From positions 19,283 to 83,282 of the forward strand of contig QQRW01000040.1 of the NCBI GenBank assembly GCA_003602605.1: DNA of 64,000 nucleotides. The letters run 5' to 3'. The notes under the pieces were generated by a model. The model had not been told where the DNA came from and made no database searches. It worked only from the letters and a program-made list of their open reading frames with translations. Origin of the DNA: Candidatus Poseidoniales archaeon (GTDB lineage Archaea; Thermoplasmatota; Poseidoniia; Poseidoniales; Poseidoniaceae). The position numbers and the translations under genes are program-made. Positions 1 to 64,000 of the stretch are shown here, one piece after another (within the stretch, counting starts at the first letter, position 1; each line of letters opens with the position of its first letter).

Positions 1-1
1 T

Positions 2-1027
2 CCATTGCACCGGTGGCTCAACGAAGCGATTTTTCCGACTGAAGCAAAACTCAACCCAGAGTATGTTCGCATCGGAGCACAAGCCGCCGCTGCAGAAATG
101 ATCCGAACTGGCTCTTCATTCGCCGCAGACATGTATTTTTATCCCGCAGTGACTGGAAAGGTCCTCGATGATGCAGGGCTTCGCGGGTTGATTGGAGGCC
201 CTGTAAGTGATGCTGCTCTACCCTCGCATCCTGATGCTGCATCCGCCCTCGAAGAAATGGACAGCATACTCAAAACCCAAAAACAAGAAGATAAGATCCA
301 GTACGCTATAGCAACCCATTCAGTTTACCTGTGCAGTGAAGAAACATTGCGTAGAGCCTCAGAATTAGCAGAGAAGCGCGATGCTAGGTTGCATATTCAT
401 GTCAGTGAAACCCGAAAAGAAATCGCTGATTGTCATGAGAAAACCGGTCTTTATCCGGTTGAATACCTCAACAGTTTGGACTTTTTCAAACCCGGAACTG
501 TCTGTGCTCACGCTTCGTGGGTGAAGAAAAATGAAATCCGAATGCTCGCAGAACATGAAGTTACAGCAGTGCATTGTCCATCATCAAACATGAAAATCGC
601 ATGCGGGGGTACAATGTCATACCCAGCATACAAGGAAGCAGGCGTGGATGTACGTATCGGAACCGATGGCGCAGCATCTTCTGGAAGTGGACTGGATATG
701 CTTGCAGAAGCTCGTCTTGCAGCCCTAGTGCAACGTCACGACCACTGGGATGCTACATTGTTACCTGCCAGTGAAGTATTTTCCATGGCGACAAAAGGGA
801 GCTCGGATTGGGCTGTTTGGAACCTTGATGATATTCGAATGAGACCTGCGGGTCGCAGCGGAAACCGTCACCTCGCAAACCTCGTGTTCAATGGCGCTGA
901 ATGTCTCGACCTTTGGGTCGACGGAAAAGGCGTCCGCCTCGGTGGTAAAACACAAACATTGGATGAAAATTTTGCTTGGAATGAACTGGACCAAGCTGTT
1001 CACTCGTACTATGAAGGCGTTGAATGA
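2..1027 (+). CDS. Amidohydrolase, ATZ/TRZ family (MTA/SAH or 5'-deoxyadenosine deaminase-like); 5' end cut by window edge
   Basis: Frame stays open to the window start (codon 2-4 is CCA). Family motifs HIHVSET..E, HCPSSNMKIACGG and GTDGAASSG. Confidence 0.75.
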   Translation, partial: PLHRWLNEAIFPTEAKLNPEYVRIGAQAAAAEMIRTGSSFAADMYFYPAVTGKVLDDAGLRGLIGGPVSDAALPSHPDAASALEEMDSILKTQKQEDKIQYAIATHSVYLCSEETLRRASELAEKRDARLHIHVSETRKEIADCHEKTGLYPVEYLNSLDFFKPGTVCAHASWVKKNEIRMLAEHEVTAVHCPSSNMKIACGGTMSYPAYKEAGVDVRIGTDGAASSGSGLDMLAEARLAALVQRHDHWDATLLPASEVFSMATKGSSDWAVWNLDDIRMRPAGRSGNRHLANLVFNGAECLDLWVDGKGVRLGGKTQTLDENFAWNELDQAVHSYYEGVE

Positions 1028-1576
1028 TTACTTCATTCGTATGATGCCCAAGCCGCCAATTCCAGCTAGGAAACTAAACAGATAGGTTGCCGCGCCTGCT
1101 GATAATTTCACCTCGTAGTCAAGAGAAAGGTCTGTACCTGCTGGAAGCGTTCCTGATTTTGTACCGATTCCTGCATAATATTCGCCTTCAGTGACTCGCC
1201 ATTCTAATCCATCGTTACCGTTGATGGCTGTTGCTTCATACCCCGTATCTCCGTACTGGCATGTTTGGCTGTCTGATGTCGATTCAAGGAATCCTCCTCC
1301 ACTTGCGCGAATTCCATCGCATTGTGACTTCTTACTTTCATCGGCTATAACCAAAAAAATGTCTTCACGGTCCCATTTCACGGTTGTATCTGCGGTAATG
1401 AAAAGGCCAGCTGGATTTCCAGGTAATGCTTCATCGGAGAAGAATACGTAACCTTCAATGTTTGGCGTAGGGACATCATCAATTTGTCCTTCAACAGTGT
1501 AGCCAATTGTTCCACCTGCGATGAGGATGATAGCCAGTGCAGATAGCGCATAGCCAATTAATTTCTTCAAGCCCAT
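1028..1576 (-). CDS. Hypothetical bitopic membrane/surface protein
   Basis: N-terminal hydrophobic helix (YALSALAIILIAGGTIG) and C-terminal helix (ATYLFSFLAGIGGLGII). No recognisable catalytic motif. Confidence 0.5.
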   Translation of the reverse strand: MGLKKLIGYALSALAIILIAGGTIGYTVEGQIDDVPTPNIEGYVFFSDEALPGNPAGLFITADTTVKWDREDIFLVIADESKKSQCDGIRASGGGFLESTSDSQTCQYGDTGYEATAINGNDGLEWRVTEGEYYAGIGTKSGTLPAGTDLSLDYEVKLSAGAATYLFSFLAGIGGLGIIRMK

Positions 1577-1585
1577 ACCATCAAC

Positions 1586-2746
1586 TCACATTTGGAAAAA
1601 CGCCAGAGCAAGTATCACATAACAAGCCAGCAGCATAGTACCTTCAAGCCAATTCGATCTGCCATCGCTCATGATCGAATTAGCTACAAGAACTGAAATA
1701 AACGTCGCTGCGGTTTCAAGTAAACCAAATTCAAGAGTAAGGTTGACGCCCAAAAACCAGGCAAACAAAACCATGATTGGAGCGACAAAGAGAGCAATTT
1801 GGACACTGCTACCAATAGCAATTGCAATCGAAAGGTCCATCTTATCCTTGCCTGCAACCAACACAGCAGTGAAGTGCTCAGCAGCATTGCCGAAGAAGGG
1901 TAGCAATATGACGCCGATGAAAAGTTCAGGCAAATGCCACTTCTCAACTGCCACTTCAAGGCTGTGTACCAATATGTGCGCCATCCAACCGACCAGTATG
2001 GTCGAAAGAATGAGTAAAACCCACGCGTCTTTGATACTCATTGCGGGGTCTTCATGCGAACCATGACCTGCCTCAGTAGCGAAAACATCGACGTGCGTTT
2101 TGAGTTGGAAAAAGAGGGCTAGGCCGTAAATGGCAAGGAGGACGACCGCTGTGTAATGTGAGAGTTGTGCGACATCACCAAGTGAGGCTCCTGAATGGTG
2201 AACGGCACTCGGTATGATAAGGGCTACAATTGCCAACAAAAGCAGCGATCCATTCATTTGTCCTGCGTCTTGACTGAACAACTGAATTTTGTGATTTATC
2301 CCGCCCCAAACCATGGCAAGGCCCAGTACCAGCAGGAGGTTTCCGAGAATCGAGCCAATCAATGAGGCTTGAGTAACCGTAATCATCGTTTCAGCAATAG
2401 CTTCATTCTTTGAAGCAGTGTAAAGGGCAAGACCTGCAATAATCATCTCAACAGCGTTGCCAAAGGTAGCATTAAGCAATCCACCTACAGCCTCACCGGT
2501 TCTCAAAGCAATTTCTTCTGTTGCCTTACCCATAAGAAAAGCAAGCGGCATTATAGCGACCATCGAGAAAAGAAACGCAAGGCCGCCTTGATGTGTAAAA
2601 TTCGCGTACAAAGCTACAGGAATCGCAAGTAGAAGAAAGTTCAACTTGTTCTTTCGTGGGTCGAACGAAGCGAATAAATGCTCCATTGCTTCCTCTGCCT
2701 CATCGACTAAAATGTCTCCAGCATCTACTGTTTTCGGTTCCGACAT
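1586..2746 (-). CDS. Ca2+/H+ antiporter, CaCA/CAX family
   Basis: Polytopic. Both alpha-repeat signatures are present ([10 protein letters not shown] and FFGNAAEHF). Confidence 0.8.
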
Positions 2747-2794
2747 ATCTGCTTCGAAGAAGCATCAGCCCTTGACTTCACCGCTTGATTTGAT

Positions 2795-5700
2795 TCAGTC
2801 TTCGCTCTTTTTGCGACCTACTGTTCTGCGCTTAGGAGCCTTACGAGGTGCAGCTCGACGACCAACTACTCGCTTCTTAGAGACCGGCTTTTCCTCAACC
2901 TCTTCATCATCATCGTCATCGTCGTATTCGCTCCAATCGATACCGTCATCATCGTCGTCCTCGTCATCAACGACCTCAGGAACGTCCTTCTTACGACGTG
3001 TTTTACGGGTGATAACATTCACCGCAAATGGGTCTTCTTCTTCTTGTTCTGCTTCAGGTTCAGTCTCAGGTTCAGCTGACTTTTCATCTGTTTTTACGCT
3101 TGTATCCGTGACTGCACCCATGTCCAAATCTTGCGAAGTTCCGATAAACTCAGACATCCAGTCTTCATCTTCTTCTTCGTCCGCGCCTGCCTTCTTCTTC
3201 TTAGGGCCACTCATACTGGTACTGATGACCATAAACATGATAATCAGTGAAAACACAAAGATTCCAGAGAGTATCCAGACCAAAATATACGGCGGGTCGG
3301 TCATGGACGGTTCAACGATAACAGGTTCTGGCTCAGGCTTGAGTGACTCGACATAGTTACAAGAGGTCGTTCCGTCAATCCTGTTACGACATTCATCGAC
3401 AACAAAAATGACACTTGTTGACCTCTCATTGCCTGCAGAGTCAACTGCCCGAACAAACACAGCGTGTTGTCCCGGTAGGAAATTTCCTGCTGAAAACTCT
3501 AAATCCAAAACCAAAGAACTGTTATCCCCGTCAAGGTTGGTGACTTCGGTGGCTTCAGTCCAAGGTGTATTGATTGACTGACCCGTTCCGTAATTGTAAG
3601 TAAACTTGTATTGGAACGAATCAATTCGCACATCATCCTCTGCGCCAGCAAGAACTTGAATCATGTTACCATACAGATACTTTGATTCACTGTCAGAGAA
3701 CGAAGACGGCGAATAAATTACGACTTGTGGGGCGACTGCATCAACGGCTCGGTCCGTCCATTGTTGTGTAGCTTGGTTGTTCGCAAGATCTTCCATTTGA
3801 ACTTCAAAAACCATATCGCCGGCAATGGTGGCGGAGGTGATAAAGAAGTCGAGTTGGTAGACTGGTCCTCGGTCTGGGTTACCTGCGTTTTCTTGAATAA
3901 GCGTCATCTCACGATCGCCTCCAGAAAGGTCACCGCCACCAAGAGTGGTGATGTTGATCATCGGGCTTACATCAAGAGGCTCATCGAATTCAATTTGCAC
4001 CTTGTAGTCGCCTGCAATAAGTGAAGGACTGGTGAAAGCCTCATTGTCTTCATTAATCAAAACCATAGAGGCTTGAGGTGCTTTGGTATCTTCTGTCACT
4101 TTGATGGCGTTAGAATTGAGCCCTGAGTAGGTCTCGGGATCTGTGTTGCCCCATTTGTCAGCAACCATAACGGCGTACCAAACATCTCGATCGACGTCAT
4201 TTGGAATATCGATTTGTCTGAAAAAAGTGTTCTCCTCGGATGCCCCGGCTTGTATGTTATCAATGACGAGTTCCCATCCGTCATCAGTTACGGAACTTAT
4301 CTCGCTCTCATCTTCTCCAAACGGTTCACCATAGTGGCGCCAGACCTGATATACTTCATCGGTTTCATCGCTGTTGAACCATTCAAGGGTAACCTTGTTT
4401 AGGTAACCAATAGACTGCACTTCTTTCATACTCACGCGAAGCGGAGGTGTTGTGTCCTCCTCGTTTCCTTCAGCAATTTGGAAGTAGTTTTGGTTCAGTC
4501 TCTTATCCATGTAGGTTCCCGAAAGGTGTCCGTAAAGAGCCTCAGTCGTCACGAAATAATACGGGCGAGACACGAGAAGGCCATCTGAAAGTTCGACGTC
4601 GAAATACCCAACTCCGTCACTTACGGAACCAAGCCATTGGAGCGAGCCGTTGAATGTCGCCCATTCTCCGCCGGTAACCTTCCATCCTGCTTTGTAAATG
4701 TGGTATTGCTCACCTTCAACGCCCAATTGGTCGGTCCATGAGACTCTAGTGGTCTTGTTACCGATGAATTCAGCATAGACATTGGTGGGTTCAGCGATCC
4801 ATGGACTAAATGCATCTTCAACGACTGCATCGGAGCAGGAGTTGAAACTCACATTGGTATCCATAACACCGTACATGTCGACGGTTGCTACGCAATAATA
4901 CGCATTTCCGAGTCGACCTGTAGGCACTTCGTAATCGAACGATTCTACCCCTTCTGAAATTGTCCCAAGCAGTTGTACATCTGAGCGAAGAACGCTCGAG
5001 AACGCCGTACCTGACATGTAAATGCGGTATGATTCTCCTACCTCTCCTGCAACGTCGGTCCAAACAACCGTAGTCGTTCCACCGCCGTCGGTTGGCTCGG
5101 GATTGAACTGAGCATACATCGAACTGACTTGCTCTGGAGGAAGGTTGTCTTCCATAATCGGAGAGGTCATGGCGTTGCTCGAAAGGAAGCGCACATCTTG
5201 GTAATCTTGACCTGGTGCAGTCCAATTCGGCAAATTATAGGTGACCGAGTAATACGCTTCTCTGTCCGTGTTTTGCGGTACATCGATAACAATCGAGGAG
5301 GTACCTGCGGGAAGAGTTGCAATTGGTGTTTCTGTTGCAAGCATATTCGCACCGTTGGAACGAGTCACGGGATACGATGTACGATACAGTAGAATCTGGT
5401 AGGCATCATCGCCTGTATCGGGAAGAATTGGGAAGATCTCGTTGTAATTAATCCATTGAATGGTCGATTGGCTCAAGTCCGGGTCGAACGATCCAAAGAT
5501 GTTGTATGGCGTGCGAATCGGAGTCGTCTGTTCAAGAATGGGCGTTTCAATAAGAGAGGCGTTTTCATCTAAATCAGTGAGTTCTGTTCCATCTCCAAGG
5601 GTTGTCGTAACTGCATAATAGAACGATTCATTGACACCGGGTGAAACAAGGTAAGAGACAGAGTGCTGAGCGACGGTGCCATTAATTCCACGGCATTTGA

Positions 5701-6052
5701 AAGCGTCGTTTTGAACCTCTGCAGAAGAACATGCTACAATTCCTGTTTCAAACGGAGTAAGGCTGCCGATTGAAGATTGGTCGATGACATCACTTGAGCG
5801 GTAAACATTGTACGTAGCAGTGAAAAGTCCCTGCAAAACGGAACCATCAATGTCAATATTGCGCCAAGTGACCGTAGTGGTTTCTGAGGCAGGGTCAAAC
5901 ACTGCACTGATGTCTTGAGCTTGTAGATTGCTCGGATTTCCGATATCTTCCGCTGAAACATTGCTCATTGGCAGCAAAGCAAGAAGCATGCACATCACAA
6001 GGAAAATCGCTTTTCTCTTGCCTTCTTTACCGAGCAGATTGACTGTCATCAT
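2795..6052 (-). CDS. Large type-I anchored surface protein with about five FN3-like modules and a 136-aa polyampholyte cytoplasmic tail
   Basis: Signal/anchor KAIFLVMCMLLALLPMSNVSA. Repeated W...Y.[IV]Y modules (TTVTWRN..YNVYRS, STIQWINY..ILLYRT, TTVVWTD..YRIYMSG, TRVSWTD..YHIYKAG, VTLEWFN..YQVWRH). TM helix YILVWILSGIFVFSLIIMFMVI, then alternating D/E and K/R blocks. Confidence 0.7.
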   Translation of the reverse strand: MMTVNLLGKEGKRKAIFLVMCMLLALLPMSNVSAEDIGNPSNLQAQDISAVFDPASETTTVTWRNIDIDGSVLQGLFTATYNVYRSSDVIDQSSIGSLTPFETGIVACSSAEVQNDAFKCRGINGTVAQHSVSYLVSPGVNESFYYAVTTTLGDGTELTDLDENASLIETPILEQTTPIRTPYNIFGSFDPDLSQSTIQWINYNEIFPILPDTGDDAYQILLYRTSYPVTRSNGANMLATETPIATLPAGTSSIVIDVPQNTDREAYYSVTYNLPNWTAPGQDYQDVRFLSSNAMTSPIMEDNLPPEQVSSMYAQFNPEPTDGGGTTTVVWTDVAGEVGESYRIYMSGTAFSSVLRSDVQLLGTISEGVESFDYEVPTGRLGNAYYCVATVDMYGVMDTNVSFNSCSDAVVEDAFSPWIAEPTNVYAEFIGNKTTRVSWTDQLGVEGEQYHIYKAGWKVTGGEWATFNGSLQWLGSVSDGVGYFDVELSDGLLVSRPYYFVTTEALYGHLSGTYMDKRLNQNYFQIAEGNEEDTTPPLRVSMKEVQSIGYLNKVTLEWFNSDETDEVYQVWRHYGEPFGEDESEISSVTDDGWELVIDNIQAGASEENTFFRQIDIPNDVDRDVWYAVMVADKWGNTDPETYSGLNSNAIKVTEDTKAPQASMVLINEDNEAFTSPSLIAGDYKVQIEFDEPLDVSPMINITTLGGGDLSGGDREMTLIQENAGNPDRGPVYQLDFFITSATIAGDMVFEVQMEDLANNQATQQWTDRAVDAVAPQVVIYSPSSFSDSESKYLYGNMIQVLAGAEDDVRIDSFQYKFTYNYGTGQSINTPWTEATEVTNLDGDNSSLVLDLEFSAGNFLPGQHAVFVRAVDSAGNERSTSVIFVVDECRNRIDGTTSCNYVESLKPEPEPVIVEPSMTDPPYILVWILSGIFVFSLIIMFMVISTSMSGPKKKKAGADEEEDEDWMSEFIGTSQDLDMGAVTDTSVKTDEKSAEPETEPEAEQEEEDPFAVNVITRKTRRKKDVPEVVDDEDDDDDGIDWSEYDDDDDDEEVEEKPVSKKRVVGRRAAPRKAPKRRTVGRKKSED

Positions 6053-6145
6053 TCCACTTGTCGCATGCGACGGTTAAGAGCATGTCGCATATTTAACCGG
6101 TAAAAATGACATTCAACACACCCCTACGGGGTGCGAAGTTCTCAG

Positions 6146-6853
6146 TCATTCTTGTTCTGTTGATTGATTTGGTTGTGGCAATGGGTCTTCGGAATCGATT
6201 CGGGTGATTTCCGAATGTGCTTGTCGGAAACGCACAAGGAATGTCCACAGTCCACCGAAAGCTGAAATCAAAACAACAATACTCAGCGGCGTGATTGGAA
6301 TGTGGTCCAGTACCCCTGGCAGCATTCCGAAATCGCCGATACCTGCGTGAATAAAAACAGCGGTTAGGAAAATTCCTAAAATCGTCACAACGGTGCGGTC
6401 TGCTCTGGAGAAACCACGATAATTTCGTGAGCCTGCAACGGCTTGTGCTTGTGTCCCCATGTACGAACCCATAAGAGTCAGCCAAGCTGCTACAAGCCCT
6501 AGTGTGAAATCGCCGACGAAAACGGAACCTGCGATACATAACAGCCAGATGGCGTCAAGAAGTCTGTCAAATGTGTGATCAAGATAGTCTCCCCATCGGC
6601 TAACGTTGCCGAATCTCCGTGCCAAAGGCCCGTCTAAACCGTCCATAGCCATGGCCAGTATCATCAACAAACCGCCACCAAGTAACATGTTTGCGCCATA
6701 CGATGTTTCATCTGCAGTTAACACAGCCAATCCGCCAAGAATGCCAACGGGTAAAGCGACCCAAGTTACCGTGGATGGTTTCACATTCTCAAGCGAATCT
6801 AGAAGTGGGTTTAGGATGCCTTCCCAAGTGTCTCTTAATTTCTCCAATGCCAT
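6146..6853 (-). CDS. CDP-alcohol phosphatidyltransferase (archaetidylserine or archaetidylinositol-phosphate synthase class; head group not determinable)
   Basis: Exact D-G-x2-A-R-x8-G-x3-D-x3-D signature (DGPLARRFGNVSRWGDYLDHTFD), polytopic. The ATG at 6853 (MALEKL) is preferred. The longer ORF to 6934 would overlap the upstream gene's stop. Confidence 0.8.
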   Translation of the reverse strand: MALEKLRDTWEGILNPLLDSLENVKPSTVTWVALPVGILGGLAVLTADETSYGANMLLGGGLLMILAMAMDGLDGPLARRFGNVSRWGDYLDHTFDRLLDAIWLLCIAGSVFVGDFTLGLVAAWLTLMGSYMGTQAQAVAGSRNYRGFSRADRTVVTILGIFLTAVFIHAGIGDFGMLPGVLDHIPITPLSIVVLISAFGGLWTFLVRFRQAHSEITRIDSEDPLPQPNQSTEQE

Positions 6854-6924
6854 GATGCTCGTACCTGTGGCCGAGGCGGGGGGGTGTTTGTTGTTGCGGT
6901 TCCTTACGCAATAAAATGTGAGTC

Positions 6925-7482
6925 TTACAACCAATTCATTGCTTTCGAGGCAGCTTCAGCAAGGGGGACCGATGGAAGACCTTGGTCAATCCACTGTACA
7001 ATTCTCTCACATAATTCATCGGCAGACAGACCCGTTGTATCGAGTTCCAGCAGAGGTACTTCAATCTCAAATTCGAGAAGTTCAGACCATGTTCCGGAAA
7101 GCATCTCCCATTCCACATTCGCAGTTATTTTTGAAGGTGAATACGAACGCCCCTCAAGTCGTTCACGAAGGACCTCAGGTTGGCATCGCAAAACAACGAT
7201 TGCATCGACATCAAGAAGATGAGAAAGGTGCCCATCGACAAAGGTCAACGCTTTCGATTCAAAATCCCAAACCTCGGAGAGTTTGTGAATGTCCAACGGA
7301 GCTGAACCATCATTTTCGTCGACAGGCCCTAGGCAATCGTTTTGTGCGGCCAATTCTTGAAGTGAAAGTACATTGTAGAGCGAACTTAACGACGCACATA
7401 CCGTCGTTTTTCCCGCACCTGGGGTTCCGGTTACTGCGATGCACAAGTTGTCTTCCACAGTAACGCCCGTGTTCACCAACAC
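6925..7482 (-). CDS. AK6/Fap7-type nucleoside-triphosphatase / adenylate kinase
   Basis: P-loop IAVTGTPGAGKTT, then VDGHLSHLL and VVLRCQPEVLRERLEGRSY, typical of archaeal/eukaryotic AK6. GTG start. Confidence 0.7.
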   Translation of the reverse strand: MLVNTGVTVEDNLCIAVTGTPGAGKTTVCASLSSLYNVLSLQELAAQNDCLGPVDENDGSAPLDIHKLSEVWDFESKALTFVDGHLSHLLDVDAIVVLRCQPEVLRERLEGRSYSPSKITANVEWEMLSGTWSELLEFEIEVPLLELDTTGLSADELCERIVQWIDQGLPSVPLAEAASKAMNWL

Positions 7483-7578
7483 ATAAACAAAAAGGCCGAA
7501 AGGTTAGATTTTAGGGGATATTGGTGTGGTTCGAGCGAAGCGAGCAGGGAAAGGCATGATAGGTCATCACCTACAGCA

Positions 7579-8340
7579 ATGAATGTTGCCATGTTTGGAA
7601 TGAACGACCCTGCTCAAACGCTGCTCCAGTTGGAGCGGTATGTGGCTGATGGCCGAATGGAAATGTCAGAAGTGATGGCAATCCAGTTCACGGATATGTT
7701 TCTCTCACAGAAAAACAGGGGCGCAGATGCACAAATTATGCTCGTCAAAGGTTTGCGGATACTTTGCGATGTATTCCTCGCAAGAAACAAAGCGAAGCGC
7801 GGCATATCGACCGTGAAAATTCTTCACCGAGAGCGTAAGAAATTGATTCGGATGCTAGCTAAAAACGCACCTCAACTTTTGGCAAAAATGACATCCGAGG
7901 CTGAAGATTATCGAAGGGCTGGGAAACTGTATGCACTGGCTGGAAAGAAAGGAGCAGCGATGAAAGCTTTTACCCAATGTGAAAAGAAATCACCTGGACA
8001 TGTGGCTGCTGCGCTGGAAGCATGTCAAATGGTTCCTGGCCAAAAGAAACTTGTTCAGCGACTCACCAGCGTTGTTACTGAGTCAGGCCCTGTCGTCATG
8101 TACGAAGGCGTGTTTTACTTACAGCCAATTGATTCTCCGATGGTGCTAACCGATGAAATAATCGCCGCCCTCCATTCAGCAATTGAGAAACAAATCGGCC
8201 CAACAGATGCTTGCAAAAAACAAATTGATCGCATAAATGAAGAGCGCCAGGCTATTGAACGCGGCGAAGCAGCTGCAAACGCTCGGCTGCAAGCCGCAAT
8301 GGATTTACTCAAACCTCAACACGATTACTACGAGTACTGA
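7579..8340 (+). CDS. Hypothetical helical protein
   Basis: Long uninterrupted ORF in a coding-dense region. No motif recognised. Confidence 0.45.
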   Translation: MNVAMFGMNDPAQTLLQLERYVADGRMEMSEVMAIQFTDMFLSQKNRGADAQIMLVKGLRILCDVFLARNKAKRGISTVKILHRERKKLIRMLAKNAPQLLAKMTSEAEDYRRAGKLYALAGKKGAAMKAFTQCEKKSPGHVAAALEACQMVPGQKKLVQRLTSVVTESGPVVMYEGVFYLQPIDSPMVLTDEIIAALHSAIEKQIGPTDACKKQIDRINEERQAIERGEAAANARLQAAMDLLKPQHDYYEY

Positions 8341-8343
8341 GAA

Positions 8344-8421
8344 TGGTAACGAGAGATGGATTTGAACCATCGATCTCCGGGTTATGAGCCCGACGGGATA
8401 TCCAGACTACCCCACCTCGTT
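8344..8421 (-). tRNA. tRNA-Met (anticodon CAT), initiator-like, 3' CCA encoded
   Basis: Hand-folded cloverleaf. Acceptor AACGAGG/TCTCGTT, U8, D loop with GG. Anticodon stem TCGGG/CCCGG with loop CTCATAA. 5-nt variable AGATC, T arm GATGG-TTCAAAT-CCATC, discriminator A, CCA. A1:U72 and three G:C pairs next to the anticodon loop are initiator hallmarks. Confidence 0.85.
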
Positions 8422-8535
8422 ATACACAACGCTGAAACCCTCCCATTCTTCAATGCACCGATGCAGTACGATTGAGGATAGCACAGAGGAAAATCATTCC
8501 AAGTGAGCATTTCACACAGAATTAGCACTGCATTG

Positions 8536-9405
8536 ATGAATATGAAGCGCATGAGACTACTTATGCGAGCAGGGCGAACAGTACCGGTTATCTTGTGCTT
8601 ATTGCTCCTGTTGACATCGATTTCAGGCTGTCTGAGTTCTGATGGAGAACCGAAAGAAGCCAGCGCAATCGAACTTATCGTCTATTACGACGCAACTTCC
8701 GGTGTCATTGAAGAAAACGTGCAAAACAACCAACAGGTTACTGAGAGCGGCGTCGAACTCACCTTCGACTTCTCGTACACCAAGTCCTCTGCAGGCGCCA
8801 TGGTTACCTATTATTTCCTTCCAGGAGACGGTTCAAGTGCTGTTGAAAATAACGCTGCTGAAGATGGCGAAATCACCTACACATACCTCACGCACGGCCT
8901 CTTCGATGCAGCTATGGGCGGTGTCGACGACCAAGGTAACGATTACTTTGAGAACATCACCATCCGAATCGACAAACAAATCACTTGGGGCGACAGCAAC
9001 ACTGCAGACCCTGACGTTATGAATATCGAAACAACTCCGGACTGCAATTGCCCGGCACCGGAAAAAATCGTCGTCGAATCAACAGTTGTGAATATTGAAA
9101 ATCAACCCGCAACCCCAATCAATCAGGGTCAAACCGTCACAGTAACATGGAGAATGTTGAATTCAACCGATGCAACAACCGTCGAATCTGCACCGGAGCA
9201 AGTCGGAGACGGACAAGATGCTTCATGGATGCACAACCAGTACTTCGTCGAACCGGGGACATGGAAACTTGAGGTCGATGTGAGTGCAGAAGGAAACGGG
9301 GAGGAACGGGTCAATGTCGACCATACAGTGCAAATCCTCTACGATGCTCAAGAAAGCGTCCCTAATCCAATGGGCGATTCTGAGGTTGACGAAGAAACAG
9401 AATAG
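8536..9405 (+). CDS. Exported lipoprotein-like protein with a PKD-like domain
   Basis: Signal peptide ending in lipobox-like LTSISGC. PKD-like TFDFSYT..YYFLPGDGSS..ITYTYLTHGLFDAAMGGVDDQGN. The ORF track starts at GTG 8503; the ATG at 8536 is preferred. Confidence 0.6.
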   Translation: MNMKRMRLLMRAGRTVPVILCLLLLLTSISGCLSSDGEPKEASAIELIVYYDATSGVIEENVQNNQQVTESGVELTFDFSYTKSSAGAMVTYYFLPGDGSSAVENNAAEDGEITYTYLTHGLFDAAMGGVDDQGNDYFENITIRIDKQITWGDSNTADPDVMNIETTPDCNCPAPEKIVVESTVVNIENQPATPINQGQTVTVTWRMLNSTDATTVESAPEQVGDGQDASWMHNQYFVEPGTWKLEVDVSAEGNGEERVNVDHTVQILYDAQESVPNPMGDSEVDEETE

Positions 9406-9407
9406 AT

Positions 9408-9432
9408 TCACTTTCCGTTTTTGAAAAAGTGA
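9408..9432 (+). terminator. Hairpin with T5 run just after the stop codon of the PKD-like gene
   Basis: TCACTTT-ccgtttttgaa-AAAGTGA: 7-bp perfect stem, loop contains TTTTT, starts 3 nt after the TAG at 9403-9405. Confidence 0.4.
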
Positions 9433-9524
9433 AGTTAAACTGAAAAAATAAGTCGTAGTATTGCGATTAAACCGTCGCATAATGGTTTGGAAAGCGTCTT
9501 TCCCATACGCACCCTGTTTCAGCC

Positions 9525-9533
9525 TTTCATATA
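9525..9533 (+). promoter_or_regulatory. TATA-like element upstream of radA
   Basis: TTTCATATA lies about 40 nt upstream of the ATG at 9571. This spacing fits an archaeal promoter with a short leader. Confidence 0.3.
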
Positions 9534-9570
9534 CCGTTGACAGACCAGCAGGGGTTGGAAGTGAACAAGA

Positions 9571-10608
9571 ATGGCAACCAAATCGAAGAAAAAAGCGAAA
9601 ACTGAACTTGAAAACAATGAAAGCCCTGCGGACAAAGCACCGGTAATGATGCCGACTGAAGAGGAAGTGCCTGAGCCACTTATCGAAGACCTTCCTGGCG
9701 TAGGGCCAGCAACCGCAGAAAAACTCCGAGAAGCCGGTTTTGATGACCTCCTCGCACTCGCAGTCATGTCACCCGGTGACCTTGCAGACCAAGCTGAACT
9801 TGGTGAAGCGGTTGCTACCAAAATTATCGGTGGCGCAAAGAAAATGGCAAACATTGGCGGATTCGTCTCAGGTGGCGCACTGCTCGAAAGACGACGTGAA
9901 GTCCTCAAACTAACCTCCAAAGTGGAATCCATTGACGACCTTTTAGGTGGCGGATTTGAAACTCAAGCATTGGTCGAGGTCTACGGTGCATTCGGCAGCG
10001 GTAAGACACAAATTGGCCACCAATTGGCTGTCAACTGCACTCTGCCGCTCGAAGAGGGTGGATTCGATGGCGATGTATTCTACATCGATACAGAAGATAC
10101 ATTCAGACCAGAGCGAATCACTCAAATGGCTCGCGGTCACGGACTTGACCCCGAGCAAGTATTGAGCAGAATCCACGTTGCTCGAGCATACAACTCAGCC
10201 CACCAAATGCTTCTGGTTGACGAAATTAAGAGAATGAGCAAGGGCCTCAATGTCAAGATGATCATTGTCGATTCACTCACCAGCCACTTCCGAGCAGAAT
10301 TCATCGGCAGAGGAATGTTGGCAAACCGCCAACAAAAACTCAACCGCCACTTGAAAGATTTGAAGCAACTTGCTGATGTGAACAACGCTCTGGTACTCGT
10401 CACCAACCAAGTTCACTCCAAGCCAGATGCAATGTGGGGCGACCCAACCAAACCTGTTGGCGGCCACGTGCTTGCCCACGCTTCGACCTTCCGCCTCTAC
10501 CTGCGCAAAGCAAAGGGTGGCCGACGAATCGCTCGACTGGTCGACTCACCGAACTTGCCAGATGGCGAGTGCGTCTACCAAGTGACACAAGAAGGTCTTC
10601 GTGACTGA
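9571..10608 (+). CDS. radA: DNA repair and recombination protein RadA
   Basis: HhH region [20 protein letters not shown], Walker [10 protein letters not shown], Walker B MIIVDSL, C-terminal core typical of RadA/Rad51. About 35 aa Lys/Glu-rich N-terminal extension if the ATG at 9571 is used. Confidence 0.92.
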
Positions 10609-10687
10609 TTGGTGATTGAAATTACCCCCTAAAACCACTGTTTGAGTGGTTCTCGGTGGCGGCACATTCAAGGGTGCTTGGGTGAGC

Positions 10688-11827
10688 ATGACCTACATGC
10701 GACACTTGATTGACAGAGTATTGGAACTGACAGAATCAGAAATGGCAGCACCTGCCACCGTCGCTCCTCCCATGGGTGAAGGCAGTGAAGTCGAACTAAA
10801 GGCTCTGCTCGAATCGCTTCAGCCTCGTATCCGCGTGTATGGTGTGGGTGGGGCTGGATGCAACGCTATTGGACGGTTGCATGCAGAGGGTTTGTTCGAA
10901 AACTCCTACGTGACCGGATACGCAATCAACACCGATGCGCAAGCTCTCTTGATGTCACCGATCGAAGAGAAAATACTGATTGGACGCACTGCTCGTGGTA
11001 GAGGTGCGGGTGGAGACCCAACGAAAGGCGAAGCAGCCGCTCTTGAATCGGAGTTGGCACTTCGTCGAATCACTAACGATACTCAACTGGCAATAATCAC
11101 AGCTGGAATGGGCGGCGGTTCAGGAACCGGTGCGGCAGGGCAAATCGCTCGATTGGCAAAACAACAAGGAGCCATGACGATCGCTGTAGTGACCTATCCA
11201 TTCCAATCGGAGGGGGCTCTTCGAAAGCAAAATGCCGAGTGGGGCCTCGAGCGTCTCCGAGAACACTGTGATACAATACTCGTCATACCGAACGAAAGAC
11301 TACTTGAAATTGAAGGGGTTAAGGACTTGCCAATTACCAGTGCATTCCGAGTTGGAGATGAACTTCTTGTACGCTCGATTACCGGAGTTGCTGAATTGCT
11401 TACAATTGATGGCATGGTAAATCTCGATTTCGAAGATCTTCGCTCCGTCATCAACTTTGGCAGTGGTGTGGCCATGATTGGCCTCGGTTCTGCATCAGGC
11501 CCTGGGAGGGCAGAAGCCGCAACAATGGAAGCACTTCACTCTCCATTGCTTGATATCGATGCATCAGATGCAAGAGGCGCCCTCATCAACGTCGTCGGTG
11601 GAGCGAGTCTAACATTAGGAGAGGCTGAACAATGTGCAAAAATCATCAAAAGTAAAATCTCTCCACACGCTCAAATTATCTGGGGTGCTGCAGTCAAAGA
11701 AGAACTTGAAGATGAATTGCGCGTCATGCTCGTGCTGACCGGAGTTAAGAGCGAACAAATTCATGGTGCCAGTGAAAACAGACAATTGCGCGCTTTGCGC
11801 AACCAGCAAATTGAATTCGTCAACTGA
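10688..11827 (+). CDS. ftsZ: Cell division GTPase FtsZ
   Basis: [17 protein letters not shown], tubulin signature [20 protein letters not shown]. The ORF track starts at GTG 10646; the ATG at 10688 is preferred. Confidence 0.9.
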
Positions 11828-12445
11828 TTACTTTATCGCGAAGTACAAGAACACGAGTAAGGCGGCAAGTCCACCGTACAAGATACCGTACTGCGTGTCG
11901 TCGAACTCCTTTGTAAGGTCAGGCTGATCGACGGGGCCCTCATGTTGTGTTCCAGGTAAAACCGTGCCATATGAATTCCACATATCTCCTTCAGAATTTC
12001 CGTTGCCATTGACTGCATTTCCGTGCAGAACAAAGTCCACGGTTGTCGTGTTGTCACTCGGCGCAGTCCAAGTCAAATTCCAACTGCGATATTGGTTTCC
12101 AGTTTCCGTATGGGTCCAGCCGTCATCGAGGAATTGGACTCGAGATTGGTTTTGAATCTCTATGGTACCATCGCTTATCAGAAATCGGAATCCGCCCTGT
12201 GCTGATTCAGAATGTTGTCCGGAATCTGCCTCAACACTCAATGTCAAATCATATGTAGCGTTGCTTTCAAACTCCGCAGGAAGCCCGAAAATGATGGGTT
12301 GGGTTGTGTTTGAATATCCTCCGTGGCATGCGCAACCGTTATCGGCTAAACTTCCAATTCCTGCGGGGGCACTCTGTATAGATGGAGAGCCAAGTGCAAC
12401 TACCAACACCAGCAGAGAAAATACGTACAGACCACTGAACCTCAT
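11828..12445 (-). CDS. Secreted, C-terminally anchored protein with a Reeler / 'choice-of-anchor V'-like domain
   Basis: Signal peptide, GCACHGG near the mature N-terminus, GGFRFL, WNLTWTAP, HGNAVNGNGNSEGD, C-terminal TM YGGLAALLVFLYFAI. Family name is from memory of the motif pattern only. Confidence 0.45.
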   Translation of the reverse strand: MRFSGLYVFSLLVLVVALGSPSIQSAPAGIGSLADNGCACHGGYSNTTQPIIFGLPAEFESNATYDLTLSVEADSGQHSESAQGGFRFLISDGTIEIQNQSRVQFLDDGWTHTETGNQYRSWNLTWTAPSDNTTTVDFVLHGNAVNGNGNSEGDMWNSYGTVLPGTQHEGPVDQPDLTKEFDDTQYGILYGGLAALLVFLYFAIK

Positions 12446-12604
12446 TTGACTTCAGTAACTACTGTCCGTGCGCCTCATATGACTCTTTCCAAATACATAC
12501 CCTTCTTACTTGATAATCTATCGCCAAAATGTGCGCTTGGATATCGCCACGAAAAAACATTCTTTCATGTAGTAGAAGGCGGATTTTGAAACGGAAGTGA
12601 AAGG

Positions 12605-13270
12605 ATGGGACCTTGGGATACTGCACCAGTTGTTCAGGAAGAAGATGAAGAAATCGATATATTTGCAGTACTTGGTGCGACTCCTCCGAATCGTACCGTA
12701 CCTCATACCGTCAATCAGCCGCCGCAGAGCAACTTCAATCACGACCCATTAGCCGCTTTCATGGATGATGACGAAGAAGAAACTCTTGTTGCCGACTCAC
12801 TGTTTGGGCTTGAAGAGGGGGCTGCGGGAATGCCCGGGCTCACCCCTGAAAACGCCCCAATGAATGAGCCCATTCAGAGTGACCCAGTATCCCAACACTC
12901 TCTATCCAACGAAGTAATTACCGAACTGCTCGAAGTTCTCGTCAAGAAAGAACTTCATGCACGAGCCGAACGGGGAGACAACTGGTTGGCCAACTTACCA
13001 GCAGAAGCACGAGCCGAGATTGAAACTGCCAAGGTGATTAAGGAAAAAGAAGCATACCACCTCTCGCTCATCATCGACATGGTCGGGGCGGGACAAGTAC
13101 GACCGTTTGCGACAGTACTTTCCACCGGAGATGGTGCACTACCGGTTAACCCACCTTCACACCTTGCCAAATCATGGTACCCGCTCTATGACGCACTGCG
13201 TGAACTTCTCATGCAGGCAATGAACTCATTATCAAAACTAAACATCGTTACGGGTAAAGCAAGCGCTTAA
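12605..13270 (+). CDS. Hypothetical acidic protein
   Basis: Acidic, probably disordered N-terminal half (EEDEEIDIF, DDDEEETL) and helical C-terminal half. No motif recognised. Confidence 0.45.
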   Translation: MGPWDTAPVVQEEDEEIDIFAVLGATPPNRTVPHTVNQPPQSNFNHDPLAAFMDDDEEETLVADSLFGLEEGAAGMPGLTPENAPMNEPIQSDPVSQHSLSNEVITELLEVLVKKELHARAERGDNWLANLPAEARAEIETAKVIKEKEAYHLSLIIDMVGAGQVRPFATVLSTGDGALPVNPPSHLAKSWYPLYDALRELLMQAMNSLSKLNIVTGKASA

Positions 13271-13650
13271 TCTTCGTGAAGTACGACGGTTGATGTGATA
13301 TCAACTTCAGTTAACATGTTGGAAACACTGCAGTACTTCTCGTGGCTTTTCTCCACAAGTCGTTCGACTAATTTTCGAGGAACATCTCCCTTCACATGGT
13401 ATTCGAGTTGAATAGATGTAAATACGCGCGGAGCGGATTCAGCTCTTGTACTGTCGATTTCGACCCAGACTTCGCTGAACGCTCTATCCTTGAGCCCACC
13501 AATGACATCGACAACAGAACAAGCCGCAACCATCTGCAGCGTGATTTGCATAGGTGTAGGCCCATTTTCCCAATCAATGTTTAGGCTTTGCTGATTTGAA
13601 TTGATGCACTTTAATCCGTACTCTCCGGTCCACTCGACACGTCCCTGCAT
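13267..13650 (-). CDS. OsmC/Ohr-family peroxiredoxin-like protein
   Basis: Size and two-Cys pattern (LQMVAACSVVDV ... HEKYCSVSNML) typical of OsmC. Confidence 0.7.
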   Translation of the reverse strand: MQGRVEWTGEYGLKCINSNQQSLNIDWENGPTPMQITLQMVAACSVVDVIGGLKDRAFSEVWVEIDSTRAESAPRVFTSIQLEYHVKGDVPRKLVERLVEKSHEKYCSVSNMLTEVDITSTVVLHED

Positions 13651-13687
13651 GGAGGTCCGTGGGGCGGTTCATTCTTGAAGGGGATGC

Positions 13688-14935
13688 ATGTGGGACAGAA
13701 TGATTGACATGGCAGGAACACCGGTAACAATGATGGATGGTAAACTCAGCATTCCAAATGACCCAATTATTCACTACATCGAAGGAGATGGCATTGGTAT
13801 CGACATTACCCCTGTCATGATGAAAGTTGTTGATGCCGCTGTTTCAAAGTCTTACAACGGTGAAAAGAGCATCGTATGGTCCGAAGTTCTCGCTGGTGAA
13901 AAAGCATTCAACGCTACTGGAGAATGGTTGCCACAAGCAACACTCGATGCTATGCGTACTGGCCTTGTTTCCATCAAAGGCCCGTTAACAACACCGGTTG
14001 GTGGAGGGATCCGCTCCCTCAACGTCGCACTTCGACAAAAACTCGATCTTTACGCATGCGTTCGCCCAGTACGATGGTACGACGGCACTCCGTCCCCAGT
14101 CAAATCGCCTGGCGATGTTGACATGATTATTTTCAGAGAAAACAGCGAAGATGTGTACGCCGGTATCGAATGGGAAGCCGGAAGCGACGGTGTCAAGAAA
14201 CTCATTGACTTTTTACAAAACGAAATGGGTGTTGACAAAATTCGATTCCCAAACACTTCCGGAATTGGAATTAAGCCAATTTCGCAAGAAGGAACTGCAC
14301 GTATTGTTCGTGCAGCATTCCAATATGCGATTGATAACGATAAAGAGAGCGTTACCCTTGTCCACAAGGGCAACATCATGAAGTTCACAGAAGGTGGGTT
14401 CCGTGATTGGGGATATTCTCTAGCCAAGGAAGAATTCGGTGCTGTAGAACTCGACGGGGGGCCATGGTGTACTTTTGAGAATCCAAACAACGGAAAAACA
14501 ATCCTCGTCAAAGATGTTATTGCGGATGCTATGCTCCAACAAATCATTACCCGTCCTGCTGAATATTCAGTGTTGACTACCATGAACCTCAACGGCGATT
14601 ACATTTCAGACGCCCTGGCTGCACAAGTTGGTGGAATTGGAATCGCTCCAGGCGCCAATATCAACTATGATACTGGCATTTCAATCTTTGAAGCAACACA
14701 CGGCACTGCTCCAAAGTACACCGGACAAGACAAAGTGAACCCAGGTTCACTTATTCTCTCCGCAGAAATGATGCTACGACATATGGGTTGGAGCGAGGCT
14801 GCTGACCTCATAGTCAAAGGAATGGAAGGAGCAATTTCTGCTAAAACTGTAACCTACGATTTTGAGCGTCTAATGGACGATGCAACACTACTCTCCTGCA
14901 GTGCCTTTGGCGATGCAATGATTTCGCACATGTGA
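13688..14935 (+). CDS. icd: NADP-dependent isocitrate dehydrogenase (prokaryotic homodimeric type)
   Basis: [40 protein letters not shown] (regulatory Ser context as in E. coli Icd), [22 protein letters not shown]. Confidence 0.92.
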
Positions 14936-14938
14936 GGC

Positions 14939-17900
14939 TCACTTGAGCCAAGCGTTCAGAGAACGACTGTTCTTCGCAATTCCGAAGCCGAATTGCTCTT
15001 CGAAAGCTCGTGCAACGAGAGTAAAGTCACCGTCTCGTGTCGCCACCAAAACAGTTCCAAGATCTTGCAGTGATTGAGTTGCCAATTGTGAAGCAATCTG
15101 CATGATTACCCGGTCAGGTGCTTCTGGATACACGTCTCGGCCATCGAGGACGGTACGGAGAGGTTCCCCCCGTGTACGCTTCATTGCAGTAATCTCTTCG
15201 TATATTTCTGTAGAATCACGCAAGAACTGTTCGATTGCTTCAACATTTTCGGTAGACTCGGCTTCTTTCTCTAAATCAAGATTGAGAGGTCGCCAAGTGT
15301 TGTAGTCCTTGAGAACATCCTCAACTAAAGAATCAATGGTTTTGGCACTGAAAATGTTGTCGAGTAATTCGGGAGATACGAGTGAATCATCGAATCGAGC
15401 CTTGAGATGCTGAATGCCTGAGGCAATTCCACGCAACTCTTGCTTGACGACGGAGGGCAACCACAAATGCAGTTTCTTATCCTTTGATTTACTCAACAGA
15501 ATTTTGTGGAAACTCCCCTGACCACGCACATCAAGACTTGCTTCACTTACCAGGTGTAGTTTCTCAGAAATGCGGTCAATCAATGCGTCGACGAGAATGT
15601 TCGTGTCAACGAGAACCAACGGAGCCAGTGAAAGATTGCGAAGGTAACGACGTGATGCATTCGGTATCAGTGCCTTGTTTATTGAAAACAATGATTTCTC
15701 AGCCTGTTGGAGCCTGCGGATTTCCGAATCTGTGAACAGTGAGCTGTTTTGAGCACGCTCAAGGAACATCAATCCATCAACCGGCCGTATCTTCGCCGCT
15801 TCACTTGCCAAGGTGTAGACTTCATCAGCAGATGGAGAGCCACCATGCATCAATTGATTGAACCGGACATCGAATGTGTTCTTTTGGCGGCGACGGTTCT
15901 TGTGAAGTGAATTGGTTGCTGCGGTAACACGGCCGCAAAACGGATCGGTTGGAAGCGGTCGAGGATGTTCAAGCGGGTATGTTTTCAGCATATCCAAATC
16001 GTCTTCAGCGTGGTACACGCGTAGCACTTGCACCATTTCACCTTCTTCGTTTTCTTCAGTAACCATGCGAGAACGCTTGACGAAATCCTTGAGGAGTTTC
16101 GTTGCCGAATTAGTATCTTTAGATTTAGCAGTATACGATACTCGTAAATACAGCTGGAATCGTTGGGTAATGGCGCTCTTCAATGCTGGTTGAGCATCGA
16201 GTAATTCAACGGCCTCACGCCATTGTTCCGCAAACGCAAGGTGAATCAGAGCCTTACGATAGAGTGTAAGGGAGTGTTCGTAATCAAAGTCCTCATGATC
16301 GCCGGCTTTTCTGTAATCTCTTGCAGCGTTCAATTCTTCATTGTTCGAAGCGTAAACTGCTGCACGAGCAAGGGTGTGCCACGGGGAAAGAGCATCATTA
16401 TGCTGATACCATCGGACAAGGGATGGGAGACCAATGTCGTGTTCGAATACCAAATGACGCACGCTGTGAATCATTCCAGTAGGTATGGATGGTTCGCTTA
16501 ATAGCGCGTTAAGCGTCTCGATGTTTTCAGAATTGGAATTACCGTGTTGAAGCATCAATCCAACATAATTGAGACGCAGTGTAGAGATTACTGCATTGAA
16601 CAAAATTCGTTCCATGACTGTCAAATCTGCTGCAAGAACACTCTGTTCGAGGTTCGAAAGATGGGTCGAGGAAGCTATTCCGCTGCCGCCATCTCGCAAC
16701 GCTTGACGAATAGGTCCGAAAGCACGTAGGCCTTGGCGGTCAAGTACCGTCGTGAGCCGCTCATCTTCGATGTTTTCACCTTCAAACAGCATCAACAATG
16801 CTTCAGAAGTTGAGGAAAAGGATTCGGGTGCATCAATACTGTGAATTTGAGAAAGTGCGGTTCGACGTGCCGCACGAACTTGCATCCAAAGTTCACTGTC
16901 GCTACCAGCATCAAGAAGGTGCGATACAAGGAGCGTTTCGTATGGGTGAGACATTGGAATAAGGTCATCCGAGGTAATAATTTGAGCAAGGAGTGATAAT
17001 TCCATGCTTTGAGTATAGATGTCGATGAGGAGAGGAAGCACTTTTTCATGCGCTTCAACTGATTCTGCTTTGAGATTCTTAGCGGATACAGAACGTATCT
17101 CGAGTGACAATGAGTCCATTTGTATGAGAGCAACCAAGGCACCGTCATCCAACACAGGTATCTGCTCTAACAACCACTGGTCGAGTTTCTCACTGGATAA
17201 GTCGGCCAAAAGAGGTGTAATTCGGGATAATTCGGTGTGCTGATCGAGTTTCAAACTGGTGAGCAACTGAACGGTTTCTTCAGTCTTTCCTTCCTTGTGA
17301 AGCGCGTTCAATCTCCACCACATTACCTTCTCAATTTGTGAAGCATTGGTGGTTTTCTCACGAAGAAGTTCTAATCCTTCAGTGAGTTGTTTCGAGGATA
17401 ATTTAGCTGCTTCATCGGGAGCGTTTTCCCAAGCCATAAGTTTTCGAATTGCAGCAAGGGAATGTCCTCCTTTGGCTGCTTTCGATTTCTTCCAGTCTGT
17501 TACATTCCCCTGGCTGAGGGCATAAAAGTCAGAAAGTTGTGAAGCCAACTCCTCGTCAACGGAACTAAGCGTTTTCAGTGGCACGGCAGGATCATTGCCA
17601 GATATCAGAGAAAGTAGCACGCTTAAGGCAGAGGCTTGGCCTTCCATACTCAACAATACTTTGGCTGGTTGTACTGAGCGCCCGGCTGAGAGTTGTGAAA
17701 CGACCGTTCGTAGGGCAACTTGTGATTCAGCATCGGTGATTGAAGGAGATATTGCCTCAATGGCAAGAATCAACTCTTCTGAATTGGCAGGATTGATAAA
17801 AGCCGAATCGAGTTTTACTTTCTTGCCAGCTTTTGATTTGGAAACTTTGGCCTTCGGGAAAGCAGCAAACTGAGCGAGAACTGCAGTTCGTTGAGCCAAA

Positions 17901-18340
17901 TCATGCCAGACAGGATGAACGCCCTTTTCGAGGCATGTTTCACGAAGTGATTTTTCAGTGACTTCCCATTCTTCATCCCATTCCTCCTTGTTGAGAAGTT
18001 TGTGAACCATCAATACGGCCAAGCGGTACGCGGGGGAAGAATCTGACGGCAGAAGCATTTCTTGTGCAGTTGGAAGCAAGTCCATCGGCCCCGTAGCGCC
18101 TCTTCCGCCCCGTCGACTTCGCCCACGTCCACCCTGCGTTCGACGGCGAGGTGTTGATTCAGAGTCTTCATCAGCTGCGGGCAGCTCTGTTTCAGCCAGT
18201 GCAAGAAGGAGAAGCGGTCGCCATGGTTTCTCAAGCAGTTGCCAGTCCGGTAACTTGACCACAATCGCTTGGCGGCGATTTTTCGTGATGTTCGTCTTGA
18301 ACGCTTCTTTGAGGCAGTTTGCTATGTACGTCTCTTGCAA
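14939..18340 (-). CDS. Large helical-repeat protein with N-terminal RGG box and C-terminal PIN nuclease domain
   Basis: RRRTQGGRGRSRRGGRG at about aa 65-82. Long helical body. The last 229 aa or so carry the PIN acidic quartet: LVLVDTNILVD, VVKQELRG, EAPDRVIMQ, VATRDGDFTLVA. Confidence 0.65.
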   Translation of the reverse strand: MQETYIANCLKEAFKTNITKNRRQAIVVKLPDWQLLEKPWRPLLLLALAETELPAADEDSESTPRRRTQGGRGRSRRGGRGATGPMDLLPTAQEMLLPSDSSPAYRLAVLMVHKLLNKEEWDEEWEVTEKSLRETCLEKGVHPVWHDLAQRTAVLAQFAAFPKAKVSKSKAGKKVKLDSAFINPANSEELILAIEAISPSITDAESQVALRTVVSQLSAGRSVQPAKVLLSMEGQASALSVLLSLISGNDPAVPLKTLSSVDEELASQLSDFYALSQGNVTDWKKSKAAKGGHSLAAIRKLMAWENAPDEAAKLSSKQLTEGLELLREKTTNASQIEKVMWWRLNALHKEGKTEETVQLLTSLKLDQHTELSRITPLLADLSSEKLDQWLLEQIPVLDDGALVALIQMDSLSLEIRSVSAKNLKAESVEAHEKVLPLLIDIYTQSMELSLLAQIITSDDLIPMSHPYETLLVSHLLDAGSDSELWMQVRAARRTALSQIHSIDAPESFSSTSEALLMLFEGENIEDERLTTVLDRQGLRAFGPIRQALRDGGSGIASSTHLSNLEQSVLAADLTVMERILFNAVISTLRLNYVGLMLQHGNSNSENIETLNALLSEPSIPTGMIHSVRHLVFEHDIGLPSLVRWYQHNDALSPWHTLARAAVYASNNEELNAARDYRKAGDHEDFDYEHSLTLYRKALIHLAFAEQWREAVELLDAQPALKSAITQRFQLYLRVSYTAKSKDTNSATKLLKDFVKRSRMVTEENEEGEMVQVLRVYHAEDDLDMLKTYPLEHPRPLPTDPFCGRVTAATNSLHKNRRRQKNTFDVRFNQLMHGGSPSADEVYTLASEAAKIRPVDGLMFLERAQNSSLFTDSEIRRLQQAEKSLFSINKALIPNASRRYLRNLSLAPLVLVDTNILVDALIDRISEKLHLVSEASLDVRGQGSFHKILLSKSKDKKLHLWLPSVVKQELRGIASGIQHLKARFDDSLVSPELLDNIFSAKTIDSLVEDVLKDYNTWRPLNLDLEKEAESTENVEAIEQFLRDSTEIYEEITAMKRTRGEPLRTVLDGRDVYPEAPDRVIMQIASQLATQSLQDLGTVLVATRDGDFTLVARAFEEQFGFGIAKNSRSLNAWLK

Positions 18341-18446
18341 AATAACCCCCCCTGCCCTCTTGGCTCCACCTACCCGCCTTCAACCCACCGGCATGGCCTT
18401 CATGAAATCAACCGACAAATAAAGAGGCAAATATCTGCGAACAACA

Positions 18447-18950
18447 ATGAACAAAGAACGTTTGGCATGGAATGGGAGCGAAATGGATCCGGTTCGAGTA
18501 GTAATTTTGCTCCTTCATCCACTTCTCGCATCTGGGCTACTGGTATGGATTTGGTGGCAGTATTCTTGGCGAAAAAAAAGCCACGAACTCAAAGGTGAAC
18601 TACGAAAAACTGCTCTTGCAAACCATGAACGAAATGGAAACCGGCTTGTTTGGGCAACATTTGTTGTCATTTGCATCGCATTCATCAGCCGGGGCATTAC
18701 CGCTTGGCGTGATGGAGAAGATGTGTTAACATCACTCGTACCAGGAAGTCTTCATGGGTTCATGGGCCCGGTCGGATTCGTGCTTCTGTTCATACTGGCT
18801 CGTATGGGGCGACAGGCTCGAGATGCCCGGAAAGAAGGAAAGAAGTTCAAGCACATAGCAATGCGTCATGGTAGAGCGGCTGATCTCGTGGTCGTTCTCG
18901 TTTTCTTGCATGCTTTTTTGGGATTTTTGTATATTTTTGCGATACTGTAA
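18447..18950 (+). CDS. Four-helix integral membrane protein (DUF4079-like, weak call)
   Basis: Four hydrophobic helices with conserved-looking His (LLHPLL, SLHGFMGP, VFLHAFLGF). Confidence 0.4.
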   Translation: MNKERLAWNGSEMDPVRVVILLLHPLLASGLLVWIWWQYSWRKKSHELKGELRKTALANHERNGNRLVWATFVVICIAFISRGITAWRDGEDVLTSLVPGSLHGFMGPVGFVLLFILARMGRQARDARKEGKKFKHIAMRHGRAADLVVVLVFLHAFLGFLYIFAIL

Positions 18951-18951
18951 G

Positions 18952-19950
18952 TCATTCAATAGCAAGAACAACACTTCGATTTTTCCACGCCTCAATCCAC
19001 AATTCGAGATTTGATTCGACTCCTGGTGGCTGGATCCGACATCCACAAGCATTGGCATGACCGCCCCCAGTCGGATCAAACATCGTCGCTAAGCGAGACA
19101 AATCAAATCTATTCTGCCCGTTTTCGAGAAATGAATTTGCGTAGAAACTAGCGGAGAGTGCTGGACGTTCAGGTGTTTCAATCGAGCCGTCCGCATAGCC
19201 ATGAATAATGCAGCACGCATCTGCCCTGTCTCCCGCCCACGCAGTAACCAGATATCCATTAGAGCGAACTCCTTTCTCATCCATACGGCAGATAGCTAGA
19301 CGATCAATAATTTCGGTATGTTGCTCGACGACTGCTTGTGCAGCTATGCGTTCATCACGTGCTCGTTTGATGTGCGGTATGATGTCTTTATCGGCCAGAA
19401 CTTCTGATAACAATGCGCCCTGGGAAAAGAGGTTGAGCACATGATGCATGTGTTCTGTTTCACGTAAAGAAAGTGAACGCGCAAGTTGCAGTACCGGTCC
19501 GTCTTGAATAAAATCTTCTCTTCGTATTTGACCCGAGTCAAGTGCATCAACGATGGGCATTATTTCTTCAAGGTGTGTCAAGTCGATATAGGGGCTCAAT
19601 ACATCAAATGCTAACCTTGCAGCTGAAGGCGTCGATTCCCAGTGACAGGTTCCGCCTTGTGAAATGAAGAGTTTCTCCTCCTCTTCATTGGGGCGGTTGG
19701 TTTGATGGTGGTCGAGATACCAACCACAATCCGGGTGAAATGGCAAGTCAACCATCGCAGTAGAACGGTCGATCAATTCATCCAAAGCACCGGAACGAAC
19801 GAGCGCCGCATGTGCGAAATGGACCTCTGCATCTGGATTCGCAGCCTTGAGTACTGCTGCTGCACATAAGCCGTCAAGGTCGGAGTCTGCGATTATTCGC
19901 TCGAAATCAGGAAGACCTGCTTTTTCTAACGGCGATGGAGGTTGAGGCAT
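18952..19950 (-). CDS. DHH-family phosphoesterase with DHHA1-type GGGH motif
   Basis: DSDLDGLCAA (DxD), YLDHHQT (DHH), GGGHANACG (DHHA1). The ATG at 19950 is preferred over the TTG at 20004. Confidence 0.7.
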   Translation of the reverse strand: MPQPPSPLEKAGLPDFERIIADSDLDGLCAAAVLKAANPDAEVHFAHAALVRSGALDELIDRSTAMVDLPFHPDCGWYLDHHQTNRPNEEEEKLFISQGGTCHWESTPSAARLAFDVLSPYIDLTHLEEIMPIVDALDSGQIRREDFIQDGPVLQLARSLSLRETEHMHHVLNLFSQGALLSEVLADKDIIPHIKRARDERIAAQAVVEQHTEIIDRLAICRMDEKGVRSNGYLVTAWAGDRADACCIIHGYADGSIETPERPALSASFYANSFLENGQNRFDLSRLATMFDPTGGGHANACGCRIQPPGVESNLELWIEAWKNRSVVLAIE

Positions 19951-20038
19951 AACGACATGCGTGTGCACGCTGCTCAAGAAGGTTATCGGAAACCATTTCG
20001 CCAAAATTGACTTGACCTATCGTCTATCTGCTCTGTCC

Positions 20039-20449
20039 ATGGAGACCTCGTGTGGCGTTGTTTTAGTCAACTACGGAACTGTACTTCTGCTCCAGTATCC
20101 TCAAGGGCACTGGGATTTCCCAAAAGGTCACGTCGAAGAGACTGATGAAGATCATTTTTCAACCGCGCGCCGTGAACTAAGTGAAGAAACCGGCATATCC
20201 GAAATAGAATTCATACCTGATTTTGTCGAAAGAAGCGAATACTCATATCGACATAAAGGGAAGAAGCGCACCAAGCAAGTGTACTGGTATCTTGCTGAGA
20301 CCGAGCGCATCAGCGTATCACTCTCTCACGAGCACCGCGGCCACATGTGGTTAGACTGGGAACAAGCAATGGATCAATTGTCTCATCAAGAAACCAAGCG
20401 AGTTCTGAAAAAGGCGCATGAGCACATGAGTTTAATCGGGAAAGAATAA
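20039..20449 (+). CDS. NUDIX hydrolase, Ap4A-hydrolase-like
   Basis: WDFPKGHVEETDEDHFSTARRELSEETGI closely follows the Nudix box as found in NUDT2-type enzymes, with a one-residue insertion. The ATG at 20039 is preferred. Confidence 0.75.
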   Translation: METSCGVVLVNYGTVLLLQYPQGHWDFPKGHVEETDEDHFSTARRELSEETGISEIEFIPDFVERSEYSYRHKGKKRTKQVYWYLAETERISVSLSHEHRGHMWLDWEQAMDQLSHQETKRVLKKAHEHMSLIGKE

Positions 20450-20450
20450 C

Positions 20451-21146
20451 TCACAAGTTGTCGAAATCATCATCGCTTCTGCTCAATTTACGAATCAAGT
20501 CTGCAACGCCGTTCTCTGGCCCCCGGCGACCCAGAGGCATCCAAAGCGACTCGTTGTTACCGAGACCAAGGCAAACCCATCGTCCAAGTACAAACAGCCA
20601 ATCAGAAAGTCGATTGATGTAAACCAGAACAAGAGGGCGGACTGATCCTTCACCTTCAGCTTCGCTCAATCTCAAAACCGTTCTCTCAAGACGTCTTGTC
20701 ACAGTACGGGTAAGGTGCATAACCGCTTCTGGACCGTTACCGGATGGTAAAATAAAACTCGTCAGTGGTTCGAGTTGTTCAAGCCAAGCATCCATTTCTT
20801 CAACCAATACATCGGCCTGTTTATCGCTCAAAACAGCCATTCCTTCCGGCAACTGTTCCGGAGGACAGGCGAGTTCAGCACCGAGGTCAAACAACTCGTT
20901 TTGCACCCTCGGAAGAACTTGAGTAACAATACTTTGCACCCGCTGAACGGTTGAACGGCTTCCACCGTCTTCGTGTGAGGGAAGACGTTGTATCTCCATT
21001 AGACACATTCCAAACAAGGCGTTCAATTCATCGCAAGTCCCAACCGCTTCAATCCGGGGGTCGGCCTTTGAGCGGCGTGAGCCGTCAACCAATGAAGTGT
21101 TTCCTTCATCCCCCGTGCCGGTGTAAACGCGTGTAATACGAACCAT
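20451..21146 (-). CDS. ATP:cob(I)alamin adenosyltransferase, PduO/MMAB type
   Basis: N-terminal RVYTGTGDEGNTSL..G.R..K...RIEAVGTCDELNA is the family hallmark. Confidence 0.85.
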   Translation of the reverse strand: MVRITRVYTGTGDEGNTSLVDGSRRSKADPRIEAVGTCDELNALFGMCLMEIQRLPSHEDGGSRSTVQRVQSIVTQVLPRVQNELFDLGAELACPPEQLPEGMAVLSDKQADVLVEEMDAWLEQLEPLTSFILPSGNGPEAVMHLTRTVTRRLERTVLRLSEAEGEGSVRPLVLVYINRLSDWLFVLGRWVCLGLGNNESLWMPLGRRGPENGVADLIRKLSRSDDDFDNL

Positions 21147-21170
21147 GAGTCTGCCTCAAACCACCGGAAG

Positions 21171-21656
21171 TCATGCTTCTATGAGTGGTTTTCGGGAAAG
21201 AAAGCTGGTGTCAATTGGGTGATACCATTCAATATCTTCTTCTCCAAATCGCCATGAATACAGTGCTAAATGTTGATCAACAACCCCGTACCATTCAAGC
21301 CTACCTGGCTCTAAGCAGGCAATTCGAGTACCAGTTGCTTCCACGCTTGCTGTAATGGATTGCCAGTGAGTGACGAGTTGGGCAAGTTGTTCAGCAACTT
21401 CGACCACATGTTCGCTTTCCGCCTCAAGTGTTTCAAGAAGAACTTCCAGCTCCTCGGTTAAATCGTGTGCCTCGTCACTCATGGCCTGTAATTCGGCGAG
21501 CCAACGTGTTACTTTGGGTAGGTTTTCTCTCGCCTCTTCGATGGAAACGATTCGAGCACCTTTCGGCAGTATTCGCATAGCATTCTCTTCATCAACCAGG
21601 GAACACACTTCCATAGGTCGACCAGAAAAGAACGGTACATCTGAATGTTCTTTCAC
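21171..21656 (-). CDS. DUF2203-family protein
   Basis: C-terminal LALYSWRFGEEDIEWYHPIDTSF..RKPL resembles the LCWK.GE..I.YWH motif of DUF2203. The true start may be the ATG at 21578. Confidence 0.5.
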   Translation of the reverse strand: MKEHSDVPFFSGRPMEVCSLVDEENAMRILPKGARIVSIEEARENLPKVTRWLAELQAMSDEAHDLTEELEVLLETLEAESEHVVEVAEQLAQLVTHWQSITASVEATGTRIACLEPGRLEWYGVVDQHLALYSWRFGEEDIEWYHPIDTSFLSRKPLIEA

Positions 21657-21749
21657 ATGTGTCCCTTTACTTGACAGACCATGAAGTCATCGGACGCAAT
21701 CCATGATTTTCGGTTGTTTTGCGTGTTTACGGAAATGACGGTTGCAGCA

Positions 21750-22031
21750 TTAGACAGAACTTATCGGCTGTTGTGAGGACCCCGATAATTTTCGTACAGA
21801 TTTCATGACAACGACCGATCCAATACCAATCCACATGAAAAGTTCGATAGCAAACACGACATAGTATGCTGGACCGAATTGTTTGAGGAGGACTACTGCG
21901 TCGTAAGGAACACCGTACAGAGCCATGTACAAGGCTTGAGAGAGAAGGCTTGATGAAAACCAGACTACGACCGCATACCAGAAAATAGTGCCCAAATCCC
22001 AATCATCTTGTCGAGCAAAGAGGTTCTCCAT
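21750..22031 (-). CDS. Small membrane protein
   Basis: Two or three hydrophobic helices. N-terminal RQDDWDLG motif. Confidence 0.4.
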   Translation of the reverse strand: MENLFARQDDWDLGTIFWYAVVVWFSSSLLSQALYMALYGVPYDAVVLLKQFGPAYYVVFAIELFMWIGIGSVVVMKSVRKLSGSSQQPISSV

Positions 22032-22140
22032 GGTAATACATCGTCATTCTTCCTCTTAAGTACTTTGTATTCTTGCATAAAATAATGCTCATTCCTGCAA
22101 GAAAAGTTACGAAAGCGAACGTAAACTTCCTCTTTCCGGC

Positions 22141-22923
22141 TCATTCCTGTTCCTTTTGTCCTAAAGAAGGAAGGTTGAGAGATGCGGTTTTATCGATATT
22201 CTCTAAAGCTGAATGTATCGCTTCAATCCATTCAATTGCAACGGCTTCTTCACCGCCTGCATCAAGCAAAGAGTCGTGCCATTCACTGGCAACGGCTTCA
22301 TCCCCGATAAACAGGTGAATTCTATGAAGAGCAAGGTAAGCCATCGGATTAAGGTGCTCTTCATCAGCATCCCAGCCCTTTTCGAAGCACGATATTGCCC
22401 CGTCAAGTCCAGAAATATTACCTCTTTGGAGGGCAACCATTCCAGCTTGACTCCATGCGAGTGGAAGACGTCCAATAAGCAGTCCCCGGAACACCAACCA
22501 CGTTTGTCCACTTCCCAACACAACCAGCGCCAAAAAACCCGACCACTGCTCAAATTGATTCAAGGAGTCCCATGTTTGTATCATGAGCCCGCCGACCCCT
22601 ACGCAGAAAAAGAAACCAGAAAAAGGAGCAATAAGGACCTCACGCCGAGTTCGAACCAAATGATGAATGCCTGCAAGAAGACCGAATGAACCGATGCCGG
22701 TCAAGAACAGCAGATGCCCAGTTACCGTAACGGGTTTAGGTGCCAGTTGACCTACTGCAATGAGAAAAGTGAGACTTAGAATGAGCATTCCAAATCGTCG
22801 AGATGGTTGAGGGAAAGGCTGACTCTTAGAGCCCAAAACAAGGAGTAACCCAACGGCGGCCTCAAACCCAATGAGAAGCCACTGGAGGGTATTCGTCTCA
22901 AATGTCAGCATACGACCCCTCAT
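22141..22923 (-). CDS. Polytopic membrane protein with soluble helical C-terminal domain
   Basis: Six or more hydrophobic segments, then a TPR-like helical tail. The ORF track start at 22962 is TTG; the first ATG is at 22923. Confidence 0.45.
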   Translation of the reverse strand: MRGRMLTFETNTLQWLLIGFEAAVGLLLVLGSKSQPFPQPSRRFGMLILSLTFLIAVGQLAPKPVTVTGHLLFLTGIGSFGLLAGIHHLVRTRREVLIAPFSGFFFCVGVGGLMIQTWDSLNQFEQWSGFLALVVLGSGQTWLVFRGLLIGRLPLAWSQAGMVALQRGNISGLDGAISCFEKGWDADEEHLNPMAYLALHRIHLFIGDEAVASEWHDSLLDAGGEEAVAIEWIEAIHSALENIDKTASLNLPSLGQKEQE

Positions 22924-22958
22924 AATCTCCGATGAAACGGCACTTCTTGACCCTTTGC

Positions 22959-23393
22959 TCAAGCCTTGTGGTATTCACTGCCTCTCAGAATCTCGGTAGC
23001 ACGGTAGAGTTGCTCGACCAGCATCGAACTGGCCATCTCATGCGGGAAGGTGAGCGGTGAAAGAGAAAGACGGTTGCGTCGGAATGTATCACCCGCTTTG
23101 GGCCAACCATCTGCAGGGCCGATGGCCAAATGTGTCTCGTCAGTTTCCATTTTCCAACGACCAACGCGATTAGAGAACTCTATTGAATCCATCAATTCCC
23201 CTCCTTCATCAAGGAAGATCAACGTGCCTTTGAGTTTGTCCAATCGGTCAACATAAGCGTTGATTGAAAGTTTATCGGAATGGAACTCAATCTTCACACC
23301 TCTGTTTTTTAATCGCTTAGCGTACATGTCAATGAGTTCACGATATGCCTTTTCTTTCGGGATACCATGGAAGTGCACGGTCACTCTTGCCAT
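22959..23393 (-). CDS. rlmH: SPOUT methyltransferase RlmH-like
   Basis: LIFLDEGGE, LAIGPADGW, LSLSPLTFPHEMA..LVEQLYRA match RlmH. The ATG at 23393 (MARVTV) is preferred over the upstream ORF start. Confidence 0.75.
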   Translation of the reverse strand: MARVTVHFHGIPKEKAYRELIDMYAKRLKNRGVKIEFHSDKLSINAYVDRLDKLKGTLIFLDEGGELMDSIEFSNRVGRWKMETDETHLAIGPADGWPKAGDTFRRNRLSLSPLTFPHEMASSMLVEQLYRATEILRGSEYHKA

Positions 23394-23471
23394 GCTTTGG
23401 CGAAAGCGTTCTCCTTGATGAAGACCCAACACGAAGCAAAATATCATAGGGAAGCGGTGAGAAGGCAACCC

Positions 23472-23807
23472 ATGGGTTGGTGGCCGTTTGGAAGCAAGAA
23501 GAAAACACATCGATCCCCGGTAGATGACCCGTTACTCAAAGACAACCGTACCATGATCTCCGAACTGCGTGACGCATGTGAAATGAACTTCGACAATCCC
23601 GAAGAAGCACGTCGGCAGATTCGAAGAATGCAGGTAGAATGGACGGATGCCTCTCGAGAAGGCATGATTACGGATGTAAATCGCAGCGGACTTGAAGCAC
23701 GAGCGTTCCGCCTCTTGACTTGCAGTGACAAGGAATGGGTCGTATGGCTCGATGACCTTGAATTTTGGAAGCCTGGCTGGAGGCCAGAGGTTGATGACGA
23801 GGATTGA
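23472..23807 (+). CDS. Hypothetical small protein
   Basis: ATG at 23472. Acidic C-terminus WKPGWRPEVDDED. Its stop overlaps the next ORF by 4 nt. Confidence 0.4.
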   Translation: MGWWPFGSKKKTHRSPVDDPLLKDNRTMISELRDACEMNFDNPEEARRQIRRMQVEWTDASREGMITDVNRSGLEARAFRLLTCSDKEWVVWLDDLEFWKPGWRPEVDDED

Positions 23808-23833
23808 AGAAGGGGCGGCTACCGCATCTCACC

Positions 23834-24526
23834 ATGGGTCAAACCCCTACACTCCACATGCTTTACACGTGTCCATTTTGTTGGAAGGTTCGTGGCCTCA
23901 TTGAATACATCGGCCTTGATGTAGAATACATCAGCGTAAACGGAATGAAAATCAAAAAAGAAGTCGGTTTTGCTGGCGATTGGGGAAAGGTGCCCGTTTT
24001 CACCGATGAGAACGGCAAATATCATACTGATTCCACGCCACTGCTCAAACACATCGATGCAACTTATAACGACGGAAAACTGGCTTCTTTAGGCGATGCT
24101 GAACGACAACAACAATGGCTTGAATGGGCGGATACAAAAATGTCGAAAGCGACAATCCCAATCCTCTACGGCAGTATAGGTTCGGCACTCAAGACGACGG
24201 TTCGAATCTCCAAAATTGAAAAATTCGGATTCTTCTCAAAGCGCCTTTATGCTTGGGCTGGATTCCCGATTATGTGGGGCATCATCGCTCGCAAGCGCGT
24301 GAAGAAAGATGGTCGAACGCCAAAGCAATTATGGCACGACCTGCTGACAGAATTCACGGACGAACACGGCTCAAAAACATACTTTGGTGGAGACGAACCG
24401 GACCTCGTGGACTTTGCTGTATTCGGCTACATGCGCTCCATTTCCCCGTTCCCTCAATTCAATATCTTGGAAGACCATGCAAAAGGCATTGCTTGGTACA
24501 AAAGAATGGGTTCCAATGTACAGTGA
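23834..24526 (+). CDS. Glutaredoxin-fold / GST-like protein (PGES2-like architecture)
   Basis: LHMLYTCPFCWKVRGLI is a CPFC glutaredoxin active site, followed by a GST-C-like helical domain. Confidence 0.6.
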   Translation: MGQTPTLHMLYTCPFCWKVRGLIEYIGLDVEYISVNGMKIKKEVGFAGDWGKVPVFTDENGKYHTDSTPLLKHIDATYNDGKLASLGDAERQQQWLEWADTKMSKATIPILYGSIGSALKTTVRISKIEKFGFFSKRLYAWAGFPIMWGIIARKRVKKDGRTPKQLWHDLLTEFTDEHGSKTYFGGDEPDLVDFAVFGYMRSISPFPQFNILEDHAKGIAWYKRMGSNVQ

Positions 24527-24535
24527 GGCGGCAGC

Positions 24536-25378
24536 ATGAGCGTTCAATATCGAGGTATTGAATTTCAGAAAATATCCGCAGGTAGTGTTTATCTGGGTAC
24601 CGAGAAAGGTGGATGGATTTATGCAAGTCAAAGACCGCGACATGAAGTGAAATGTCCCGAGTTCTACATCATGCAATCGGTTCTGTCCATGCAGCAGATC
24701 AATGACATCCTCCAATCGGAGAACGAAGAGGTAAAATTGGATGGCGCAAGTATCAACGAAATTTGCCTTCGATTGAATGATGGCGTGTCCGGTGCGGAGT
24801 TCCTTGCAGGCTCTGAACACAACTGGGAAGTTCGCAGTCCAAGTGAAGGCGAATGGCGGCACGCCCATGAAAAAATAGGACTCGAATTAAATCCAAAGAA
24901 AATTGAAATCTTAGCTGATGGCGTCGCTGACAATTATCGAGGGGCGATGATGGATGGGCGGCCTCGCCCTTTCAACGGCATTGGACCGATGGCGTTACAC
25001 CGTACCGCCATCGAAACACACCCCTCGCAGGAAGGAGTTACTGCACTTTCCAGCGCCCCAATGGATAGGCCGTTGGATGGAATTGTGACACGTTTGGTGA
25101 TCACCCCCATACGGTCGGGCGAAGGAAAAAAAGTACCGTTAAACGCTGATTTCTTCGCCAACATTCGAGGTGAAGTGTTTTGGACGATCCTCTTGGGCGT
25201 TATTCCTTCGTTCGTCATCCCAATCGCCCGAGGCATGGGTAGTTACGCGGTAACCGGATGGGCCAACCTGTTGTTTGGCGGCCTGTGTGCGGGATTTGTG
25301 ACCGGTGCGCTTTGGAGACCGAGACGGCCTACTCTGCAGTACGACGATATCGAAGACTCAACGCTCATCCGGGAGTGA
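24536..25378 (+). CDS. Membrane-anchored protein with a degenerate FGE/SUMF1-like domain (weak call)
   Basis: FQKISAGSVYLGTE...RPRHEVKCPEFYIMQSV and SPSEGEWRHAHE resemble FGE-sulfatase domain motifs. Two C-terminal TM helices. Confidence 0.35.
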   Translation: MSVQYRGIEFQKISAGSVYLGTEKGGWIYASQRPRHEVKCPEFYIMQSVLSMQQINDILQSENEEVKLDGASINEICLRLNDGVSGAEFLAGSEHNWEVRSPSEGEWRHAHEKIGLELNPKKIEILADGVADNYRGAMMDGRPRPFNGIGPMALHRTAIETHPSQEGVTALSSAPMDRPLDGIVTRLVITPIRSGEGKKVPLNADFFANIRGEVFWTILLGVIPSFVIPIARGMGSYAVTGWANLLFGGLCAGFVTGALWRPRRPTLQYDDIEDSTLIRE

Positions 25379-27679
25379 AACCAACGATTCCCAGTAAGAG
25401 TCTTGGCGAATGGCATCAGCTGCACATATTGCTGCCATGTTGACGATATGACGTACTCCATCTCTTCGAGCAACCAATTGAACCGGCTTGTCCATACCTT
25501 CTAGAATCGGACCTGTCATTTCGGCATCACCCAATTCTTCAAGCAGTTTGTATGCAATGTTTGCGGCAGCTAAGTTCGGCAATACCAAAACATTCGCCGG
25601 CCCATTGAAATCCATGAATGGGTACTCTTCTTGTACTTCGCCGTTCAATGCGGTATCGGCTTGCATTGGTCCATCAATAATCAAAGACGGATCGAGTTCG
25701 CGAGCAAATTCAATTGCATCTTCAATACGTTCAGACCGTTGAGCACGGCTTGAACCAAAGTTCGAAAACGAAAGCATTGCTACCTTCGGGGCGACTCCGA
25801 ATCGACGAGCAACCTTCGCTGTTTGCACTGCTATTTCGGCCAGTGTTCGACTATCGGGATACACATTGACGGTGGCATCGGCGAGGAAAATCGTTCTTCC
25901 TTTGACATTAACCATGTAGCATCCCACGACGCAGTGGGTTTTTTCGTTCGGACCAATGAGTTCCAAAGTTGGGCGCAAAACATCGCCATAATTTCGACTT
26001 ACTCCACCAACGAAACCATCAGCATCACCGTTGATGACCATTTGACTTGCGAAATATGGCCTCGACTTGAGGAGGCGGCGGGCATCAACATGTGTCATTC
26101 CTTTCCTACTTCTTTTCGACATCATCGCCTCAGCATAAATTCCTTTTCTGCGAGGGTCTTTTCTTGGATCGAAAACTTCGTACTCGAAATGCAGTCCAAG
26201 TTCATCTACCATTCTATGGATTCGCTCTTCGGGGCCGAGAAGAATTGGATAGCATATTTTCTGCTCGGAAAGTTGTGCTGCTGCCCTGAGAACTTTCTCG
26301 TGATCTCCCTCTGGGAAGACAATTCGCTTGCCCTTTCCGCGCACTTGATTGATGACGTGGCGCATGATAGAATACGACAGCCCTAATCTAGCCTCAAGTT
26401 GTTCGCGATATGCAACGAGAGAGAACTCTTCTGGTTGAACCGCTGCAACGCCCTCTTGAACAGCCGCTTGGGCAACTGCCGATGCTTCCCAAATGAGCAC
26501 GCGACGGTCAAACGGTTTGGGAATTATGTAATCCGGTCCGTATTGCATTGTTGCTCCATCGTATGCTGCTGAAATGTAATCGGGAACTGGTTCCTTGGCT
26601 AATGCAGCTAACGCTTTGGTTGCTGCCATTTTCATCCCTTGAGTGATGTCACGAGCGCGTACATCCAGCGCTCCACGGAAAATATACGGGAAGCCAAGTA
26701 CATTGTTCACTTGGTTTGAATAATCTGAACGGCCAGTGGCAATAATTGCATCAGTTCGGACTTCTAAAATTTCTTCCGGGGTAATCTCAGGCGTAGGATT
26801 CGCAAGTGCGAAAATGATCGGCTTATCGGCCATCGAAGCGATCATTTCTTTGTCGACCAGACCGCCACGTGACAAACCAAGCATCACATCTGCACCGTTC
26901 AGCGCATCAGCCAAGTCACCGGCTTCTCGTTCGTGTGCGAAAGGCGCCTTGTATTCGTTTAGTTCTCCAGCCTCAAGTCGGGCCTTGGTTACAATTCCCT
27001 TGCTATCAACCATAGAGATATTTTCTCGCGTCACACCAATTGCAACATAGTGATTAGCGCATGCAATTGCGCTCGCTCCTGCACCTATGACGACAACCTT
27101 GACTGTTGCAAGTTCCTTTTCCTGGAGTTCAACGGCATTGAGAAGGGCTGCTGCTGAAATGATTGCGGTGCCGTGCTGGTCGTCGTGCATGACTGGAATA
27201 TCGGTTGATTCTGCAATTCGCCTCTCAATTTCAAAACATTCTGGAGCCTTAATGTCTTCCAGGTTTATGCCACCAAAGGTTTTCGAAATATTGACCACAG
27301 TATCAATGAAAGACTCTGGGTCCTCGGTGTCGACCTCAATATCGAACACATCGATGTCAGCAAATGTTTTCAGGAGAAGTCCTTTTCCTTCCATAACTGG
27401 TTTACTTGCCAGTGCACCGATATTACCTAAACCGAGAACTGCTGTTCCGTTCGAAATGACTGCAACCAAGTTTCCCTTCGAGGTATATCGATATGCATCT
27501 TCAGGGCGTTCCGCAATGTCAAGACATGGGTAAGCAACTCCAGGGGAGTAAGCGAGACTTAATTCGTGTGCGGTCGAGTGAGGTTTGGTTGGAACAACCT
27601 TGATTTTACCTCTAGGTTCAGATTCGTGGTATTCCAGCGCTTCTTTCTTGAGCAGACGCTCCTTTTTTTCACGATTCAT
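25358..27679 (-). CDS. maeB: NADP-dependent malic enzyme, MaeB type (malic enzyme + phosphotransacetylase-like C-terminal domain)
   Basis: N-terminal GKIKVVPTKP..LSLAYSPGVA, NGTAVLGLGNIG, Rossmann VVIGAGASAIA. About 330 aa PTA-like C-terminal half. Confidence 0.9.
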   Translation of the reverse strand: MNREKKERLLKKEALEYHESEPRGKIKVVPTKPHSTAHELSLAYSPGVAYPCLDIAERPEDAYRYTSKGNLVAVISNGTAVLGLGNIGALASKPVMEGKGLLLKTFADIDVFDIEVDTEDPESFIDTVVNISKTFGGINLEDIKAPECFEIERRIAESTDIPVMHDDQHGTAIISAAALLNAVELQEKELATVKVVVIGAGASAIACANHYVAIGVTRENISMVDSKGIVTKARLEAGELNEYKAPFAHEREAGDLADALNGADVMLGLSRGGLVDKEMIASMADKPIIFALANPTPEITPEEILEVRTDAIIATGRSDYSNQVNNVLGFPYIFRGALDVRARDITQGMKMAATKALAALAKEPVPDYISAAYDGATMQYGPDYIIPKPFDRRVLIWEASAVAQAAVQEGVAAVQPEEFSLVAYREQLEARLGLSYSIMRHVINQVRGKGKRIVFPEGDHEKVLRAAAQLSEQKICYPILLGPEERIHRMVDELGLHFEYEVFDPRKDPRRKGIYAEAMMSKRSRKGMTHVDARRLLKSRPYFASQMVINGDADGFVGGVSRNYGDVLRPTLELIGPNEKTHCVVGCYMVNVKGRTIFLADATVNVYPDSRTLAEIAVQTAKVARRFGVAPKVAMLSFSNFGSSRAQRSERIEDAIEFARELDPSLIIDGPMQADTALNGEVQEEYPFMDFNGPANVLVLPNLAAANIAYKLLEELGDAEMTGPILEGMDKPVQLVARRDGVRHIVNMAAICAADAIRQDSYWESLVSLPDER

Positions 27680-27916
27680 GGTAAGACCTTATGCAACGAA
27701 GGCGGTCTTAGGTTTGAGTGTTGCGTGGCATGAGACTCTACGACCTTGTTTCAAACAGGATTATGTGTTTTTCGAAGCAATGACTTTTTCCTGAAGATTG
27801 TGTCAGTAAAAAACACTTAAAATCGCCAAAAAGCCTCATTTTGATACAGAACGAAGTGGTTCTTTTCACACGATAAAGGGGCGCGTTCAAATACCCCAAA
27901 ACACCGAAGGAAACTC

Positions 27917-30900
27917 ATGAGAAGCACTGTAAGCGCTAAGTATCCCCAGCGCGACGCTCGTAGAGCGGTTCTGTTGGTCATTCTCATGCTGCTTTCTTCT
28001 GCAGCTCCAATCCTTTCATTTACCGGAGTTTCAGCCCATGAATCATCAACGGATACCGTATGGCCTCAAGAAGGTAGCAACGATACGGGCTGGGTGCAGT
28101 TGGACGCGACAGGAGCAACGCCTGGCAGCCCCACTCAAGCCAGTGCATCTTGGACGTTAGAATTCGCGCCGGGTGCAGAATTGTCGAATGTGTCCTTCCA
28201 AGTGAGGGTGAACGGAAGCGACGGCCTTATGATCGAAGAACCGATGCTTGTTGCAAGCGATATTGGCGTGAACTTGTTGGACTGGAGAGGACTTGGAATG
28301 CTTGGTTCGCAAGACAGTTTCACAGGTCCAAACCCTTACTCTGGCCGTATGAATCCGAACAGTGATTCGGGTGCAACATGGATCCTTCCGTCAGACGCAG
28401 AGATTACCGATCTGGTCATAGAGGCTCTTGCACCGGTCGACCCCATCGTTGCGCTGTCACCGCTTGAACTCAACATAGCGGCGACAGCATTCCACCCTCT
28501 TGATGGCCGGATGTATATGGCAATCGACAACACGCTCATGACTTTGGATTACTCAAATGATCCAATCACCATCGACATTATTGAAACAAACTCAAACATT
28601 TTCGACATTGTAATCGATACTACGAACAATCTACTTCATCTTCTCACCGAAGATGGTTTCTCCGCCTACTCACTGGAAGACACCAGTGAACAAAACGGTC
28701 TAACAGCACCGGCCTTCTGGCCTGAGTCTTCATCTGAACCGACATACGATGTGTTTCACCTTGCTTCAAACGGGTTTGTTTACGCTGCTTATGACGGTGG
28801 AATTGCACAATGGGACGGTTCGAACTGGAGCTTCCCAGTGACCAAGCTTACCTCGGGCAGGGCCCTTGACATCGTTGAAGCAAACGGTGTGCTGTATGTT
28901 TCCTTCGACGATGAAGGTGTTGCTCGTTGGGACCTCAGTTCTGGATCTGCTCTTTCGACCTGGTCAACAGCTAATTCACTTCATTCCGACGAGATTGTTG
29001 AAATGATGATTTCCGGCAATCAAATCCTCTTCGCTTCACCGGACAGTGGTTTAGCTAGGTACGACTGGAACTCTGGATTTTGGCTCTCAACGTGGACGGA
29101 TGGCAATTGGCTCACCAGCAACTCAATCAACGGTATTGCTCGCTCAGGATCTGATTTATTCATCCTGAGCGGTGACACACTGCACATTTATGATACAACA
29201 AGTGGCGTGTTCACCAGTTCACAAGTGATTTCCAATTTCGGCCTTACCGGAGATGGAAGTGACTTGATTGTCTGGCCTGCAAACGGTGCAAGGTCACCCG
29301 CATCTGAACGACTGCTGCTCGGAAACGGCTTCGGCTCATTTGCCGAACTCTCCCCCAGTCCAACACTTACTCAAACTGGAACACTCTTGATTGGTAGCGG
29401 CCCTACCTCCTCAGGCATGCAAGATGCAACTGAACTTGGGGGTGTAGTATTTGTTGCTGCAGATGAATGGATGAACAGATTCGACACCCAAGCCTCAAGA
29501 TGGCTTCAGCCGGTATACTTGGGGACGACAGTAAACCAATTGATGAACGACGGTTCGCATGTGTTCATCGCTTCTGAAAGTGGGCTTCACAAGATGCACA
29601 GTAACGGCAGCCTTCTACAAACTTGGAACGCAACAAATACCGACTTGGATCAAGACGAAGTGCTGCGTGTAGATTCAGATGGAACGCATGCTGTTGCCAT
29701 CACGGGCGAAGGAGAAATGCTCGTCGTTGAGTTGAACGGCGCCAACCCCCCTTCAGTCGAACAATACGATTCAGCCGCCGTTGACCTTACTCTTTTCAGC
29801 AACACTGTTCATCTCGCCACCGATAACAGTGGCATCCTTAGATACGAACTCACCAATGAATCATGGCTAACTCCATGGATTTCGACGGGCGTCAATGGTG
29901 CAGATGATGTCCCAGTCGCTGTAAACGGCGACATTCTTTACTTCGGAATACCGGGTTACGGAGTAGCTCGAAAAGACCTCGCAACAGATGAATTGATGTC
30001 GCCGCTGACCACGCCCTCAAATTCTCCTGGCCAAAGTAATCAGAACGGCGTTCTTCCGTCGAACATCATCTACTCGCTCGAATCAGACGGAAATGACCTT
30101 TACATCGGAACTGCAAATGGCGCTATCGTATGGGATGGATCAACTTCTTCCACTTTCAAAACCGGTGGGCAATGGAATACTCGCCCACAACGATACTACG
30201 ACTTCACCGCTACAGGCGGAAACGTCTACGCTGGCACGAATATTGGGGTTTGTAAGTGGCCAGCAAGCCAGATAGCAACTGCAAACCCTGATTGTTTAAA
30301 CGTCTACGATGGAATGCCAAACTGGGCAACATATTCAGTTGAATCCGATTCCTACGGCTACATCTACGGCGGTACAACATCAGGTGTTGGCATCATTAGC
30401 GCATCGCCTTACGACGTTATCGGTGAATGGGAAGCTGGAGAACAAACCCAAAACGCCCCTGTGGTCGTTATCGGAGATGTGGCTTTTATCGCACTCGATG
30501 GTATCGGCATTGCTCGGTATGATATGCCCAACAACGCTTGGCTCACTCTGTGGACCGATGACAACTATCTTGACGACGGAAATGAAGATGCAACATCTCT
30601 CTCTGTAGATATCGATCCAAATCTTATCTGGATCGGTGGCTCTGATGGATTCCAACTTCTCAACGCAACCACGGGAGCTGAAGTGTACGATATAGAAAAA
30701 TCGAGCAGCCTATTTGCTGGTAATGGCGACCCTCTCGACATGATATTGAAAGGTGATACGATGTACTATCACGACGGCACTAGCAGCGACAACCTGTATC
30801 GGTTCAACGCCCAAAACTTCACCGCTCTGTCGCCTCTCGATGTAGGGGCCCAAGTTGGCCAAAACAATGGCGATATCAACGGTATGAATCTTGTTGGCGA

Positions 30901-33900
30901 CATGATAATGATCAGTATCGCCTCTCAAAATTGGTGGCAAGTTGATGGGTCTGGCGGCATTGCACAATGGGACACAATTAACAACTCGTGGGGCGACAAT
31001 ATTCTCCCAATTGGGCAAGTAGACCGTGTGACAGCATACCAGTCCTCGACCGGCAACATGTGGGTTGCCTGGGGTGAAAACTCTCTGCAATACATGGCAG
31101 CAGACGGAACTATGCTCGGTGAATGGGATGACGATGACTTCAATTTCCCAATTCGAGAAATCCTTGAATACGACGGGGAAGTTTTGTTCGCTACGGAAGA
31201 TGGTGTTGCCCGGTACAACGAAACAAGCAATCAATGGCTTTCGTTGTGGGAGGAAGGAAACGGGCTCCCGAATAATGCTGGAACCCAAATTTATGAACTT
31301 TGGACTGACGGAACAAATCTTGTTGTTGGTGGCGGAGATGTCAGTGGATTTGGGCAGTTCCAAGGCGGTTCAGTCTCCCATTGGGACGGAAATGTATGGA
31401 CTCAATATTCGCTAGGAAGCAGTGGAACGCCGGGTGGATATCCACTCTCCATGGCTGAATGCGGTGGGTTACTCCACATTGGAATCTACGCCAACAACGG
31501 CGGAGTTGCTCGCTTAGATATGGCAAATGACACCTTCGCAGGTTCGTTCACACGTACGGTCTTAGGAGAAGGTGAGGTTTCAGGAGTCGCATGCGACGCC
31601 ACTGACACGCTCTATGTTGCATTCTACGAAGACGATGCGGACATCATGAAGTACGGATATTCGTCCGGAACTTGGCTGACGCCTATTACTACGGCAACAA
31701 ACAATCTCCCGAGCGATCGAGTTTGGTGGGATGCCATCGACTACGCCAATGGACAACTTGTTTTGGGGCACGGTCTCGGAACCAGCGGGGATAATATCAT
31801 CGGTGGCGGTTACACCACCATTGCTACATCTGGAAATTCAAATGCTCAAGCCAGCGTAAACGGAGCTGGTTCTTCGGTTACATCCTTCCAACGGGTCAGC
31901 AACCAGTGGCTCCTCGGTCAAGCGGGTAGTTCCTCAGGATTCAGTAAAGTGCTTACCATTAGTCCACTTGGCCAAAATACCATTGCTTCACTTCCAGGAT
32001 TAGCCAGTGGGCAAGTCACAACAATGACTGGCAACAGCACTCATTTGTGGGTGGCCACTGCTGGAACAATCGCAACATCCACTGGCTTTGGGCAGCCCAG
32101 CGGTGCTGGACTCCTCCAAGGTGAACGTCAATCGGACGGTTCGATTCTCTGGCAAGATGGATGGATTATGGCGGCAAACAGTAAAGCGCAAGATGTTGAA
32201 CTGATTGGTACAGACTTGTACATTACCACAACTCCAACTGGCCTGTACAAACTGGATACCCTGACTGGAGTAGTTACAAGGCTGAACGGTGGGTTACACA
32301 ATAACCTCGATGGAATGGTTCGAGTTGGAACAACTCTAGTCCTTGGATTGATGGGAAGTGGAGGTTCCGCACCCGGCGTCCAAACCTATGATATTCAAAC
32401 GGGATACGGTAATGGGAAACTCATCGGTGGCCTTCCTTCGAATGCAATAAATAATTTCGTTGCGACTTCAGATGTTCTTTACATCGCCACAAACGGCGGC
32501 ATTGGAAGATGGAATTATGCTGCCTCAGATTGGATGAACCCCCTCACCGCCGCAGATGGTCTTCCTACGAACATCGTTGAAGATGTCTTGGTCGAGGGGG
32601 ACTATCTATGGATGGCAACACCTGCAGGCCTTGCAAGAAGAAACATCTCCTCGAGCAACACAATCGTTTACTCTTCGGCTTCTGGACTCATGGGGACTTC
32701 GACGATGTCACTGACCTCCGCCGTGAACACCATTACCAACAGCGATGGGACCGTGTTCAGTGAAACCACCCTGTTCATCGGACACGACGGGGCCGGTAAT
32801 GAACGGCCAGCTGTAACGACCATTGGATTGACGACTGGCGACATCATAGGTCACGAATTTGACCAACTCCCTTCGAATAATGTCGACGCTTTAACGAGCG
32901 ACTATTGGGGCATACATATAGCGACCGATATAGGTCCCATGGTCCATTGGAACAGCAGTTCCAACTTCTTCGAAAGCGGAATCCCATCGTATCAAATCCT
33001 TGGCTGGCCCGTAGAAAAGATGGTGAGTGATGGTGAACATGTCTTGATCTTTGGCGGGAACGGCGTGTCCATAATTGAAGCCAGGACAGACACCCATCAG
33101 AACATCAAGATGATTTCCATGCCGCAACTCACTGGCGGCACTCTCTCCGCCGATTACATATGGCTGTCAACCGACGGAAACGGATTGTTTGGATACCAAA
33201 ACAATGCTCAGTACTCTGAGGTTGATCGGATTTCAGTTCGATACGCTAACCCTCTGAGTGTAGGATTCAATCTCGCTGCTCAAGACATTACGGACATGAC
33301 CAACCCCGGCATGAACATCACTTTGGCTGACCTCGATTCCACAGTTTCCTTGGATTCAACCCAAGGCGTTGTTGGAACGAATGGAATACTGTTCCAAACC
33401 GTTCCACTGGCGTTCACTTCCCCGGTGAAAAACGCTGCCACTTGGGCTCACTCAAAAAGCCTCAAGTACAACGCAACAATTGAACTCAATAACAATCCAG
33501 ACTTTGAAACAAGCCTCCAGCTAGCAGTCGAAAATGGAGTCATCATTAACGGAACCCAGTTTTTGCAACTGTCGTTGTACTCTCCTTCAAACGGCTCAAT
33601 GCAGGTCAGACTCATCTACGACTATGTTCGTACCGAGACTCCGATCACAATAACCGACCTGATTGACCGACCGGACGACGGTGGTAGTGCATTACTCGCA
33701 AATTGGACGCTCGTTCATGACGAGAATTTTGCGCGTTACCTTGTATATGTCAACGACGGACCATTCGAGACCACGTCTGGACTCTCACTAACAGCAGATG
33801 ACTTGGCGGGACGAACGGTGGATAAAGCCGTCTCTCTCCACAGCAGACTCTCGAGCGAAGTAACAACGGCTAACGGCCAACCGCTTGTAGATGGTGAAGA

Positions 33901-36256
33901 ATACTATGCTGTTGTTGTTGTCGAATACGATGATGGACACCTAGGCACACCTTCTCCTGTAATGGGGCCGGCTTCTCCAAGCAACGAAATTCCACTCTCC
34001 CCGGCATGGGCAAACGCCGGACCTCATGAAGGTGGAGCAGATGGAGACCTGGAAGTTGAATGGGCTCGTTGTACCGCTCTTGACCTCGCAAGCACAATCA
34101 TCTACACCTCCACGAATCCGATGACGGACCTGCTCGGATTACCTGTCGAAGCAGAGATTGCGAAAGAAGAGGGGAACACAACCGTTCTCACACTTGACGC
34201 CGGACAGCCATATTGGCTTGGTTTAACCTGCGCTGATGAATCAGGACAAGAAGATCTGATCAATCCGCTCATCATTGGACCTGTAGTCCCAACAGGTGGC
34301 CTTAACGATAACACAGCTCCTCCGAAAATGACGAATGTCGAAGCGATTGATACGCCGGACGACGACGGTGGCCGAATCTCAGTTACTTGGGATGAAAACC
34401 CTGCTGAAGATTGCACATTCTATGCAGTCTTCATCCGAATATCAACGGGTAACTTCGATGGCGATACTGAGTTATCCGCTTCTGTCGAAGGTGACGAATT
34501 TAGCCAAGCGAAAATCATTGATGATTGTACTGAAACTTCGACCACTGTAACAAGTATTGACGGTGTAGCGCTTCAAGATGGTCAAGCGTATTATGTGGGT
34601 GTCGTCGCCTATGACGACTGGCTTAACGCAAACCTTGCAGATGTCGACCTGGTCAAGGTTACACCGTTGCGTAACACTGCAGGAAGCGGATCCATACCCG
34701 ACAGAGTCGGAACTGTGAACGCATTTGATCATCCAGATGATGACGGAACGGCAATTGACGTCATATGGTCGATTTCCGATGCCGATGACTTCTCACATTA
34801 CATCGTCTGGGCGGCAGACAAACCTCTTACCGACCTTTCGATAGCATGGGCTGCCTTTGGTGATGATGAAACAAAGTGCGCCTGTTTGAAGATTAACAAA
34901 CAATGGATTGACGAAGACTACAACCCGATTGAACTCTCGATCTCGACTGCATTGTATGGCGGCAATTCCATCGTTGACGCCACCCCTCAAATTATCAAAC
35001 CTGATGTGGAACTGTATGTTGTTGTGACCGTACATGACCTTGCTGGAAATGTTCATCTCACCGAACTTCCGCAAGCTACGGTCGTTCCAATCAATAACCT
35101 GCAAGATGTAACTGCACCCGCAGCACTTGAGACGCTGGAACTTTACGACCGTCCGAACGATGGCGGTGGAGCACTGCTTCTTGACTTCGAACTGAGCAAT
35201 GAGAGCGATGTGGCCAACTACGAAGTCTACGCTGCTACATGGTCATTTGACGCCGTTGGAATTGGAAGCACAGGCCCTGCAACGCCAATTGCCATCCTCT
35301 CCAGACTACCTGAATTGCCACTCACCATCGAAGTGGTCGCCGGCGATACTCCCGTGATCGCAGGCCAAGAAATTTGGGCTGTTGTTGTTGTAAGAGACAC
35401 TGCTGGAAACGCTCAGGAAATCAACCTCGTAAGTGCATCAGCCCAATCGGTCGATGATGGTGTAGATGACCTCGGAGGGTATTTGGAAGAAATCGAAGAC
35501 ATTTCACTCACATGGAACGATGAAAACAATATTCTGGTTGAATGGACACATTCAGCTGAATCATCCGTTCGCGGTTACCGCATTTACATCTCAAATGTGG
35601 ACTTCCAAACCATCGGAGACGGTGATTTTGTTGCTGAAGTCAAAGCTTCAAACTCGTTCCTTATCACGACAGGAAATTACCAACCTCTGAAGAACAGTTC
35701 TGCTTGGTATGTTGCAGTAACGCCTTTTGATGACCTGTTTGAACGAGAAGAAGTGAAGACTGTCATGCTCGATGTTTACGGCAAAGATTCCCAAGGCAAT
35801 GACGGACAAGATTCCACCGACGAGAACGACTTCTCATCACTCCTTACCACGCCCAACCTATTGGCTGCAGGATTGTTAGTCGTCGCTCTTCTCCTGCTTG
35901 TAGCAATTGTCCGCTCTCGAAGTGGACAAAAGAACCGTAATCGAAGCCTCGAGTTACAAGAAGCAACTTGGGGCATCCAAAACGATGATTGGGACACATT
36001 TGGATCCCCAGTTGCAGCACCTCCAATGCCGATTGCCCCAGCTCCGAGTGTAACTCAAGGACAAGCAAACGATATCTATGCTGCAGCCCAGAGAATTGAA
36101 AACCAAGATCTCTATGGACGACCGGTATACCAAGCACCACAACCGGTCATGCGCACTGCACAGAACAACGCACTACTGAATGACCTCGCTGAACCGAATG
36201 CGCCGAAACTGCCTCAAGCAAGCATTGATACCTCATTCTTGGATGATTTACTTTGA
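27917..36256 (+). CDS. Giant (2779 aa) type-I anchored surface protein: signal peptide, long beta-propeller repeat region, four D-x-P-[DN]-D-G-G modules, FN3-like module, TM helix, 113-aa cytoplasmic tail
   Basis: Signal AVLLVILMLLSSAAPILSFTGVSA. Many Reg_prop-like repeats (GVARWDLSSG..., GLARYDWNSGFW..., GIARYDMPNNAW..., GVARYNETSNQW..., GIGRWNYAASDW...). Modules start near nt 33665, 34349, 34727 and 35147. TM LLAAGLLVVALLLLVAIV. Confidence 0.8.
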   Translation: MRSTVSAKYPQRDARRAVLLVILMLLSSAAPILSFTGVSAHESSTDTVWPQEGSNDTGWVQLDATGATPGSPTQASASWTLEFAPGAELSNVSFQVRVNGSDGLMIEEPMLVASDIGVNLLDWRGLGMLGSQDSFTGPNPYSGRMNPNSDSGATWILPSDAEITDLVIEALAPVDPIVALSPLELNIAATAFHPLDGRMYMAIDNTLMTLDYSNDPITIDIIETNSNIFDIVIDTTNNLLHLLTEDGFSAYSLEDTSEQNGLTAPAFWPESSSEPTYDVFHLASNGFVYAAYDGGIAQWDGSNWSFPVTKLTSGRALDIVEANGVLYVSFDDEGVARWDLSSGSALSTWSTANSLHSDEIVEMMISGNQILFASPDSGLARYDWNSGFWLSTWTDGNWLTSNSINGIARSGSDLFILSGDTLHIYDTTSGVFTSSQVISNFGLTGDGSDLIVWPANGARSPASERLLLGNGFGSFAELSPSPTLTQTGTLLIGSGPTSSGMQDATELGGVVFVAADEWMNRFDTQASRWLQPVYLGTTVNQLMNDGSHVFIASESGLHKMHSNGSLLQTWNATNTDLDQDEVLRVDSDGTHAVAITGEGEMLVVELNGANPPSVEQYDSAAVDLTLFSNTVHLATDNSGILRYELTNESWLTPWISTGVNGADDVPVAVNGDILYFGIPGYGVARKDLATDELMSPLTTPSNSPGQSNQNGVLPSNIIYSLESDGNDLYIGTANGAIVWDGSTSSTFKTGGQWNTRPQRYYDFTATGGNVYAGTNIGVCKWPASQIATANPDCLNVYDGMPNWATYSVESDSYGYIYGGTTSGVGIISASPYDVIGEWEAGEQTQNAPVVVIGDVAFIALDGIGIARYDMPNNAWLTLWTDDNYLDDGNEDATSLSVDIDPNLIWIGGSDGFQLLNATTGAEVYDIEKSSSLFAGNGDPLDMILKGDTMYYHDGTSSDNLYRFNAQNFTALSPLDVGAQVGQNNGDINGMNLVGDMIMISIASQNWWQVDGSGGIAQWDTINNSWGDNILPIGQVDRVTAYQSSTGNMWVAWGENSLQYMAADGTMLGEWDDDDFNFPIREILEYDGEVLFATEDGVARYNETSNQWLSLWEEGNGLPNNAGTQIYELWTDGTNLVVGGGDVSGFGQFQGGSVSHWDGNVWTQYSLGSSGTPGGYPLSMAECGGLLHIGIYANNGGVARLDMANDTFAGSFTRTVLGEGEVSGVACDATDTLYVAFYEDDADIMKYGYSSGTWLTPITTATNNLPSDRVWWDAIDYANGQLVLGHGLGTSGDNIIGGGYTTIATSGNSNAQASVNGAGSSVTSFQRVSNQWLLGQAGSSSGFSKVLTISPLGQNTIASLPGLASGQVTTMTGNSTHLWVATAGTIATSTGFGQPSGAGLLQGERQSDGSILWQDGWIMAANSKAQDVELIGTDLYITTTPTGLYKLDTLTGVVTRLNGGLHNNLDGMVRVGTTLVLGLMGSGGSAPGVQTYDIQTGYGNGKLIGGLPSNAINNFVATSDVLYIATNGGIGRWNYAASDWMNPLTAADGLPTNIVEDVLVEGDYLWMATPAGLARRNISSSNTIVYSSASGLMGTSTMSLTSAVNTITNSDGTVFSETTLFIGHDGAGNERPAVTTIGLTTGDIIGHEFDQLPSNNVDALTSDYWGIHIATDIGPMVHWNSSSNFFESGIPSYQILGWPVEKMVSDGEHVLIFGGNGVSIIEARTDTHQNIKMISMPQLTGGTLSADYIWLSTDGNGLFGYQNNAQYSEVDRISVRYANPLSVGFNLAAQDITDMTNPGMNITLADLDSTVSLDSTQGVVGTNGILFQTVPLAFTSPVKNAATWAHSKSLKYNATIELNNNPDFETSLQLAVENGVIINGTQFLQLSLYSPSNGSMQVRLIYDYVRTETPITITDLIDRPDDGGSALLANWTLVHDENFARYLVYVNDGPFETTSGLSLTADDLAGRTVDKAVSLHSRLSSEVTTANGQPLVDGEEYYAVVVVEYDDGHLGTPSPVMGPASPSNEIPLSPAWANAGPHEGGADGDLEVEWARCTALDLASTIIYTSTNPMTDLLGLPVEAEIAKEEGNTTVLTLDAGQPYWLGLTCADESGQEDLINPLIIGPVVPTGGLNDNTAPPKMTNVEAIDTPDDDGGRISVTWDENPAEDCTFYAVFIRISTGNFDGDTELSASVEGDEFSQAKIIDDCTETSTTVTSIDGVALQDGQAYYVGVVAYDDWLNANLADVDLVKVTPLRNTAGSGSIPDRVGTVNAFDHPDDDGTAIDVIWSISDADDFSHYIVWAADKPLTDLSIAWAAFGDDETKCACLKINKQWIDEDYNPIELSISTALYGGNSIVDATPQIIKPDVELYVVVTVHDLAGNVHLTELPQATVVPINNLQDVTAPAALETLELYDRPNDGGGALLLDFELSNESDVANYEVYAATWSFDAVGIGSTGPATPIAILSRLPELPLTIEVVAGDTPVIAGQEIWAVVVVRDTAGNAQEINLVSASAQSVDDGVDDLGGYLEEIEDISLTWNDENNILVEWTHSAESSVRGYRIYISNVDFQTIGDGDFVAEVKASNSFLITTGNYQPLKNSSAWYVAVTPFDDLFEREEVKTVMLDVYGKDSQGNDGQDSTDENDFSSLLTTPNLLAAGLLVVALLLLVAIVRSRSGQKNRNRSLELQEATWGIQNDDWDTFGSPVAAPPMPIAPAPSVTQGQANDIYAAAQRIENQDLYGRPVYQAPQPVMRTAQNNALLNDLAEPNAPKLPQASIDTSFLDDLL

Positions 36257-36265
36257 GGCGTGCCA

Positions 36266-37054
36266 ATGAGTCTGGAACGATTGAATGGCCCACGCAGCGA
36301 GGTTTTTACAACCGCATTGTGGGATGGAGCGTTTGCAATTGCAGACTGGCCTCTTCATTTGAAGCGACTTTCCGAACATGCAAAATTACTGCGTATCCAA
36401 CTGCCAGAAAACCTATCAGAACGGATGGAAGCTCTTCTAAAGCAGGAGATTGCATCGAAACTGACGACTGCAAACCGAAATCCAGGACTGTTGCTGAAAT
36501 TAAAATGCTCCAAAAGTGGCGACATAAGTGTCGATTCTCGCACCATTGATTTCCGCAACGAAGACGTCGATGCCATTACCATCGAAGCGCCACGCTGGTC
36601 AGCAAAGGTGAACGGCACGAAGCATGGGGATTGGCAAGCGTATGTTGATGCTCGAAGCAGTGCTGAAAAAAAAGGCGTAGATGTCGCTCTTTTGGTACAC
36701 GATTATGCCATCGTCGATGCTGATCGTGCATTACCGGTCGTTCTCGATGAAGACGGCGTTGCATGGGTAGCGGCCCACAATGAAGGCGGTGTCAAAAGCA
36801 TCACGTTTGAGATATTGTCGAATAAATTGCAAGACGCAGGCATACCCATTCAATATGGAAGACTCAATGAAAGGCTCGTGGCCCGTGCTGCCGAAATCAT
36901 AACTTTGGGAAGCGGAACTGGAGCTTGCAGAATACTTTCTCTTGATGATGAGCCAGTGGGCTCTGGAGACATGCTCTCATCACTTTGCCAAACCCTTCTG
37001 CAACAGCACTATCAAAACAACGAGACATGGACTGATGTGAGGTTATTCAAATGA
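36266..37054 (+). CDS. Class-IV aminotransferase-fold protein, aminodeoxychorismate lyase (PabC)-like
   Basis: Size, N-terminal pattern (..FTTALWDGAFAIADWPLHLKRLSEHAKLL) and ATGA overlap with the downstream PabB-PabA gene. Assignment rests partly on context. Confidence 0.5.
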   Translation: MSLERLNGPRSEVFTTALWDGAFAIADWPLHLKRLSEHAKLLRIQLPENLSERMEALLKQEIASKLTTANRNPGLLLKLKCSKSGDISVDSRTIDFRNEDVDAITIEAPRWSAKVNGTKHGDWQAYVDARSSAEKKGVDVALLVHDYAIVDADRALPVVLDEDGVAWVAAHNEGGVKSITFEILSNKLQDAGIPIQYGRLNERLVARAAEIITLGSGTGACRILSLDDEPVGSGDMLSSLCQTLLQQHYQNNETWTDVRLFK

Positions 37055-39282
37055 GTCTTGAAATCTTAGCACTGCAAAGTCATTTGCTAGAGGTTGGGTT
37101 GTTGGGCACAAAAGCGGTCCACTACGGTGGAGCAGATGAAGTGCTGTTGTGCTCATCAGGGCCACACTCGCATCTTGCAGAATATTCGATTTTATGCGGA
37201 CCATCGCGTCGACGCGTCTTGGTTCGTCAACCGGAAAATATGGGTGCAGTCCAACCGCATAGCCCACTGCGTGGCGAAATATTCCTGCACCAAGAAAAGA
37301 AGACATTCACTGCACAAGTCGAAGAATGGAAGCATGGATGTTGGTATCATTCGACATCCATCTTTGCATCCGGTTTGGATGAATTAATGGAGAAATTACG
37401 AGACTTAACTCCGAATGAGCCTTTCGCCCAATCTCCCCAATCAAAACTCCCTCAAGGGCCGTTTTGGAGCGGCTCATTCGCATACGATATGGTTCAGTGG
37501 ACGCAACCACTGCGTTTACAGCATCAAGCCGAAGGTGGTGAACTTCTAGCCATCTTGTGGCTGGTTGAACGGATGGTTGTGCAAAATCGAGACGACGAGA
37601 CGATGAAGGTTTATGCTCTTGAAAACGATACTTGGGCTGATGAAATTAATTTGAATCTCGAAAACTACCCGATATTGAGAACACTGGGGCCGCCACATCT
37701 GTCTCAAGATACGAGTTCGTTAACCGACGAAAACCATGAACGCATTATCGATAACATCCGTGAAAGTATTCGGGACGGGCAGATGTATCAAGTCAATGTT
37801 GGACGATGGTGGGACGGGAAGTTAAACGAACATCCAAGACATATATTCCAAAGGCTCAGTGACAAAAATCCTGCCCCGTTTTCGGCTTTTATACTCGCTC
37901 CGGACCTCGGTTTTTCACTTGTGTGTTCTTCGCCCGAATCGCTGATTCGATGCGATGGCTCAAAGGTATTCACTGCCCCGATTAAAGGAACTCGACCACG
38001 TGGTGAAGATGAAGAAAGTGAACAACTGCTCCGAGATGAAATGGTTCGCGACGAAAAAGAGCGTGCTGAACACCGTATGCTGGTTGACTTAATGAGAAAT
38101 GATATCGCTACAGTGTCCAAAGTTGGAAGCATACAAGTCGAACGTTTTGATGTTGAAGCATACACACATGTACAGCACCTCGTGACCCACCTTTCAGGAG
38201 AATTAGAAGATGGAAAGAACGGCCTTGATGCAGTTCAGAGTGTATTTCCTGGTGGGAGCATTACTGGTTGCCCACGCACAGTCGTATGTGCTGCTATCGA
38301 CGAGATCGAGCAACGTTCTCGCTCATTTTGGACCGGCTCTATTGGTTGGATAGATGTGCATTCTGGAGCATGTTCACTGAACATTGCCATTCGTACTTTA
38401 ATTGCTAAAAAGCAACGCAAACAGTGGCTCGGAAGCATTGCGGCAGGTGGAGGTATTACCATCGGCTCTGACCCAAAAACAGAAGTTGAGGAAGCAAAAT
38501 GGAAAGCTGCAGCACTTCGTGAAGCATGCGGATGGATAAAACGTGAACAATCTTCGTTACCTGTAGGAAAACTAGCAACACACCCATTGCGTATCGAATC
38601 ACCACCTAAAACGATACGTGCGGGGAAAGTGGAAGTTATTGATGGGAAAGCGGACTGTTCCAATGGGATTCTTCTCATCGATAATCTCGACTCGTTCACA
38701 TTGAACATTGCACACGCAGTGTCAGGGCTAGGCCGAAATGTTGGTGTCCTCAAATCGAGAGACAGCCAAATAAATTCGGATTGGAGTACTGAAGATGTTA
38801 AACAACTCATTGAACGCATGAATCCTACACACATTATCCTTGGACCGGGCCCTGGCAAACCCACCGACTCACCACTAACCATGGCCATTGCGTCGGCAGC
38901 TCTCTCCGGGGACATATCCGTCCCCTTACTCGGTATTTGCTTGGGCCATCAAGCCATAGGAATGGCTGCAGGCATGGAAGTTCTACGCTCCGAAAACGGG
39001 CCTGTTCACGGCTCACCTCGCCAATGTGTACATGACGGAGTAGGAGTGTTTTCAGGCATTGAATCCCCAACACCTTTCACGCGCTATAATTCTCTGTGTG
39101 TAGTGCAATCTCGCCCAAATCCACTTGTTGAAACAGCAGTAGAAGCTGGCAGTCAGATGATTATGGGATTGCATCATCGGACATTACCAATTCACAGTGT
39201 CCAATTCCACCCTGAATCTGTTGGCTCCCGTCACGGTTTACAATTGCTGCAAAATTTCCTCTCGATTGAAGCGGATGCTTGA
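37051..39282 (+). CDS. pabBA: Aminodeoxychorismate synthase, fused component I (PabB, N-terminal) and glutamine amidotransferase (PabA, C-terminal)
   Basis: Chorismate-binding motifs MYQVNVGR, SSPESLIRCDG, PIKGTRPRG, DLMRND, FPGGSITGCP. GATase from about nt 38690: LLIDNLDSFT, GICLGHQAIG, HSVQFHPES. Confidence 0.85.
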   Translation: MSLEILALQSHLLEVGLLGTKAVHYGGADEVLLCSSGPHSHLAEYSILCGPSRRRVLVRQPENMGAVQPHSPLRGEIFLHQEKKTFTAQVEEWKHGCWYHSTSIFASGLDELMEKLRDLTPNEPFAQSPQSKLPQGPFWSGSFAYDMVQWTQPLRLQHQAEGGELLAILWLVERMVVQNRDDETMKVYALENDTWADEINLNLENYPILRTLGPPHLSQDTSSLTDENHERIIDNIRESIRDGQMYQVNVGRWWDGKLNEHPRHIFQRLSDKNPAPFSAFILAPDLGFSLVCSSPESLIRCDGSKVFTAPIKGTRPRGEDEESEQLLRDEMVRDEKERAEHRMLVDLMRNDIATVSKVGSIQVERFDVEAYTHVQHLVTHLSGELEDGKNGLDAVQSVFPGGSITGCPRTVVCAAIDEIEQRSRSFWTGSIGWIDVHSGACSLNIAIRTLIAKKQRKQWLGSIAAGGGITIGSDPKTEVEEAKWKAAALREACGWIKREQSSLPVGKLATHPLRIESPPKTIRAGKVEVIDGKADCSNGILLIDNLDSFTLNIAHAVSGLGRNVGVLKSRDSQINSDWSTEDVKQLIERMNPTHIILGPGPGKPTDSPLTMAIASAALSGDISVPLLGICLGHQAIGMAAGMEVLRSENGPVHGSPRQCVHDGVGVFSGIESPTPFTRYNSLCVVQSRPNPLVETAVEAGSQMIMGLHHRTLPIHSVQFHPESVGSRHGLQLLQNFLSIEADA

Positions 39283-39319
39283 AGAATCGGGAGCGATTGG
39301 AGAGTTATGAGGGAGTATC

Positions 39320-39706
39320 ATGCCGACCTGCCGACATTGTTCAAGCACCTATTCTCGAGAGCAGTTCATCCATGGAAATGGACCGAACGCACAGGTTTGT
39401 GTCCGATGCGGCCTTGAAAAAGGGCTGATTACGAAAGATCAAGCCTCAAACATGTACGACGACTCTCTGCGCAGTTCTCGGCTCCAAGTAATGGCAAGGA
39501 GATACAGTGTTTTCATGTACATCCCACTCCTATGGACGCTATGGATCATGGTTCTCAGCGATGTCAGTCCGTGGGGATGGTATTTCCTTGGATTGCTGAT
39601 CGTATTGACTCTCCTCGCACCGGTTTGGTTTATCTACCGCGGTGGCCAATATTCGGGGGATATGGCTCGACTCACTCCAGCGTATGAACGCCCTAAGGGC
39701 CACTGA
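39320..39706 (+). CDS. Zinc-ribbon membrane protein
   Basis: CRHC...x19...CVRC followed by two TM helices. GAGGGA lies 6-11 nt upstream of the ATG. Confidence 0.45.
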   Translation: MPTCRHCSSTYSREQFIHGNGPNAQVCVRCGLEKGLITKDQASNMYDDSLRSSRLQVMARRYSVFMYIPLLWTLWIMVLSDVSPWGWYFLGLLIVLTLLAPVWFIYRGGQYSGDMARLTPAYERPKGH

Positions 39707-40990
39707 TTACAATTTAGCGTGAATCTTGAGGACGTCTCCGTCGCTCATCTCATGTTCTGAACCAACGACTCGACGGGTTCTTCCATCAACGCCACGAATG
39801 AACCCGTCACCAAGATCGCTGTGAACCTTGTATGCGAGTTGTTTGGCTTGAATGCCAGAAGGGACCACAAAGGCATCGGGCAAAACTTTTCCATCACCAT
39901 CAGTCCAATGCGATTCGTCTTGAACAGGATAGACGACAATATGGTTGAGTTCATCGAACAGGACGGCGTCAATAAGCGGTGCTACGCCTGTGCCATTGTT
40001 ACTCGAGAGGCGTTCAAGCATATGGTCCAAAGCCCTTGTTTGTGCCTCAGAGAGTGATTGCGGATTCGTATATTCAAACGTTGATTCACCAGGCACATAA
40101 CCAATCAAATCAGCTGAACTTGCACGGCGCAGCGCAAGTTCTACATCTGCCATACATGAGACCAAACAACCGTCGGATTCAATTCCCTGCAACACCCCTT
40201 TGGGGGCAATATCAAACTTGTTTGCAGCGATATGAATCGGGAACAATATCCGTCGTACCTCAACGGAAAGAGCGGTAATAATCGAAGCATCCCAATCCCA
40301 AGGGCTGCCAAGAGAAGTATGCTCTTTTTTGAAAGATTCAAAAGCGAGTGAAATCGATTGTGGCGTCGCTCCAAGACCGGTGAGTCGCTCATGGATATAA
40401 CTCACCAAGCCTTTCTCACCTTCTGCTTGCACGCGTCGAACTCCTCTGGTCCAACCGTCGTTAAGAAGGCCTGAAATCCAAGCATCAAGTTCGACTCCAA
40501 GGAACTCGATTTCATCACGAATTCGTTGTTGAGCCACCTCTTTGGTCTGATTGGCACCTTGTGGATTGCCTTCAAGGTCCGTCGTTCCTGCAGCGTCAAC
40601 AACTTGAATCAAAGCATCGCAATTTGCTAGGTCTGCTAAGAATGCATTTCCACGACCTTTACCTTCGCTCGCACCAGGGACGAGGCCTGCGATATCGACT
40701 AAAAAACAAGGAACCAGTCGGCGATGTCCAACACAGGATCCCGTTCGCGGTTCACACAGACTTCCTTGACGCGGGTCTTCATCACTGGTTGCCTCGAGAC
40801 GGCCTTCGGACTCCAATCGCTCTCGGATATCCTTGCAAGGGCACGGCAAACGAGCTGCGACGAATGCTACGCCGACGTTCGGTTCAATGGTACAAAACGG
40901 GTAATTCGCAATATCCACTTTAGCGAGTGTTGCAGCGCTGAAGAAGGTTGACTTTCCGACGTTCGGTTTACCAACCAATCCGATTTTCAC
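39707..40990 (-). CDS. Obg-family GTPase of the YchF/Ygr210 type with C-terminal TGS-like domain
   Basis: G1 GLVGKPNVGKST, YPFCTIEPN, G3 DIAGLV. Cys-rich insertion between G2 and G3. GTG start. Confidence 0.75.
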   Translation of the reverse strand: MKIGLVGKPNVGKSTFFSAATLAKVDIANYPFCTIEPNVGVAFVAARLPCPCKDIRERLESEGRLEATSDEDPRQGSLCEPRTGSCVGHRRLVPCFLVDIAGLVPGASEGKGRGNAFLADLANCDALIQVVDAAGTTDLEGNPQGANQTKEVAQQRIRDEIEFLGVELDAWISGLLNDGWTRGVRRVQAEGEKGLVSYIHERLTGLGATPQSISLAFESFKKEHTSLGSPWDWDASIITALSVEVRRILFPIHIAANKFDIAPKGVLQGIESDGCLVSCMADVELALRRASSADLIGYVPGESTFEYTNPQSLSEAQTRALDHMLERLSSNNGTGVAPLIDAVLFDELNHIVVYPVQDESHWTDGDGKVLPDAFVVPSGIQAKQLAYKVHSDLGDGFIRGVDGRTRRVVGSEHEMSDGDVLKIHAKL

Positions 40991-41014
40991 AGTGATTCCG
41001 CCTTGTGGAGGTGA

Positions 41015-42982
41015 TCACTCTTCTTCCGAGTCGAGAATCTCGTTGCGGATTTTGGAAATCATAATGTCGAGTTCAGGAAGGTTCAATCGGCCATCTCCGT
41101 CGAGGTCAACTGCGTTGACAAGTCGGCCCATTTCCCATGGAGGTAAATCTGCAATGTTAGCCTTGGAGAGAGCTTCTCTAAATTCGTAGCCGTCTACCTC
41201 ACCGGAACCGTCGAGGTCGATTGAACTAAAGAACTCAAAGATGGATTGCTTGGACTGCTTAAGGTATTGTGCGAGCATGACGAGTTCTTCAGGCATAGGA
41301 TACTCGGCGACTTCATCGTTGTGAAGTTGAGCTGTAACGCGAATCAACGACGAGCCCCCTTCGTCTTCTTCGACCTCGCCGATAGTGAGGTTCGTATCGA
41401 TTCCAACACCACGGCCGAGCAGTGTGCGAATGGTCGTCGAGCCCTCGACAAGTGTGTAAGACTGGATGTCGCTTTGAACAGCCAAGTCAGCGTATGCTGC
41501 GTTATTTGGACGGCCGGTGTGAATCATCGAAAGTGCGGCCAAAATGGTTCCAAGTGTAACGAAGTAGAACATTGCAGCAGATACGAGGAAGAACCCGTCG
41601 GTAGATGCAACAGCATCTTCGATGCCAGAGTTCACTACGGCGTATGCAGTAAAGTCTCCAATAAGCGCTGATACAGTTGCAGTCACACCGCCAATGATGG
41701 TGAACCAAACTGCAAGTTGTGCATTGCTTGCCTTAGCAAGTTGCTTTTGTGCAACGAGAGGATAGGAAGTGAAGATGGCTGCGAGCATCATCAAACCGCC
41801 AATGGTAGAAATGAATCCAGTATCAACTGTGTGGGCCATCGAACCGAGTTTGTCCATTCCAACGAAAGTGTCCATTCCAGTAAAGAACCCGCCAACTGCA
41901 TAGATAGGGAGAAGCATCATTGCAGCAGTTGCGGCAAATGCACCCGGACTCTTGACGATGCGTTCTGGGCTTGATGCGGCTGTCGCTACCATGTTTACTG
42001 AACCGGCAAACAGTGGAAGGAGCCCAATTGCCATGAGAATAGCTCCGATGTTTTGTAGTAATTCGCCGCCATCAGCAGCAGAAAGGAAGAACGGAGGGAT
42101 GGTGATGAAAAGGAAAATCATGTTTGTTTTCTGCATTGAAGCGGACCATACTGGTTTGCCTGCAGTGAATGGAATGATATGGTATGCTGCAGCAAAGATG
42201 AGTGCGAGAGGGACCCACCCATTCAAAACTCTCTCTGCCAACCAGACGGTTTGAGTAGAGTCGACGACATCACCAAAGAAAGCAAAGAACATACTCATGA
42301 TTTTCGAAACCAAAGCAAGAACGAGGAACCACGTGGTAGGGGACAGGTCGTCATGTTCTCGGTCTCCAAGAGTGATGAATACATTGATGAGAAGAGCAAT
42401 GTGAAGCATTGCCCCAACCAAAAGAAGGGATATGTTCTGAATTGTTTCCAGTACTTCATCCCCGTTCGAAACATCGATCAGAGAGAAAACTGCAGGGAGT
42501 AAGAGAACGACGGTTGTCGATGCAGTGAGAAGAACTGCGACCATCGAAGCACTTGCTTCACTGGCCAAACGACCGTTGGAAGAGCGAGAAACAGCGACAA
42601 GTGCAGCACCTATCAACAAATAGTTCAAGGCTGTCGAGAAGAAAATTGCTGTATAATCGGTCAACATTGAACCGTCATCATAACTCCAACCAACGCTGGA
42701 TAATGAATTAAGAGCGGTTGGATCGTATCGGTGCCAAATTCCCAAGAACATGCTAAGAGCAGCCATGAAGAACCAAGCCACACCGAAGCGAATCCAGGTC
42801 TTTGTACCGCTGCCTGCTTTATCGTTAAACAAGTCAATAAGACCTGCTGGTGCTTTATTGAGCAAAAACAAACCAACTTGTCGTAGTGGTTTTGCCATTC
42901 CTCCTATTCCCTTAACCATGTAATTGGCAACAAGGATGAGTGTTGCCAAAAGAAGACCGGCTGTAATGAATACTGTTTCCAT
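41015..42982 (-). CDS. Polytopic (about 12-14 TM) membrane protein with a C-terminal pair of canonical EF-hands
   Basis: Hydrophobic helices throughout aa 1-500. EF loops DLDGSGEVDGYE and DLDGDGRLNLPE (nt about 41060-41220). Confidence 0.65.
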   Translation of the reverse strand: METVFITAGLLLATLILVANYMVKGIGGMAKPLRQVGLFLLNKAPAGLIDLFNDKAGSGTKTWIRFGVAWFFMAALSMFLGIWHRYDPTALNSLSSVGWSYDDGSMLTDYTAIFFSTALNYLLIGAALVAVSRSSNGRLASEASASMVAVLLTASTTVVLLLPAVFSLIDVSNGDEVLETIQNISLLLVGAMLHIALLINVFITLGDREHDDLSPTTWFLVLALVSKIMSMFFAFFGDVVDSTQTVWLAERVLNGWVPLALIFAAAYHIIPFTAGKPVWSASMQKTNMIFLFITIPPFFLSAADGGELLQNIGAILMAIGLLPLFAGSVNMVATAASSPERIVKSPGAFAATAAMMLLPIYAVGGFFTGMDTFVGMDKLGSMAHTVDTGFISTIGGLMMLAAIFTSYPLVAQKQLAKASNAQLAVWFTIIGGVTATVSALIGDFTAYAVVNSGIEDAVASTDGFFLVSAAMFYFVTLGTILAALSMIHTGRPNNAAYADLAVQSDIQSYTLVEGSTTIRTLLGRGVGIDTNLTIGEVEEDEGGSSLIRVTAQLHNDEVAEYPMPEELVMLAQYLKQSKQSIFEFFSSIDLDGSGEVDGYEFREALSKANIADLPPWEMGRLVNAVDLDGDGRLNLPELDIMISKIRNEILDSEEE

Positions 42983-42994
42983 ACATCACACCTC

Positions 42995-43267
42995 CTAATC
43001 GACAATGACCTCGCTGAGAAGTGAGGCGACAATTGCACCGACACCGATGAGAATGCCAATCAAGTAGTACCAAATTCCACTGCCGCCGAGATTTCCGATG
43101 AGTGGCACCAATTCTCCGAGAAGTGGAATGTTATCCCATCCGAATACATTTGAGAATAAAGCGAGTAGGCCAAGGAGGGCAACGCTGAACAAGGTCAAGA
43201 AGACCCGACTGCTCGATGGTTCTCCTGTTCCAACGGTAACATCTGGTAGAGTTGTAGCGCTTGACAT
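42995..43267 (-). CDS. Small two-TM membrane protein, likely co-transcribed with the EF-hand membrane protein
   Basis: ATG at 43267, two hydrophobic helices, 12-nt gap to the downstream gene. Confidence 0.45.
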   Translation of the reverse strand: MSSATTLPDVTVGTGEPSSSRVFLTLFSVALLGLLALFSNVFGWDNIPLLGELVPLIGNLGGSGIWYYLIGILIGVGAIVASLLSEVIVD

Positions 43268-43285
43268 TTTTCATCACCCATACAT

Positions 43286-43300
43286 GACCCCGTAGGGGTC
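43286..43300. repeat. Perfect palindrome GACCCC-gta-GGGGTC
   Basis: 6-bp GC-rich inverted repeat 19 nt upstream of the ATG at 43267 and downstream of the radical-SAM gene. Confidence 0.6.
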
Positions 43301-43354
43301 AATCCGTCCACTCGCATTGCGGTGATAAACGTTCACTCCTTGCGAAGAGGTTTT

Positions 43355-43372
43355 TTCCAATAAAAAAGGGAC
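43355..43372 (-). terminator. Oligo-T tract just after the radical-SAM gene stop
   Basis: The minus strand reads TAA-gtCCCTTTTTTATTGGAAAAAACC. A T6 run is the usual archaeal termination signal. Confidence 0.4.
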
Positions 43373-44539
43373 TTAGGGTGAACGAAGACGGTCCAACACA
43401 TTCCCTCGTCGGTGCTTCGAAATTCCGAGGGGTACAGGTAAGGTTTGTTCGAGCAAAATCTCTTCCTTCCACGCCTTTTCGCAATCGCAAGACAGGCCTT
43501 CAAATTCTTCAAGTTCACCAGATACTGCATACCGTTCAATGGCCGCAACAACAACGGAATCACACGCACCACAATTGTGTGCACCACGTATTTTACCGCC
43601 AGCAGTGGGGTGAATAATGAGGCGACAAACTTGGTCAGCGTCTCCGTTCTTGCCACCTTCCGGGTGAATGGTTGGGTGGACTCTGCGAATCATTTCAACC
43701 AGGGACCAAAGCCACGGTGGGCGGTACTCATTGTTGCGATGGAGTCGGTCGATGATAGTGCCACGCTGGATATTCATCGGATTGACTGAAATCTCATCGC
43801 TTCGGCCTGCAACTTGTTCAATCCAACGAACACCATGAATCAAAGCGTCTGCTTCACTCATAAACGGCGGTTTAAACATCAAATATGTCTTCACTCGAAT
43901 GTCGAATTTCTTCAAATTCTCAACTGCTCGATCCCACGATTTCGTCGTGAAGCCCTTATTCACATGGAAACGAAGTACTTCATCATCGTAGGCTTCTAGT
44001 CCGACGGCAACAGCAAAGCTTTGATTCAATTGAGATGCCCAAGCAAGTTTCTCTTCAGTCAGTTGTTCACAACGGCTCTCAACAATCAGTTCTTTACCGA
44101 GTTCATGGCAATCCCTCAGTACTGTTTCTTGGAATTCCACTGGTATTTCTCTGTCCTCGAGCAGTGAACCGCTGGTGTATACCTTGACCATGGCATGATC
44201 TTTGAAATCCTCAAACTTCTTCTTGGCATAAGCCCACTGGGAGTGGAGATCTTCGTTAGTGACATCGTCTCGAGTATCGTTGAAGTATCCACAGAACGTA
44301 CATCCACTGGACCACCACCAGTGGCATCCTTTGGTCCGAAGAATAACAGTTACTGCACTGCATGGGGTCCCATCTGCCAATGTTTCTGGCGTGTAATAAA
44401 CGGTTGCTGGCTCGCTTGCATCCCACGACTGTTGACGTGCTACTGCCCATGGGGTATTTGCTGGAGCTTTAACGAGGTCGTGTATTCGCGAACCTTTGGC
44501 GCCGTCTCCGACAAGCGTCAACGACTTCGGCCCGGTCAT
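43373..44539 (-). CDS. Radical-SAM-like protein, possibly TIGR01210 / archaeosine synthase beta (RaSEA)-like
   Basis: Cys cluster RTKGCHWWWSSGCTFCGYF near the N-terminus and a second cluster NCGACD...LSCDCE near the C-terminus. Family name is from memory only. The ATG at 44539 is preferred over the TTG at 44551. Confidence 0.45.
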   Translation of the reverse strand: MTGPKSLTLVGDGAKGSRIHDLVKAPANTPWAVARQQSWDASEPATVYYTPETLADGTPCSAVTVILRTKGCHWWWSSGCTFCGYFNDTRDDVTNEDLHSQWAYAKKKFEDFKDHAMVKVYTSGSLLEDREIPVEFQETVLRDCHELGKELIVESRCEQLTEEKLAWASQLNQSFAVAVGLEAYDDEVLRFHVNKGFTTKSWDRAVENLKKFDIRVKTYLMFKPPFMSEADALIHGVRWIEQVAGRSDEISVNPMNIQRGTIIDRLHRNNEYRPPWLWSLVEMIRRVHPTIHPEGGKNGDADQVCRLIIHPTAGGKIRGAHNCGACDSVVVAAIERYAVSGELEEFEGLSCDCEKAWKEEILLEQTLPVPLGISKHRRGNVLDRLRSP

Positions 44540-44599
44540 GGTATCCCTCAATGACAGGTCGCATGGCTATGCCGTTTCAATGCACCGCTTCAAGAACGG

Positions 44600-45451
44600 T
44601 TATGATTCGTGTGAAGTGAACAGAATTGTGGAACCTGCTCGGACAAATTCTCCCTTTGGATGCGTGGGGTCTTGTTCCTCGGCAGAAACCACATTTGGCA
44701 TGAATGAGTGTGCGGGTACGCGGATATCGACGCGAGATCCGAGACGAATCATACCGTATCGCTGGCCACGACGAACCTCGGTACCGATGGAGAGCCACGG
44801 TACAATTGTTCGAGCCAAAGCACCCGATATTTGTGTCACTTCTACCATGAGGTCGGATTCTCCTTTGAACACACTTCGTACTCTCTCATTGTATTGACTC
44901 TCCTTCTTGTAAGCAGCCAAAAAAGGACCCCGGCGTAGTCCTTTTCCAGCTCGGTGCTCCATTCGATGAAGCGTTCCTGCAAGCGGAGAACGATTGACAT
45001 GAACGTCAAGTGGGGACATGAATATGGCGATTCGAAAGACATCGCTCTTAGATTCTTCACCCTTCTCCACTGGCTCGAAACGCTGCTCGGTTTCGAACAG
45101 GAGTGGATTTTCCATAGGAACAGGATACCAGTCCCCAGTAAGAGAATCTGATTCACAATCCCCTGAATCCATCTCGTCCTTGTTCGGACGTCGGCCTGTT
45201 GCCCGTTCACGGCGAACAAACATGACATGTCCATCAGCTGGGCTTACCAATACATTTTGGTCGCGAGGTATTGGACGGTCTGGGTCTCGCCAAAAATTTG
45301 CAAAGAAAGCAGAGAGCATAAGGCAAAAAATCCCAAACAATGGAATTAATCCATACAGGGAATCGATTGTTGCTCCAATAATGAGGGCGCTTCCTCCCAT
45401 CATCAAAGGGATGAGAACTGGAGCGTGGCCGCCATGGGCCAGTCCACCCAT
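44600..45451 (-). CDS. psd: Phosphatidyl/archaetidylserine decarboxylase proenzyme
   Basis: RDPDR..VSPADGHV, FMSPLDVHVNRSP, self-cleavage-type GMIRLGSRVDI. N-terminal TM helices. Confidence 0.8.
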   Translation of the reverse strand: MGGLAHGGHAPVLIPLMMGGSALIIGATIDSLYGLIPLFGIFCLMLSAFFANFWRDPDRPIPRDQNVLVSPADGHVMFVRRERATGRRPNKDEMDSGDCESDSLTGDWYPVPMENPLLFETEQRFEPVEKGEESKSDVFRIAIFMSPLDVHVNRSPLAGTLHRMEHRAGKGLRRGPFLAAYKKESQYNERVRSVFKGESDLMVEVTQISGALARTIVPWLSIGTEVRRGQRYGMIRLGSRVDIRVPAHSFMPNVVSAEEQDPTHPKGEFVRAGSTILFTSHES

Positions 45452-45460
45452 AAAATCGCC

Positions 45461-46240
45461 TCACTCAGCCCAAGGGTCGTCGCCATCAGCCCAAGTAGCG
45501 GCAGAGGTGGTTTCAGGAGCAGCAGGTTCTGCAACTTCTTCTGTTGCCTCTTCTGCACCCTCTTCTACAGCCTCTTCTGCGGTATCCTCAGGTGTGGCAT
45601 CTACAACTTCCACAGACGCTGTTGACTCTTCGGCAGCCTTACTCTCAGCGTCTGCCTCAGCTAAATCAGATGCTCGCGCCTCGACCATGTCCTCCATACG
45701 TTCAGTGAATGCTCGGGCCATGTGTTGCGATTTTCGCTCGGCTTCAATAGCTCGCTCAATCATTTCGTAACGGACTTTGATTGCCTTGTTGAGGTCTTCA
45801 AAAATTTGCATGTGGTCAACATACCAATCGTCACGTGCCTTCATTTCGACAACAGCGTGTTTCAAGTCATTATCAAGTTCTTCAGCAATGCTGAACACGG
45901 TGCTCACACGATTCTTTTCTCTGGAATATTTCTCTTCCATCTTTTCCAATTCAGGTTCGAGGTGTTCAACCTTCTTTGACGCTTTGACTGCACGAAGTTC
46001 AAGTTCGCGAATTCGGACTTCTTTTTCTGAAAGAAGTGCCTCTTGAGTTTCCTTTTCGATTTCTCGTTCGATGATTTCCTTTTCCAGAACTTCAATGGTC
46101 GCCACTGCATCCTCGAGGTCTGATTGAGCTGAGGTAAACGCTTCATACAGGACCTTAATTTGGTCTTCGTATTCTTCAGCGGTTAATTTCTTTACAGCTG
46201 GTTCAAAATCCGCTGGTGTAATGGTTCCATCTTCGGTCAT
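45461..46240 (-). CDS. Coiled-coil protein with strongly acidic Ala/Glu-rich C-terminus
   Basis: Heptad-like E/K-rich sequence for about 180 aa. Tail EEAVEEGAEEATEEVAE...WADGDDPWAE. The ATG at 46240 is preferred over the TTG at 46339. Confidence 0.5.
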   Translation of the reverse strand: MTEDGTITPADFEPAVKKLTAEEYEDQIKVLYEAFTSAQSDLEDAVATIEVLEKEIIEREIEKETQEALLSEKEVRIRELELRAVKASKKVEHLEPELEKMEEKYSREKNRVSTVFSIAEELDNDLKHAVVEMKARDDWYVDHMQIFEDLNKAIKVRYEMIERAIEAERKSQHMARAFTERMEDMVEARASDLAEADAESKAAEESTASVEVVDATPEDTAEEAVEEGAEEATEEVAEPAAPETTSAATWADGDDPWAE

Positions 46241-46339
46241 TCCTTCACCCGGAGGTAAGCCTCCGTGAACACCCACACACCTCCACCCTATCAAGCCGAC
46301 GCTTGGTAGGACTGATTTGATGGGCCAATTGAGCCGCAA

Positions 46340-47302
46340 TTAACAGTACGAATCAGTTACAGATACAAGTTCCCGAGCGATGCTCACCTCGCCCATCGAA
46401 TGGCCTGCATCGGGAACCATAACCAGATGGCTTGAAGGGACTGCTTTGTGCAATTCCCACGCACTACGAGCCGGGCAGACTACATCGTATCGGCCCTGTA
46501 CAATATGCATTGGAATGTGTTGGATGGAGGCAACATTGTTGAGAATATGTGCTTCTTCGAGGAAAATAGCGTTAATGAAATAATGACATTCAATGCGAGC
46601 GAATGCAACTGCAAAATCTAAGTCCTCGGCTTTTTCCAGGTATGAATCATCAGGGAATAAGCGACTTGTAGCCATTTCCCAGCGCGTCCACTCCTTAGCA
46701 GCGGCACGGCGAACATCGACATCGTCACTGGTCAGGCGCGTATAGTAAGCCTTGATGAGATCGTTTTGTTCCTCAAGTGGAATGTGTTCGCGGTATCCTT
46801 CAAATGCATCTGGGAAAATGTGACTTGCTCCGTCTTGGTAAAACCAGTGCAGTTCACTTTTACGACACATGAAGATGCCTCGCAGCATCAAACTCAGGGC
46901 GCGCTCGGGATATTGTTGTGCGTAAACAAGGGAGAGAGTAGAGCCCCAAGAGCCCCCGAATACATGCCATTTCTCAATTCCAAATGTTTCGCGTAACAAT
47001 TCAATATCATGAACGGATGCTTGGGTGGTATTGTCCTTCAATTCAGCATAAGGGGTCGATTTTCCACATCCGCGCTGGTCGAATTGAATGATGTTGTAGG
47101 CGCTAGGATCGAAGTATCGACGGTACGCTGGTTGACCGCCACCACCTGGTCCGCCGTGAATCACTATGACCGGCATACCATCGGGATTTCCGCTCTTTTC
47201 CCAAGCAATTGTATGTACATCTGATACAGGCAACATACCGGTTTCATAGGGTTCAATAAGCGGATACAGTACATCATCAATGGTTGTCGTAACGTCGATC
47301 AT
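46340..47302 (-). CDS. pip: Proline iminopeptidase (alpha/beta hydrolase)
   Basis: HGGPGGG, nucleophile elbow GGSWGSTL, C-terminal DAGHS. The ATG at 47302 gives about 320 aa. The longer ORF to 47569 overlaps the divergent gene. Confidence 0.85.
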   Translation of the reverse strand: MIDVTTTIDDVLYPLIEPYETGMLPVSDVHTIAWEKSGNPDGMPVIVIHGGPGGGGQPAYRRYFDPSAYNIIQFDQRGCGKSTPYAELKDNTTQASVHDIELLRETFGIEKWHVFGGSWGSTLSLVYAQQYPERALSLMLRGIFMCRKSELHWFYQDGASHIFPDAFEGYREHIPLEEQNDLIKAYYTRLTSDDVDVRRAAAKEWTRWEMATSRLFPDDSYLEKAEDLDFAVAFARIECHYFINAIFLEEAHILNNVASIQHIPMHIVQGRYDVVCPARSAWELHKAVPSSHLVMVPDAGHSMGEVSIARELVSVTDSYC

Positions 47303-47341
47303 GAACACTTCGTAAAGCCGGAGAATATTGTTCTTATCGGA

Positions 47342-47998
47342 ATGGACATCTTCTTGGAATGGGTCGGCTCGACCGCTTCTATGAGCCGGAGAGAAGCGAC
47401 CGAAGTGTTCAGCGAATGGGCCGAGAAAGGCAAGGATGAGGGCATGGAAAAAGGACATGCTGCATCGGTTCACGCCATGCTCCAACTTGGCGGAATACCG
47501 CGTCAAGACAACTATTCGGCCGTCGATATAGGATGCGGAAACGGGTGGGTCTGCAGACTTCTTGCCCAAGATGAATCTTGCACCAGAGTGCTTGGCGTTG
47601 ATGGTTCAGAAGCGATGATTTCCAAAGCGAAACAGATTGATTCCAACGGCGATTATAGAGTTACAAAGCTGCCCGAGTGGGCACCAACTGAAAAATTTGA
47701 TTTTGTCCACAGTATGGAATTCTTGTACTACCTCCATGACCCACAATCTATGCTCAAACAACTGCATGAAAACTGGCTAAACAGTGGAGGAATGCTGGTT
47801 GCGGGCATAGACCACTACCGTGAAAACGATGACAGTCTCGATTGGCCGGACGCTTTGAATGTTCATATGACAACACTCAGCATTGATGAATGGAGGACAG
47901 CAATGATTGAAGCTGGCTTTATCGATGTAGAAATACACCAAGTTGCTGCAAGTGATTCATTCGTCGGAACACTTGTCATGTGCGGCAAAAAAATCTAG
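47342..47998 (+). CDS. Class I SAM-dependent methyltransferase
   Basis: Motif I VDIGCGNGW, post-I LGVDGSEAMI. The stop overlaps the convergent AddA-like stop by 4 nt. Confidence 0.7.
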   Translation: MDIFLEWVGSTASMSRREATEVFSEWAEKGKDEGMEKGHAASVHAMLQLGGIPRQDNYSAVDIGCGNGWVCRLLAQDESCTRVLGVDGSEAMISKAKQIDSNGDYRVTKLPEWAPTEKFDFVHSMEFLYYLHDPQSMLKQLHENWLNSGGMLVAGIDHYRENDDSLDWPDALNVHMTTLSIDEWRTAMIEAGFIDVEIHQVAASDSFVGTLVMCGKKI

Positions 47999-50900
47999 TC
48001 TTCATCAGGCGAAACTGGTCCAAGCGCTGAGCCTTCTGGCCCACACAATCGTATTTGTCCTCGAGCAAACGGGCATTGTGCGCACACATGGGATTTCTCT
48101 TCTGGCAAGCGGGAGGGTTCATTCAATGCTCCAGGGGTAGCAGAGAGTTGTGCCATCCATTCAAGATGGTCTGCTAGGGTCGAGGTTGCAGATTCGTATT
48201 CAGTTTGCGTCAACTGAACCATTCGTCCCGACGCGCCGATAAGCAGGGCAGGAGGTAGGATTCTGCGGCGCTCACCGACCGGCTTCTGTTGTTCAAGAAC
48301 TTCCAATGCAAGGGAATAGAGCGTCAACTGCAGACGGTGTTCATCCAGTATCGAGCGTTCCTCCAAGGTCGAAGGGTAAGGCACCAAGGCATCACCTTTG
48401 TATCTTTGAAGTCTACTTCCTTGATTCGGGTTTTCGGCATTAAATTCATCCCTGCACCCCTTGGTTTTCAAGTCAACAATCTGGAGGTATCCGTTGCCTT
48501 CTGTATCTCGCAATGCAAGCACCAAATCTGCTCGTCCGTCAAAGATTACATCAACATGGTCTATTCGAGCAATGTTTTGTTCACCTTCGACTGAAAAATG
48601 AGTCCGCATGAGGTCATCGAATCCAACTTTGTGCCGGAAGAAGAATGGGAGTTCAGTCCGCAATCCTTCAACACTGAAACCAAAGTGTTGCTCACCTGCA
48701 GCATATCTTCCAAGCAATCCCCCTCGTACAAGTTTACCGAGTTCAGCCAACCGTTTCGATGTCGTCTCAAATACATTTGAACTGGAGGAAGTTATGCCCT
48801 CTTCAGCCAAAACGCGCTCGATTGTTGCCCTATCATCAAGTAAATCCTCTCCATCAAAAACCCATGCAGGTGGAAGAGGAACAGACGATGGGGCATTCTT
48901 GACGCATGGATTTTCCAAACCAATCTCGACCAATCGGTGCATCAGCGTACCGAAAACAGTCGCTGGAGGATAAATGGAGGCTGTAGCATCAGAGGAAGGG
49001 TGGTTCAAAAAGAAATTCAATGGCTCCGGATTCCAACCCTTTACCTCAGAGAGCCAATGACGGCGAGGGCAGGCATAGCTTGTATCCAATGCATGGGCGG
49101 TCATCCGCATCATTTCACTCACCAATGGAAGGGGTTGTTCTGGTGCCACTACGGGTTGGAGGTCGTTGAGGTGAGCCTCTAAGTTCATCCATCGCTCGAG
49201 AGGGGTGGCTGTCGTAAGATCTGGGAAACAGTCCGGTGAGTGATAAATGTACAACGATTGAACAGAATGAGGGCCCAAGCAAGCATCGTCAATCAGGGAC
49301 CGTGGATCGATCGAAAGAGTTGTTTCCTTGTATTGTGAAAGTTGTTCGCCGAAGGTATCGTTTGCTTGAAGCCATGGCGAATGTGTCACACTGTGTTGGT
49401 GAGATAAACTTCGCAACCCATCAAGCCACATGGCACCCATAGTCTTCATCGAAGGTTTACTCTTGAATTCAATACAGTGGTTTTCTTCATCAAGCGTGGC
49501 TGAATCACTCGGAGAACCGACAACAATCAGTCTGTCCTTTACCCGCGTCAACGCCACATAGAATTCTCGCCTACGTTCTGCTTGACGCTGAGCATGGTCC
49601 ATTCGCTTAGCAAACTCCCAAAGTCCATCATCCGGTCGATCGCGTGAGGACCAAGGGTTGATTCGGCCTGCAACCACTTGAGGTGTGACCAAGACATTGT
49701 TTCGGACCGCTAAAGACGCATCTGATTTCCCAGCGTGAAACATGCCTGCAACGACAACAACGGGTGCTTGGAGGCCCTTAGCACCGTGAATCGTCATCAC
49801 TTGCACGGCTCCGCCTGATGGAGTAATAATGGCTGATGGACCTTTTCCACCAAGCGATTGAAGAGATTTCATTCGATTGAAAATAGCGGAAGCCTCGTGA
49901 CCCAGTTCGTTCCCAATTGAGACTGCAAGAGCACACCATGCCTCAGCATTCTGACGTGAAGTATCGTCTGAATATGCCAAAAGGAGGTCCGAATGGTCGA
50001 GCACCGCGTCAAACACATCGTGTACAGCACCCTGTTGTACGAGAGATTCCATGTGGCTTACGAGGCGTTGAACTGCCTCGTTTGGAGCATGTTCGTGTAT
50101 TTTCTGCCACCAACTTTTATTTTCATTTGACGACATCAGAGCATGAGCTTGTACATCGTTAAAACCGAAGACTGGAGAGCGAGCAAGAGACAACGCAGCA
50201 TGGCGGGAGTGAGGGAAGGCAATCAATTCTAAGCAGGCGAGAAGAGGGGATACGACCGGTCTTTGGAGAAGTGCACCTTGTCGGTCAGCCATAACTGGAA
50301 TGCCGCGAGATTGAAGCCGTTGTATAAGGTCAGGAATATACTTTCGAGAGTGAACGAGTACGATGATATCGTCAGGACGAACAGGAATTTGATTCGATGC
50401 TACTTGATGGTAGCCGTTCACCGAAGCATCCCAAACTTGGGTTGGGCTTTGAGTAACGAGCGCCTGCAATCGAGCGGCAATGAGTTCATTCTCAAGATGG
50501 GCCCTCTTTGCTTCGGGGTCTGCAAACGTATCAATCCTCTGTTCAAGGTCAAGACTTGGCGCCTCAACCCCAATCTGCAGTGGCAACAGCCACTCGAGAA
50601 CACCTTCACTATCTGTATCTCGAGCAGGATGGAGCGATTGTGCTTCAGCGTGCCAGTCCCCCGGAAGAACATAATGCCGTTCATCGAATACATCGTCGAA
50701 CATGCCGTTCATTGTACGCATCAAATTGTGTAAAGTTCGATGGTTTGAAGTTAAATCAATATGGCCGAGTAGTCGACGTTCTCGACGCTCATCTGAAACC
50801 AATCTTGAGTGCCCTCCTCCGTCTTCAAAACCGACCTCAATATGTTCCCATAACTGAGATTTGACAACCGACCCCTCAATTTGAGAGCCTTGAATGAAAG

Positions 50901-52947
50901 AATTCCCTGCACCAACTGGGCGTGGATCTCTGCCACAACCTTCAGCGTGCAAATGCTGCAACCTTGGCTCAGATTGTTCAATAGAATTCGCGGTTTGAAT
51001 TGCCGCCACAGTTCGACGCATCACTGTGACCTCTGCTTGACGGAATCTGTAGATACTTTGTTTCATGTCTCCGACTATGCATACGGTCGGATCCCATGGC
51101 CCTAACGGGTTCTGTGGCTCATCCGCCTCGAGTCTACGACGACCCCAAAGACGAGCGAGCAGTCGGAAGTGTGCAGGGTTGGTGTCTTGGTATTCATCGA
51201 TGATGAAGGCTCGATATTGGCGGCGTATTGTTTGCAGAGTGTAGAAACGGCGTTGGAGGTCTTCATAACATGCCTGATCGTCTCCAGCCAGACGCATGGC
51301 ACGTGAGATGTGTTGGTCCGACCAAGGCTCATCGCCGAGTCTGTCGAGGGTTTGAACCACCTCAGGGGGATACAAGTGGCGAACCATGTCTGGGCATCGA
51401 GCAAGCAACAAGTCAGCGACAAGGCGCTGTATATCGTCGTAATCATGCACCCCTTCATGCGCTTTGCGCAGCGAGAGGATATCTTGGCAGCCTCGGTGAA
51501 CAACAAGTAAATCATTGAGGACATTGGTTTGAAGTTCGTGTGAAATTCGAAGCCGTCCCTCTGGTGCAAGATCGCTGAACGAAAGATTTACTTCTTGACA
51601 GCGAATCTTAGAGCCTTCAGGTAAAAAGGGCAATTCTGAAGAGGGATTGAGTAAGAAAGCACTACGGCCGAGGAGGCAAACTAACCTGCCGAGTCGTCCC
51701 GTCAAGAGCCCTTTCAACTCATTTCCAGCTTCAAGTGCATTTTCGACAACCGCTTCCTTTTGCGATTTGGAAACTCCTTTAGCAGCAGATTTCGATAAAA
51801 GACCGGGGTGCCATCCTTCTGAATGATTCACCTGAGGTAGGCCTCCTTTCGGGAAAAAATTCGGCTCATCATCTGATAATTGACTTGTCGTTGCCCCAGC
51901 GATAGCCACCTGCCAAACCCATTGCAGACATTCACCTGGATCTTCAGGAAGGGTTTGGCGAGCCAATGCAGTCAGGTGGTTAAATCGAGTAAGGGTCGTC
52001 CCGATGTCCGTCTCACAAGCGTGAACATAACTTGCAGCATGAGCCATGTAAACATCGACCCATTCAGAGAGTTTATTTTGTAATCTTTGAGCAAATTCTA
52101 CAACAGTGTGCCGAACGGGCTCGAGAAACATATCCATCAGAACTTCGTGAGGCATTGGACCGACACCGCTCCAATCTGAACCGAGTGTTTGGGCTCGAGA
52201 GAGCATGGCTTGATACGCTTCTTCAACAAACAGGGATTTACCGAGCATCCCACTCAATACGACGGCTGAACGTTCTTGACCCCCGAGGAGAACAGCTAAT
52301 CGGTTTCTCGACTCGAGGAACGCTCCGATGTTGCCACGTACCCCTGCCTCGTGTGCGTCATCAATGGTTCGAATTCGCCAAGCGGAATGAAGTGCTTCTT
52401 GGATAAGAAGTGGCGCACGTTCTTCTGAAATCTGTTCTCGGCTTGGATGAACTGCAACCAAGTCAAGGTGCGGTGATACAAGTTGTGAGAGGAAAGCATC
52501 GATGGTCGAAATTGGTGCTTCATCGAGTGCTGACATTAATGTCTCGATGTCGCCCTCGGTGATTCGTGGGTCGAAAATACCCTCATCGTCTCCTTTTTCA
52601 AGCGGTGAAGCACGGCTTTGACCCACCCTGTGACGGATTTTTGCCATCAACTCAGCAGCGGCTTTCTTAGTGAAAGTGATAGCTGCCACTTCGCTTGGCA
52701 GAAGACCTTTCCATTCTTTCGGTGGAGTTCGTTGTCGAGGTGGTGCTCGCAGAAAACCACTTGCTTGATTCGATTCTCGTGGGCCAGGGGGAAGCAAGTG
52801 GGTCGCACGTTGTTCCGATGAGAGAAGATGCTGAACATAACGCTCTGCCATAACCGTCGTTTTTCCAGTACCTGCGCCAGCATCCAGCGCAATATGCTTG
52901 TCAAGGTCAAGACCAAGGCGCTGACTCCGATTAAATCGTATCTTCAA
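47995..52947 (-). CDS. addA: AddA/RecB-like SF1 helicase-nuclease (1650 aa) with a Cys-bracketed C-terminal RecB-type nuclease
   Basis: AGAGTGKT, ITFTKKAAAEL, STIDAF, IIDEYQDTN, VGDMKQSIYRFRQA, TSNHRT, MTIHGAKGLQAP, EFYVALTRVKDRL. Nuclease GRADLV / IVDLKTK / LQLTLYSLAL. Cys set ACPRRHW ... CAQCPFARGQIRLC. TTG start overlapping the upstream stop (TTGA). Confidence 0.85.
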   Translation of the reverse strand: MKIRFNRSQRLGLDLDKHIALDAGAGTGKTTVMAERYVQHLLSSEQRATHLLPPGPRESNQASGFLRAPPRQRTPPKEWKGLLPSEVAAITFTKKAAAELMAKIRHRVGQSRASPLEKGDDEGIFDPRITEGDIETLMSALDEAPISTIDAFLSQLVSPHLDLVAVHPSREQISEERAPLLIQEALHSAWRIRTIDDAHEAGVRGNIGAFLESRNRLAVLLGGQERSAVVLSGMLGKSLFVEEAYQAMLSRAQTLGSDWSGVGPMPHEVLMDMFLEPVRHTVVEFAQRLQNKLSEWVDVYMAHAASYVHACETDIGTTLTRFNHLTALARQTLPEDPGECLQWVWQVAIAGATTSQLSDDEPNFFPKGGLPQVNHSEGWHPGLLSKSAAKGVSKSQKEAVVENALEAGNELKGLLTGRLGRLVCLLGRSAFLLNPSSELPFLPEGSKIRCQEVNLSFSDLAPEGRLRISHELQTNVLNDLLVVHRGCQDILSLRKAHEGVHDYDDIQRLVADLLLARCPDMVRHLYPPEVVQTLDRLGDEPWSDQHISRAMRLAGDDQACYEDLQRRFYTLQTIRRQYRAFIIDEYQDTNPAHFRLLARLWGRRRLEADEPQNPLGPWDPTVCIVGDMKQSIYRFRQAEVTVMRRTVAAIQTANSIEQSEPRLQHLHAEGCGRDPRPVGAGNSFIQGSQIEGSVVKSQLWEHIEVGFEDGGGHSRLVSDERRERRLLGHIDLTSNHRTLHNLMRTMNGMFDDVFDERHYVLPGDWHAEAQSLHPARDTDSEGVLEWLLPLQIGVEAPSLDLEQRIDTFADPEAKRAHLENELIAARLQALVTQSPTQVWDASVNGYHQVASNQIPVRPDDIIVLVHSRKYIPDLIQRLQSRGIPVMADRQGALLQRPVVSPLLACLELIAFPHSRHAALSLARSPVFGFNDVQAHALMSSNENKSWWQKIHEHAPNEAVQRLVSHMESLVQQGAVHDVFDAVLDHSDLLLAYSDDTSRQNAEAWCALAVSIGNELGHEASAIFNRMKSLQSLGGKGPSAIITPSGGAVQVMTIHGAKGLQAPVVVVAGMFHAGKSDASLAVRNNVLVTPQVVAGRINPWSSRDRPDDGLWEFAKRMDHAQRQAERRREFYVALTRVKDRLIVVGSPSDSATLDEENHCIEFKSKPSMKTMGAMWLDGLRSLSHQHSVTHSPWLQANDTFGEQLSQYKETTLSIDPRSLIDDACLGPHSVQSLYIYHSPDCFPDLTTATPLERWMNLEAHLNDLQPVVAPEQPLPLVSEMMRMTAHALDTSYACPRRHWLSEVKGWNPEPLNFFLNHPSSDATASIYPPATVFGTLMHRLVEIGLENPCVKNAPSSVPLPPAWVFDGEDLLDDRATIERVLAEEGITSSSSNVFETTSKRLAELGKLVRGGLLGRYAAGEQHFGFSVEGLRTELPFFFRHKVGFDDLMRTHFSVEGEQNIARIDHVDVIFDGRADLVLALRDTEGNGYLQIVDLKTKGCRDEFNAENPNQGSRLQRYKGDALVPYPSTLEERSILDEHRLQLTLYSLALEVLEQQKPVGERRRILPPALLIGASGRMVQLTQTEYESATSTLADHLEWMAQLSATPGALNEPSRLPEEKSHVCAQCPFARGQIRLCGPEGSALGPVSPDED

Positions 52948-55900
52948 TTCACTTCACCTCCGAGCGTTGCTGAAGGGCAGATTTGTCGCACCATACAATA
53001 TGAACAATGCTTACCTGGTGTTGGATTAACGGTTCCGTTTGAAGCAGCCTTGATTGCACGGTTCGCTGTTCGAATCCGTTCCTGAACCCACGACCTGAAA
53101 CCATTGGTCGCAGTGTATTCTGTACCTGGTTCTCGGTGATGATTTTGTGTGTACATGGTTCGTTCACCAATCTCATCAGCGCCAAGGTACTTCAAAATCG
53201 TCGAGTCAAGCTCGACATAGTGGGTTGTCGATTCACCAATCTCAGAAACACCAACCCCTACAACTCTGTCACCTGGATGGCTTTGTTCCCAAGCACGAGC
53301 GTATAATCCAAGTTGAACTTCGTCAAACAGCGACTTTCTGTGCCTGTCGCCCTTGTCGGTGGCCTTTGGTCCGTTCACCGTCTTCAAATCACGAATGATG
53401 ACAAGACGATTTGCAGGACCGGGCTGTTCTAACGAAACGATTTCATCCACTTCCGAAGAAGACAACACCCCGTCTTTGATGGCTTGAGCTTTCATCTCCG
53501 GGGTCAGCAAAAGGGCGTCTACGCGGTCGACTCTTCCCGACAAATTGAATGACGATTCTTCGCCAGCATCGTCTTTTCCATCAACCTCAACATGTCGGTT
53601 TTTTCCGGATTTAAACTCCCACTCGCACGCAAGAGGAGCAACCCCTGTAAGAGCGAAATCTGATTCAATCATTCGCCCAATCCGTCCACTGGGCTCGAGT
53701 TCGTTTTCTCCCTCAAGGTACAACCTCCATTCAGCGGGTGTAACGCCAATCATCTCCCTGCAACGGTGAACGGCAACAGCATCGTATCGGGTCAACCACG
53801 GGACTTCGTCGGAAAGGTAGGTGAGAACAGCCCCCCACAACGCGTCAACTGAATCTTTAGGACCAAGATGGAGAGGAAGTGGAGAAGGGACTGCATCCTC
53901 GGCTGTTGGAACTCCGTGACTTCGCAGTAAAGCCGCCTCGGCATCGTGAATAAGTGTCCCACGTGTACGCGATTCGAGGTCTTCACTCAGCGTCTCCTCT
54001 GCCCTTGCTTTCAATTGCGTATCCATCCACGCTTTGCGTGGGCATTGTAGCCAAGATTGTATACGACTCTGAGACCACTTTTCCCGTTCAACCGAGGATG
54101 AATGCGAGCCTAGAGTCGAATTGAGAATTTCGCTCGGAAATGTATAGGCTGGTAATGGTCTCGGGTCAATCGCCGGACCTCTAGACCTGCTGTTCCTTTT
54201 CATACCAAGATGCGGCCAATGTTCTTGCTTACTTGAGCCAACTCCTACTTGAGATTTTGTTGGTTGAAGAATAATACCGTCGACGCTCAAGAGGTGTTGT
54301 CGGTTTTCCCAAGTAAAATATTCATTGTTACCAAGGTTCTTCATGGCTGGTTGGCGAAGGTGACGATCGTTTTGAAGTGACAATTCGTTAGCAATAGCAA
54401 GACTGGTGTGAGAAAGAACTGCTGCTTCTGGAGTCCCTCCTTCTGCTAATTCAAGACCGGCGCGTTGCCGTGAATCACGTCCTCGATATCCGCCTCGTTC
54501 TCCAACAGCTCGGCCATTGACCATCGACATGGTAAACGGTCTTGGGGTCAACCAGACTGTTTTACTTCCATGCTCTCCTGATGTCCAGTGCCAGCTTCGG
54601 TGAGGAGTCCCTTCTTGATGTGCCTCCAGAGGTAAAAACGAAGGCGCGCTGGAATACATAGGGAGCGTACCAGCAGTTCTGTTTTCTGCCAACCATTCAG
54701 CCAGCGGAGCACTGGGGCCGCCACCCTCTTCTGCACTTGTATCGAATACAATGATTTCTGTGCCGGCGTTGAGTAAATGACGAAGATGATGCCGCCCCTG
54801 ACGGATGGTGATGTCGGATGAAAATAGACCGAGACGTAATTGTGCAGGCGCATCAAGCCAGGGGACTTTCGATGACTTCATGGGCCATGCATTCACATCC
54901 AAACCTACGAGAAGAATCAAGTCAGCCTCGACACCAAGTGCCTTTTGAGGAGTTAAGACTTGTACATTCTTCCCACTGGAGCGAGAACGTGGTAGAGAAG
55001 TTCTCGAAAGAATTTGTTCAAAGTGTTGGATGAATTGTTCTCCACTCTGAGGAGCACTGAGATTTGCATTGCTCAACTGTTGGTTTGTCTTTTCATATAC
55101 CTCACGAACCATTTGAAGCCCGGCAAGTGAGCGGTCAAAAGCAGTTGTTCTGCTGGATAAAGTGGTCCAATCAAGACGTAAATACATTGCATCCAACCAT
55201 TCAGCACCCGTCTTCAATCGTTGGGGAAGAGGAAGTTTTTGTTGAGACGAGCACCCAATCGCCTCTCCTTCAATCGAACGTCTCGATTCATCATCAATCA
55301 ACGGAGCCCACATTTCTGCAACGCAATGTATCCACCACTGAGTCTCTTCAAGCGCTTGACGCTGACGTGTTGGATTCTCACCAAGTTGCGGAGTGGCTTG
55401 CGACAAGATAGAGAGCCAACGCGAAAGACTACCAAGGCCGCCTCGGACATGAAAAGAACGCGCTATATTCTCCAATACCTCGGGATGAGGGCGTGGCACC
55501 CAAGTTCTCTCACTGGGATGTACTAGGTGCTCGATGCCCCCGTTCACTAAAGGAAGACTGTTGTGCTCGTACAAAACACGGAGGTGCTGAAGAGACCATG
55601 CTTCCATCCCTACGCCAAGTTTCATCGCACGCAGCAAACCACTTACCGCAGGTATCTGTTCAAGTTGAACCATATCTGAGCCGCAGTTGAATCCTAATGT
55701 TTCGATTCGAGAATGCCACTGAGGCATATTCGTATCAGCAGCTCCATCAATGATCAAAACGCTACCAGAAGATTGAATCGAAAATGAGCGAAGGAGTTCT
55801 ATTGCAGCATCCATTCCGTGTTTACATCGTTCAAGGGTCACGAGATGCATACTGGTTTGGCGGTCATCACCGCGTCGAGAACGCCATGGTACATTGACCG

Positions 55901-56717
55901 GTGGCTTCCACACTTCATGATCTGGAATCCATTTTGGCAAAGTGGCTTGGTTCGTATACTCCCATTCTGCTTCGAACAGATACGCCCCATGGTGGCCAAG
56001 TCGAAACGAACCCGCACAACACAACTGATGTATCGGTCGATGGGTCGACAATTGTTGATAGAAGGAACGCTCGATCTCCGAGAAATCGGGTGCGGTGTTG
56101 AGCAAGATTATTCCATCAACATCATTCAATGTAAATGGTGGGTTATCCGAAACCTGCAGGGCTTTGATAATTTCATGAAGAGCACGATGTGGATGAGTCC
56201 CCTGTAGACTTGATTCTACTTGAGTGAGTATTTTATCAAAATCACGTGCGCCGGGGTCCTCGGCCCAACCCCAAGGGTGGTTCAGTTGAGTGAGGGTGCG
56301 GTGAAGGCTGAGTAAGCGTTCGGTCTGGAAAGCAGACCATTTTCTTCCTTCAACAGCGGAAAAAAGCAAAGGTAAATCTCCACGCTCTGCAGCTTGTTTG
56401 GTAAAAGCATGAATGACTGCAAATGTCCCGGCATCATCACCCAATATTGGAGGAAGGCCAAGGTCAAGAATCAGCAATTGTGTAAGCCGAATAAGAGTGA
56501 GATGGTGAGTTGTATCGACTGGTGTATCGGTCTGAGATAAACGAAGAAGGGTCTGACTACGGCTGGCTTCATTGGGGTGGATGAACAATACATTGCCCGC
56601 CGAACCACTCTGTAGCGCATCACTTAACCATGTAGGCATGTTATCTCCTGAATCAATTGCCTCAAGGGTGATTGATACATTCGATTCGTGTTTCATTCTC
56701 GCCCGCCCTATCACCAT
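52944..56717 (-). CDS. addB: AddB-like nuclease subunit (1257 aa) with iron-staple-type Cys set; no Walker A seen
   Basis: C-terminal RecB-type nuclease GTLIHDAE / GRVDRVD / IIRDLKT / VQLGLYARA, bracketed by WLQCPRKAW and CSYCMVRQIC (CX2CX5C). Position and order (B then A) match the bacterial addBA operon. Confidence 0.75.
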   Translation of the reverse strand: MVIGRARMKHESNVSITLEAIDSGDNMPTWLSDALQSGSAGNVLFIHPNEASRSQTLLRLSQTDTPVDTTHHLTLIRLTQLLILDLGLPPILGDDAGTFAVIHAFTKQAAERGDLPLLFSAVEGRKWSAFQTERLLSLHRTLTQLNHPWGWAEDPGARDFDKILTQVESSLQGTHPHRALHEIIKALQVSDNPPFTLNDVDGIILLNTAPDFSEIERSFYQQLSTHRPIHQLCCAGSFRLGHHGAYLFEAEWEYTNQATLPKWIPDHEVWKPPVNVPWRSRRGDDRQTSMHLVTLERCKHGMDAAIELLRSFSIQSSGSVLIIDGAADTNMPQWHSRIETLGFNCGSDMVQLEQIPAVSGLLRAMKLGVGMEAWSLQHLRVLYEHNSLPLVNGGIEHLVHPSERTWVPRPHPEVLENIARSFHVRGGLGSLSRWLSILSQATPQLGENPTRQRQALEETQWWIHCVAEMWAPLIDDESRRSIEGEAIGCSSQQKLPLPQRLKTGAEWLDAMYLRLDWTTLSSRTTAFDRSLAGLQMVREVYEKTNQQLSNANLSAPQSGEQFIQHFEQILSRTSLPRSRSSGKNVQVLTPQKALGVEADLILLVGLDVNAWPMKSSKVPWLDAPAQLRLGLFSSDITIRQGRHHLRHLLNAGTEIIVFDTSAEEGGGPSAPLAEWLAENRTAGTLPMYSSAPSFLPLEAHQEGTPHRSWHWTSGEHGSKTVWLTPRPFTMSMVNGRAVGERGGYRGRDSRQRAGLELAEGGTPEAAVLSHTSLAIANELSLQNDRHLRQPAMKNLGNNEYFTWENRQHLLSVDGIILQPTKSQVGVGSSKQEHWPHLGMKRNSRSRGPAIDPRPLPAYTFPSEILNSTLGSHSSSVEREKWSQSRIQSWLQCPRKAWMDTQLKARAEETLSEDLESRTRGTLIHDAEAALLRSHGVPTAEDAVPSPLPLHLGPKDSVDALWGAVLTYLSDEVPWLTRYDAVAVHRCREMIGVTPAEWRLYLEGENELEPSGRIGRMIESDFALTGVAPLACEWEFKSGKNRHVEVDGKDDAGEESSFNLSGRVDRVDALLLTPEMKAQAIKDGVLSSSEVDEIVSLEQPGPANRLVIIRDLKTVNGPKATDKGDRHRKSLFDEVQLGLYARAWEQSHPGDRVVGVGVSEIGESTTHYVELDSTILKYLGADEIGERTMYTQNHHREPGTEYTATNGFRSWVQERIRTANRAIKAASNGTVNPTPGKHCSYCMVRQICPSATLGGEVN

Positions 56718-57052
56718 TACAGATGTCGACTGTTCTTGAAGGCTCGCTGTCAGACTTGCTCAGATCATCTTTCGTTGATAAACTGTCGAATGCAAAAGTT
56801 GCTCCGGCGTCAGTATCGGTTTTCTTTTTTTATATAGTGTCGAAAAGAATAGTCTTCGTTTGTGGAAACATGAACGGGTCTTGTTTTGCAAAATCCATTC
56901 ATGATGACCGGCAGATTAAAATAGTAGGAGCGTTCTATTGTACCTGTTGGGCCGTAAAATATCGTTTAGTTACCTTTTTCGGATTTTTCTAAAAGAAGGC
57001 AACGAGTGATTGAGCAGCCCACAAACGGCAAACAAGAAAGGAGATAATAAGT
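56718..57052. promoter_or_regulatory. 335-bp AT-rich divergent intergenic region (addB-like <-> TFB-like) with several TATA-like elements and a Shine-Dalgarno sequence
   Basis: TTTTTTTATATA at about 56825-56836, GATTAAAATAG near 56913, GTAAAATATCG near 56954, TTCTAAAAG near 56988. AGGAG at 57039-57043, 9 nt before the ATG at 57053. TGTCGAA occurs twice (about 56784 and 56838). Confidence 0.4.
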
Positions 57053-58252
57053 ATGACTGAAGACATGAACCAAAAGAAGATTGAATTGACAAACTGTGAT
57101 GAATGCGCAAGCAAGAACCTTACACCCATGCCCGAGAAGGGTGAAACTTGGTGCGATGACTGTGGTCTTGTCCACAAGGATCAGAACATTTTGGCAAACG
57201 ACAACGGTGGCGCACTGTTTGGCGAAGGGGCACACTACCAAGCTGTCCGTCAGGATGCCGACCAGAATCAGAATCTCGGTGGCACCGGTCCAAAGATGCG
57301 CTTTGGTTCCAAAGGAGTGCACAATCCGAACAAGTACCGTTTGCTCGAGAAGATTGACCGTAGCAGTGTTCGTATCCCACACCCTTTCGCTAATCGCGTT
57401 AAGCGTAACATCGAGCAGTTGTATGGCCGTCACGCACTTCACATCCTCGAGTACATCGTAGAGATGTCCTGCAAACCACTCACTGGGACGCAAGAGCAGA
57501 TACGCAAGAAGCAGTCCAAGTCACTAAAGAAGAGACTGGGCATGCCAAAGCAATCAATTTGCCGTAAAGATAAGGGAATCAAAGGTTCCTCTGAGGAACA
57601 GAATGCAGTCATCATGGCTGCTGCTATTGTCGAGCTTGCTGGCGAGTTGGGCATCATGCCAAAATTTGACCGCCGTTCAACCATGGCCAAGGCCAATATT
57701 TCACCGAAGCAGATTAGTAGCGCTCGAATCCGTATTCTCCAACACTGGAAAGCACGCCTCACCATGAAGTGGGCTGAAATGCCACCGCGGAAGAACGCTA
57801 ACGACCGTCGCGAAGATTCCATTGCGCAAGCCATGGAACACGTATTCGAAATGCTCGGCGAGCACCTTTCCATTGATGAATTTGAGCGAGTCCTGTATGA
57901 GACCGAGACTCGCTTGGCCCTCCTCAATGAAGGTACAAGTGGCGCACTTACCATCAACATCGAACCCCGAATGGTCGTTTGCGTTACCGCTTACGCCAGT
58001 TTGAATTTCTTCGGACTGCAGTCTGGTGCTGCTGACTTGCTCGCAGATGTTTTCGGACTCACAAGCAGCGGTATTCGTTCCCGATATGACGCATTGGTAA
58101 AGCAGTCCGAGTCAGGAACCTTTCATGATGCCGGGGCTTTTGATGTCTCTAAACCATGCTACGACGCTGCATCAGACAAGCACGCACAGAATGCATTGAT
58201 ATCCAAGGTCCGATTGGGTAATGTATGCGGAAAGCGCTCTTCATTGCCCTGA
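57053..58252 (+). CDS. Divergent TFIIB/TFB-like transcription factor paralogue
   Basis: N-terminal TFIIB-type Zn ribbon CDEC-x18-CDDCGLV. Two cyclin-repeat-like segments each ending in an HTH-like stretch (AAAIVELAGELGI...ISPKQISSARIRIL and VCVTAYASLNFFGLQSGAADLLADVFGLTSSGIRSRYDAL). Confidence 0.6.
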   Translation: MTEDMNQKKIELTNCDECASKNLTPMPEKGETWCDDCGLVHKDQNILANDNGGALFGEGAHYQAVRQDADQNQNLGGTGPKMRFGSKGVHNPNKYRLLEKIDRSSVRIPHPFANRVKRNIEQLYGRHALHILEYIVEMSCKPLTGTQEQIRKKQSKSLKKRLGMPKQSICRKDKGIKGSSEEQNAVIMAAAIVELAGELGIMPKFDRRSTMAKANISPKQISSARIRILQHWKARLTMKWAEMPPRKNANDRREDSIAQAMEHVFEMLGEHLSIDEFERVLYETETRLALLNEGTSGALTINIEPRMVVCVTAYASLNFFGLQSGAADLLADVFGLTSSGIRSRYDALVKQSESGTFHDAGAFDVSKPCYDAASDKHAQNALISKVRLGNVCGKRSSLP

Positions 58253-59346
58253 TTGTTTTCTTCATGGCTTTTCTTCCTCAACCAACTACTGCCGCCCCTG
58301 CTGAACAAACCGAGGCTGGAATGTTGTTTGGAGGGCAATGGGCTCTAGCTGACGAGCCGGGTATCTCTTCAACCAACCTAGAGGAGCTACCGCCAGTGGT
58401 GGAAGTTTATACTGCCACTTGGTGTGGGAATTGTGTCGATGTCGAGCATGCCTTAGACGACATAGAAAACGACACGGGACTTCAACAATATCACATTCAC
58501 AGAGCAATCAATGAAATCCAGGACCCTCTGGGAAGTATCGAGATCGATCAACGCTTCATCGATCGCTATGGAACCATGGCTCCGCCTGCGGTCGTGTTTA
58601 ACGGAACGACCATCAAGGCAGGTAGCGTCCCGAATGATGCTGCATCTTTAGAAGACGAGTTCACGTTACTTTCTGACATTCATCTCACGCTTGTCGGCAA
58701 CTCGAGTTTTGCTTGGGTACCAAACGCAGAAGATGGTGGAATTGTTGCATGGTCCCTCAATATCGAAAACATGGCAGTTCCCAAAGGCAGTTCTATCGTT
58801 GCTCAGGCATGGGTTGTTGAGGAATCAGCACGGTTTGAAGACGGTTCAAACGGTCTCGAAAATTACCCTCATGTCGTACGAGGAATCATTGAACTGGGAA
58901 AGATGAACTCCAACGGTGAATCGGTCACAATGACAGGTAACAGCACGATATCTCTCCCTTCTGCATACGATGGTTCAGATTTATCAGTGCACCTCTTGTA
59001 TCAGCTCAATTATGCTACCGTCACAGAAGAAACTGAACAGCAATCGTGGCCGCTCGTCGAAGTTGTTGTGTTCCTTATTGTAGGAGTCGTGGGTGTTGTT
59101 TTCTTCTTGCGCAGCCGGAAACGGGACCAGACTGGAAAATCCGTCACTGAATTCCAAACGAATCCTGTTCATCCAGTGGCGACAGCGGTCCAGCAAGAAT
59201 ACCAACAGCCAGTTGCTCAACAACCTGTGACCGTTGCACAACCTGTCGTACTTCAACAATGGACCGACGATACAGGCTACACCTGGCGACGGATGGATGA
59301 CAATTCCTACTTCTGGTGGACTGGAAGCGAATGGAAGCGCAGATAA
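58225..59346 (+). CDS. Exported thioredoxin-fold protein with C-terminal TM anchor and Gln/Trp-rich cytoplasmic tail
   Basis: Signal peptide ALFIALIVFFMAFLPQPTTAAPA, VEVYTATWCGNCVDVEHAL (CxxC at nt 58423-58434), TM VVVFLIVGVVGVVFFL, tail QQWTDDTGYTWRRMDDNSYFWWTGSEWKRR. Overlaps the TFB-like gene by 28 nt. Confidence 0.6.
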   Translation: MRKALFIALIVFFMAFLPQPTTAAPAEQTEAGMLFGGQWALADEPGISSTNLEELPPVVEVYTATWCGNCVDVEHALDDIENDTGLQQYHIHRAINEIQDPLGSIEIDQRFIDRYGTMAPPAVVFNGTTIKAGSVPNDAASLEDEFTLLSDIHLTLVGNSSFAWVPNAEDGGIVAWSLNIENMAVPKGSSIVAQAWVVEESARFEDGSNGLENYPHVVRGIIELGKMNSNGESVTMTGNSTISLPSAYDGSDLSVHLLYQLNYATVTEETEQQSWPLVEVVVFLIVGVVGVVFFLRSRKRDQTGKSVTEFQTNPVHPVATAVQQEYQQPVAQQPVTVAQPVVLQQWTDDTGYTWRRMDDNSYFWWTGSEWKRR

Positions 59347-59397
59347 CAAACGTAAGCAATTTGGCTACTTTTCGTTCGTGAAGAGTTGCGTTTAGAA

Positions 59398-61758
59398 TTA
59401 ATTTGGGCGCTGAAGTCTGCGGTTGGAATCTCGAAGGTCTTGTTGCAGCCCCCAACGGAATTCAGTAATATGGTGGGGTGTTTGCACCACTTCACCAAAG
59501 TGCCAATGCCACGGTGATGAGTTTGGATTGCCAAGTGTCGATTGTGCCCTATCGAGGTGAAGTGCGAGGTCTCTACGCGCAGTCTGCTTGGCATGATCTC
59601 TTCGTATGAACACGATGCTCTGGTCATGAGTGCCTTGTTCAACAAAACCGAGGAGGGTCGCAAACCTCCTCAATATTCGACGTTCCTGCTGATTTCGTAC
59701 AGTCATTGCGAGGTGGCAGTGCTCAAAGGTAACATCTCCCCCATCCAACACTCCAAGCCTAAAGGTAGAGCCAATAGGGTGCTGCAACAAAGCGTCCCAA
59801 ATCCGAGGGAAGATTTCGCAGTAGCGCCGCTCACCGTTTCGTATGTCGCCAACAGGTAAATCCTCTACCAAAGTGATATGATGCTGCCTTTGCAGATGGA
59901 GTTGCGCCCAATTGTTCCTATCATGTCCGAAATGGTGAAGGTAATGATGGGGTTCAAAAATTTCCTCTGCAGAACCGTCCTTCAGAGACTCATGCCAGAG
60001 TTCAATGAACTGTGGGTGTGGCATTGCGGAATCAGCAGCCACTGCATGTTCAACCAAAACATCACAACGGTTTTTTCGGTTCGGAGCATTTCCATCCTGA
60101 TGCCATCTACGTCGTCGATTGAAGGCGACATTTCTATGGAATAAATGCATCATGTTTTGGTTTCGCCCACCTGCTTCAGTAGGCTGGTCTCGTGGCAACC
60201 ATCGAATGGAATCAGAGTGATTTTCCGTGATTTGCTTGAATTCTTGTACGGCAGAATCACGAAGGAAACGAATGTGTTTATCGTTCAAAGGAGATAAAAA
60301 TCCAAGCGGAGGCCTCAAAGCAATGTGTTCTCGTAAACTACCAATCTTACCTGAGGTTTTAACATCATCAACAAGCGAAAGGATGACGGATACGATTGTA
60401 TCGCCAAGTGGGACTGTCGAATGAAAGGTGCCGTGATGAATGCAAAGTGCTGTCGTACTCCTTGGCCCTAACGAATCAATTGCGCGTATGATAAACGGTG
60501 CTCCGTGCGCTCCTCTGCCAACTTTAACTTCGTAAAAATGGCCCAATCGACCGATGACCAGCATGCGCTCTTCATGGACAAAAACCCGATCGGAGTTACT
60601 GTCAATAACTTCTCGAAGAAATTGAATAGACCGACGTAGGGGCGCTGATATCTGGTGGGTTTCCTGCTTTGAATCGGTCCAATTGAACTGTAGAGCATAC
60701 AACAAGTCAGAGCCTGACGAGCGATGGGGCGAAAAGGCAAGCGATATCAAAAATGCCCAGACACCCGGTTCTTCTGGAATTGAAGTCTTACGTGATGCGT
60801 TGTTCTTTGCTCGAACCACGAACTTGAGTTTCCCTCCAACGATTTCGAACGGCCACGTGCGATTAGTGTTGAATCGTTGATATCGAGTGTATGCCAGCCA
60901 CCTTCGAGTCCAAGGGTAAATTGTAAGTTCCTCCAATCCAGTCGGATGATGGGTGAAGGCTTCTTTCAAATGGTTCTCAAATTTCGTTCCAATGGGCGTT
61001 GATAATCTCTGCCGAACATCGCGAGACCAAGCACCTAGCGGATTCATTGCAGAATGTTTAGGCGCCTCAAGTTGCTCTTCAGCCATCCATTCAACCCATG
61101 AAAGCATCGCTGAAGCAGTGGGTTTATCCAGAGAATCACGAATTCTGTTTGGCCCGATGAGGCGGCGGGGCACTCGACGAATTGGCAGTGTATCGATAGC
61201 TCCGGTCGTCATTGTTCCAATCGCAATCAACAGCTTCGACAAATCCCAGCCTAAACGATGTTTCTTCGAAGAGAGAAGATTGAGAATGGATACCATCGGC
61301 ACCGACGCAATCGTTGGTCTTCCATTGAGATACATACGGTCGGCAACAAACGAAACATGCGTACCATCGAAGAGATGAAAGCCTCTGTGCAATTGTACCC
61401 GTTGCTTTCTATTCAACCGAACACCATCGGATATTCTTTCGATGATACCGGCCATATCGTCTCCATCGCACGGAGAAACTAACACTGGATCAAGTGATTG
61501 ATCGGGTAGCTGAGCCCAACCTACATCTTCCGAGTCGGATACATTTTGCATCAAACACTTCCATCGTTGTTTTGCAGTTCGGCTCCCGCCGCCAATCAAT
61601 TGCAGCGCTTCAAAGTGAGTATCGTCGGGTATCTCACATGTCCATCTATTGTTGGTTTTAGAAACGATAATCGACTCACATAAAGGACACGGACTCAAAG
61701 TTGAAGGATGTTCACATACAGAGCAAAATGAGGTATGCTGTCGCCGAGCCATAGTCAT
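59398..61758 (-). CDS. Orphan 786-aa basic, His/Arg/Trp-rich protein with an N-terminal CxxC...CxxC zinc ribbon
   Basis: CSVCEHPSTLSPCPLCES at aa 12-27. No catalytic motif recognised. Long clean ORF in the only plausible frame. Confidence 0.5.
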   Translation of the reverse strand: MTMARRQHTSFCSVCEHPSTLSPCPLCESIIVSKTNNRWTCEIPDDTHFEALQLIGGGSRTAKQRWKCLMQNVSDSEDVGWAQLPDQSLDPVLVSPCDGDDMAGIIERISDGVRLNRKQRVQLHRGFHLFDGTHVSFVADRMYLNGRPTIASVPMVSILNLLSSKKHRLGWDLSKLLIAIGTMTTGAIDTLPIRRVPRRLIGPNRIRDSLDKPTASAMLSWVEWMAEEQLEAPKHSAMNPLGAWSRDVRQRLSTPIGTKFENHLKEAFTHHPTGLEELTIYPWTRRWLAYTRYQRFNTNRTWPFEIVGGKLKFVVRAKNNASRKTSIPEEPGVWAFLISLAFSPHRSSGSDLLYALQFNWTDSKQETHQISAPLRRSIQFLREVIDSNSDRVFVHEERMLVIGRLGHFYEVKVGRGAHGAPFIIRAIDSLGPRSTTALCIHHGTFHSTVPLGDTIVSVILSLVDDVKTSGKIGSLREHIALRPPLGFLSPLNDKHIRFLRDSAVQEFKQITENHSDSIRWLPRDQPTEAGGRNQNMMHLFHRNVAFNRRRRWHQDGNAPNRKNRCDVLVEHAVAADSAMPHPQFIELWHESLKDGSAEEIFEPHHYLHHFGHDRNNWAQLHLQRQHHITLVEDLPVGDIRNGERRYCEIFPRIWDALLQHPIGSTFRLGVLDGGDVTFEHCHLAMTVRNQQERRILRRFATLLGFVEQGTHDQSIVFIRRDHAKQTARRDLALHLDRAQSTLGNPNSSPWHWHFGEVVQTPHHITEFRWGLQQDLRDSNRRLQRPN

Positions 61759-61775
61759 TAGACTACCGAGTGTAT

Positions 61776-62828
61776 TTAACTCTCAAACGAGGAGAACGCC
61801 TCAATAATATGTTTGACATCCTCATCGGTAACATGTAAATGGACCACTATACGGCATACATTGGGTTTGACATCTAAGACGTCAATGTTCATTTGGCGGA
61901 GACCTTCCATGACTTCCAATGCTGGAATCTTCGACTCAAAATAAACCATATTTGTCTCGACTGTGTCCATTTTTACTTCGAAACCATCGAGTTGATTGAT
62001 GGCTTCGGCAATGGTTTTTGCGCGCCTGTGATCTTCGGATAAGCGGTCTACATGGTGTTCGATGGCATGCAAACAAGCGGCAGCAAGGAAGCCTGACTGA
62101 CGCATGCCGCCCCCGAACATCTTTCTCCATCGGTGAGCGCGAGCAATGAAAGATTGAGAGCCAACTAAAACCGACCCCACTGGGGCTCCAAGTCCCTTCG
62201 AAAAACAAATAGATACGGAATCGTAATCGCGCAGCATTCGGTTGAGAGGAGTATTGGTTGCTGCAACCGCATTGAAAATACGCGCACCGTCCATGTGAAT
62301 TGCGCAGTTGTTTGCTTTTGCGACCGCAGCAATCTCATCAAGCGTTTCCTGCTGATAGCAAGCGCCACCGCCTCTGTTTGATGTATTTTCAACACACACC
62401 AATGTACCATCGGGGAAATGAGAGAGAGAGCCTTCTTGCTTTCGAATTGCAAGTTGAACATCCTCTGGTCGCATCAAACCACCGTGAACATCGACCAGTG
62501 CAATCGACGCTCCACATAGTGCAGCATACCCGCCACCTTCATAGATGTAGATGTGGCTGTTTTTTGCCGTAATGATTTCATCACCTGGACTTGTATGGGC
62601 TCGAAGGGCAATAGCGTTTGACATTGTGCCTGATGGAACAAATAATCCAGCTTCTTTCCCACACATCTGAGCCATTTTCTGCTCCAACTGAGTCACGGTC
62701 GGGTCATCCCCCAAAACATCGTCTCCGACGATAGCCCCATTCATCGCTTCACGCATAAGCGGAGTTGGTTGAGTAACGGTATCTGAACGAAGGTCGATTC
62801 GGTCTGAGTTGTAGTCACGCATATCCAT
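61776..62828 (-). CDS. ltaE: Low-specificity L-threonine aldolase (PLP-dependent)
   Basis: IDLRSDTVTQPT..MREAM, GTMSNAIALRAH, HMDGARIFNA, ICFSKGLGAPVGS (PLP Lys context). Confidence 0.85.
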   Translation of the reverse strand: MDMRDYNSDRIDLRSDTVTQPTPLMREAMNGAIVGDDVLGDDPTVTQLEQKMAQMCGKEAGLFVPSGTMSNAIALRAHTSPGDEIITAKNSHIYIYEGGGYAALCGASIALVDVHGGLMRPEDVQLAIRKQEGSLSHFPDGTLVCVENTSNRGGGACYQQETLDEIAAVAKANNCAIHMDGARIFNAVAATNTPLNRMLRDYDSVSICFSKGLGAPVGSVLVGSQSFIARAHRWRKMFGGGMRQSGFLAAACLHAIEHHVDRLSEDHRRAKTIAEAINQLDGFEVKMDTVETNMVYFESKIPALEVMEGLRQMNIDVLDVKPNVCRIVVHLHVTDEDVKHIIEAFSSFES

Positions 62829-62865
62829 CGCAATGAGCCACTCCTCATGAAGGCGATGGAATTGT

Positions 62866-63282
62866 TTAGAGAAGTTTCAATTCACCGGTAATGCGTTCCA
62901 ACCGCTCATCAGTTTCCGGACCCAATGCAAGTACAGTAAGTGAGCCACTCGGAATTTGAGTATGGCCTGCATCATGGACAAGCGTTGTCAAAATACCAGC
63001 GGCTTTGGCCTGTTGCTCAAGCGCTAACAACTGATCCGCATCCGCGCCCTTCAAGCAGACTTTCTTTTGACCGGTTGCAAGCCATTGTTCAACAAAGAGA
63101 GGTTTGAGCGAGCCGCCCTTCATTGTAGCCATCACAGCACCATGACCAACTTGAGCGGCAATTTTTCCCTTACCCATTTTTAATCCGTGATTAACCACGC
63201 ACACCATTTTACAAGGGCCATCTGGAGACTGCCCGGTTGGTGATGGGGCTGTAAGACGATGTAAAAACGAACGCAGACCCAT
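62866..63282 (-). CDS. pth2: Peptidyl-tRNA hydrolase, archaeal/eukaryotic Pth2 type (canonical copy)
   Basis: LKMGKGKIAAQVGHGAV, GQKKVCLK, HDAGHTQIPSGSLTVLALGP, C-terminal ITGELKLL. 25-aa N-terminal extension if the ATG at 63282 is used (alternative ATG at 63207). Confidence 0.85.
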   Translation of the reverse strand: MGLRSFLHRLTAPSPTGQSPDGPCKMVCVVNHGLKMGKGKIAAQVGHGAVMATMKGGSLKPLFVEQWLATGQKKVCLKGADADQLLALEQQAKAAGILTTLVHDAGHTQIPSGSLTVLALGPETDERLERITGELKLL

Positions 63283-63290
63283 TTCATCAC

Positions 63291-63665
63291 CTAGTAGGGT
63301 TTCAAATCTGAAACCAGAGCATCAAGAGCTCGGCGTGGAGCAGGTCCAATTCCGAGTACTGTGATAGTGCCAGGCGGTACCTCTGTATGGCCTGCGTCTT
63401 TGACAAGTGTTGTAACGAGGCCGGCAGACTGTGCTTGGCCTGCTAAGCGCTGCAGTGTTCCAAGATCATCTGCACGCAGACAAATTTTTCTTGCCCCACC
63501 GCTCATCCACCGTTCGACAAGTCGAGCGTGAGATTTACGAGCATTTACTGTACATGTGACAGCTGCATGCGAGCATTGGACTGCGAGTTTACCCGCTGAC
63601 ATCTTGAGATCTTTGCGAGCAATGAGGACCATTGATGGATGCTCAGCCGTCGATACCATGGCCAT
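63291..63665 (-). CDS. Second, divergent Pth2-type peptidyl-tRNA hydrolase paralogue
   Basis: LKMSAGKLAVQCSHAAV, ARKICLR, KDAGHTEVPPGTITVLGIGP. Same fold signature with altered C-terminus (VSDLKPY). Confidence 0.75.
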   Translation of the reverse strand: MAMVSTAEHPSMVLIARKDLKMSAGKLAVQCSHAAVTCTVNARKSHARLVERWMSGGARKICLRADDLGTLQRLAGQAQSAGLVTTLVKDAGHTEVPPGTITVLGIGPAPRRALDALVSDLKPY

Positions 63666-64000
63666 TCACCACCGCAAACTCGATTTCTTCAAGCGTAGGT
63701 TGCTCCTCAAGTAGTCCAGAGAACCAACCGCCTAGCCACACAACAAAGACGAGGTTGCTCGCCATGTGGAGAAGGTCGAACGGTATACCGTGAACAAGGT
63801 ATGTGATGAAATCAGTAAACCCTATCGTGCCGTCAAGTATCGAGAATGAAACGATGAGATCAAACCAAACTGCTGCAGCAAGAGAGGCGAAAATAGCCTT
63901 CCGAAGGTCGAGCCCTGATGGAGTCATCAATGTGAGTTGTGAGCCGGCGACTGCAACGCTTGCCCAACCAGCTGCTTGGAAGACAGTCCACCATCCGTCA
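63643..64000 (-). CDS. Integral membrane protein, 5' end beyond window
   Basis: Hand translation upstream of the listed TTG at 63930 shows no stop up to 63999 (..DGWWTVFQAAGWASVAVAGSQLT..). Several hydrophobic helices. Confidence 0.5.
   Translation of the reverse strand, partial: DGWWTVFQAAGWASVAVAGSQLTLMTPSGLDLRKAIFASLAAAVWFDLIVSFSILDGTIGFTDFITYLVHGIPFDLLHMASNLVFVVWLGGWFSGLLEEQPTLEEIEFAVVNGHGIDG

Follow-up and report, generated by a model that had tools for sequence, protein, structure and literature searches.

The 64,000-nucleotide stretch of a Candidatus Poseidoniales archaeon genome analyzed here (hereafter, the window) contains, on the minus strand at positions 14939-18340, a complete coding sequence of 1133 codons plus a stop, exactly as given in the preliminary description of this DNA. 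The boundaries, with a TTG start codon at 18340-18338, are supported by the ORF list, by reading of the sequence and by full-length homologs. This is a real gene: the probability of 1133 stop-free codons by chance is about 2e-24, and the full-length homologs of the protein show 27-96% identity to it. A G-rich Shine-Dalgarno-like box, AGAGGGCAGGGGGGG (18346-18360, minus strand), is located 5 nt upstream of the TTG codon, and an equivalent box precedes the aligned first codon by 5-8 nt in nearly all of the 76 loci; a weak start codon that is conserved behind a strong Shine-Dalgarno sequence would keep the protein scarce. The N-terminal segment (residues 1-52; 18185-18340, minus strand) is conserved in both alignment A1 and the divergent alignment and comprises four helices in the AF2 model (pLDDT of about 80). 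Because these residues are conserved as protein, the 1048-aa gene models that start at M86 are mis-called. The protein as a whole is acidic (pI 5.0-5.7). As for expression, the sequence is present in three runs of unspecified type, and the only genuine metatranscriptome covers just the adjacent icd gene.

The gene neighborhood is as initially reported. The gene in question converges with icd (Pfam Iso_dh, E 6e-91), the stop codons of the two being separated by 3 nt, and the divergent upstream neighbor is a 167-aa ORF that encodes a membrane protein without any Pfam match. The ORF list for the window includes no antitoxin-sized partner adjoining the gene and no second PIN-like ORF, and a small antitoxin ORF is equally missing among the neighbors in homologous loci. 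The gene belongs to a core-genome block with conserved order (CobAT, NUDIX, DHH-like gene, small membrane protein, the solenoid-PIN gene, icd, OsmC) that is syntenic across clades, with RadA and FtsZ only a few kb off within the syntenic block. Since the synteny includes metabolic genes, these neighbors say little about function.

The homolog search yielded 184 word-index matches and 238 exhaustive matches, about 30 of which are full-length representatives, all with one single architecture and a size of 1090-1170 aa. When homologs are mapped onto GTDB species genomes, which contain 236 relatives, the best 80 of the 236 all come from Poseidoniales and nearly all are full length; in these species loci the gene is present in a single copy at one syntenic core-genome position. 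Of 76 species-level Poseidoniales loci, 75 have an unbroken reading frame. The gene is absent from the viral contigs searched, and PADLOC models produce no match to the protein. The solenoid-PIN gene is a vertically inherited, single-copy, core-genome gene of Poseidoniales (Marine Group II archaea).

The C-terminal domain (residues 905-1133; 14942-15628, minus strand) is delineated by the AF2 model, the Pfam PIN clan (CL0280) and a BFVD Foldseek search; very probably, the last ~230 residues constitute a PIN-like nuclease of the VapC group. The AF2 model of the domain (pLDDT 81, pTM 0.80) has the topology b1-a-a-b2-a-[insert]-b3-a-b4-a-b5-a, that is, the strand and helix order of the canonical PIN core, the fold of which has three layers (alpha/beta/alpha). 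In the BFVD search, ranks 1 and 2 are annotated PIN proteins with the probability of 0.99 (E 3.3e-3 and 2.6e-2), both from phage or giant virus. A PDB Foldseek search started with the same model gives no match with E<0.1; by TM score, the best match is the PIN-bearing Rrp44 (5k36_K; TMq 0.34, 223 columns, E 2.7, probability 0.28). The HAD-like and PEP-carboxylase structures at the top of the PDB Foldseek output were rejected (TM 0.15-0.28, rmsd above 14 Å), the HAD fold also because strand 1 is followed by DTN and not by DxDxT. Profile matches to the DC-SIGNR repeat, uS19 and FabH, obtained in the PDB with alignments A1, A2, A3 and A4, are spurious. When alignments A3 and A4 were compared by hhalign with a single validated VapC sequence (3TND), the alignment was confined to the DTN motif, since the Neff of this template is 1.

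At the level of sequence profiles, PIN-clan models are the only Pfam families that recur on the last 230-250 aa, but none reaches its curated threshold. The best match is PIN_12 (PF16289), which scores 17.6-17.9 bits with the window protein against a curated cut-off of 32 bits and is aligned over the whole model (1-172/172) in 14 of 20 close members (best E 1.2e-4). PF01850 (best E 5e-4), PIN_3, PIN_4, PIN_5 and NYN also recur, all below threshold. PHROGs and NCBIfam searches with the isolated domains, which served as a negative control, yield no recurrent family. The full-length protein has zero matches in Pfam, NCBIfam and PDB (phmmer), and no Pfam family is found on it even at E<=1. One divergent member is named ‘PIN domain-containing protein’ in UniRef, and this clade likewise stays below the Pfam thresholds; a divergent cluster carries the name ‘LabA/DUF88’ in IMG.

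The four acidic motifs (DTN, QEL, PDR and RDGDF; all coordinates on the minus strand) are found at the positions given in the preliminary description, and their acidic residues are conserved in homologs. The first catalytic Asp, within D912-T913-N914 (15599-15607) at the end of strand 1, is invariant in 25 of 25 sequences down to 27% identity. E968 of the QEL motif (15437-15439), in the helix after strand 2, occupies the position of the VapC-group catalytic Glu and is retained in 24 of 25. The third acidic residue, D1076 of PDR (15113-15115), belongs to a YPE..D motif, where the helix that follows strand 3 begins, and is invariant. The fourth acidic position, together with an extra Asp, is provided by T1101-R-D1103-G-D1105-F1106 (15023-15040) after strand 4, where D1103, D1105 and F1106 are invariant in the 25 sequences and position 1101 is always T or S. 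At 27-54% identity, no more than 33 of the 1133 columns remain invariant, among them D912, T913, N914, D1076, D1103, D1105 and F1106; the DTN, YPE..D and TRDGDF motifs are present in 75 of 76 loci. The putative nuclease active site is under strong purifying selection. The VapC group is characterized by a catalytic Glu in the helix after S2, a long insert after S2 and monocistronic genes (PMC5499597), and the position of E968 fits this description. Canonical PIN domains act as endoribonucleases (PMC5499597); by analogy with PIN biochemistry, D912, E968, D1076 and D1103/D1105 would coordinate Mg2+ or Mn2+ for the cleavage of single-stranded RNA, with the assignment to this PIN subgroup alone pointing to RNA, rather than DNA, as the likely substrate.

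Strand 2 is followed by an acidic insert of ~75 aa (residues 983-1058, pI 4.2; 15167-15394, minus strand), located between the E968 helix and strand 3, with helices at 990-1057 in the AF2 model. When residues 983-1043 are removed, the number of PF01850 matches rises to 11 of 25. This acidic helical insert would lie over the active-site side and gate access.

Residues 91-900 (15641-18070, minus strand) form an all-alpha, TPR-like solenoid of about 45 helices in the AF2 full-length model (mean pLDDT 80.7). The helical, TPR-like character originally ascribed to the body thus holds at the level of the fold, and not at the level of sequence profiles: no TPR Pfam model matches the window protein at E<=1, and a few divergent members have TPR matches only at E 0.08-0.4. 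A Foldseek search started with the full-length model identifies TPR and other solenoid scaffolds, namely IFT-A, Ctr9, Ski3, Integrator, APC/C and Naa15 (E 2e-4 to 5e-2, probability up to 0.99), with TM of only 0.1-0.2 and rmsd >20 Å, so that the likeness is one of fold class only. None of the best whole-model matches (Ski3, Ctr9, IFT-A subunits, APC/C TPR subunits, Naa15) contains a nuclease domain. The best-conserved stretch of the solenoid (residues 641-735; 16136-16420, minus strand) shows dense invariant columns in alignment A1 and pLDDT above 90. It contains W644, SPWH (652-655), ELN (669-671), R674, Y676, DH (681-682), FD (685-686) and RFQLY (727-731), and is a candidate ligand-binding surface. 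Shortly downstream, the model includes a long beta-hairpin inserted in the solenoid (residues 755-777; 16010-16078, minus strand), with DSSP strands at 755-763 and 769-777. The fold matches point to a body that serves for assembly or docking, and its anatomy suggests that it would target the enzyme to a particular RNA, RNP or protein. Given the acidic character of the protein and the usual binding of proteins by TPR scaffolds, direct RNA binding by the body is no more than a possibility.

The N-terminal segment and the solenoid are connected by a disordered linker (residues 53-90; 18071-18184, minus strand; pI 11.5), in which residues 53-84 are modeled with pLDDT 31-39 and an acidic patch (ADEDSES) precedes an Arg/Gly tract, RRRTQGGRGRSRRGGRG (residues 65-81, 17 aa; 18098-18148, minus strand). 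The core of the tract is RRGGRG (residues 76-81; 18098-18115). The preliminary description had the helical sequence begin with this tract and considered it a classic RNA-binding RGG element. The tract is not at the start of the protein, being preceded by about 50 conserved helical residues, and ‘classic’ is too strong a word for it: in this disordered loop of an acidic protein, residues 72-81 contain three RG but a single RGG (77-79). RGG/RG boxes are classified into di- and tri-RGG and di- and tri-RG types; two or more closely spaced RGG repeats are absent here, and the tract is of the tri-RG class. Conservation is limited to the core, RRGG(R/K)G. Alignment A1 has no substitution at R76 or R77, and down to 27% identity these two residues are retained in 23 of 25 and 24 of 25 sequences, respectively. 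Another basic motif, SRRYLRNL (residues 896-903; 15632-15655, minus strand), with the invariant R897, directly precedes PIN strand 1. Together with NRRRQ (815-819) and the invariant R133, R804, R897 and R1062, RRGGRG and SRRYLRNL form conserved basic patches that might contact nucleic acid.

Among the known PIN families, PIN_12/DUF4935 shares with the domain described here four or five acidic residues, a long helical insert after S2 and additional helices beyond S3; in both cases, the genes are monocistronic and lack an assigned function (PMC5499597). However, the DUF4935 proteins are ~350 aa long, with an N-terminal PIN domain followed by an alpha/beta region, and are almost exclusively bacterial (310 bacteria, 2 archaea), whereas in the present, archaeal family the PIN domain is C-terminal to a 900-aa solenoid. 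VapC toxins (e.g., Shigella VapC, PDB 3TND) display the same hhDTN signature, E in the helix after S2, D at a helix N-terminus and T.D.DF, and the PF01850 model is aligned at 1-118/120 with the domain once the insert is removed. VapC proteins, however, are ~130 aa long and are encoded next to VapB, in contrast to the present gene, with its 900-aa N-terminal extension, ~75-aa insert, core-genome position and no antitoxin.

The layout of the protein resembles that of SMG6/SMG5 (the EST1 family) and Swt1, eukaryotic PIN proteins of RNA surveillance that act as scaffold-tethered endoribonucleases rather than toxins and in which an N-terminal helical TPR-like region is followed by a C-terminal PIN domain with a D/E/D/D site (D1251, E1282, D1353 and D1392 in SMG6). 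The SMG5/SMG6-type likeness proposed at the outset does not extend beyond this layout. There is no EST1 or EST1_DNA_bind (14-3-3-like TPR) Pfam match at E<=1, and SMG5/6/7 are not among the top 50 PDB fold matches of the full-length model. The SMG6-type PIN_4 (PF13638) is detected in 2-3 of 20-25 members at E 0.0016-0.11, more weakly than PIN_12 or PF01850. The solenoid-PIN family, of about 1130 aa, is found in Thermoplasmatota, whereas the SMG6/SMG5/Swt1 group is eukaryote-only. The likeness is an analogy and not membership, and is most simply explained by convergence.

PRORP combines PPR repeats with an NYN metallonuclease, so that helical-repeat substrate recognition is N-terminal to a PIN-like nuclease. 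The present protein has a comparable order of modules, and weak NYN/LabA signals appear in a few members; unlike PRORP, it has no Zn-binding module, conserved Cys clusters or PPR match, and its catalytic signature is of the VapC group rather than NYN. Rrp44/Dis3 of the exosome, involved in RNA decay, also contains a PIN endonuclease, at its N-terminus, within a large multidomain protein, but the solenoid-PIN protein has no RNB or CSD domain. A zinc ribbon like that of Nob1, the archaeal and eukaryal pre-rRNA PIN endonuclease, is not detected (CxxC pairs in 0 of 25 members; no Nob1-type Pfam or NCBIfam match). Neither is the central P-loop NTPase of STAND/Avs-type defense proteins, as a Walker A motif is not conserved and Pfam and PADLOC models fail to match.

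The observed architecture, conserved across the sampled order together with the invariant putative active site, is best compatible with a protein that consists of a ~850-aa TPR-like solenoid and a C-terminal VapC-group PIN-like metallonuclease, with predicted catalytic competence and a housekeeping role in RNA metabolism; we assign this reading a probability of about 0.55. The most likely function is that of a scaffold-targeted housekeeping endoribonuclease, which would act in RNA processing, decay or surveillance and not in growth arrest or defense. A more speculative reading, of low probability, is that an endoribonuclease of the SMG6/Swt1 manner, with a PIN domain tethered to a scaffold, arose separately in Poseidoniales and would dock on ribosomes or another RNP and cleave defective or specific transcripts. 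In this reading, the conserved upstream NUDIX and NrnA/PggH-like DHH phosphoesterase genes may act with it as a decay module.

It seems unlikely that the protein is a DNA-directed, structure-specific nuclease of the FEN/EXO-like kind that participates in replication, recombination or repair, its solenoid offering a platform to DNA-repair partners. The PIN-like superfamily does include FEN-type DNA nucleases (PMC5499597), XRN/FEN-type models appear low in the BFVD list, and RadA and FtsZ are encoded nearby; however, the catalytic Glu in the helix after strand 2 is the VapC-group signature, whereas FEN-like enzymes have an Asp on S2, no H2TH/H3TH element is present in the domain, the FEN/XRN fold matches have a probability of <=0.08 compared with 0.99 for PIN proteins, and it is the VapC-group models that produce the Pfam signal. 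It is improbable that the protein is an effector of antiviral defense or abortive infection, in which, as in the sensor-effector proteins of defense systems, a TPR-like sensor is fused to a PIN nuclease that degrades RNA upon infection. Fusions of large repeat sensors with nucleases are common in defense, weak translation initiation would fit a dangerous effector, and the two best fold matches are phage or giant-virus PIN proteins. Defense genes, however, are patchy and mobile, whereas this gene is single-copy, occupies one syntenic core position, is intact in 75 of 76 loci and is absent from viral contigs, with neither a PADLOC match nor a conserved NTPase/Walker A motif.

We consider it very unlikely that the protein is mainly a non-catalytic scaffold, with a PIN-like domain limited to RNA or protein binding, like those of the pseudonucleases SMG5 and Utp23. 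The body is indeed four times the size of the PIN domain and holds the most confidently modeled conserved surface (641-735), but pseudonuclease PIN domains typically lose the acidic positions, which here are retained, along with the T/S and N helpers, down to 27% identity (E968 in 24 of 25). An oversized VapC-type toxin of a toxin-antitoxin system is effectively refuted: VapC-group motifs are present, but the protein has 1133 aa and the gene is flanked by the convergent icd (3 nt) and the divergent membrane-protein ORF, with no adjacent small ORF, and holds its core-genome position in the loci of the best 80 of 236 relatives. The original view of the C-terminus as PIN-like but not a VapC toxin is accordingly upheld by the AF2 topology, the invariant acidic residues, the missing antitoxin and the core-genome position. 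The gene is not a toxin-antitoxin component, a known defense gene or a member of the SMG6/EST1 family.

The solenoid-PIN protein is a known kind of nuclease in a new architecture. The combination of a giant solenoid with a PIN domain that carries a DUF4935-like insert is new to the PIN superfamily and would represent a prokaryotic PIN protein that has a scaffold and is not a toxin, with a logic similar to that of SMG6, Swt1, Dis3 or PRORP. It comes as no great surprise: PIN domains occur in fusions with many modules, and the function proposed here is a predicted one. Marine Group II ranks among the most abundant groups of planktonic archaea and is uncultured, so that conserved genes of unknown function are the main handle on the cell biology of these organisms. 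The family described here, of ~1,100 aa and without a Pfam model, is found in every species locus among the best 80 of 236 relatives, and a domain definition combined with an activity assay would annotate hundreds of MAGs. If the SMG6/Swt1-like reading is true, one of the ocean's most abundant archaeal lineages would possess a dedicated RNA-surveillance nuclease.

The PIN gene is an ORF of 3,402 nt with a TTG start (14939–18340, minus strand) that encodes 1133 aa, a helical solenoid followed by a C-terminal PIN-like domain; the computed chance of 1133 consecutive stop-free codons is approximately 2e-24. Every sequence feature listed in the preliminary description is present where it had been placed. 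A word-indexed search retrieves 184 relatives, all of them labelled hypothetical and devoid of a precomputed Pfam domain, with Candidatus Poseidoniaceae or Poseidoniales as the named sources. Searching 1.84 billion representatives exhaustively with a profile yields only 238 matches, about 30 of which are full-length (1090–1170 aa), the remainder looking like short-contig fragments; no architecture other than solenoid plus PIN was found among the 150 of the 238 matches listed. Relatives are encoded by 236 stretches of the GTDB species genomes, and the best 80 of these all come from Poseidoniales MAGs or SAGs, share 39–96% identity with the window protein and nearly all span residues 1–1133. The distribution referred to here as order-wide is that of these 80 listed loci of 236, together with the divergent representatives and the names of their sources; Thalassarchaeaceae (MGIIb) do not appear there by name. 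Splitting by frameshifts in related genomes, raised earlier as a possible objection, is not the pattern seen: one intact ORF with all PIN motifs is present in 75 of 76 loci. In the exception, locus L037 (CAJJCP010000020.1, match 5312–8714), an in-frame stop follows codon 501; because the 3403 nt of this match are not divisible by three, a one-base indel (frameshift) or an assembly error is the probable cause. The gene is real and full-length. One MAG (assembly DALZ01, UBA128) carries two full-length copies on different contigs (L046 and L048), 46–47% identical to the window protein, a finding explained either by a bin of mixed populations or by a rare duplication event; in all other cases it seems to be a single-copy gene.

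The full-length protein has no matches in Pfam, NCBIfam or the PDB. When the last ~240–250 residues alone are scanned, for 20 close members and 25 divergent ones, the PIN clan is the only recurrent Pfam set; no curated HMM reaches threshold on this domain. PIN_12 (PF16289) matches 14 of the 20 close members over the full model (1–172/172; best E-value 1.2e-4, below threshold), PF01850 matches 5 and 6 members in the two sets, and PIN_3, PIN_4 and NYN match a few members apiece. With residues 983–1043 cut out, PF01850 is detected in 11/25 (model positions 1–118/120, best E-value 5e-4). PHROGs (38,880 models) and NCBIfam, used as a negative control, give no recurrent family for the C-terminal domain. 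One divergent cluster carries the IMG label ‘LabA/DUF88 family’, that is, the NYN branch of PIN-like domains, and another member, the homolog P0386 from the MGII fosmid HF70_19B12, carries the UniRef label ‘PIN domain-containing protein’; Pfam matches in the latter clade are likewise below threshold.

Conservation in the aligned sequences provides the strongest argument for reading this domain as a PIN-like nuclease. Across 25 sequences at 27–54% identity, 33 of the 1133 columns are invariant, including D912, T913, N914, P1072, E1073, D1076, A1100, D1103, D1105 and F1106; E968 is present in 24 of the 25, and residue 1101 is T or S in every sequence. In the window, these motifs are encoded on the minus strand at 15599–15607 (DTN, residues 912–914), 15437–15439 (E968), 15113–15115 (D1076) and 15023–15040 (TRDGDF, residues 1101–1106). 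The AlphaFold model of residues 880–1133 is confident (pLDDT 81, pTM 0.80) and consists of strand b1 (906–911), two helices, b2 (958–960), a helix with E968, a helical block (990–1057), a short hairpin with b3, a helix starting from D1076, b4 (1094–1100), D1103 and D1105, a helix, b5 and a final helix. A Foldseek search of the PDB with this model detects no significant match, the best geometric one being the PIN-bearing Rrp44 (TMq 0.34, probability 0.28, not significant). In BFVD, the top two ranks are annotated PIN proteins (probability 0.99, E-values 3.3e-3 and 2.6e-2, ~240 columns), with DUF1308, XRN and FEN folds further down the list. The C-terminal domain very likely adopts a PIN-like fold and, given that fold, is likely to be an active enzyme.

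In the VapC group of the PIN superfamily, the catalytic Glu sits in the helix after S2 (PMC5499597), and the predicted model likewise places E968 in the helix after strand 2. The PIN core of the window protein would work like that of the VapC group and is closest in look to DUF4935/PIN_12, from which the family nevertheless differs by scoring below its threshold, by its architecture and by its phyletic range. The terms ‘TPR’, ‘tetratricopeptide’, ‘solenoid’ and ‘PPR’ are absent from the same census (PMC5499597), which includes PIN_18 and PIN_27, small PIN clusters confined to Euryarchaeota and of unknown function. A literature search found no paper tying MGII/Poseidoniales to such a PIN protein.

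The AlphaFold model of the full-length protein (mean pLDDT 80.7) has a pTM of 0.47, so that the inter-domain geometry is uncertain. It comprises four N-terminal helices (1–52), a disordered segment (53–84, pLDDT 31–39) and about 45 helices (91–900), with a single long beta-hairpin (755–777) within the helical body; residues 641–735 are the stretch that is both best conserved and best modelled. No TPR HMM matches the body significantly. Foldseek compares the whole model to large TPR/solenoid scaffolds, namely IFT-A subunits, Ctr9, Ski3, Integrator, APC/C, Naa15 and karyopherins, at the level of fold class only (E-values 2e-4 to 5e-2, TM 0.1–0.2), and no SMG5/6/7 structure is among the top 50 fold matches. 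The resemblance to SMG6/EST1 noted in the preliminary description holds for the layout and is limited to it, because neither of the two defining features tested was found. The Arg/Gly tract RRRTQGGRGRSRRGGRG (residues 65–81; 18098–18148, minus strand) follows an acidic patch within the disordered loop and contains one RGG and three RG; only its RRGG(R/K)G portion is conserved family-wide. The family is acidic overall (pI 5.0–5.7), and basic residues are clustered in short conserved patches: the tract, a K-rich loop (161–176), NRRRQ (815–819) and SRRYLRNL (896–903), the last directly preceding strand 1 of the PIN-like domain. R133, R804, R897 and R1062 are invariant. Family members have neither a conserved Walker A motif nor a Cys cluster, which excludes architectures of the STAND, Nob1 and PRORP kinds.

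From 96% down to ~27% identity, the gene belongs to a syntenic block of DUF2203-like, Cob adenosyltransferase, NUDIX, DHH-like, membrane protein, PIN, icd and OsmC genes, followed downstream by FtsZ and RadA in two of the clades examined; relative to the PIN gene, NUDIX and the usually present small membrane ORF are on the opposite strand, DHH-like is on the same strand, and icd is convergent. Both neighbors named earlier were recovered in the ORF list. The icd gene (Pfam Iso_dh, E-value 6e-91; plus strand) ends with TGA at 14933–14935, 3 nt from the PIN-gene stop (14939–14941, minus strand); with no space for separate terminators, the convergent transcripts must overlap. In most close relatives, this spacing is 9–20 nt (tblastn gap), and in the most divergent clade (L085, 11296–14264), genes for a methyltransferase and a rhodopsin (Pfam Bac_rhodopsin) lie between icd and the PIN gene. 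The divergent upstream ORF (18447–18950, plus strand) encodes a predicted membrane protein of 167 aa without a Pfam match; it is conserved in most loci (43–94% identity) and missing wherever the DHH-like and PIN genes are directly adjacent. The contig of one run, X3, omits 147 nt (18393–18541) covering the start of this ORF and the shared intergenic region.

The DHH-like ORF (18952–20004, minus strand, 350 aa; ~330–350 aa across loci) contains the motifs DSDLDG, DHH and GGGH, shows weak Pfam matches to DHH and DHHA1 in the correct order and has the pGpG phosphodiesterase PggH as its best PDB match (7d62, E-value 4e-4); this protein is probably a nanoRNase of the NrnA/PggH type whose scores fall below present Pfam thresholds. 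Of the 76 loci, 66 carry it upstream of the PIN gene and in the same orientation, at a distance of 66–152 nt (directly adjacent, in L011, L032, L033, L046, L048 and L085), ~615 nt or 2.5–5.5 kb. As called, the DHH-like ORF (TTG at 20004) and the NUDIX ORF (19961–20449, plus strand) share 44 nt at their 5′ ends; the more likely start of the former is an ATG 18 codons further in (MPQPPSP...), and its use would leave a short divergent promoter region common to both genes. The DHH-like neighbor is only a weak hint at an RNA-decay theme, since metabolic genes are equally syntenic.

The reading that we favor, for the most part inferred and with a probability of about 0.55, is a VapC-group endoribonuclease, dependent on Mg2+/Mn2+, with specificity given by the solenoid. 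The PIN-like domain would most likely cleave RNA internally; the solenoid would dock on an RNP or a protein partner via the 641–735 surface; the basic patches would line the route to the active site, adding to specificity; and access to that site may be gated by the acidic insert (pI 4.2). A DNA structure-specific nuclease is not likely. A defence effector is unlikely as well: PADLOC defence models give no match, and IMG/VR viral contigs contain no member of the family. A non-catalytic scaffold is quite improbable, and a toxin–antitoxin toxin can be dismissed as extremely improbable.

Many gene models begin at M86, past the Arg/Gly tract, giving 1048 aa; the form starting upstream is the correct one, because alignments show residues 1–85 kept as protein throughout the family and a G-rich SD-like box (18346–18360, minus strand, in the window) precedes the codon aligned to residue 1 by 5–8 nt in nearly all of the 76 loci. 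In these loci (L005–L084), that codon is CTG (31), TTG (23), ATG (16), CTA (3), ATA (2) or TTA (1), and ATG, TTG and CTG interchange at one fixed position within a single clade. Members of the 62%-identity clade have an in-frame stop 5 codons before residue 1, with no ATG, GTG or TTG between and only ATT at −1. This pattern suggests conserved weak initiation, possibly at CUG or AUU. Since the start is non-ATG in most lineages yet stands behind a strong SD, these observations suggest low, controlled expression, as is expected for a potentially harmful nuclease.

Follow-up and report, generated by a model that had tools for sequence, protein, structure and literature searches.

An AddAB-like helicase-nuclease gene pair with predicted iron-staple cysteines in both subunits in Poseidoniales archaea

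Two overlapping genes in the 64,000-nt stretch of DNA analysed here (the window) quite probably encode a heterodimeric AddAB-type helicase-nuclease, vertically inherited in Poseidoniales, which most likely processes double-stranded DNA ends. Its distinctive feature is an iron-staple-type set of four cysteines (Cys4) in each nuclease domain, and not in the AddB-like subunit alone. The pair is a conserved core locus of Marine Group II archaea (Poseidoniales).

Gene pair and junction

Both genes lie on the minus strand. In the list of open reading frames, the AddB-like gene (52944..56717) starts with ATG and encodes 1257 aa, comprising a degenerate SF1-helicase-like scaffold and then a Cys4 PD-(D/E)xK nuclease. 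The AddA-like gene (47995..52947) starts with TTG and encodes 1650 aa, comprising a UvrD-type SF1A motor with enlarged accessory regions and a C-terminal Cys4 RecB-type nuclease.

The initial annotation had described a TTGA overlap of stop and start codons. The coordinates and the sequence of the junction (52944..52961, minus strand) were exactly so: it read ...GAA GTG AAT TGA, in which the start codon TTG (52947-52945) shares two nucleotides with the stop codon TGA (52946-52944). An SD-like motif, GGAGGTGA, was located at 52961-52954, upstream of the TTG. Junctions in the order B then A, likewise overlapping or abutting, were seen in loci L001, L003 and L005, and the two genes were adjacent in 73/73 loci that held both.

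An intergenic region (56718..57052, no strand assigned) separates the operon from a divergently transcribed TFB-like gene. This region is presumed to contain the operon promoter. It included an A/T-rich stretch, TATATAAAAAAA, near 56826-56837.

The nuclease domains and their cysteines

The Cys4 nuclease (52947..54074, minus strand) was the sole part of the AddB-like protein recognisable by sequence, and PDDEXK_1 (68 bits) was its only Pfam match. The motifs quoted in the initial annotation were all present in the translations of both proteins, in this case GRVDRVD, IIRDLKT and VQLGLYARA. The catalytic residues D1064/D1067, D1110, K1112, Q1135 and Y1139 were invariant in the orthologue alignment. 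The domain was bracketed by cysteines as claimed, with ligand candidates at C892 in CPRKAW (nt 54042-54044) and at C1238, C1241 and C1247 in CSYCMVRQIC (nt 53004-53006, 52995-52997 and 52977-52979). C892 was conserved throughout (42/42 sequences), the other three in 38/42. Comparison by hhalign with the AddB-like nuclease of Haloferax gave 95% probability and an identical cysteine pattern.

The AddA-like nuclease domain (47998..49104, minus strand) contained GRADLV, VDLKTK and LQLTLYSLAL, and D1474, D1492, K1494, Q1540 and Y1544 were invariant. The second bracketing set, noted earlier as ACPRRHW ... CX2CX9C, was located at C1293 in ACPRRHW (nt 49069-49071) and at C1622, C1625 and C1635 (nt 48082-48084, 48073-48075 and 48043-48045) in CAQCPFARGQIRLC, which spans nt 48043-48084. 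The pattern was C-x328-CxxCx9C, compared with C-x345-CxxCx5C in the AddB-like subunit. Most orthologues kept these residues (C1293 35/38, C1622 36/38, C1625 31/38, C1635 26/38), which disposed of the concern that they might not be conserved. Losses were restricted to particular clades, where the nuclease residues were kept. Of the 62 complete pairs, 53-54 had both this set (CPRxxW…CxxCPx8C) and the AddB-like one, and the former was retained at 33-39% identity.

We interpreted these patterns to mean that both nuclease domains would bind a 4Fe-4S cluster stapling the nuclease fold. An AF2 model of the AddA-like nuclease (pLDDT 89, pTM 0.82) was matched by Foldseek to AdnA, RecB, Dna2, AddA, AddB and the Cas4-family protein ACE1. 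The Fe-S nucleases among these (AdnA, Dna2, AddB and ACE1) dominated the top matches. On the other hand, RecB and AddA are not described with an Fe-S cluster, and the last-cysteine spacing of x9 differs from the canonical x5, which is common to the AddB-like subunit, Bacteroides fragilis AddB (PMC2887965) and Haloferax AddB. Together with the loss of one to three AddA-like cysteines in several clades that kept the nuclease residues, this would fit a structural zinc site or a decaying remnant, in a complex with only the canonical AddB-type cluster.

We considered such a site or remnant unlikely. The first AddA-like cysteine sits in CPRxxW, a motif common to Cas4 and the AddB-like subunit, and the CxxCP…C tail was retained in 15/20 family representatives, still at 33% identity. 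Two species (L021 and L022) had the AddA-like set whole and the AddB-like set lost, which speaks for selection acting on the former. A comparable tail was found in only 3 of the 52 nearest outgroup AddA-like proteins. Clusters in both subunits are preferred. Some clades have secondarily lost one or both sets, and because cysteines are missing in one or both subunits of several clades, the clusters would be dispensable in some lineages.

Motor and scaffold

The AddA-like protein had been credited with a complete UvrD/AddA SF1 motif series and a RecB-type nuclease. The motifs were located and Pfam agreed: the UvrD-helicase, UvrD_C and PDDEXK_1 profiles suggested for checking were all found, together with UvrD_C_2. 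As read from the translation, the helicase core (49528..52878, minus strand) runs from motif I, GAGTGKT (aa 24-30), through DEYQD (aa 584-588), GDMKQSIYRFRQA (aa 626-638), NHRT (aa 735-738) and TIHGAKGL (aa 1052-1059) to motif VI, VALTRVKDRL (aa 1131-1140). Across 38 orthologues, these positions and the nuclease catalytic residues were invariant or nearly so. The best NCBIfam match was addA_Gpos (164.7 bits), and the closest PDB relative was B. subtilis AddA (3u44_A; 1.6e-18 with the single sequence, 2.3e-33 with a profile). Every one of the nearest outgroups of the family also fitted AddA models best.

Sequence and profile searches matched AddB-like residues 1-881 (54075..56717, minus strand) to no PDB chain, nor did they detect relatives of the AddB-like family outside the Poseidoniales lineage. 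When an AF2 model of these residues (pLDDT 79, pTM 0.72) was compared with the PDB by Foldseek, the top five matches were AddB chains (E 1.3e-13 to 7e-13, TMq 0.48-0.50), at TM ~0.5 and rmsd 7-8 Å, followed by UvrD, AdnA and RecC. In 73 AddB-like orthologues, no Walker A was found within the first 400 aa, as expected from the earlier description of a 1257-aa protein without this motif and with a C-terminal nuclease. The model supported an AddB-type fold, in which the helicase scaffold would be inactivated. With the larger protein closest to AddA, the smaller one modelled with an AddB-like fold, and the genes overlapping in the order B then A, the proposed AddB-AddA architecture held.

Fusions between UvrD-type helicases and Cas4-like Fe-S nucleases are found in defence contexts in bacteria and mesophilic archaea (PMC5704561). 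PADLOC models of Gabija GajB matched the helicase with up to 67 bits, but these matches reflected generic UvrD similarity and fell below the AddA match. In Haloferax, whose AddAB-like pair is on a 145-kb replicon, the adjacent gene encodes a ResIII helicase. Foreign linear DNA is destroyed by RecBCD and AddAB too. All this would suit an anti-virus or anti-plasmid module that degrades invading linear DNA, instead of housekeeping repair. We regarded this as improbable. The neighbourhood was stable and of housekeeping type (PTH2, PS decarboxylase, Obg-like GTPase and a chorismate-binding enzyme), and genes for restriction-modification, Dcm/Vsr or other defence functions were absent from it in the window and in related loci. 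Conservation of the pair at a single locus was near-universal across the order Poseidoniales, in contrast to the patchy spread of defence islands.

An enzyme of AdnAB or RecBCD type, instead of AddAB type, was very doubtful. AdnB came second among the PDB sequence relatives of the AddA-like protein, but AddA ranked above both AdnB and RecB (NCBIfam and PDB profile), and AddB chains ranked above AdnA and RecC among the scaffold matches. RecC has no nuclease site, whereas that of the AddB-like subunit is intact, and no RecD-like gene was adjacent to the pair in the window or related loci. According to PMC3321194, AdnA keeps Walker A and B, in contrast to the AddB-like subunit, which has no Walker A; the paper presents RecC simply as an inactivated helicase.

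Host, proposed mechanism and known systems

The archaeal genes expected around the pair were all identified: RadA (Rad51 + HHH_5, 9571-10608), FtsZ (10646-11827), a TFIIB Zn-ribbon protein (57053-58252, a weak match) and two tandem PTH2 genes (62866-63665). GC was flat across the window (0.46-0.51). The overlapping pair and the genes around it recurred on many independent contigs, which reached 778 kb, 2.06 Mb and 3.0 Mb in length, and the same genes flanked it at 30-48% identity. The AddB-like protein had relatives in 333 species genomes, with the reference MG-II chromosome CM001443.1 among them. These observations supported vertical inheritance in Poseidoniales.

The contig is a true Poseidoniales (Marine Group II) chromosome and not a chimera. 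A mis-assembled or mis-binned bacterial fragment, or a recently acquired island, has next to no likelihood and was rejected: such domain families are typically bacterial and one matching record (L048) is labelled Verrucomicrobiales, but order-wide synteny on long contigs, flat GC and the number of genomes refuted it, and that record is mislabelled since its contig has full Poseidoniales synteny.

A mechanism can be proposed from that of B. subtilis AddAB (PMC3321194). The complex would bind a duplex end, aided by the AddB-like 4Fe-4S cluster in binding and splitting the end, as in AddB. The AddA-like SF1A motor would pull the 3' strand at the expense of ATP, and the unwound strands would part into two channels. 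Cleavage of the 3' strand would fall to the AddA-like nuclease, that of the 5' strand to the AddB-like one. The AddB-like dead-helicase scaffold is the candidate module for channelling the 3' strand and recognising hotspots; a regulatory hotspot could be read in its channel. The product would be a 3' single-stranded tail, passed to archaeal RadA instead of RecA.

Both proteins scored far below the curated NCBIfam cut-offs (164.7 versus 707.65 bits for AddA, 35.9 versus 486.5 bits for AddB), and the pair is a distinct, very divergent AddAB branch and not standard AddAB. The initial annotation had found a bacterial-type addB-addA operon unusual in an archaeon. The archaeal locus is genuine and divergent, but such pairs have precedents among archaea. 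In Haloferax volcanii a PDDEXK_1 protein is paired with a UvrD/PDDEXK protein, and Cromie 2009 is the reference given in PMC2887965 for transfer of AddAB 'even into the archaea'. For Marine Group II, no description of an AddAB-like pair was found in the literature.

The large size claimed for both proteins, relative to Bacillus, applied to one of them. The AddA-like protein is much longer (by ~420 aa), since the B. subtilis AddA chain in the PDB has 1232 aa. The spacing of about 550 aa between Walker A and DEYQD measured 554 aa; by alignment coordinates, motifs I and II of B. subtilis AddA are ~370 aa apart. On the other hand, AddB-like homologues (53 clusters) were all ~1190-1300 aa long, and the AddB-like protein exceeds the B. 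subtilis AddB chain (~1150 aa by PDB target lengths) by only ~100 aa. B. subtilis AddB also has a Walker A, which stabilises the Chi complex (PMC3321194), whereas the AddB-like subunit is without one.

The coupled gene pair and its two subunits

Two co-oriented genes from the ORF list lie on the minus strand in the order B then A. The AddB-like gene (52944..56717, −) encodes a 1257-aa protein in which PDDEXK_1 was the only Pfam match (1.3e-18, 68 bits). The AddA-like gene (47995..52947, −) encodes 1650 aa with matches to UvrD-helicase (2.7e-30), UvrD_C (2.6e-15), UvrD_C_2 and PDDEXK_1. The genes share a 4-nt TTGA overlap. The junction reads …GAA GTG AAT TGA. The AddA-like gene starts with a TTG (52947-52945) that runs into the TGA stop of the AddB-like gene (52946-52944), and a GGAGGTGA motif lies a short way 5' of this start. 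In all of the related loci that hold both genes (73/73), the two were neighbours of each other.

The initial annotation had described an addB-addA operon in an archaeon, with an iron-staple Cys set (one Cys N-terminal to the nuclease core and a C-terminal CxxCxnC, the presumed 4Fe-4S ligands) in both subunits. The feature is real, and both the observation and its reading were right. All the motif strings were found in the translations, and the Cys coordinates agreed.

Among the NCBIfam families, the AddA-like protein scored best with addA_Gpos (164.7 bits against a cut-off of 707.65), followed by addA_alphas (124.3 against 860.75) and recB (120.9 bits). It thus fell below the curated equivalog cut-offs of the AddA models (TIGR02785 or TIGR02784). 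The closest solved structure was nevertheless that of Bacillus subtilis AddA, with the single sequence (1.6e-18) and with the profile (2.3e-33). The next relatives in the PDB were AdnB, UvrD1 and RecB. The SF1A (UvrD/PcrA-type) motifs I, Ia, II, III, IV, V and VI were all located, and were invariant or nearly so in 38 orthologues. The same was true of the catalytic residues D1474, D1492, K1494, Q1540 and Y1544 in the C-terminal RecB-family PD-(D/E)xK nuclease (PDDEXK_1, 1.1e-10, aa 1282-1628).

An exhaustive search with residues 560-1650 showed a sharply bounded family. Its members (1500-1716 aa) scored down to 324 bits, and beyond them the scores dropped to ≤116 bits, with proteins of about 1060-1360 aa that matched the helicase 2A/2B part only. 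These outgroups included bacteria and haloarchaea (Haloferax, Natrarchaeobaculum, Halogeometricum), which scored alike (about 100-116 bits), and AddA was the best model match in all of them. Full-length relatives (about 1610-1666 aa) numbered more than 120 and had 47-93% identity; those with names were labelled Candidatus Poseidoniales or Poseidoniaceae archaeon.

In the AddB-like protein, sequence comparison picked out the C-terminal nuclease alone. The model addB_alphas, one of the few NCBIfam models touching it, gave 35.9 bits, below the cut-off of 486.5 (TIGR02786). In the PDB, neither single-sequence nor profile searches picked up AddB; their sole match was a weak one to Cas4 at the CPR motif. 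A profile search of a 5.8-billion-protein database returned the 53 clusters of homologues already known and nothing further. The assignment as an AddB-like scaffold therefore rests on the predicted fold. In the AlphaFold (AF2) model of residues 1-881 (pLDDT 79, pTM 0.72), the five best PDB matches were all AddB chains (E 1.3e-13 to 7e-13, TMq 0.48-0.50), and UvrD, AdnA and RecC ranked below them. This suggested, at the level of fold, that the N-terminus is an inactivated SF1-helicase-like scaffold. The fold match provides a testable assignment for a protein currently annotated only as 'hypothetical protein'.

No Walker A motif ([AG]x4GK[ST]) was found in the first 400 aa of the AddB-like protein in 73 orthologues, and the pattern occurred anywhere in the protein in only 4 of 42 sequences. 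In AddB, on the other hand, the N-terminal Walker A, the ATP-binding site of the Firmicute-type protein, is described as conserved (PMC3321194). The nuclease residues D1064/D1067, D1110, K1112, Q1135 and Y1139 were invariant, and the PD-(D/E)xK site is bracketed by C…CxxCx5C (C892 in 42/42 sequences; C1238, C1241 and C1247 in 38/42).

From the domain, motif and fold evidence on both subunits, the pair therefore has the AddAB architecture, that is, one live motor-nuclease and one dead-helicase iron-staple nuclease. RecBCD consists of a nuclease-dead RecC, with RecB and a third subunit, the SF1B helicase RecD. In the pair, on the other hand, the AddB-like nuclease residues are intact, and no RecD-like gene was found beside it in the window or the related loci. 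An enzyme of the AdnAB type, likewise a heterodimer of two UvrD-like/nuclease subunits, was not indicated either, as AdnA retains Walker A and B (PMC3321194) and the AddB-like protein has no Walker A.

The Cys set of the AddA-like nuclease

The Cys set of the AddA-like subunit consists of C1293, in ACPRRHW, and C1622-x2-C1625-x9-C1635, where the last spacing is x9 instead of the x5 of the AddB-like subunit. The CPRxxW motif around C1293 is common to the AddB-like subunit and Cas4. In the 38-sequence alignment, C1293 was present in 35 sequences, C1622 in 36, C1625 in 31 and C1635 in 26. The full set was found in 56 of the 62 complete A-like proteins, and a CxxCP…C tail in 15 of the 20 family representatives (50% clusters), down to 33% identity. 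The Cys residues pointed out in the initial annotation are thus conserved. Only 3 of the 52 nearest full-length outgroups had any comparable tail. Comparison of the AddA-like and AddB-like families by hhalign gave nothing significant regarding paralogy or copying of the nuclease domain.

When the 62 complete species-level pairs were compared, 53-54 had full sets in both subunits, two (loci L021 and L022) in the AddA-like subunit only, and six were incomplete in both. One clade (loci L003/L004) had the set in the AddB-like subunit only; there the AddA-like C-terminus reads 'SCWNSEIQ' and the AddB-like set is intact. In loci L019-L025 the AddB-like tail has become Y…[S/G/N]…Y. Some of these species, L021 and L022, retain an intact AddA-like subunit, which is degenerate in other species. 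In loci L037-L040 the AddB-like tail has shifted to CxxCxxC with loss of the last Cys, and the AddA-like subunit is truncated.

The model of the AddA-like nuclease domain (pLDDT 89, pTM 0.82) matched AdnA (top), RecB, Dna2 (highest TM, 0.39-0.40), AddA, AddB and the Cas4-family protein ACE1. The predicted structure fits an iron-staple fold, without deciding it.

In characterised systems, the Fe-S cluster is described only for AddB in AddAB (PMC3321194), and in AdnAB only for the nuclease domain of AdnA, the non-lead subunit, and not for the lead motor AdnB (PMC8789073). An AddAB-type pair whose lead motor subunit has a Cys4 set thus truly departs from these systems, and the initial annotation was correct in calling such a set unusual for AddA. 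It is possible that these Cys residues form a Zn site or are vestigial, as the x9 spacing and the losses in some clades might suggest. We disfavor this, in view of the deep conservation of the set and the two species that keep the AddA-like set only.

The natural variants, most with Cys4 sets in both subunits, some in the AddA-like subunit only, some in the AddB-like subunit only and some in neither, would offer, if the pair is active, a ready-made test of whether the cluster is structural, DNA-binding or regulatory. A link between the clade-wise Cys losses and iron availability is only speculation.

Genomic context and inheritance

The host is a genuine archaeon. The archaeal flanks claimed in the initial annotation were present in the window, with RadA (Rad51 and HHH_5 matches), FtsZ, a protein with a weak TFIIB Zn-ribbon match and two PTH2 genes in tandem as archaeal markers. 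Species-level genomes were scanned with a profile of the AddB-like protein, and 333 of them carried it. The 80 highest-ranking genomes were essentially all Poseidoniales, Poseidonia or 'Euryarchaeota' MAGs, and included a 778-kb contig and the 2.06-Mb chromosome CM001443.1 of Marine Group II (MG-II, i.e. Poseidoniales). The order B then A, with the gene ends overlapping or abutting, was found again in relatives of 30-48% identity and on a contig of 3.0 Mb with 71% GC. The neighbours kept around it were a β-eliminating lyase, PTH2, a methyltransferase, an α/β hydrolase, PS decarboxylase, a radical SAM protein, an EF-hand protein and an Obg-like GTPase. From the recurring neighbours, the long contigs and the 333 genomes, the Poseidoniales pair is a vertically inherited core locus. 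An assembly chimera or a recent island is refuted by the flat GC of the window (0.46-0.51) and by the synteny on long contigs and in the 30-48% identity relatives.

The 3.0-Mb contig (locus L005, ERZ26167216) belongs to a distant relative (33-36% identity). It is apparently a closed genome, larger and far richer in GC than the MG-II reference chromosome (2.06 Mb, 53% GC). One MAG (locus L048, NZEQ01000040.1) is labelled 'Verrucomicrobiales bacterium ARS100'. It has the complete Poseidoniales synteny (β-eliminating lyase, 786-aa ORF, thioredoxin-like ORF, TFB-like gene and AddB-like gene), and the record is therefore probably mis-binned or mislabelled.

Divergent from the operon, across a 335-bp spacer, is a TFB-like ORF (57053-58252, +; 399 aa). 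It gave a weak match to the TFIIB Zn-ribbon (20 bits, under the cut-off) and no match to the TFIIB cyclin domain. In 54 related loci, among them that of the MG-II reference chromosome, a full-length homologue stands at this place. A role as a dedicated regulator of the operon was considered and rejected. The flanking genes are all conserved to a similar extent, so the adjacency reflects general synteny rather than specific linkage. In the most distant loci, the upstream genes matched the thioredoxin-like ORF instead. This ORF (58225-59346, +; 373 aa) has a hydrophobic, signal-peptide-like N-terminus and a thioredoxin-like WCxNC motif, with homologues in 62 related loci. In the L001, L003 and L005 homologues, the C-terminal tail is hydrophobic and its PGFG/PAxG motif resembles an archaeosortase sorting signal.

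Several other ORFs in the window were noted. That at 27917-36256 (+) encodes 2779 aa with no Pfam match at E≤0.001. Two further large ORFs, at 14939-18340 (−; 1133 aa) and 59398-61758 (−; 786 aa), are also without Pfam matches; the latter is found at the same position in 50 related loci. PTH2 (peptidyl-tRNA hydrolase 2) is present as tandem paralogues (62866-63282, −, and 63291-63665, −), duplicated also in L003/L004 and single in L001 and L005. The ORF at 41015-42982 (−; 655 aa) has C-terminal EF-hand calcium-binding motifs in an archaeal genome, and stands beside the Obg-like GTPase in L003/L004 too.

Proposed function and relation to known systems

Archaeal end resection is usually discussed in terms of Mre11-Rad50 and HerA-NurA. 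Here, a whole order of very abundant uncultured planktonic archaea keeps a bacterial-type AddAB-like core gene pair beside RadA. By analogy with B. subtilis AddAB (PMC3321194), the heterodimer would bind a duplex end, and the AddA-like motor would move 3'→5' along the 3' strand, with one nuclease acting on each unwound strand. The AddB-like scaffold would form the 3'-strand channel, where hotspot recognition might take place. The resulting 3' tail could then be used by RadA. The data establish the architecture of the pair, the integrity of its motifs, the fold, the coupling of the genes and their conservation. That the subunits form an active complex, bind clusters, are controlled by a hotspot and pass the DNA on to RadA is predicted for the Poseidoniales pair. 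If the pair is active, a resection motor of bacterial style would here be working for a recombinase of the Rad51 type, a natural example that would raise the question of how loading or hand-off occurs without RecA. The pair would also serve as a natural experiment on what Fe-S clusters do in helicase-nucleases.

A bolder reading may be proposed, which we consider rather unlikely when taken as a whole. An AddAB-derived machine, and not HerA-NurA, would be the main long-range resection enzyme in Poseidoniales, feeding 3' tails directly to the eukaryote-like RadA. The motor subunit would hold a working second 4Fe-4S cluster, which might serve as a DNA-end pin or as an iron- or redox-sensitive switch on the 3'-strand nuclease, and the clade losses would be adaptations to iron scarcity. 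If this is true, one of the ocean's most abundant archaeal groups would have a recombination pathway that is a stable hybrid between domains.

In eukaryotic Dna2, which acts in end resection, a single polypeptide likewise holds an SF1 helicase and an iron-staple nuclease, the latter at its N-terminus (PMC3321194). In the AddA-like protein the nuclease is C-terminal. According to a passage in PMC5393063, the Dna2 helicase is of the SF1B type with the opposite polarity and has RPA and a RecQ helicase as partners, whereas the partner of the AddA-like protein is the AddB-like subunit.

In the UvrD-Cas4-like fusions (pfam12705 branch; Hudaiberdiev et al. 2017, PMC5704561), which occur in bacteria and mesophilic archaea, a Cas4-like Fe-S nuclease is joined to an active SF1 helicase of the UvrD type. 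One outgroup of the AddA-like family (P0243, 1063 aa, tail CSSCQYCNYRNIC) may be of this type. These fusions are about 1000 aa and occur stand-alone or in defence contexts with restriction-modification (type III) or Dcm/Vsr genes. The AddA-like protein, on the other hand, is 1650 aa, was always paired with the AddB-like subunit in a housekeeping neighbourhood, and was never stand-alone or linked to restriction-modification or Dcm/Vsr genes. These features also argued against a module for defence against foreign DNA, and the PADLOC similarity was generic only (UvrD/GajB, Cas4). We rejected defence as the main reading; by comparison with RecBCD and AddAB, the pair may have some activity on foreign linear DNA.

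In mycobacterial AdnAB, the AdnA subunit keeps its ATP-binding motifs, unlike the AddB-like protein, and the AdnA nuclease is the top fold match of the AddA-like nuclease domain.

Haloferax volcanii has an archaeal pair of similar arrangement. On a 145-kb replicon (CP104744.1, 26404-46132), a three-gene run encodes a ResIII/Helicase_C protein (1075 aa), a PDDEXK_1 AddB-like protein with CP…CxxCx5C (1104 aa) and a UvrD/PDDEXK AddA-like protein (WP_275880863, 1242 aa). Around the run lie a TFIIB gene and genes of the DUF4143, VWA and metallo-β-lactamase-fold types. The arrangement resembles an AddAB-like module that has an SF2 helicase in addition, and with the ResIII helicase and the 145-kb replicon its context looks mobile. 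The Haloferax AddB-like nuclease matched the Poseidoniales one in hhalign (95% probability, same Cys pattern), over the nuclease domain only. The haloarchaeal AddA-like proteins are among the nearest outgroups to the Poseidoniales family, with matches of about 113 bits that are confined to the helicase 2A/2B region. The haloarchaeal pairs differ in having canonical sizes, and the C-terminus of the Haloferax AddA-like protein has no Cys tail.

The initial annotation had raised the concern that close archaeal relatives already have such a pair described as standard AddAB. For Marine Group II/Poseidoniales, a full-text literature search with AddAB, RecB, UvrD, Mre11 or Rad50 gave nothing relevant. 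A passage in PMC2887965 cites Cromie 2009 for the transfer of AddAB 'even into the archaea'. Archaeal AddAB-like pairs are not new in principle.

Bacteroides fragilis provides a bacterial parallel. Its AddB, which is shorter, has 16% identity to B. subtilis AddB and keeps the four Cys (PMC2887965), so that the Cys are retained despite divergence, as in the Poseidoniales. The host is bacterial, however, and a second Cys set like that of the AddA-like subunit is not reported for B. fragilis AddA.

The closest likeness is to B. subtilis AddAB (PDB 3U44/3U4Q/4CEH-4CEJ). The gene order, addB then addA, is the same. Each has a single active SF1A motor subunit with a terminal RecB-type nuclease, and a second subunit in which an inactivated helicase scaffold precedes an iron-staple nuclease with C…CxxCx5C at the C-terminus. 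By sequence the AddA-like subunit is nearest to AddA, and by fold the AddB-like subunit is nearest to AddB. On the other hand, the AddA-like protein is about 420 aa longer than B. subtilis AddA. It has about 550 instead of about 370 aa between motifs I and II, roughly 70 aa more from motif III to motif IV, and an enlarged nuclease domain with a Cys4 set of its own. The AddB-like protein lacks Walker A, both Poseidoniales subunits are far under the family cut-offs, and the recombinase is RadA, not RecA. An order-wide, vertically inherited family, the extreme divergence of both subunits, the enlarged AddA-like subunit, an AddB-like subunit that databases list as a 'hypothetical protein', and a putative double iron-staple pattern with lineage-specific losses appear to be described here for the first time.
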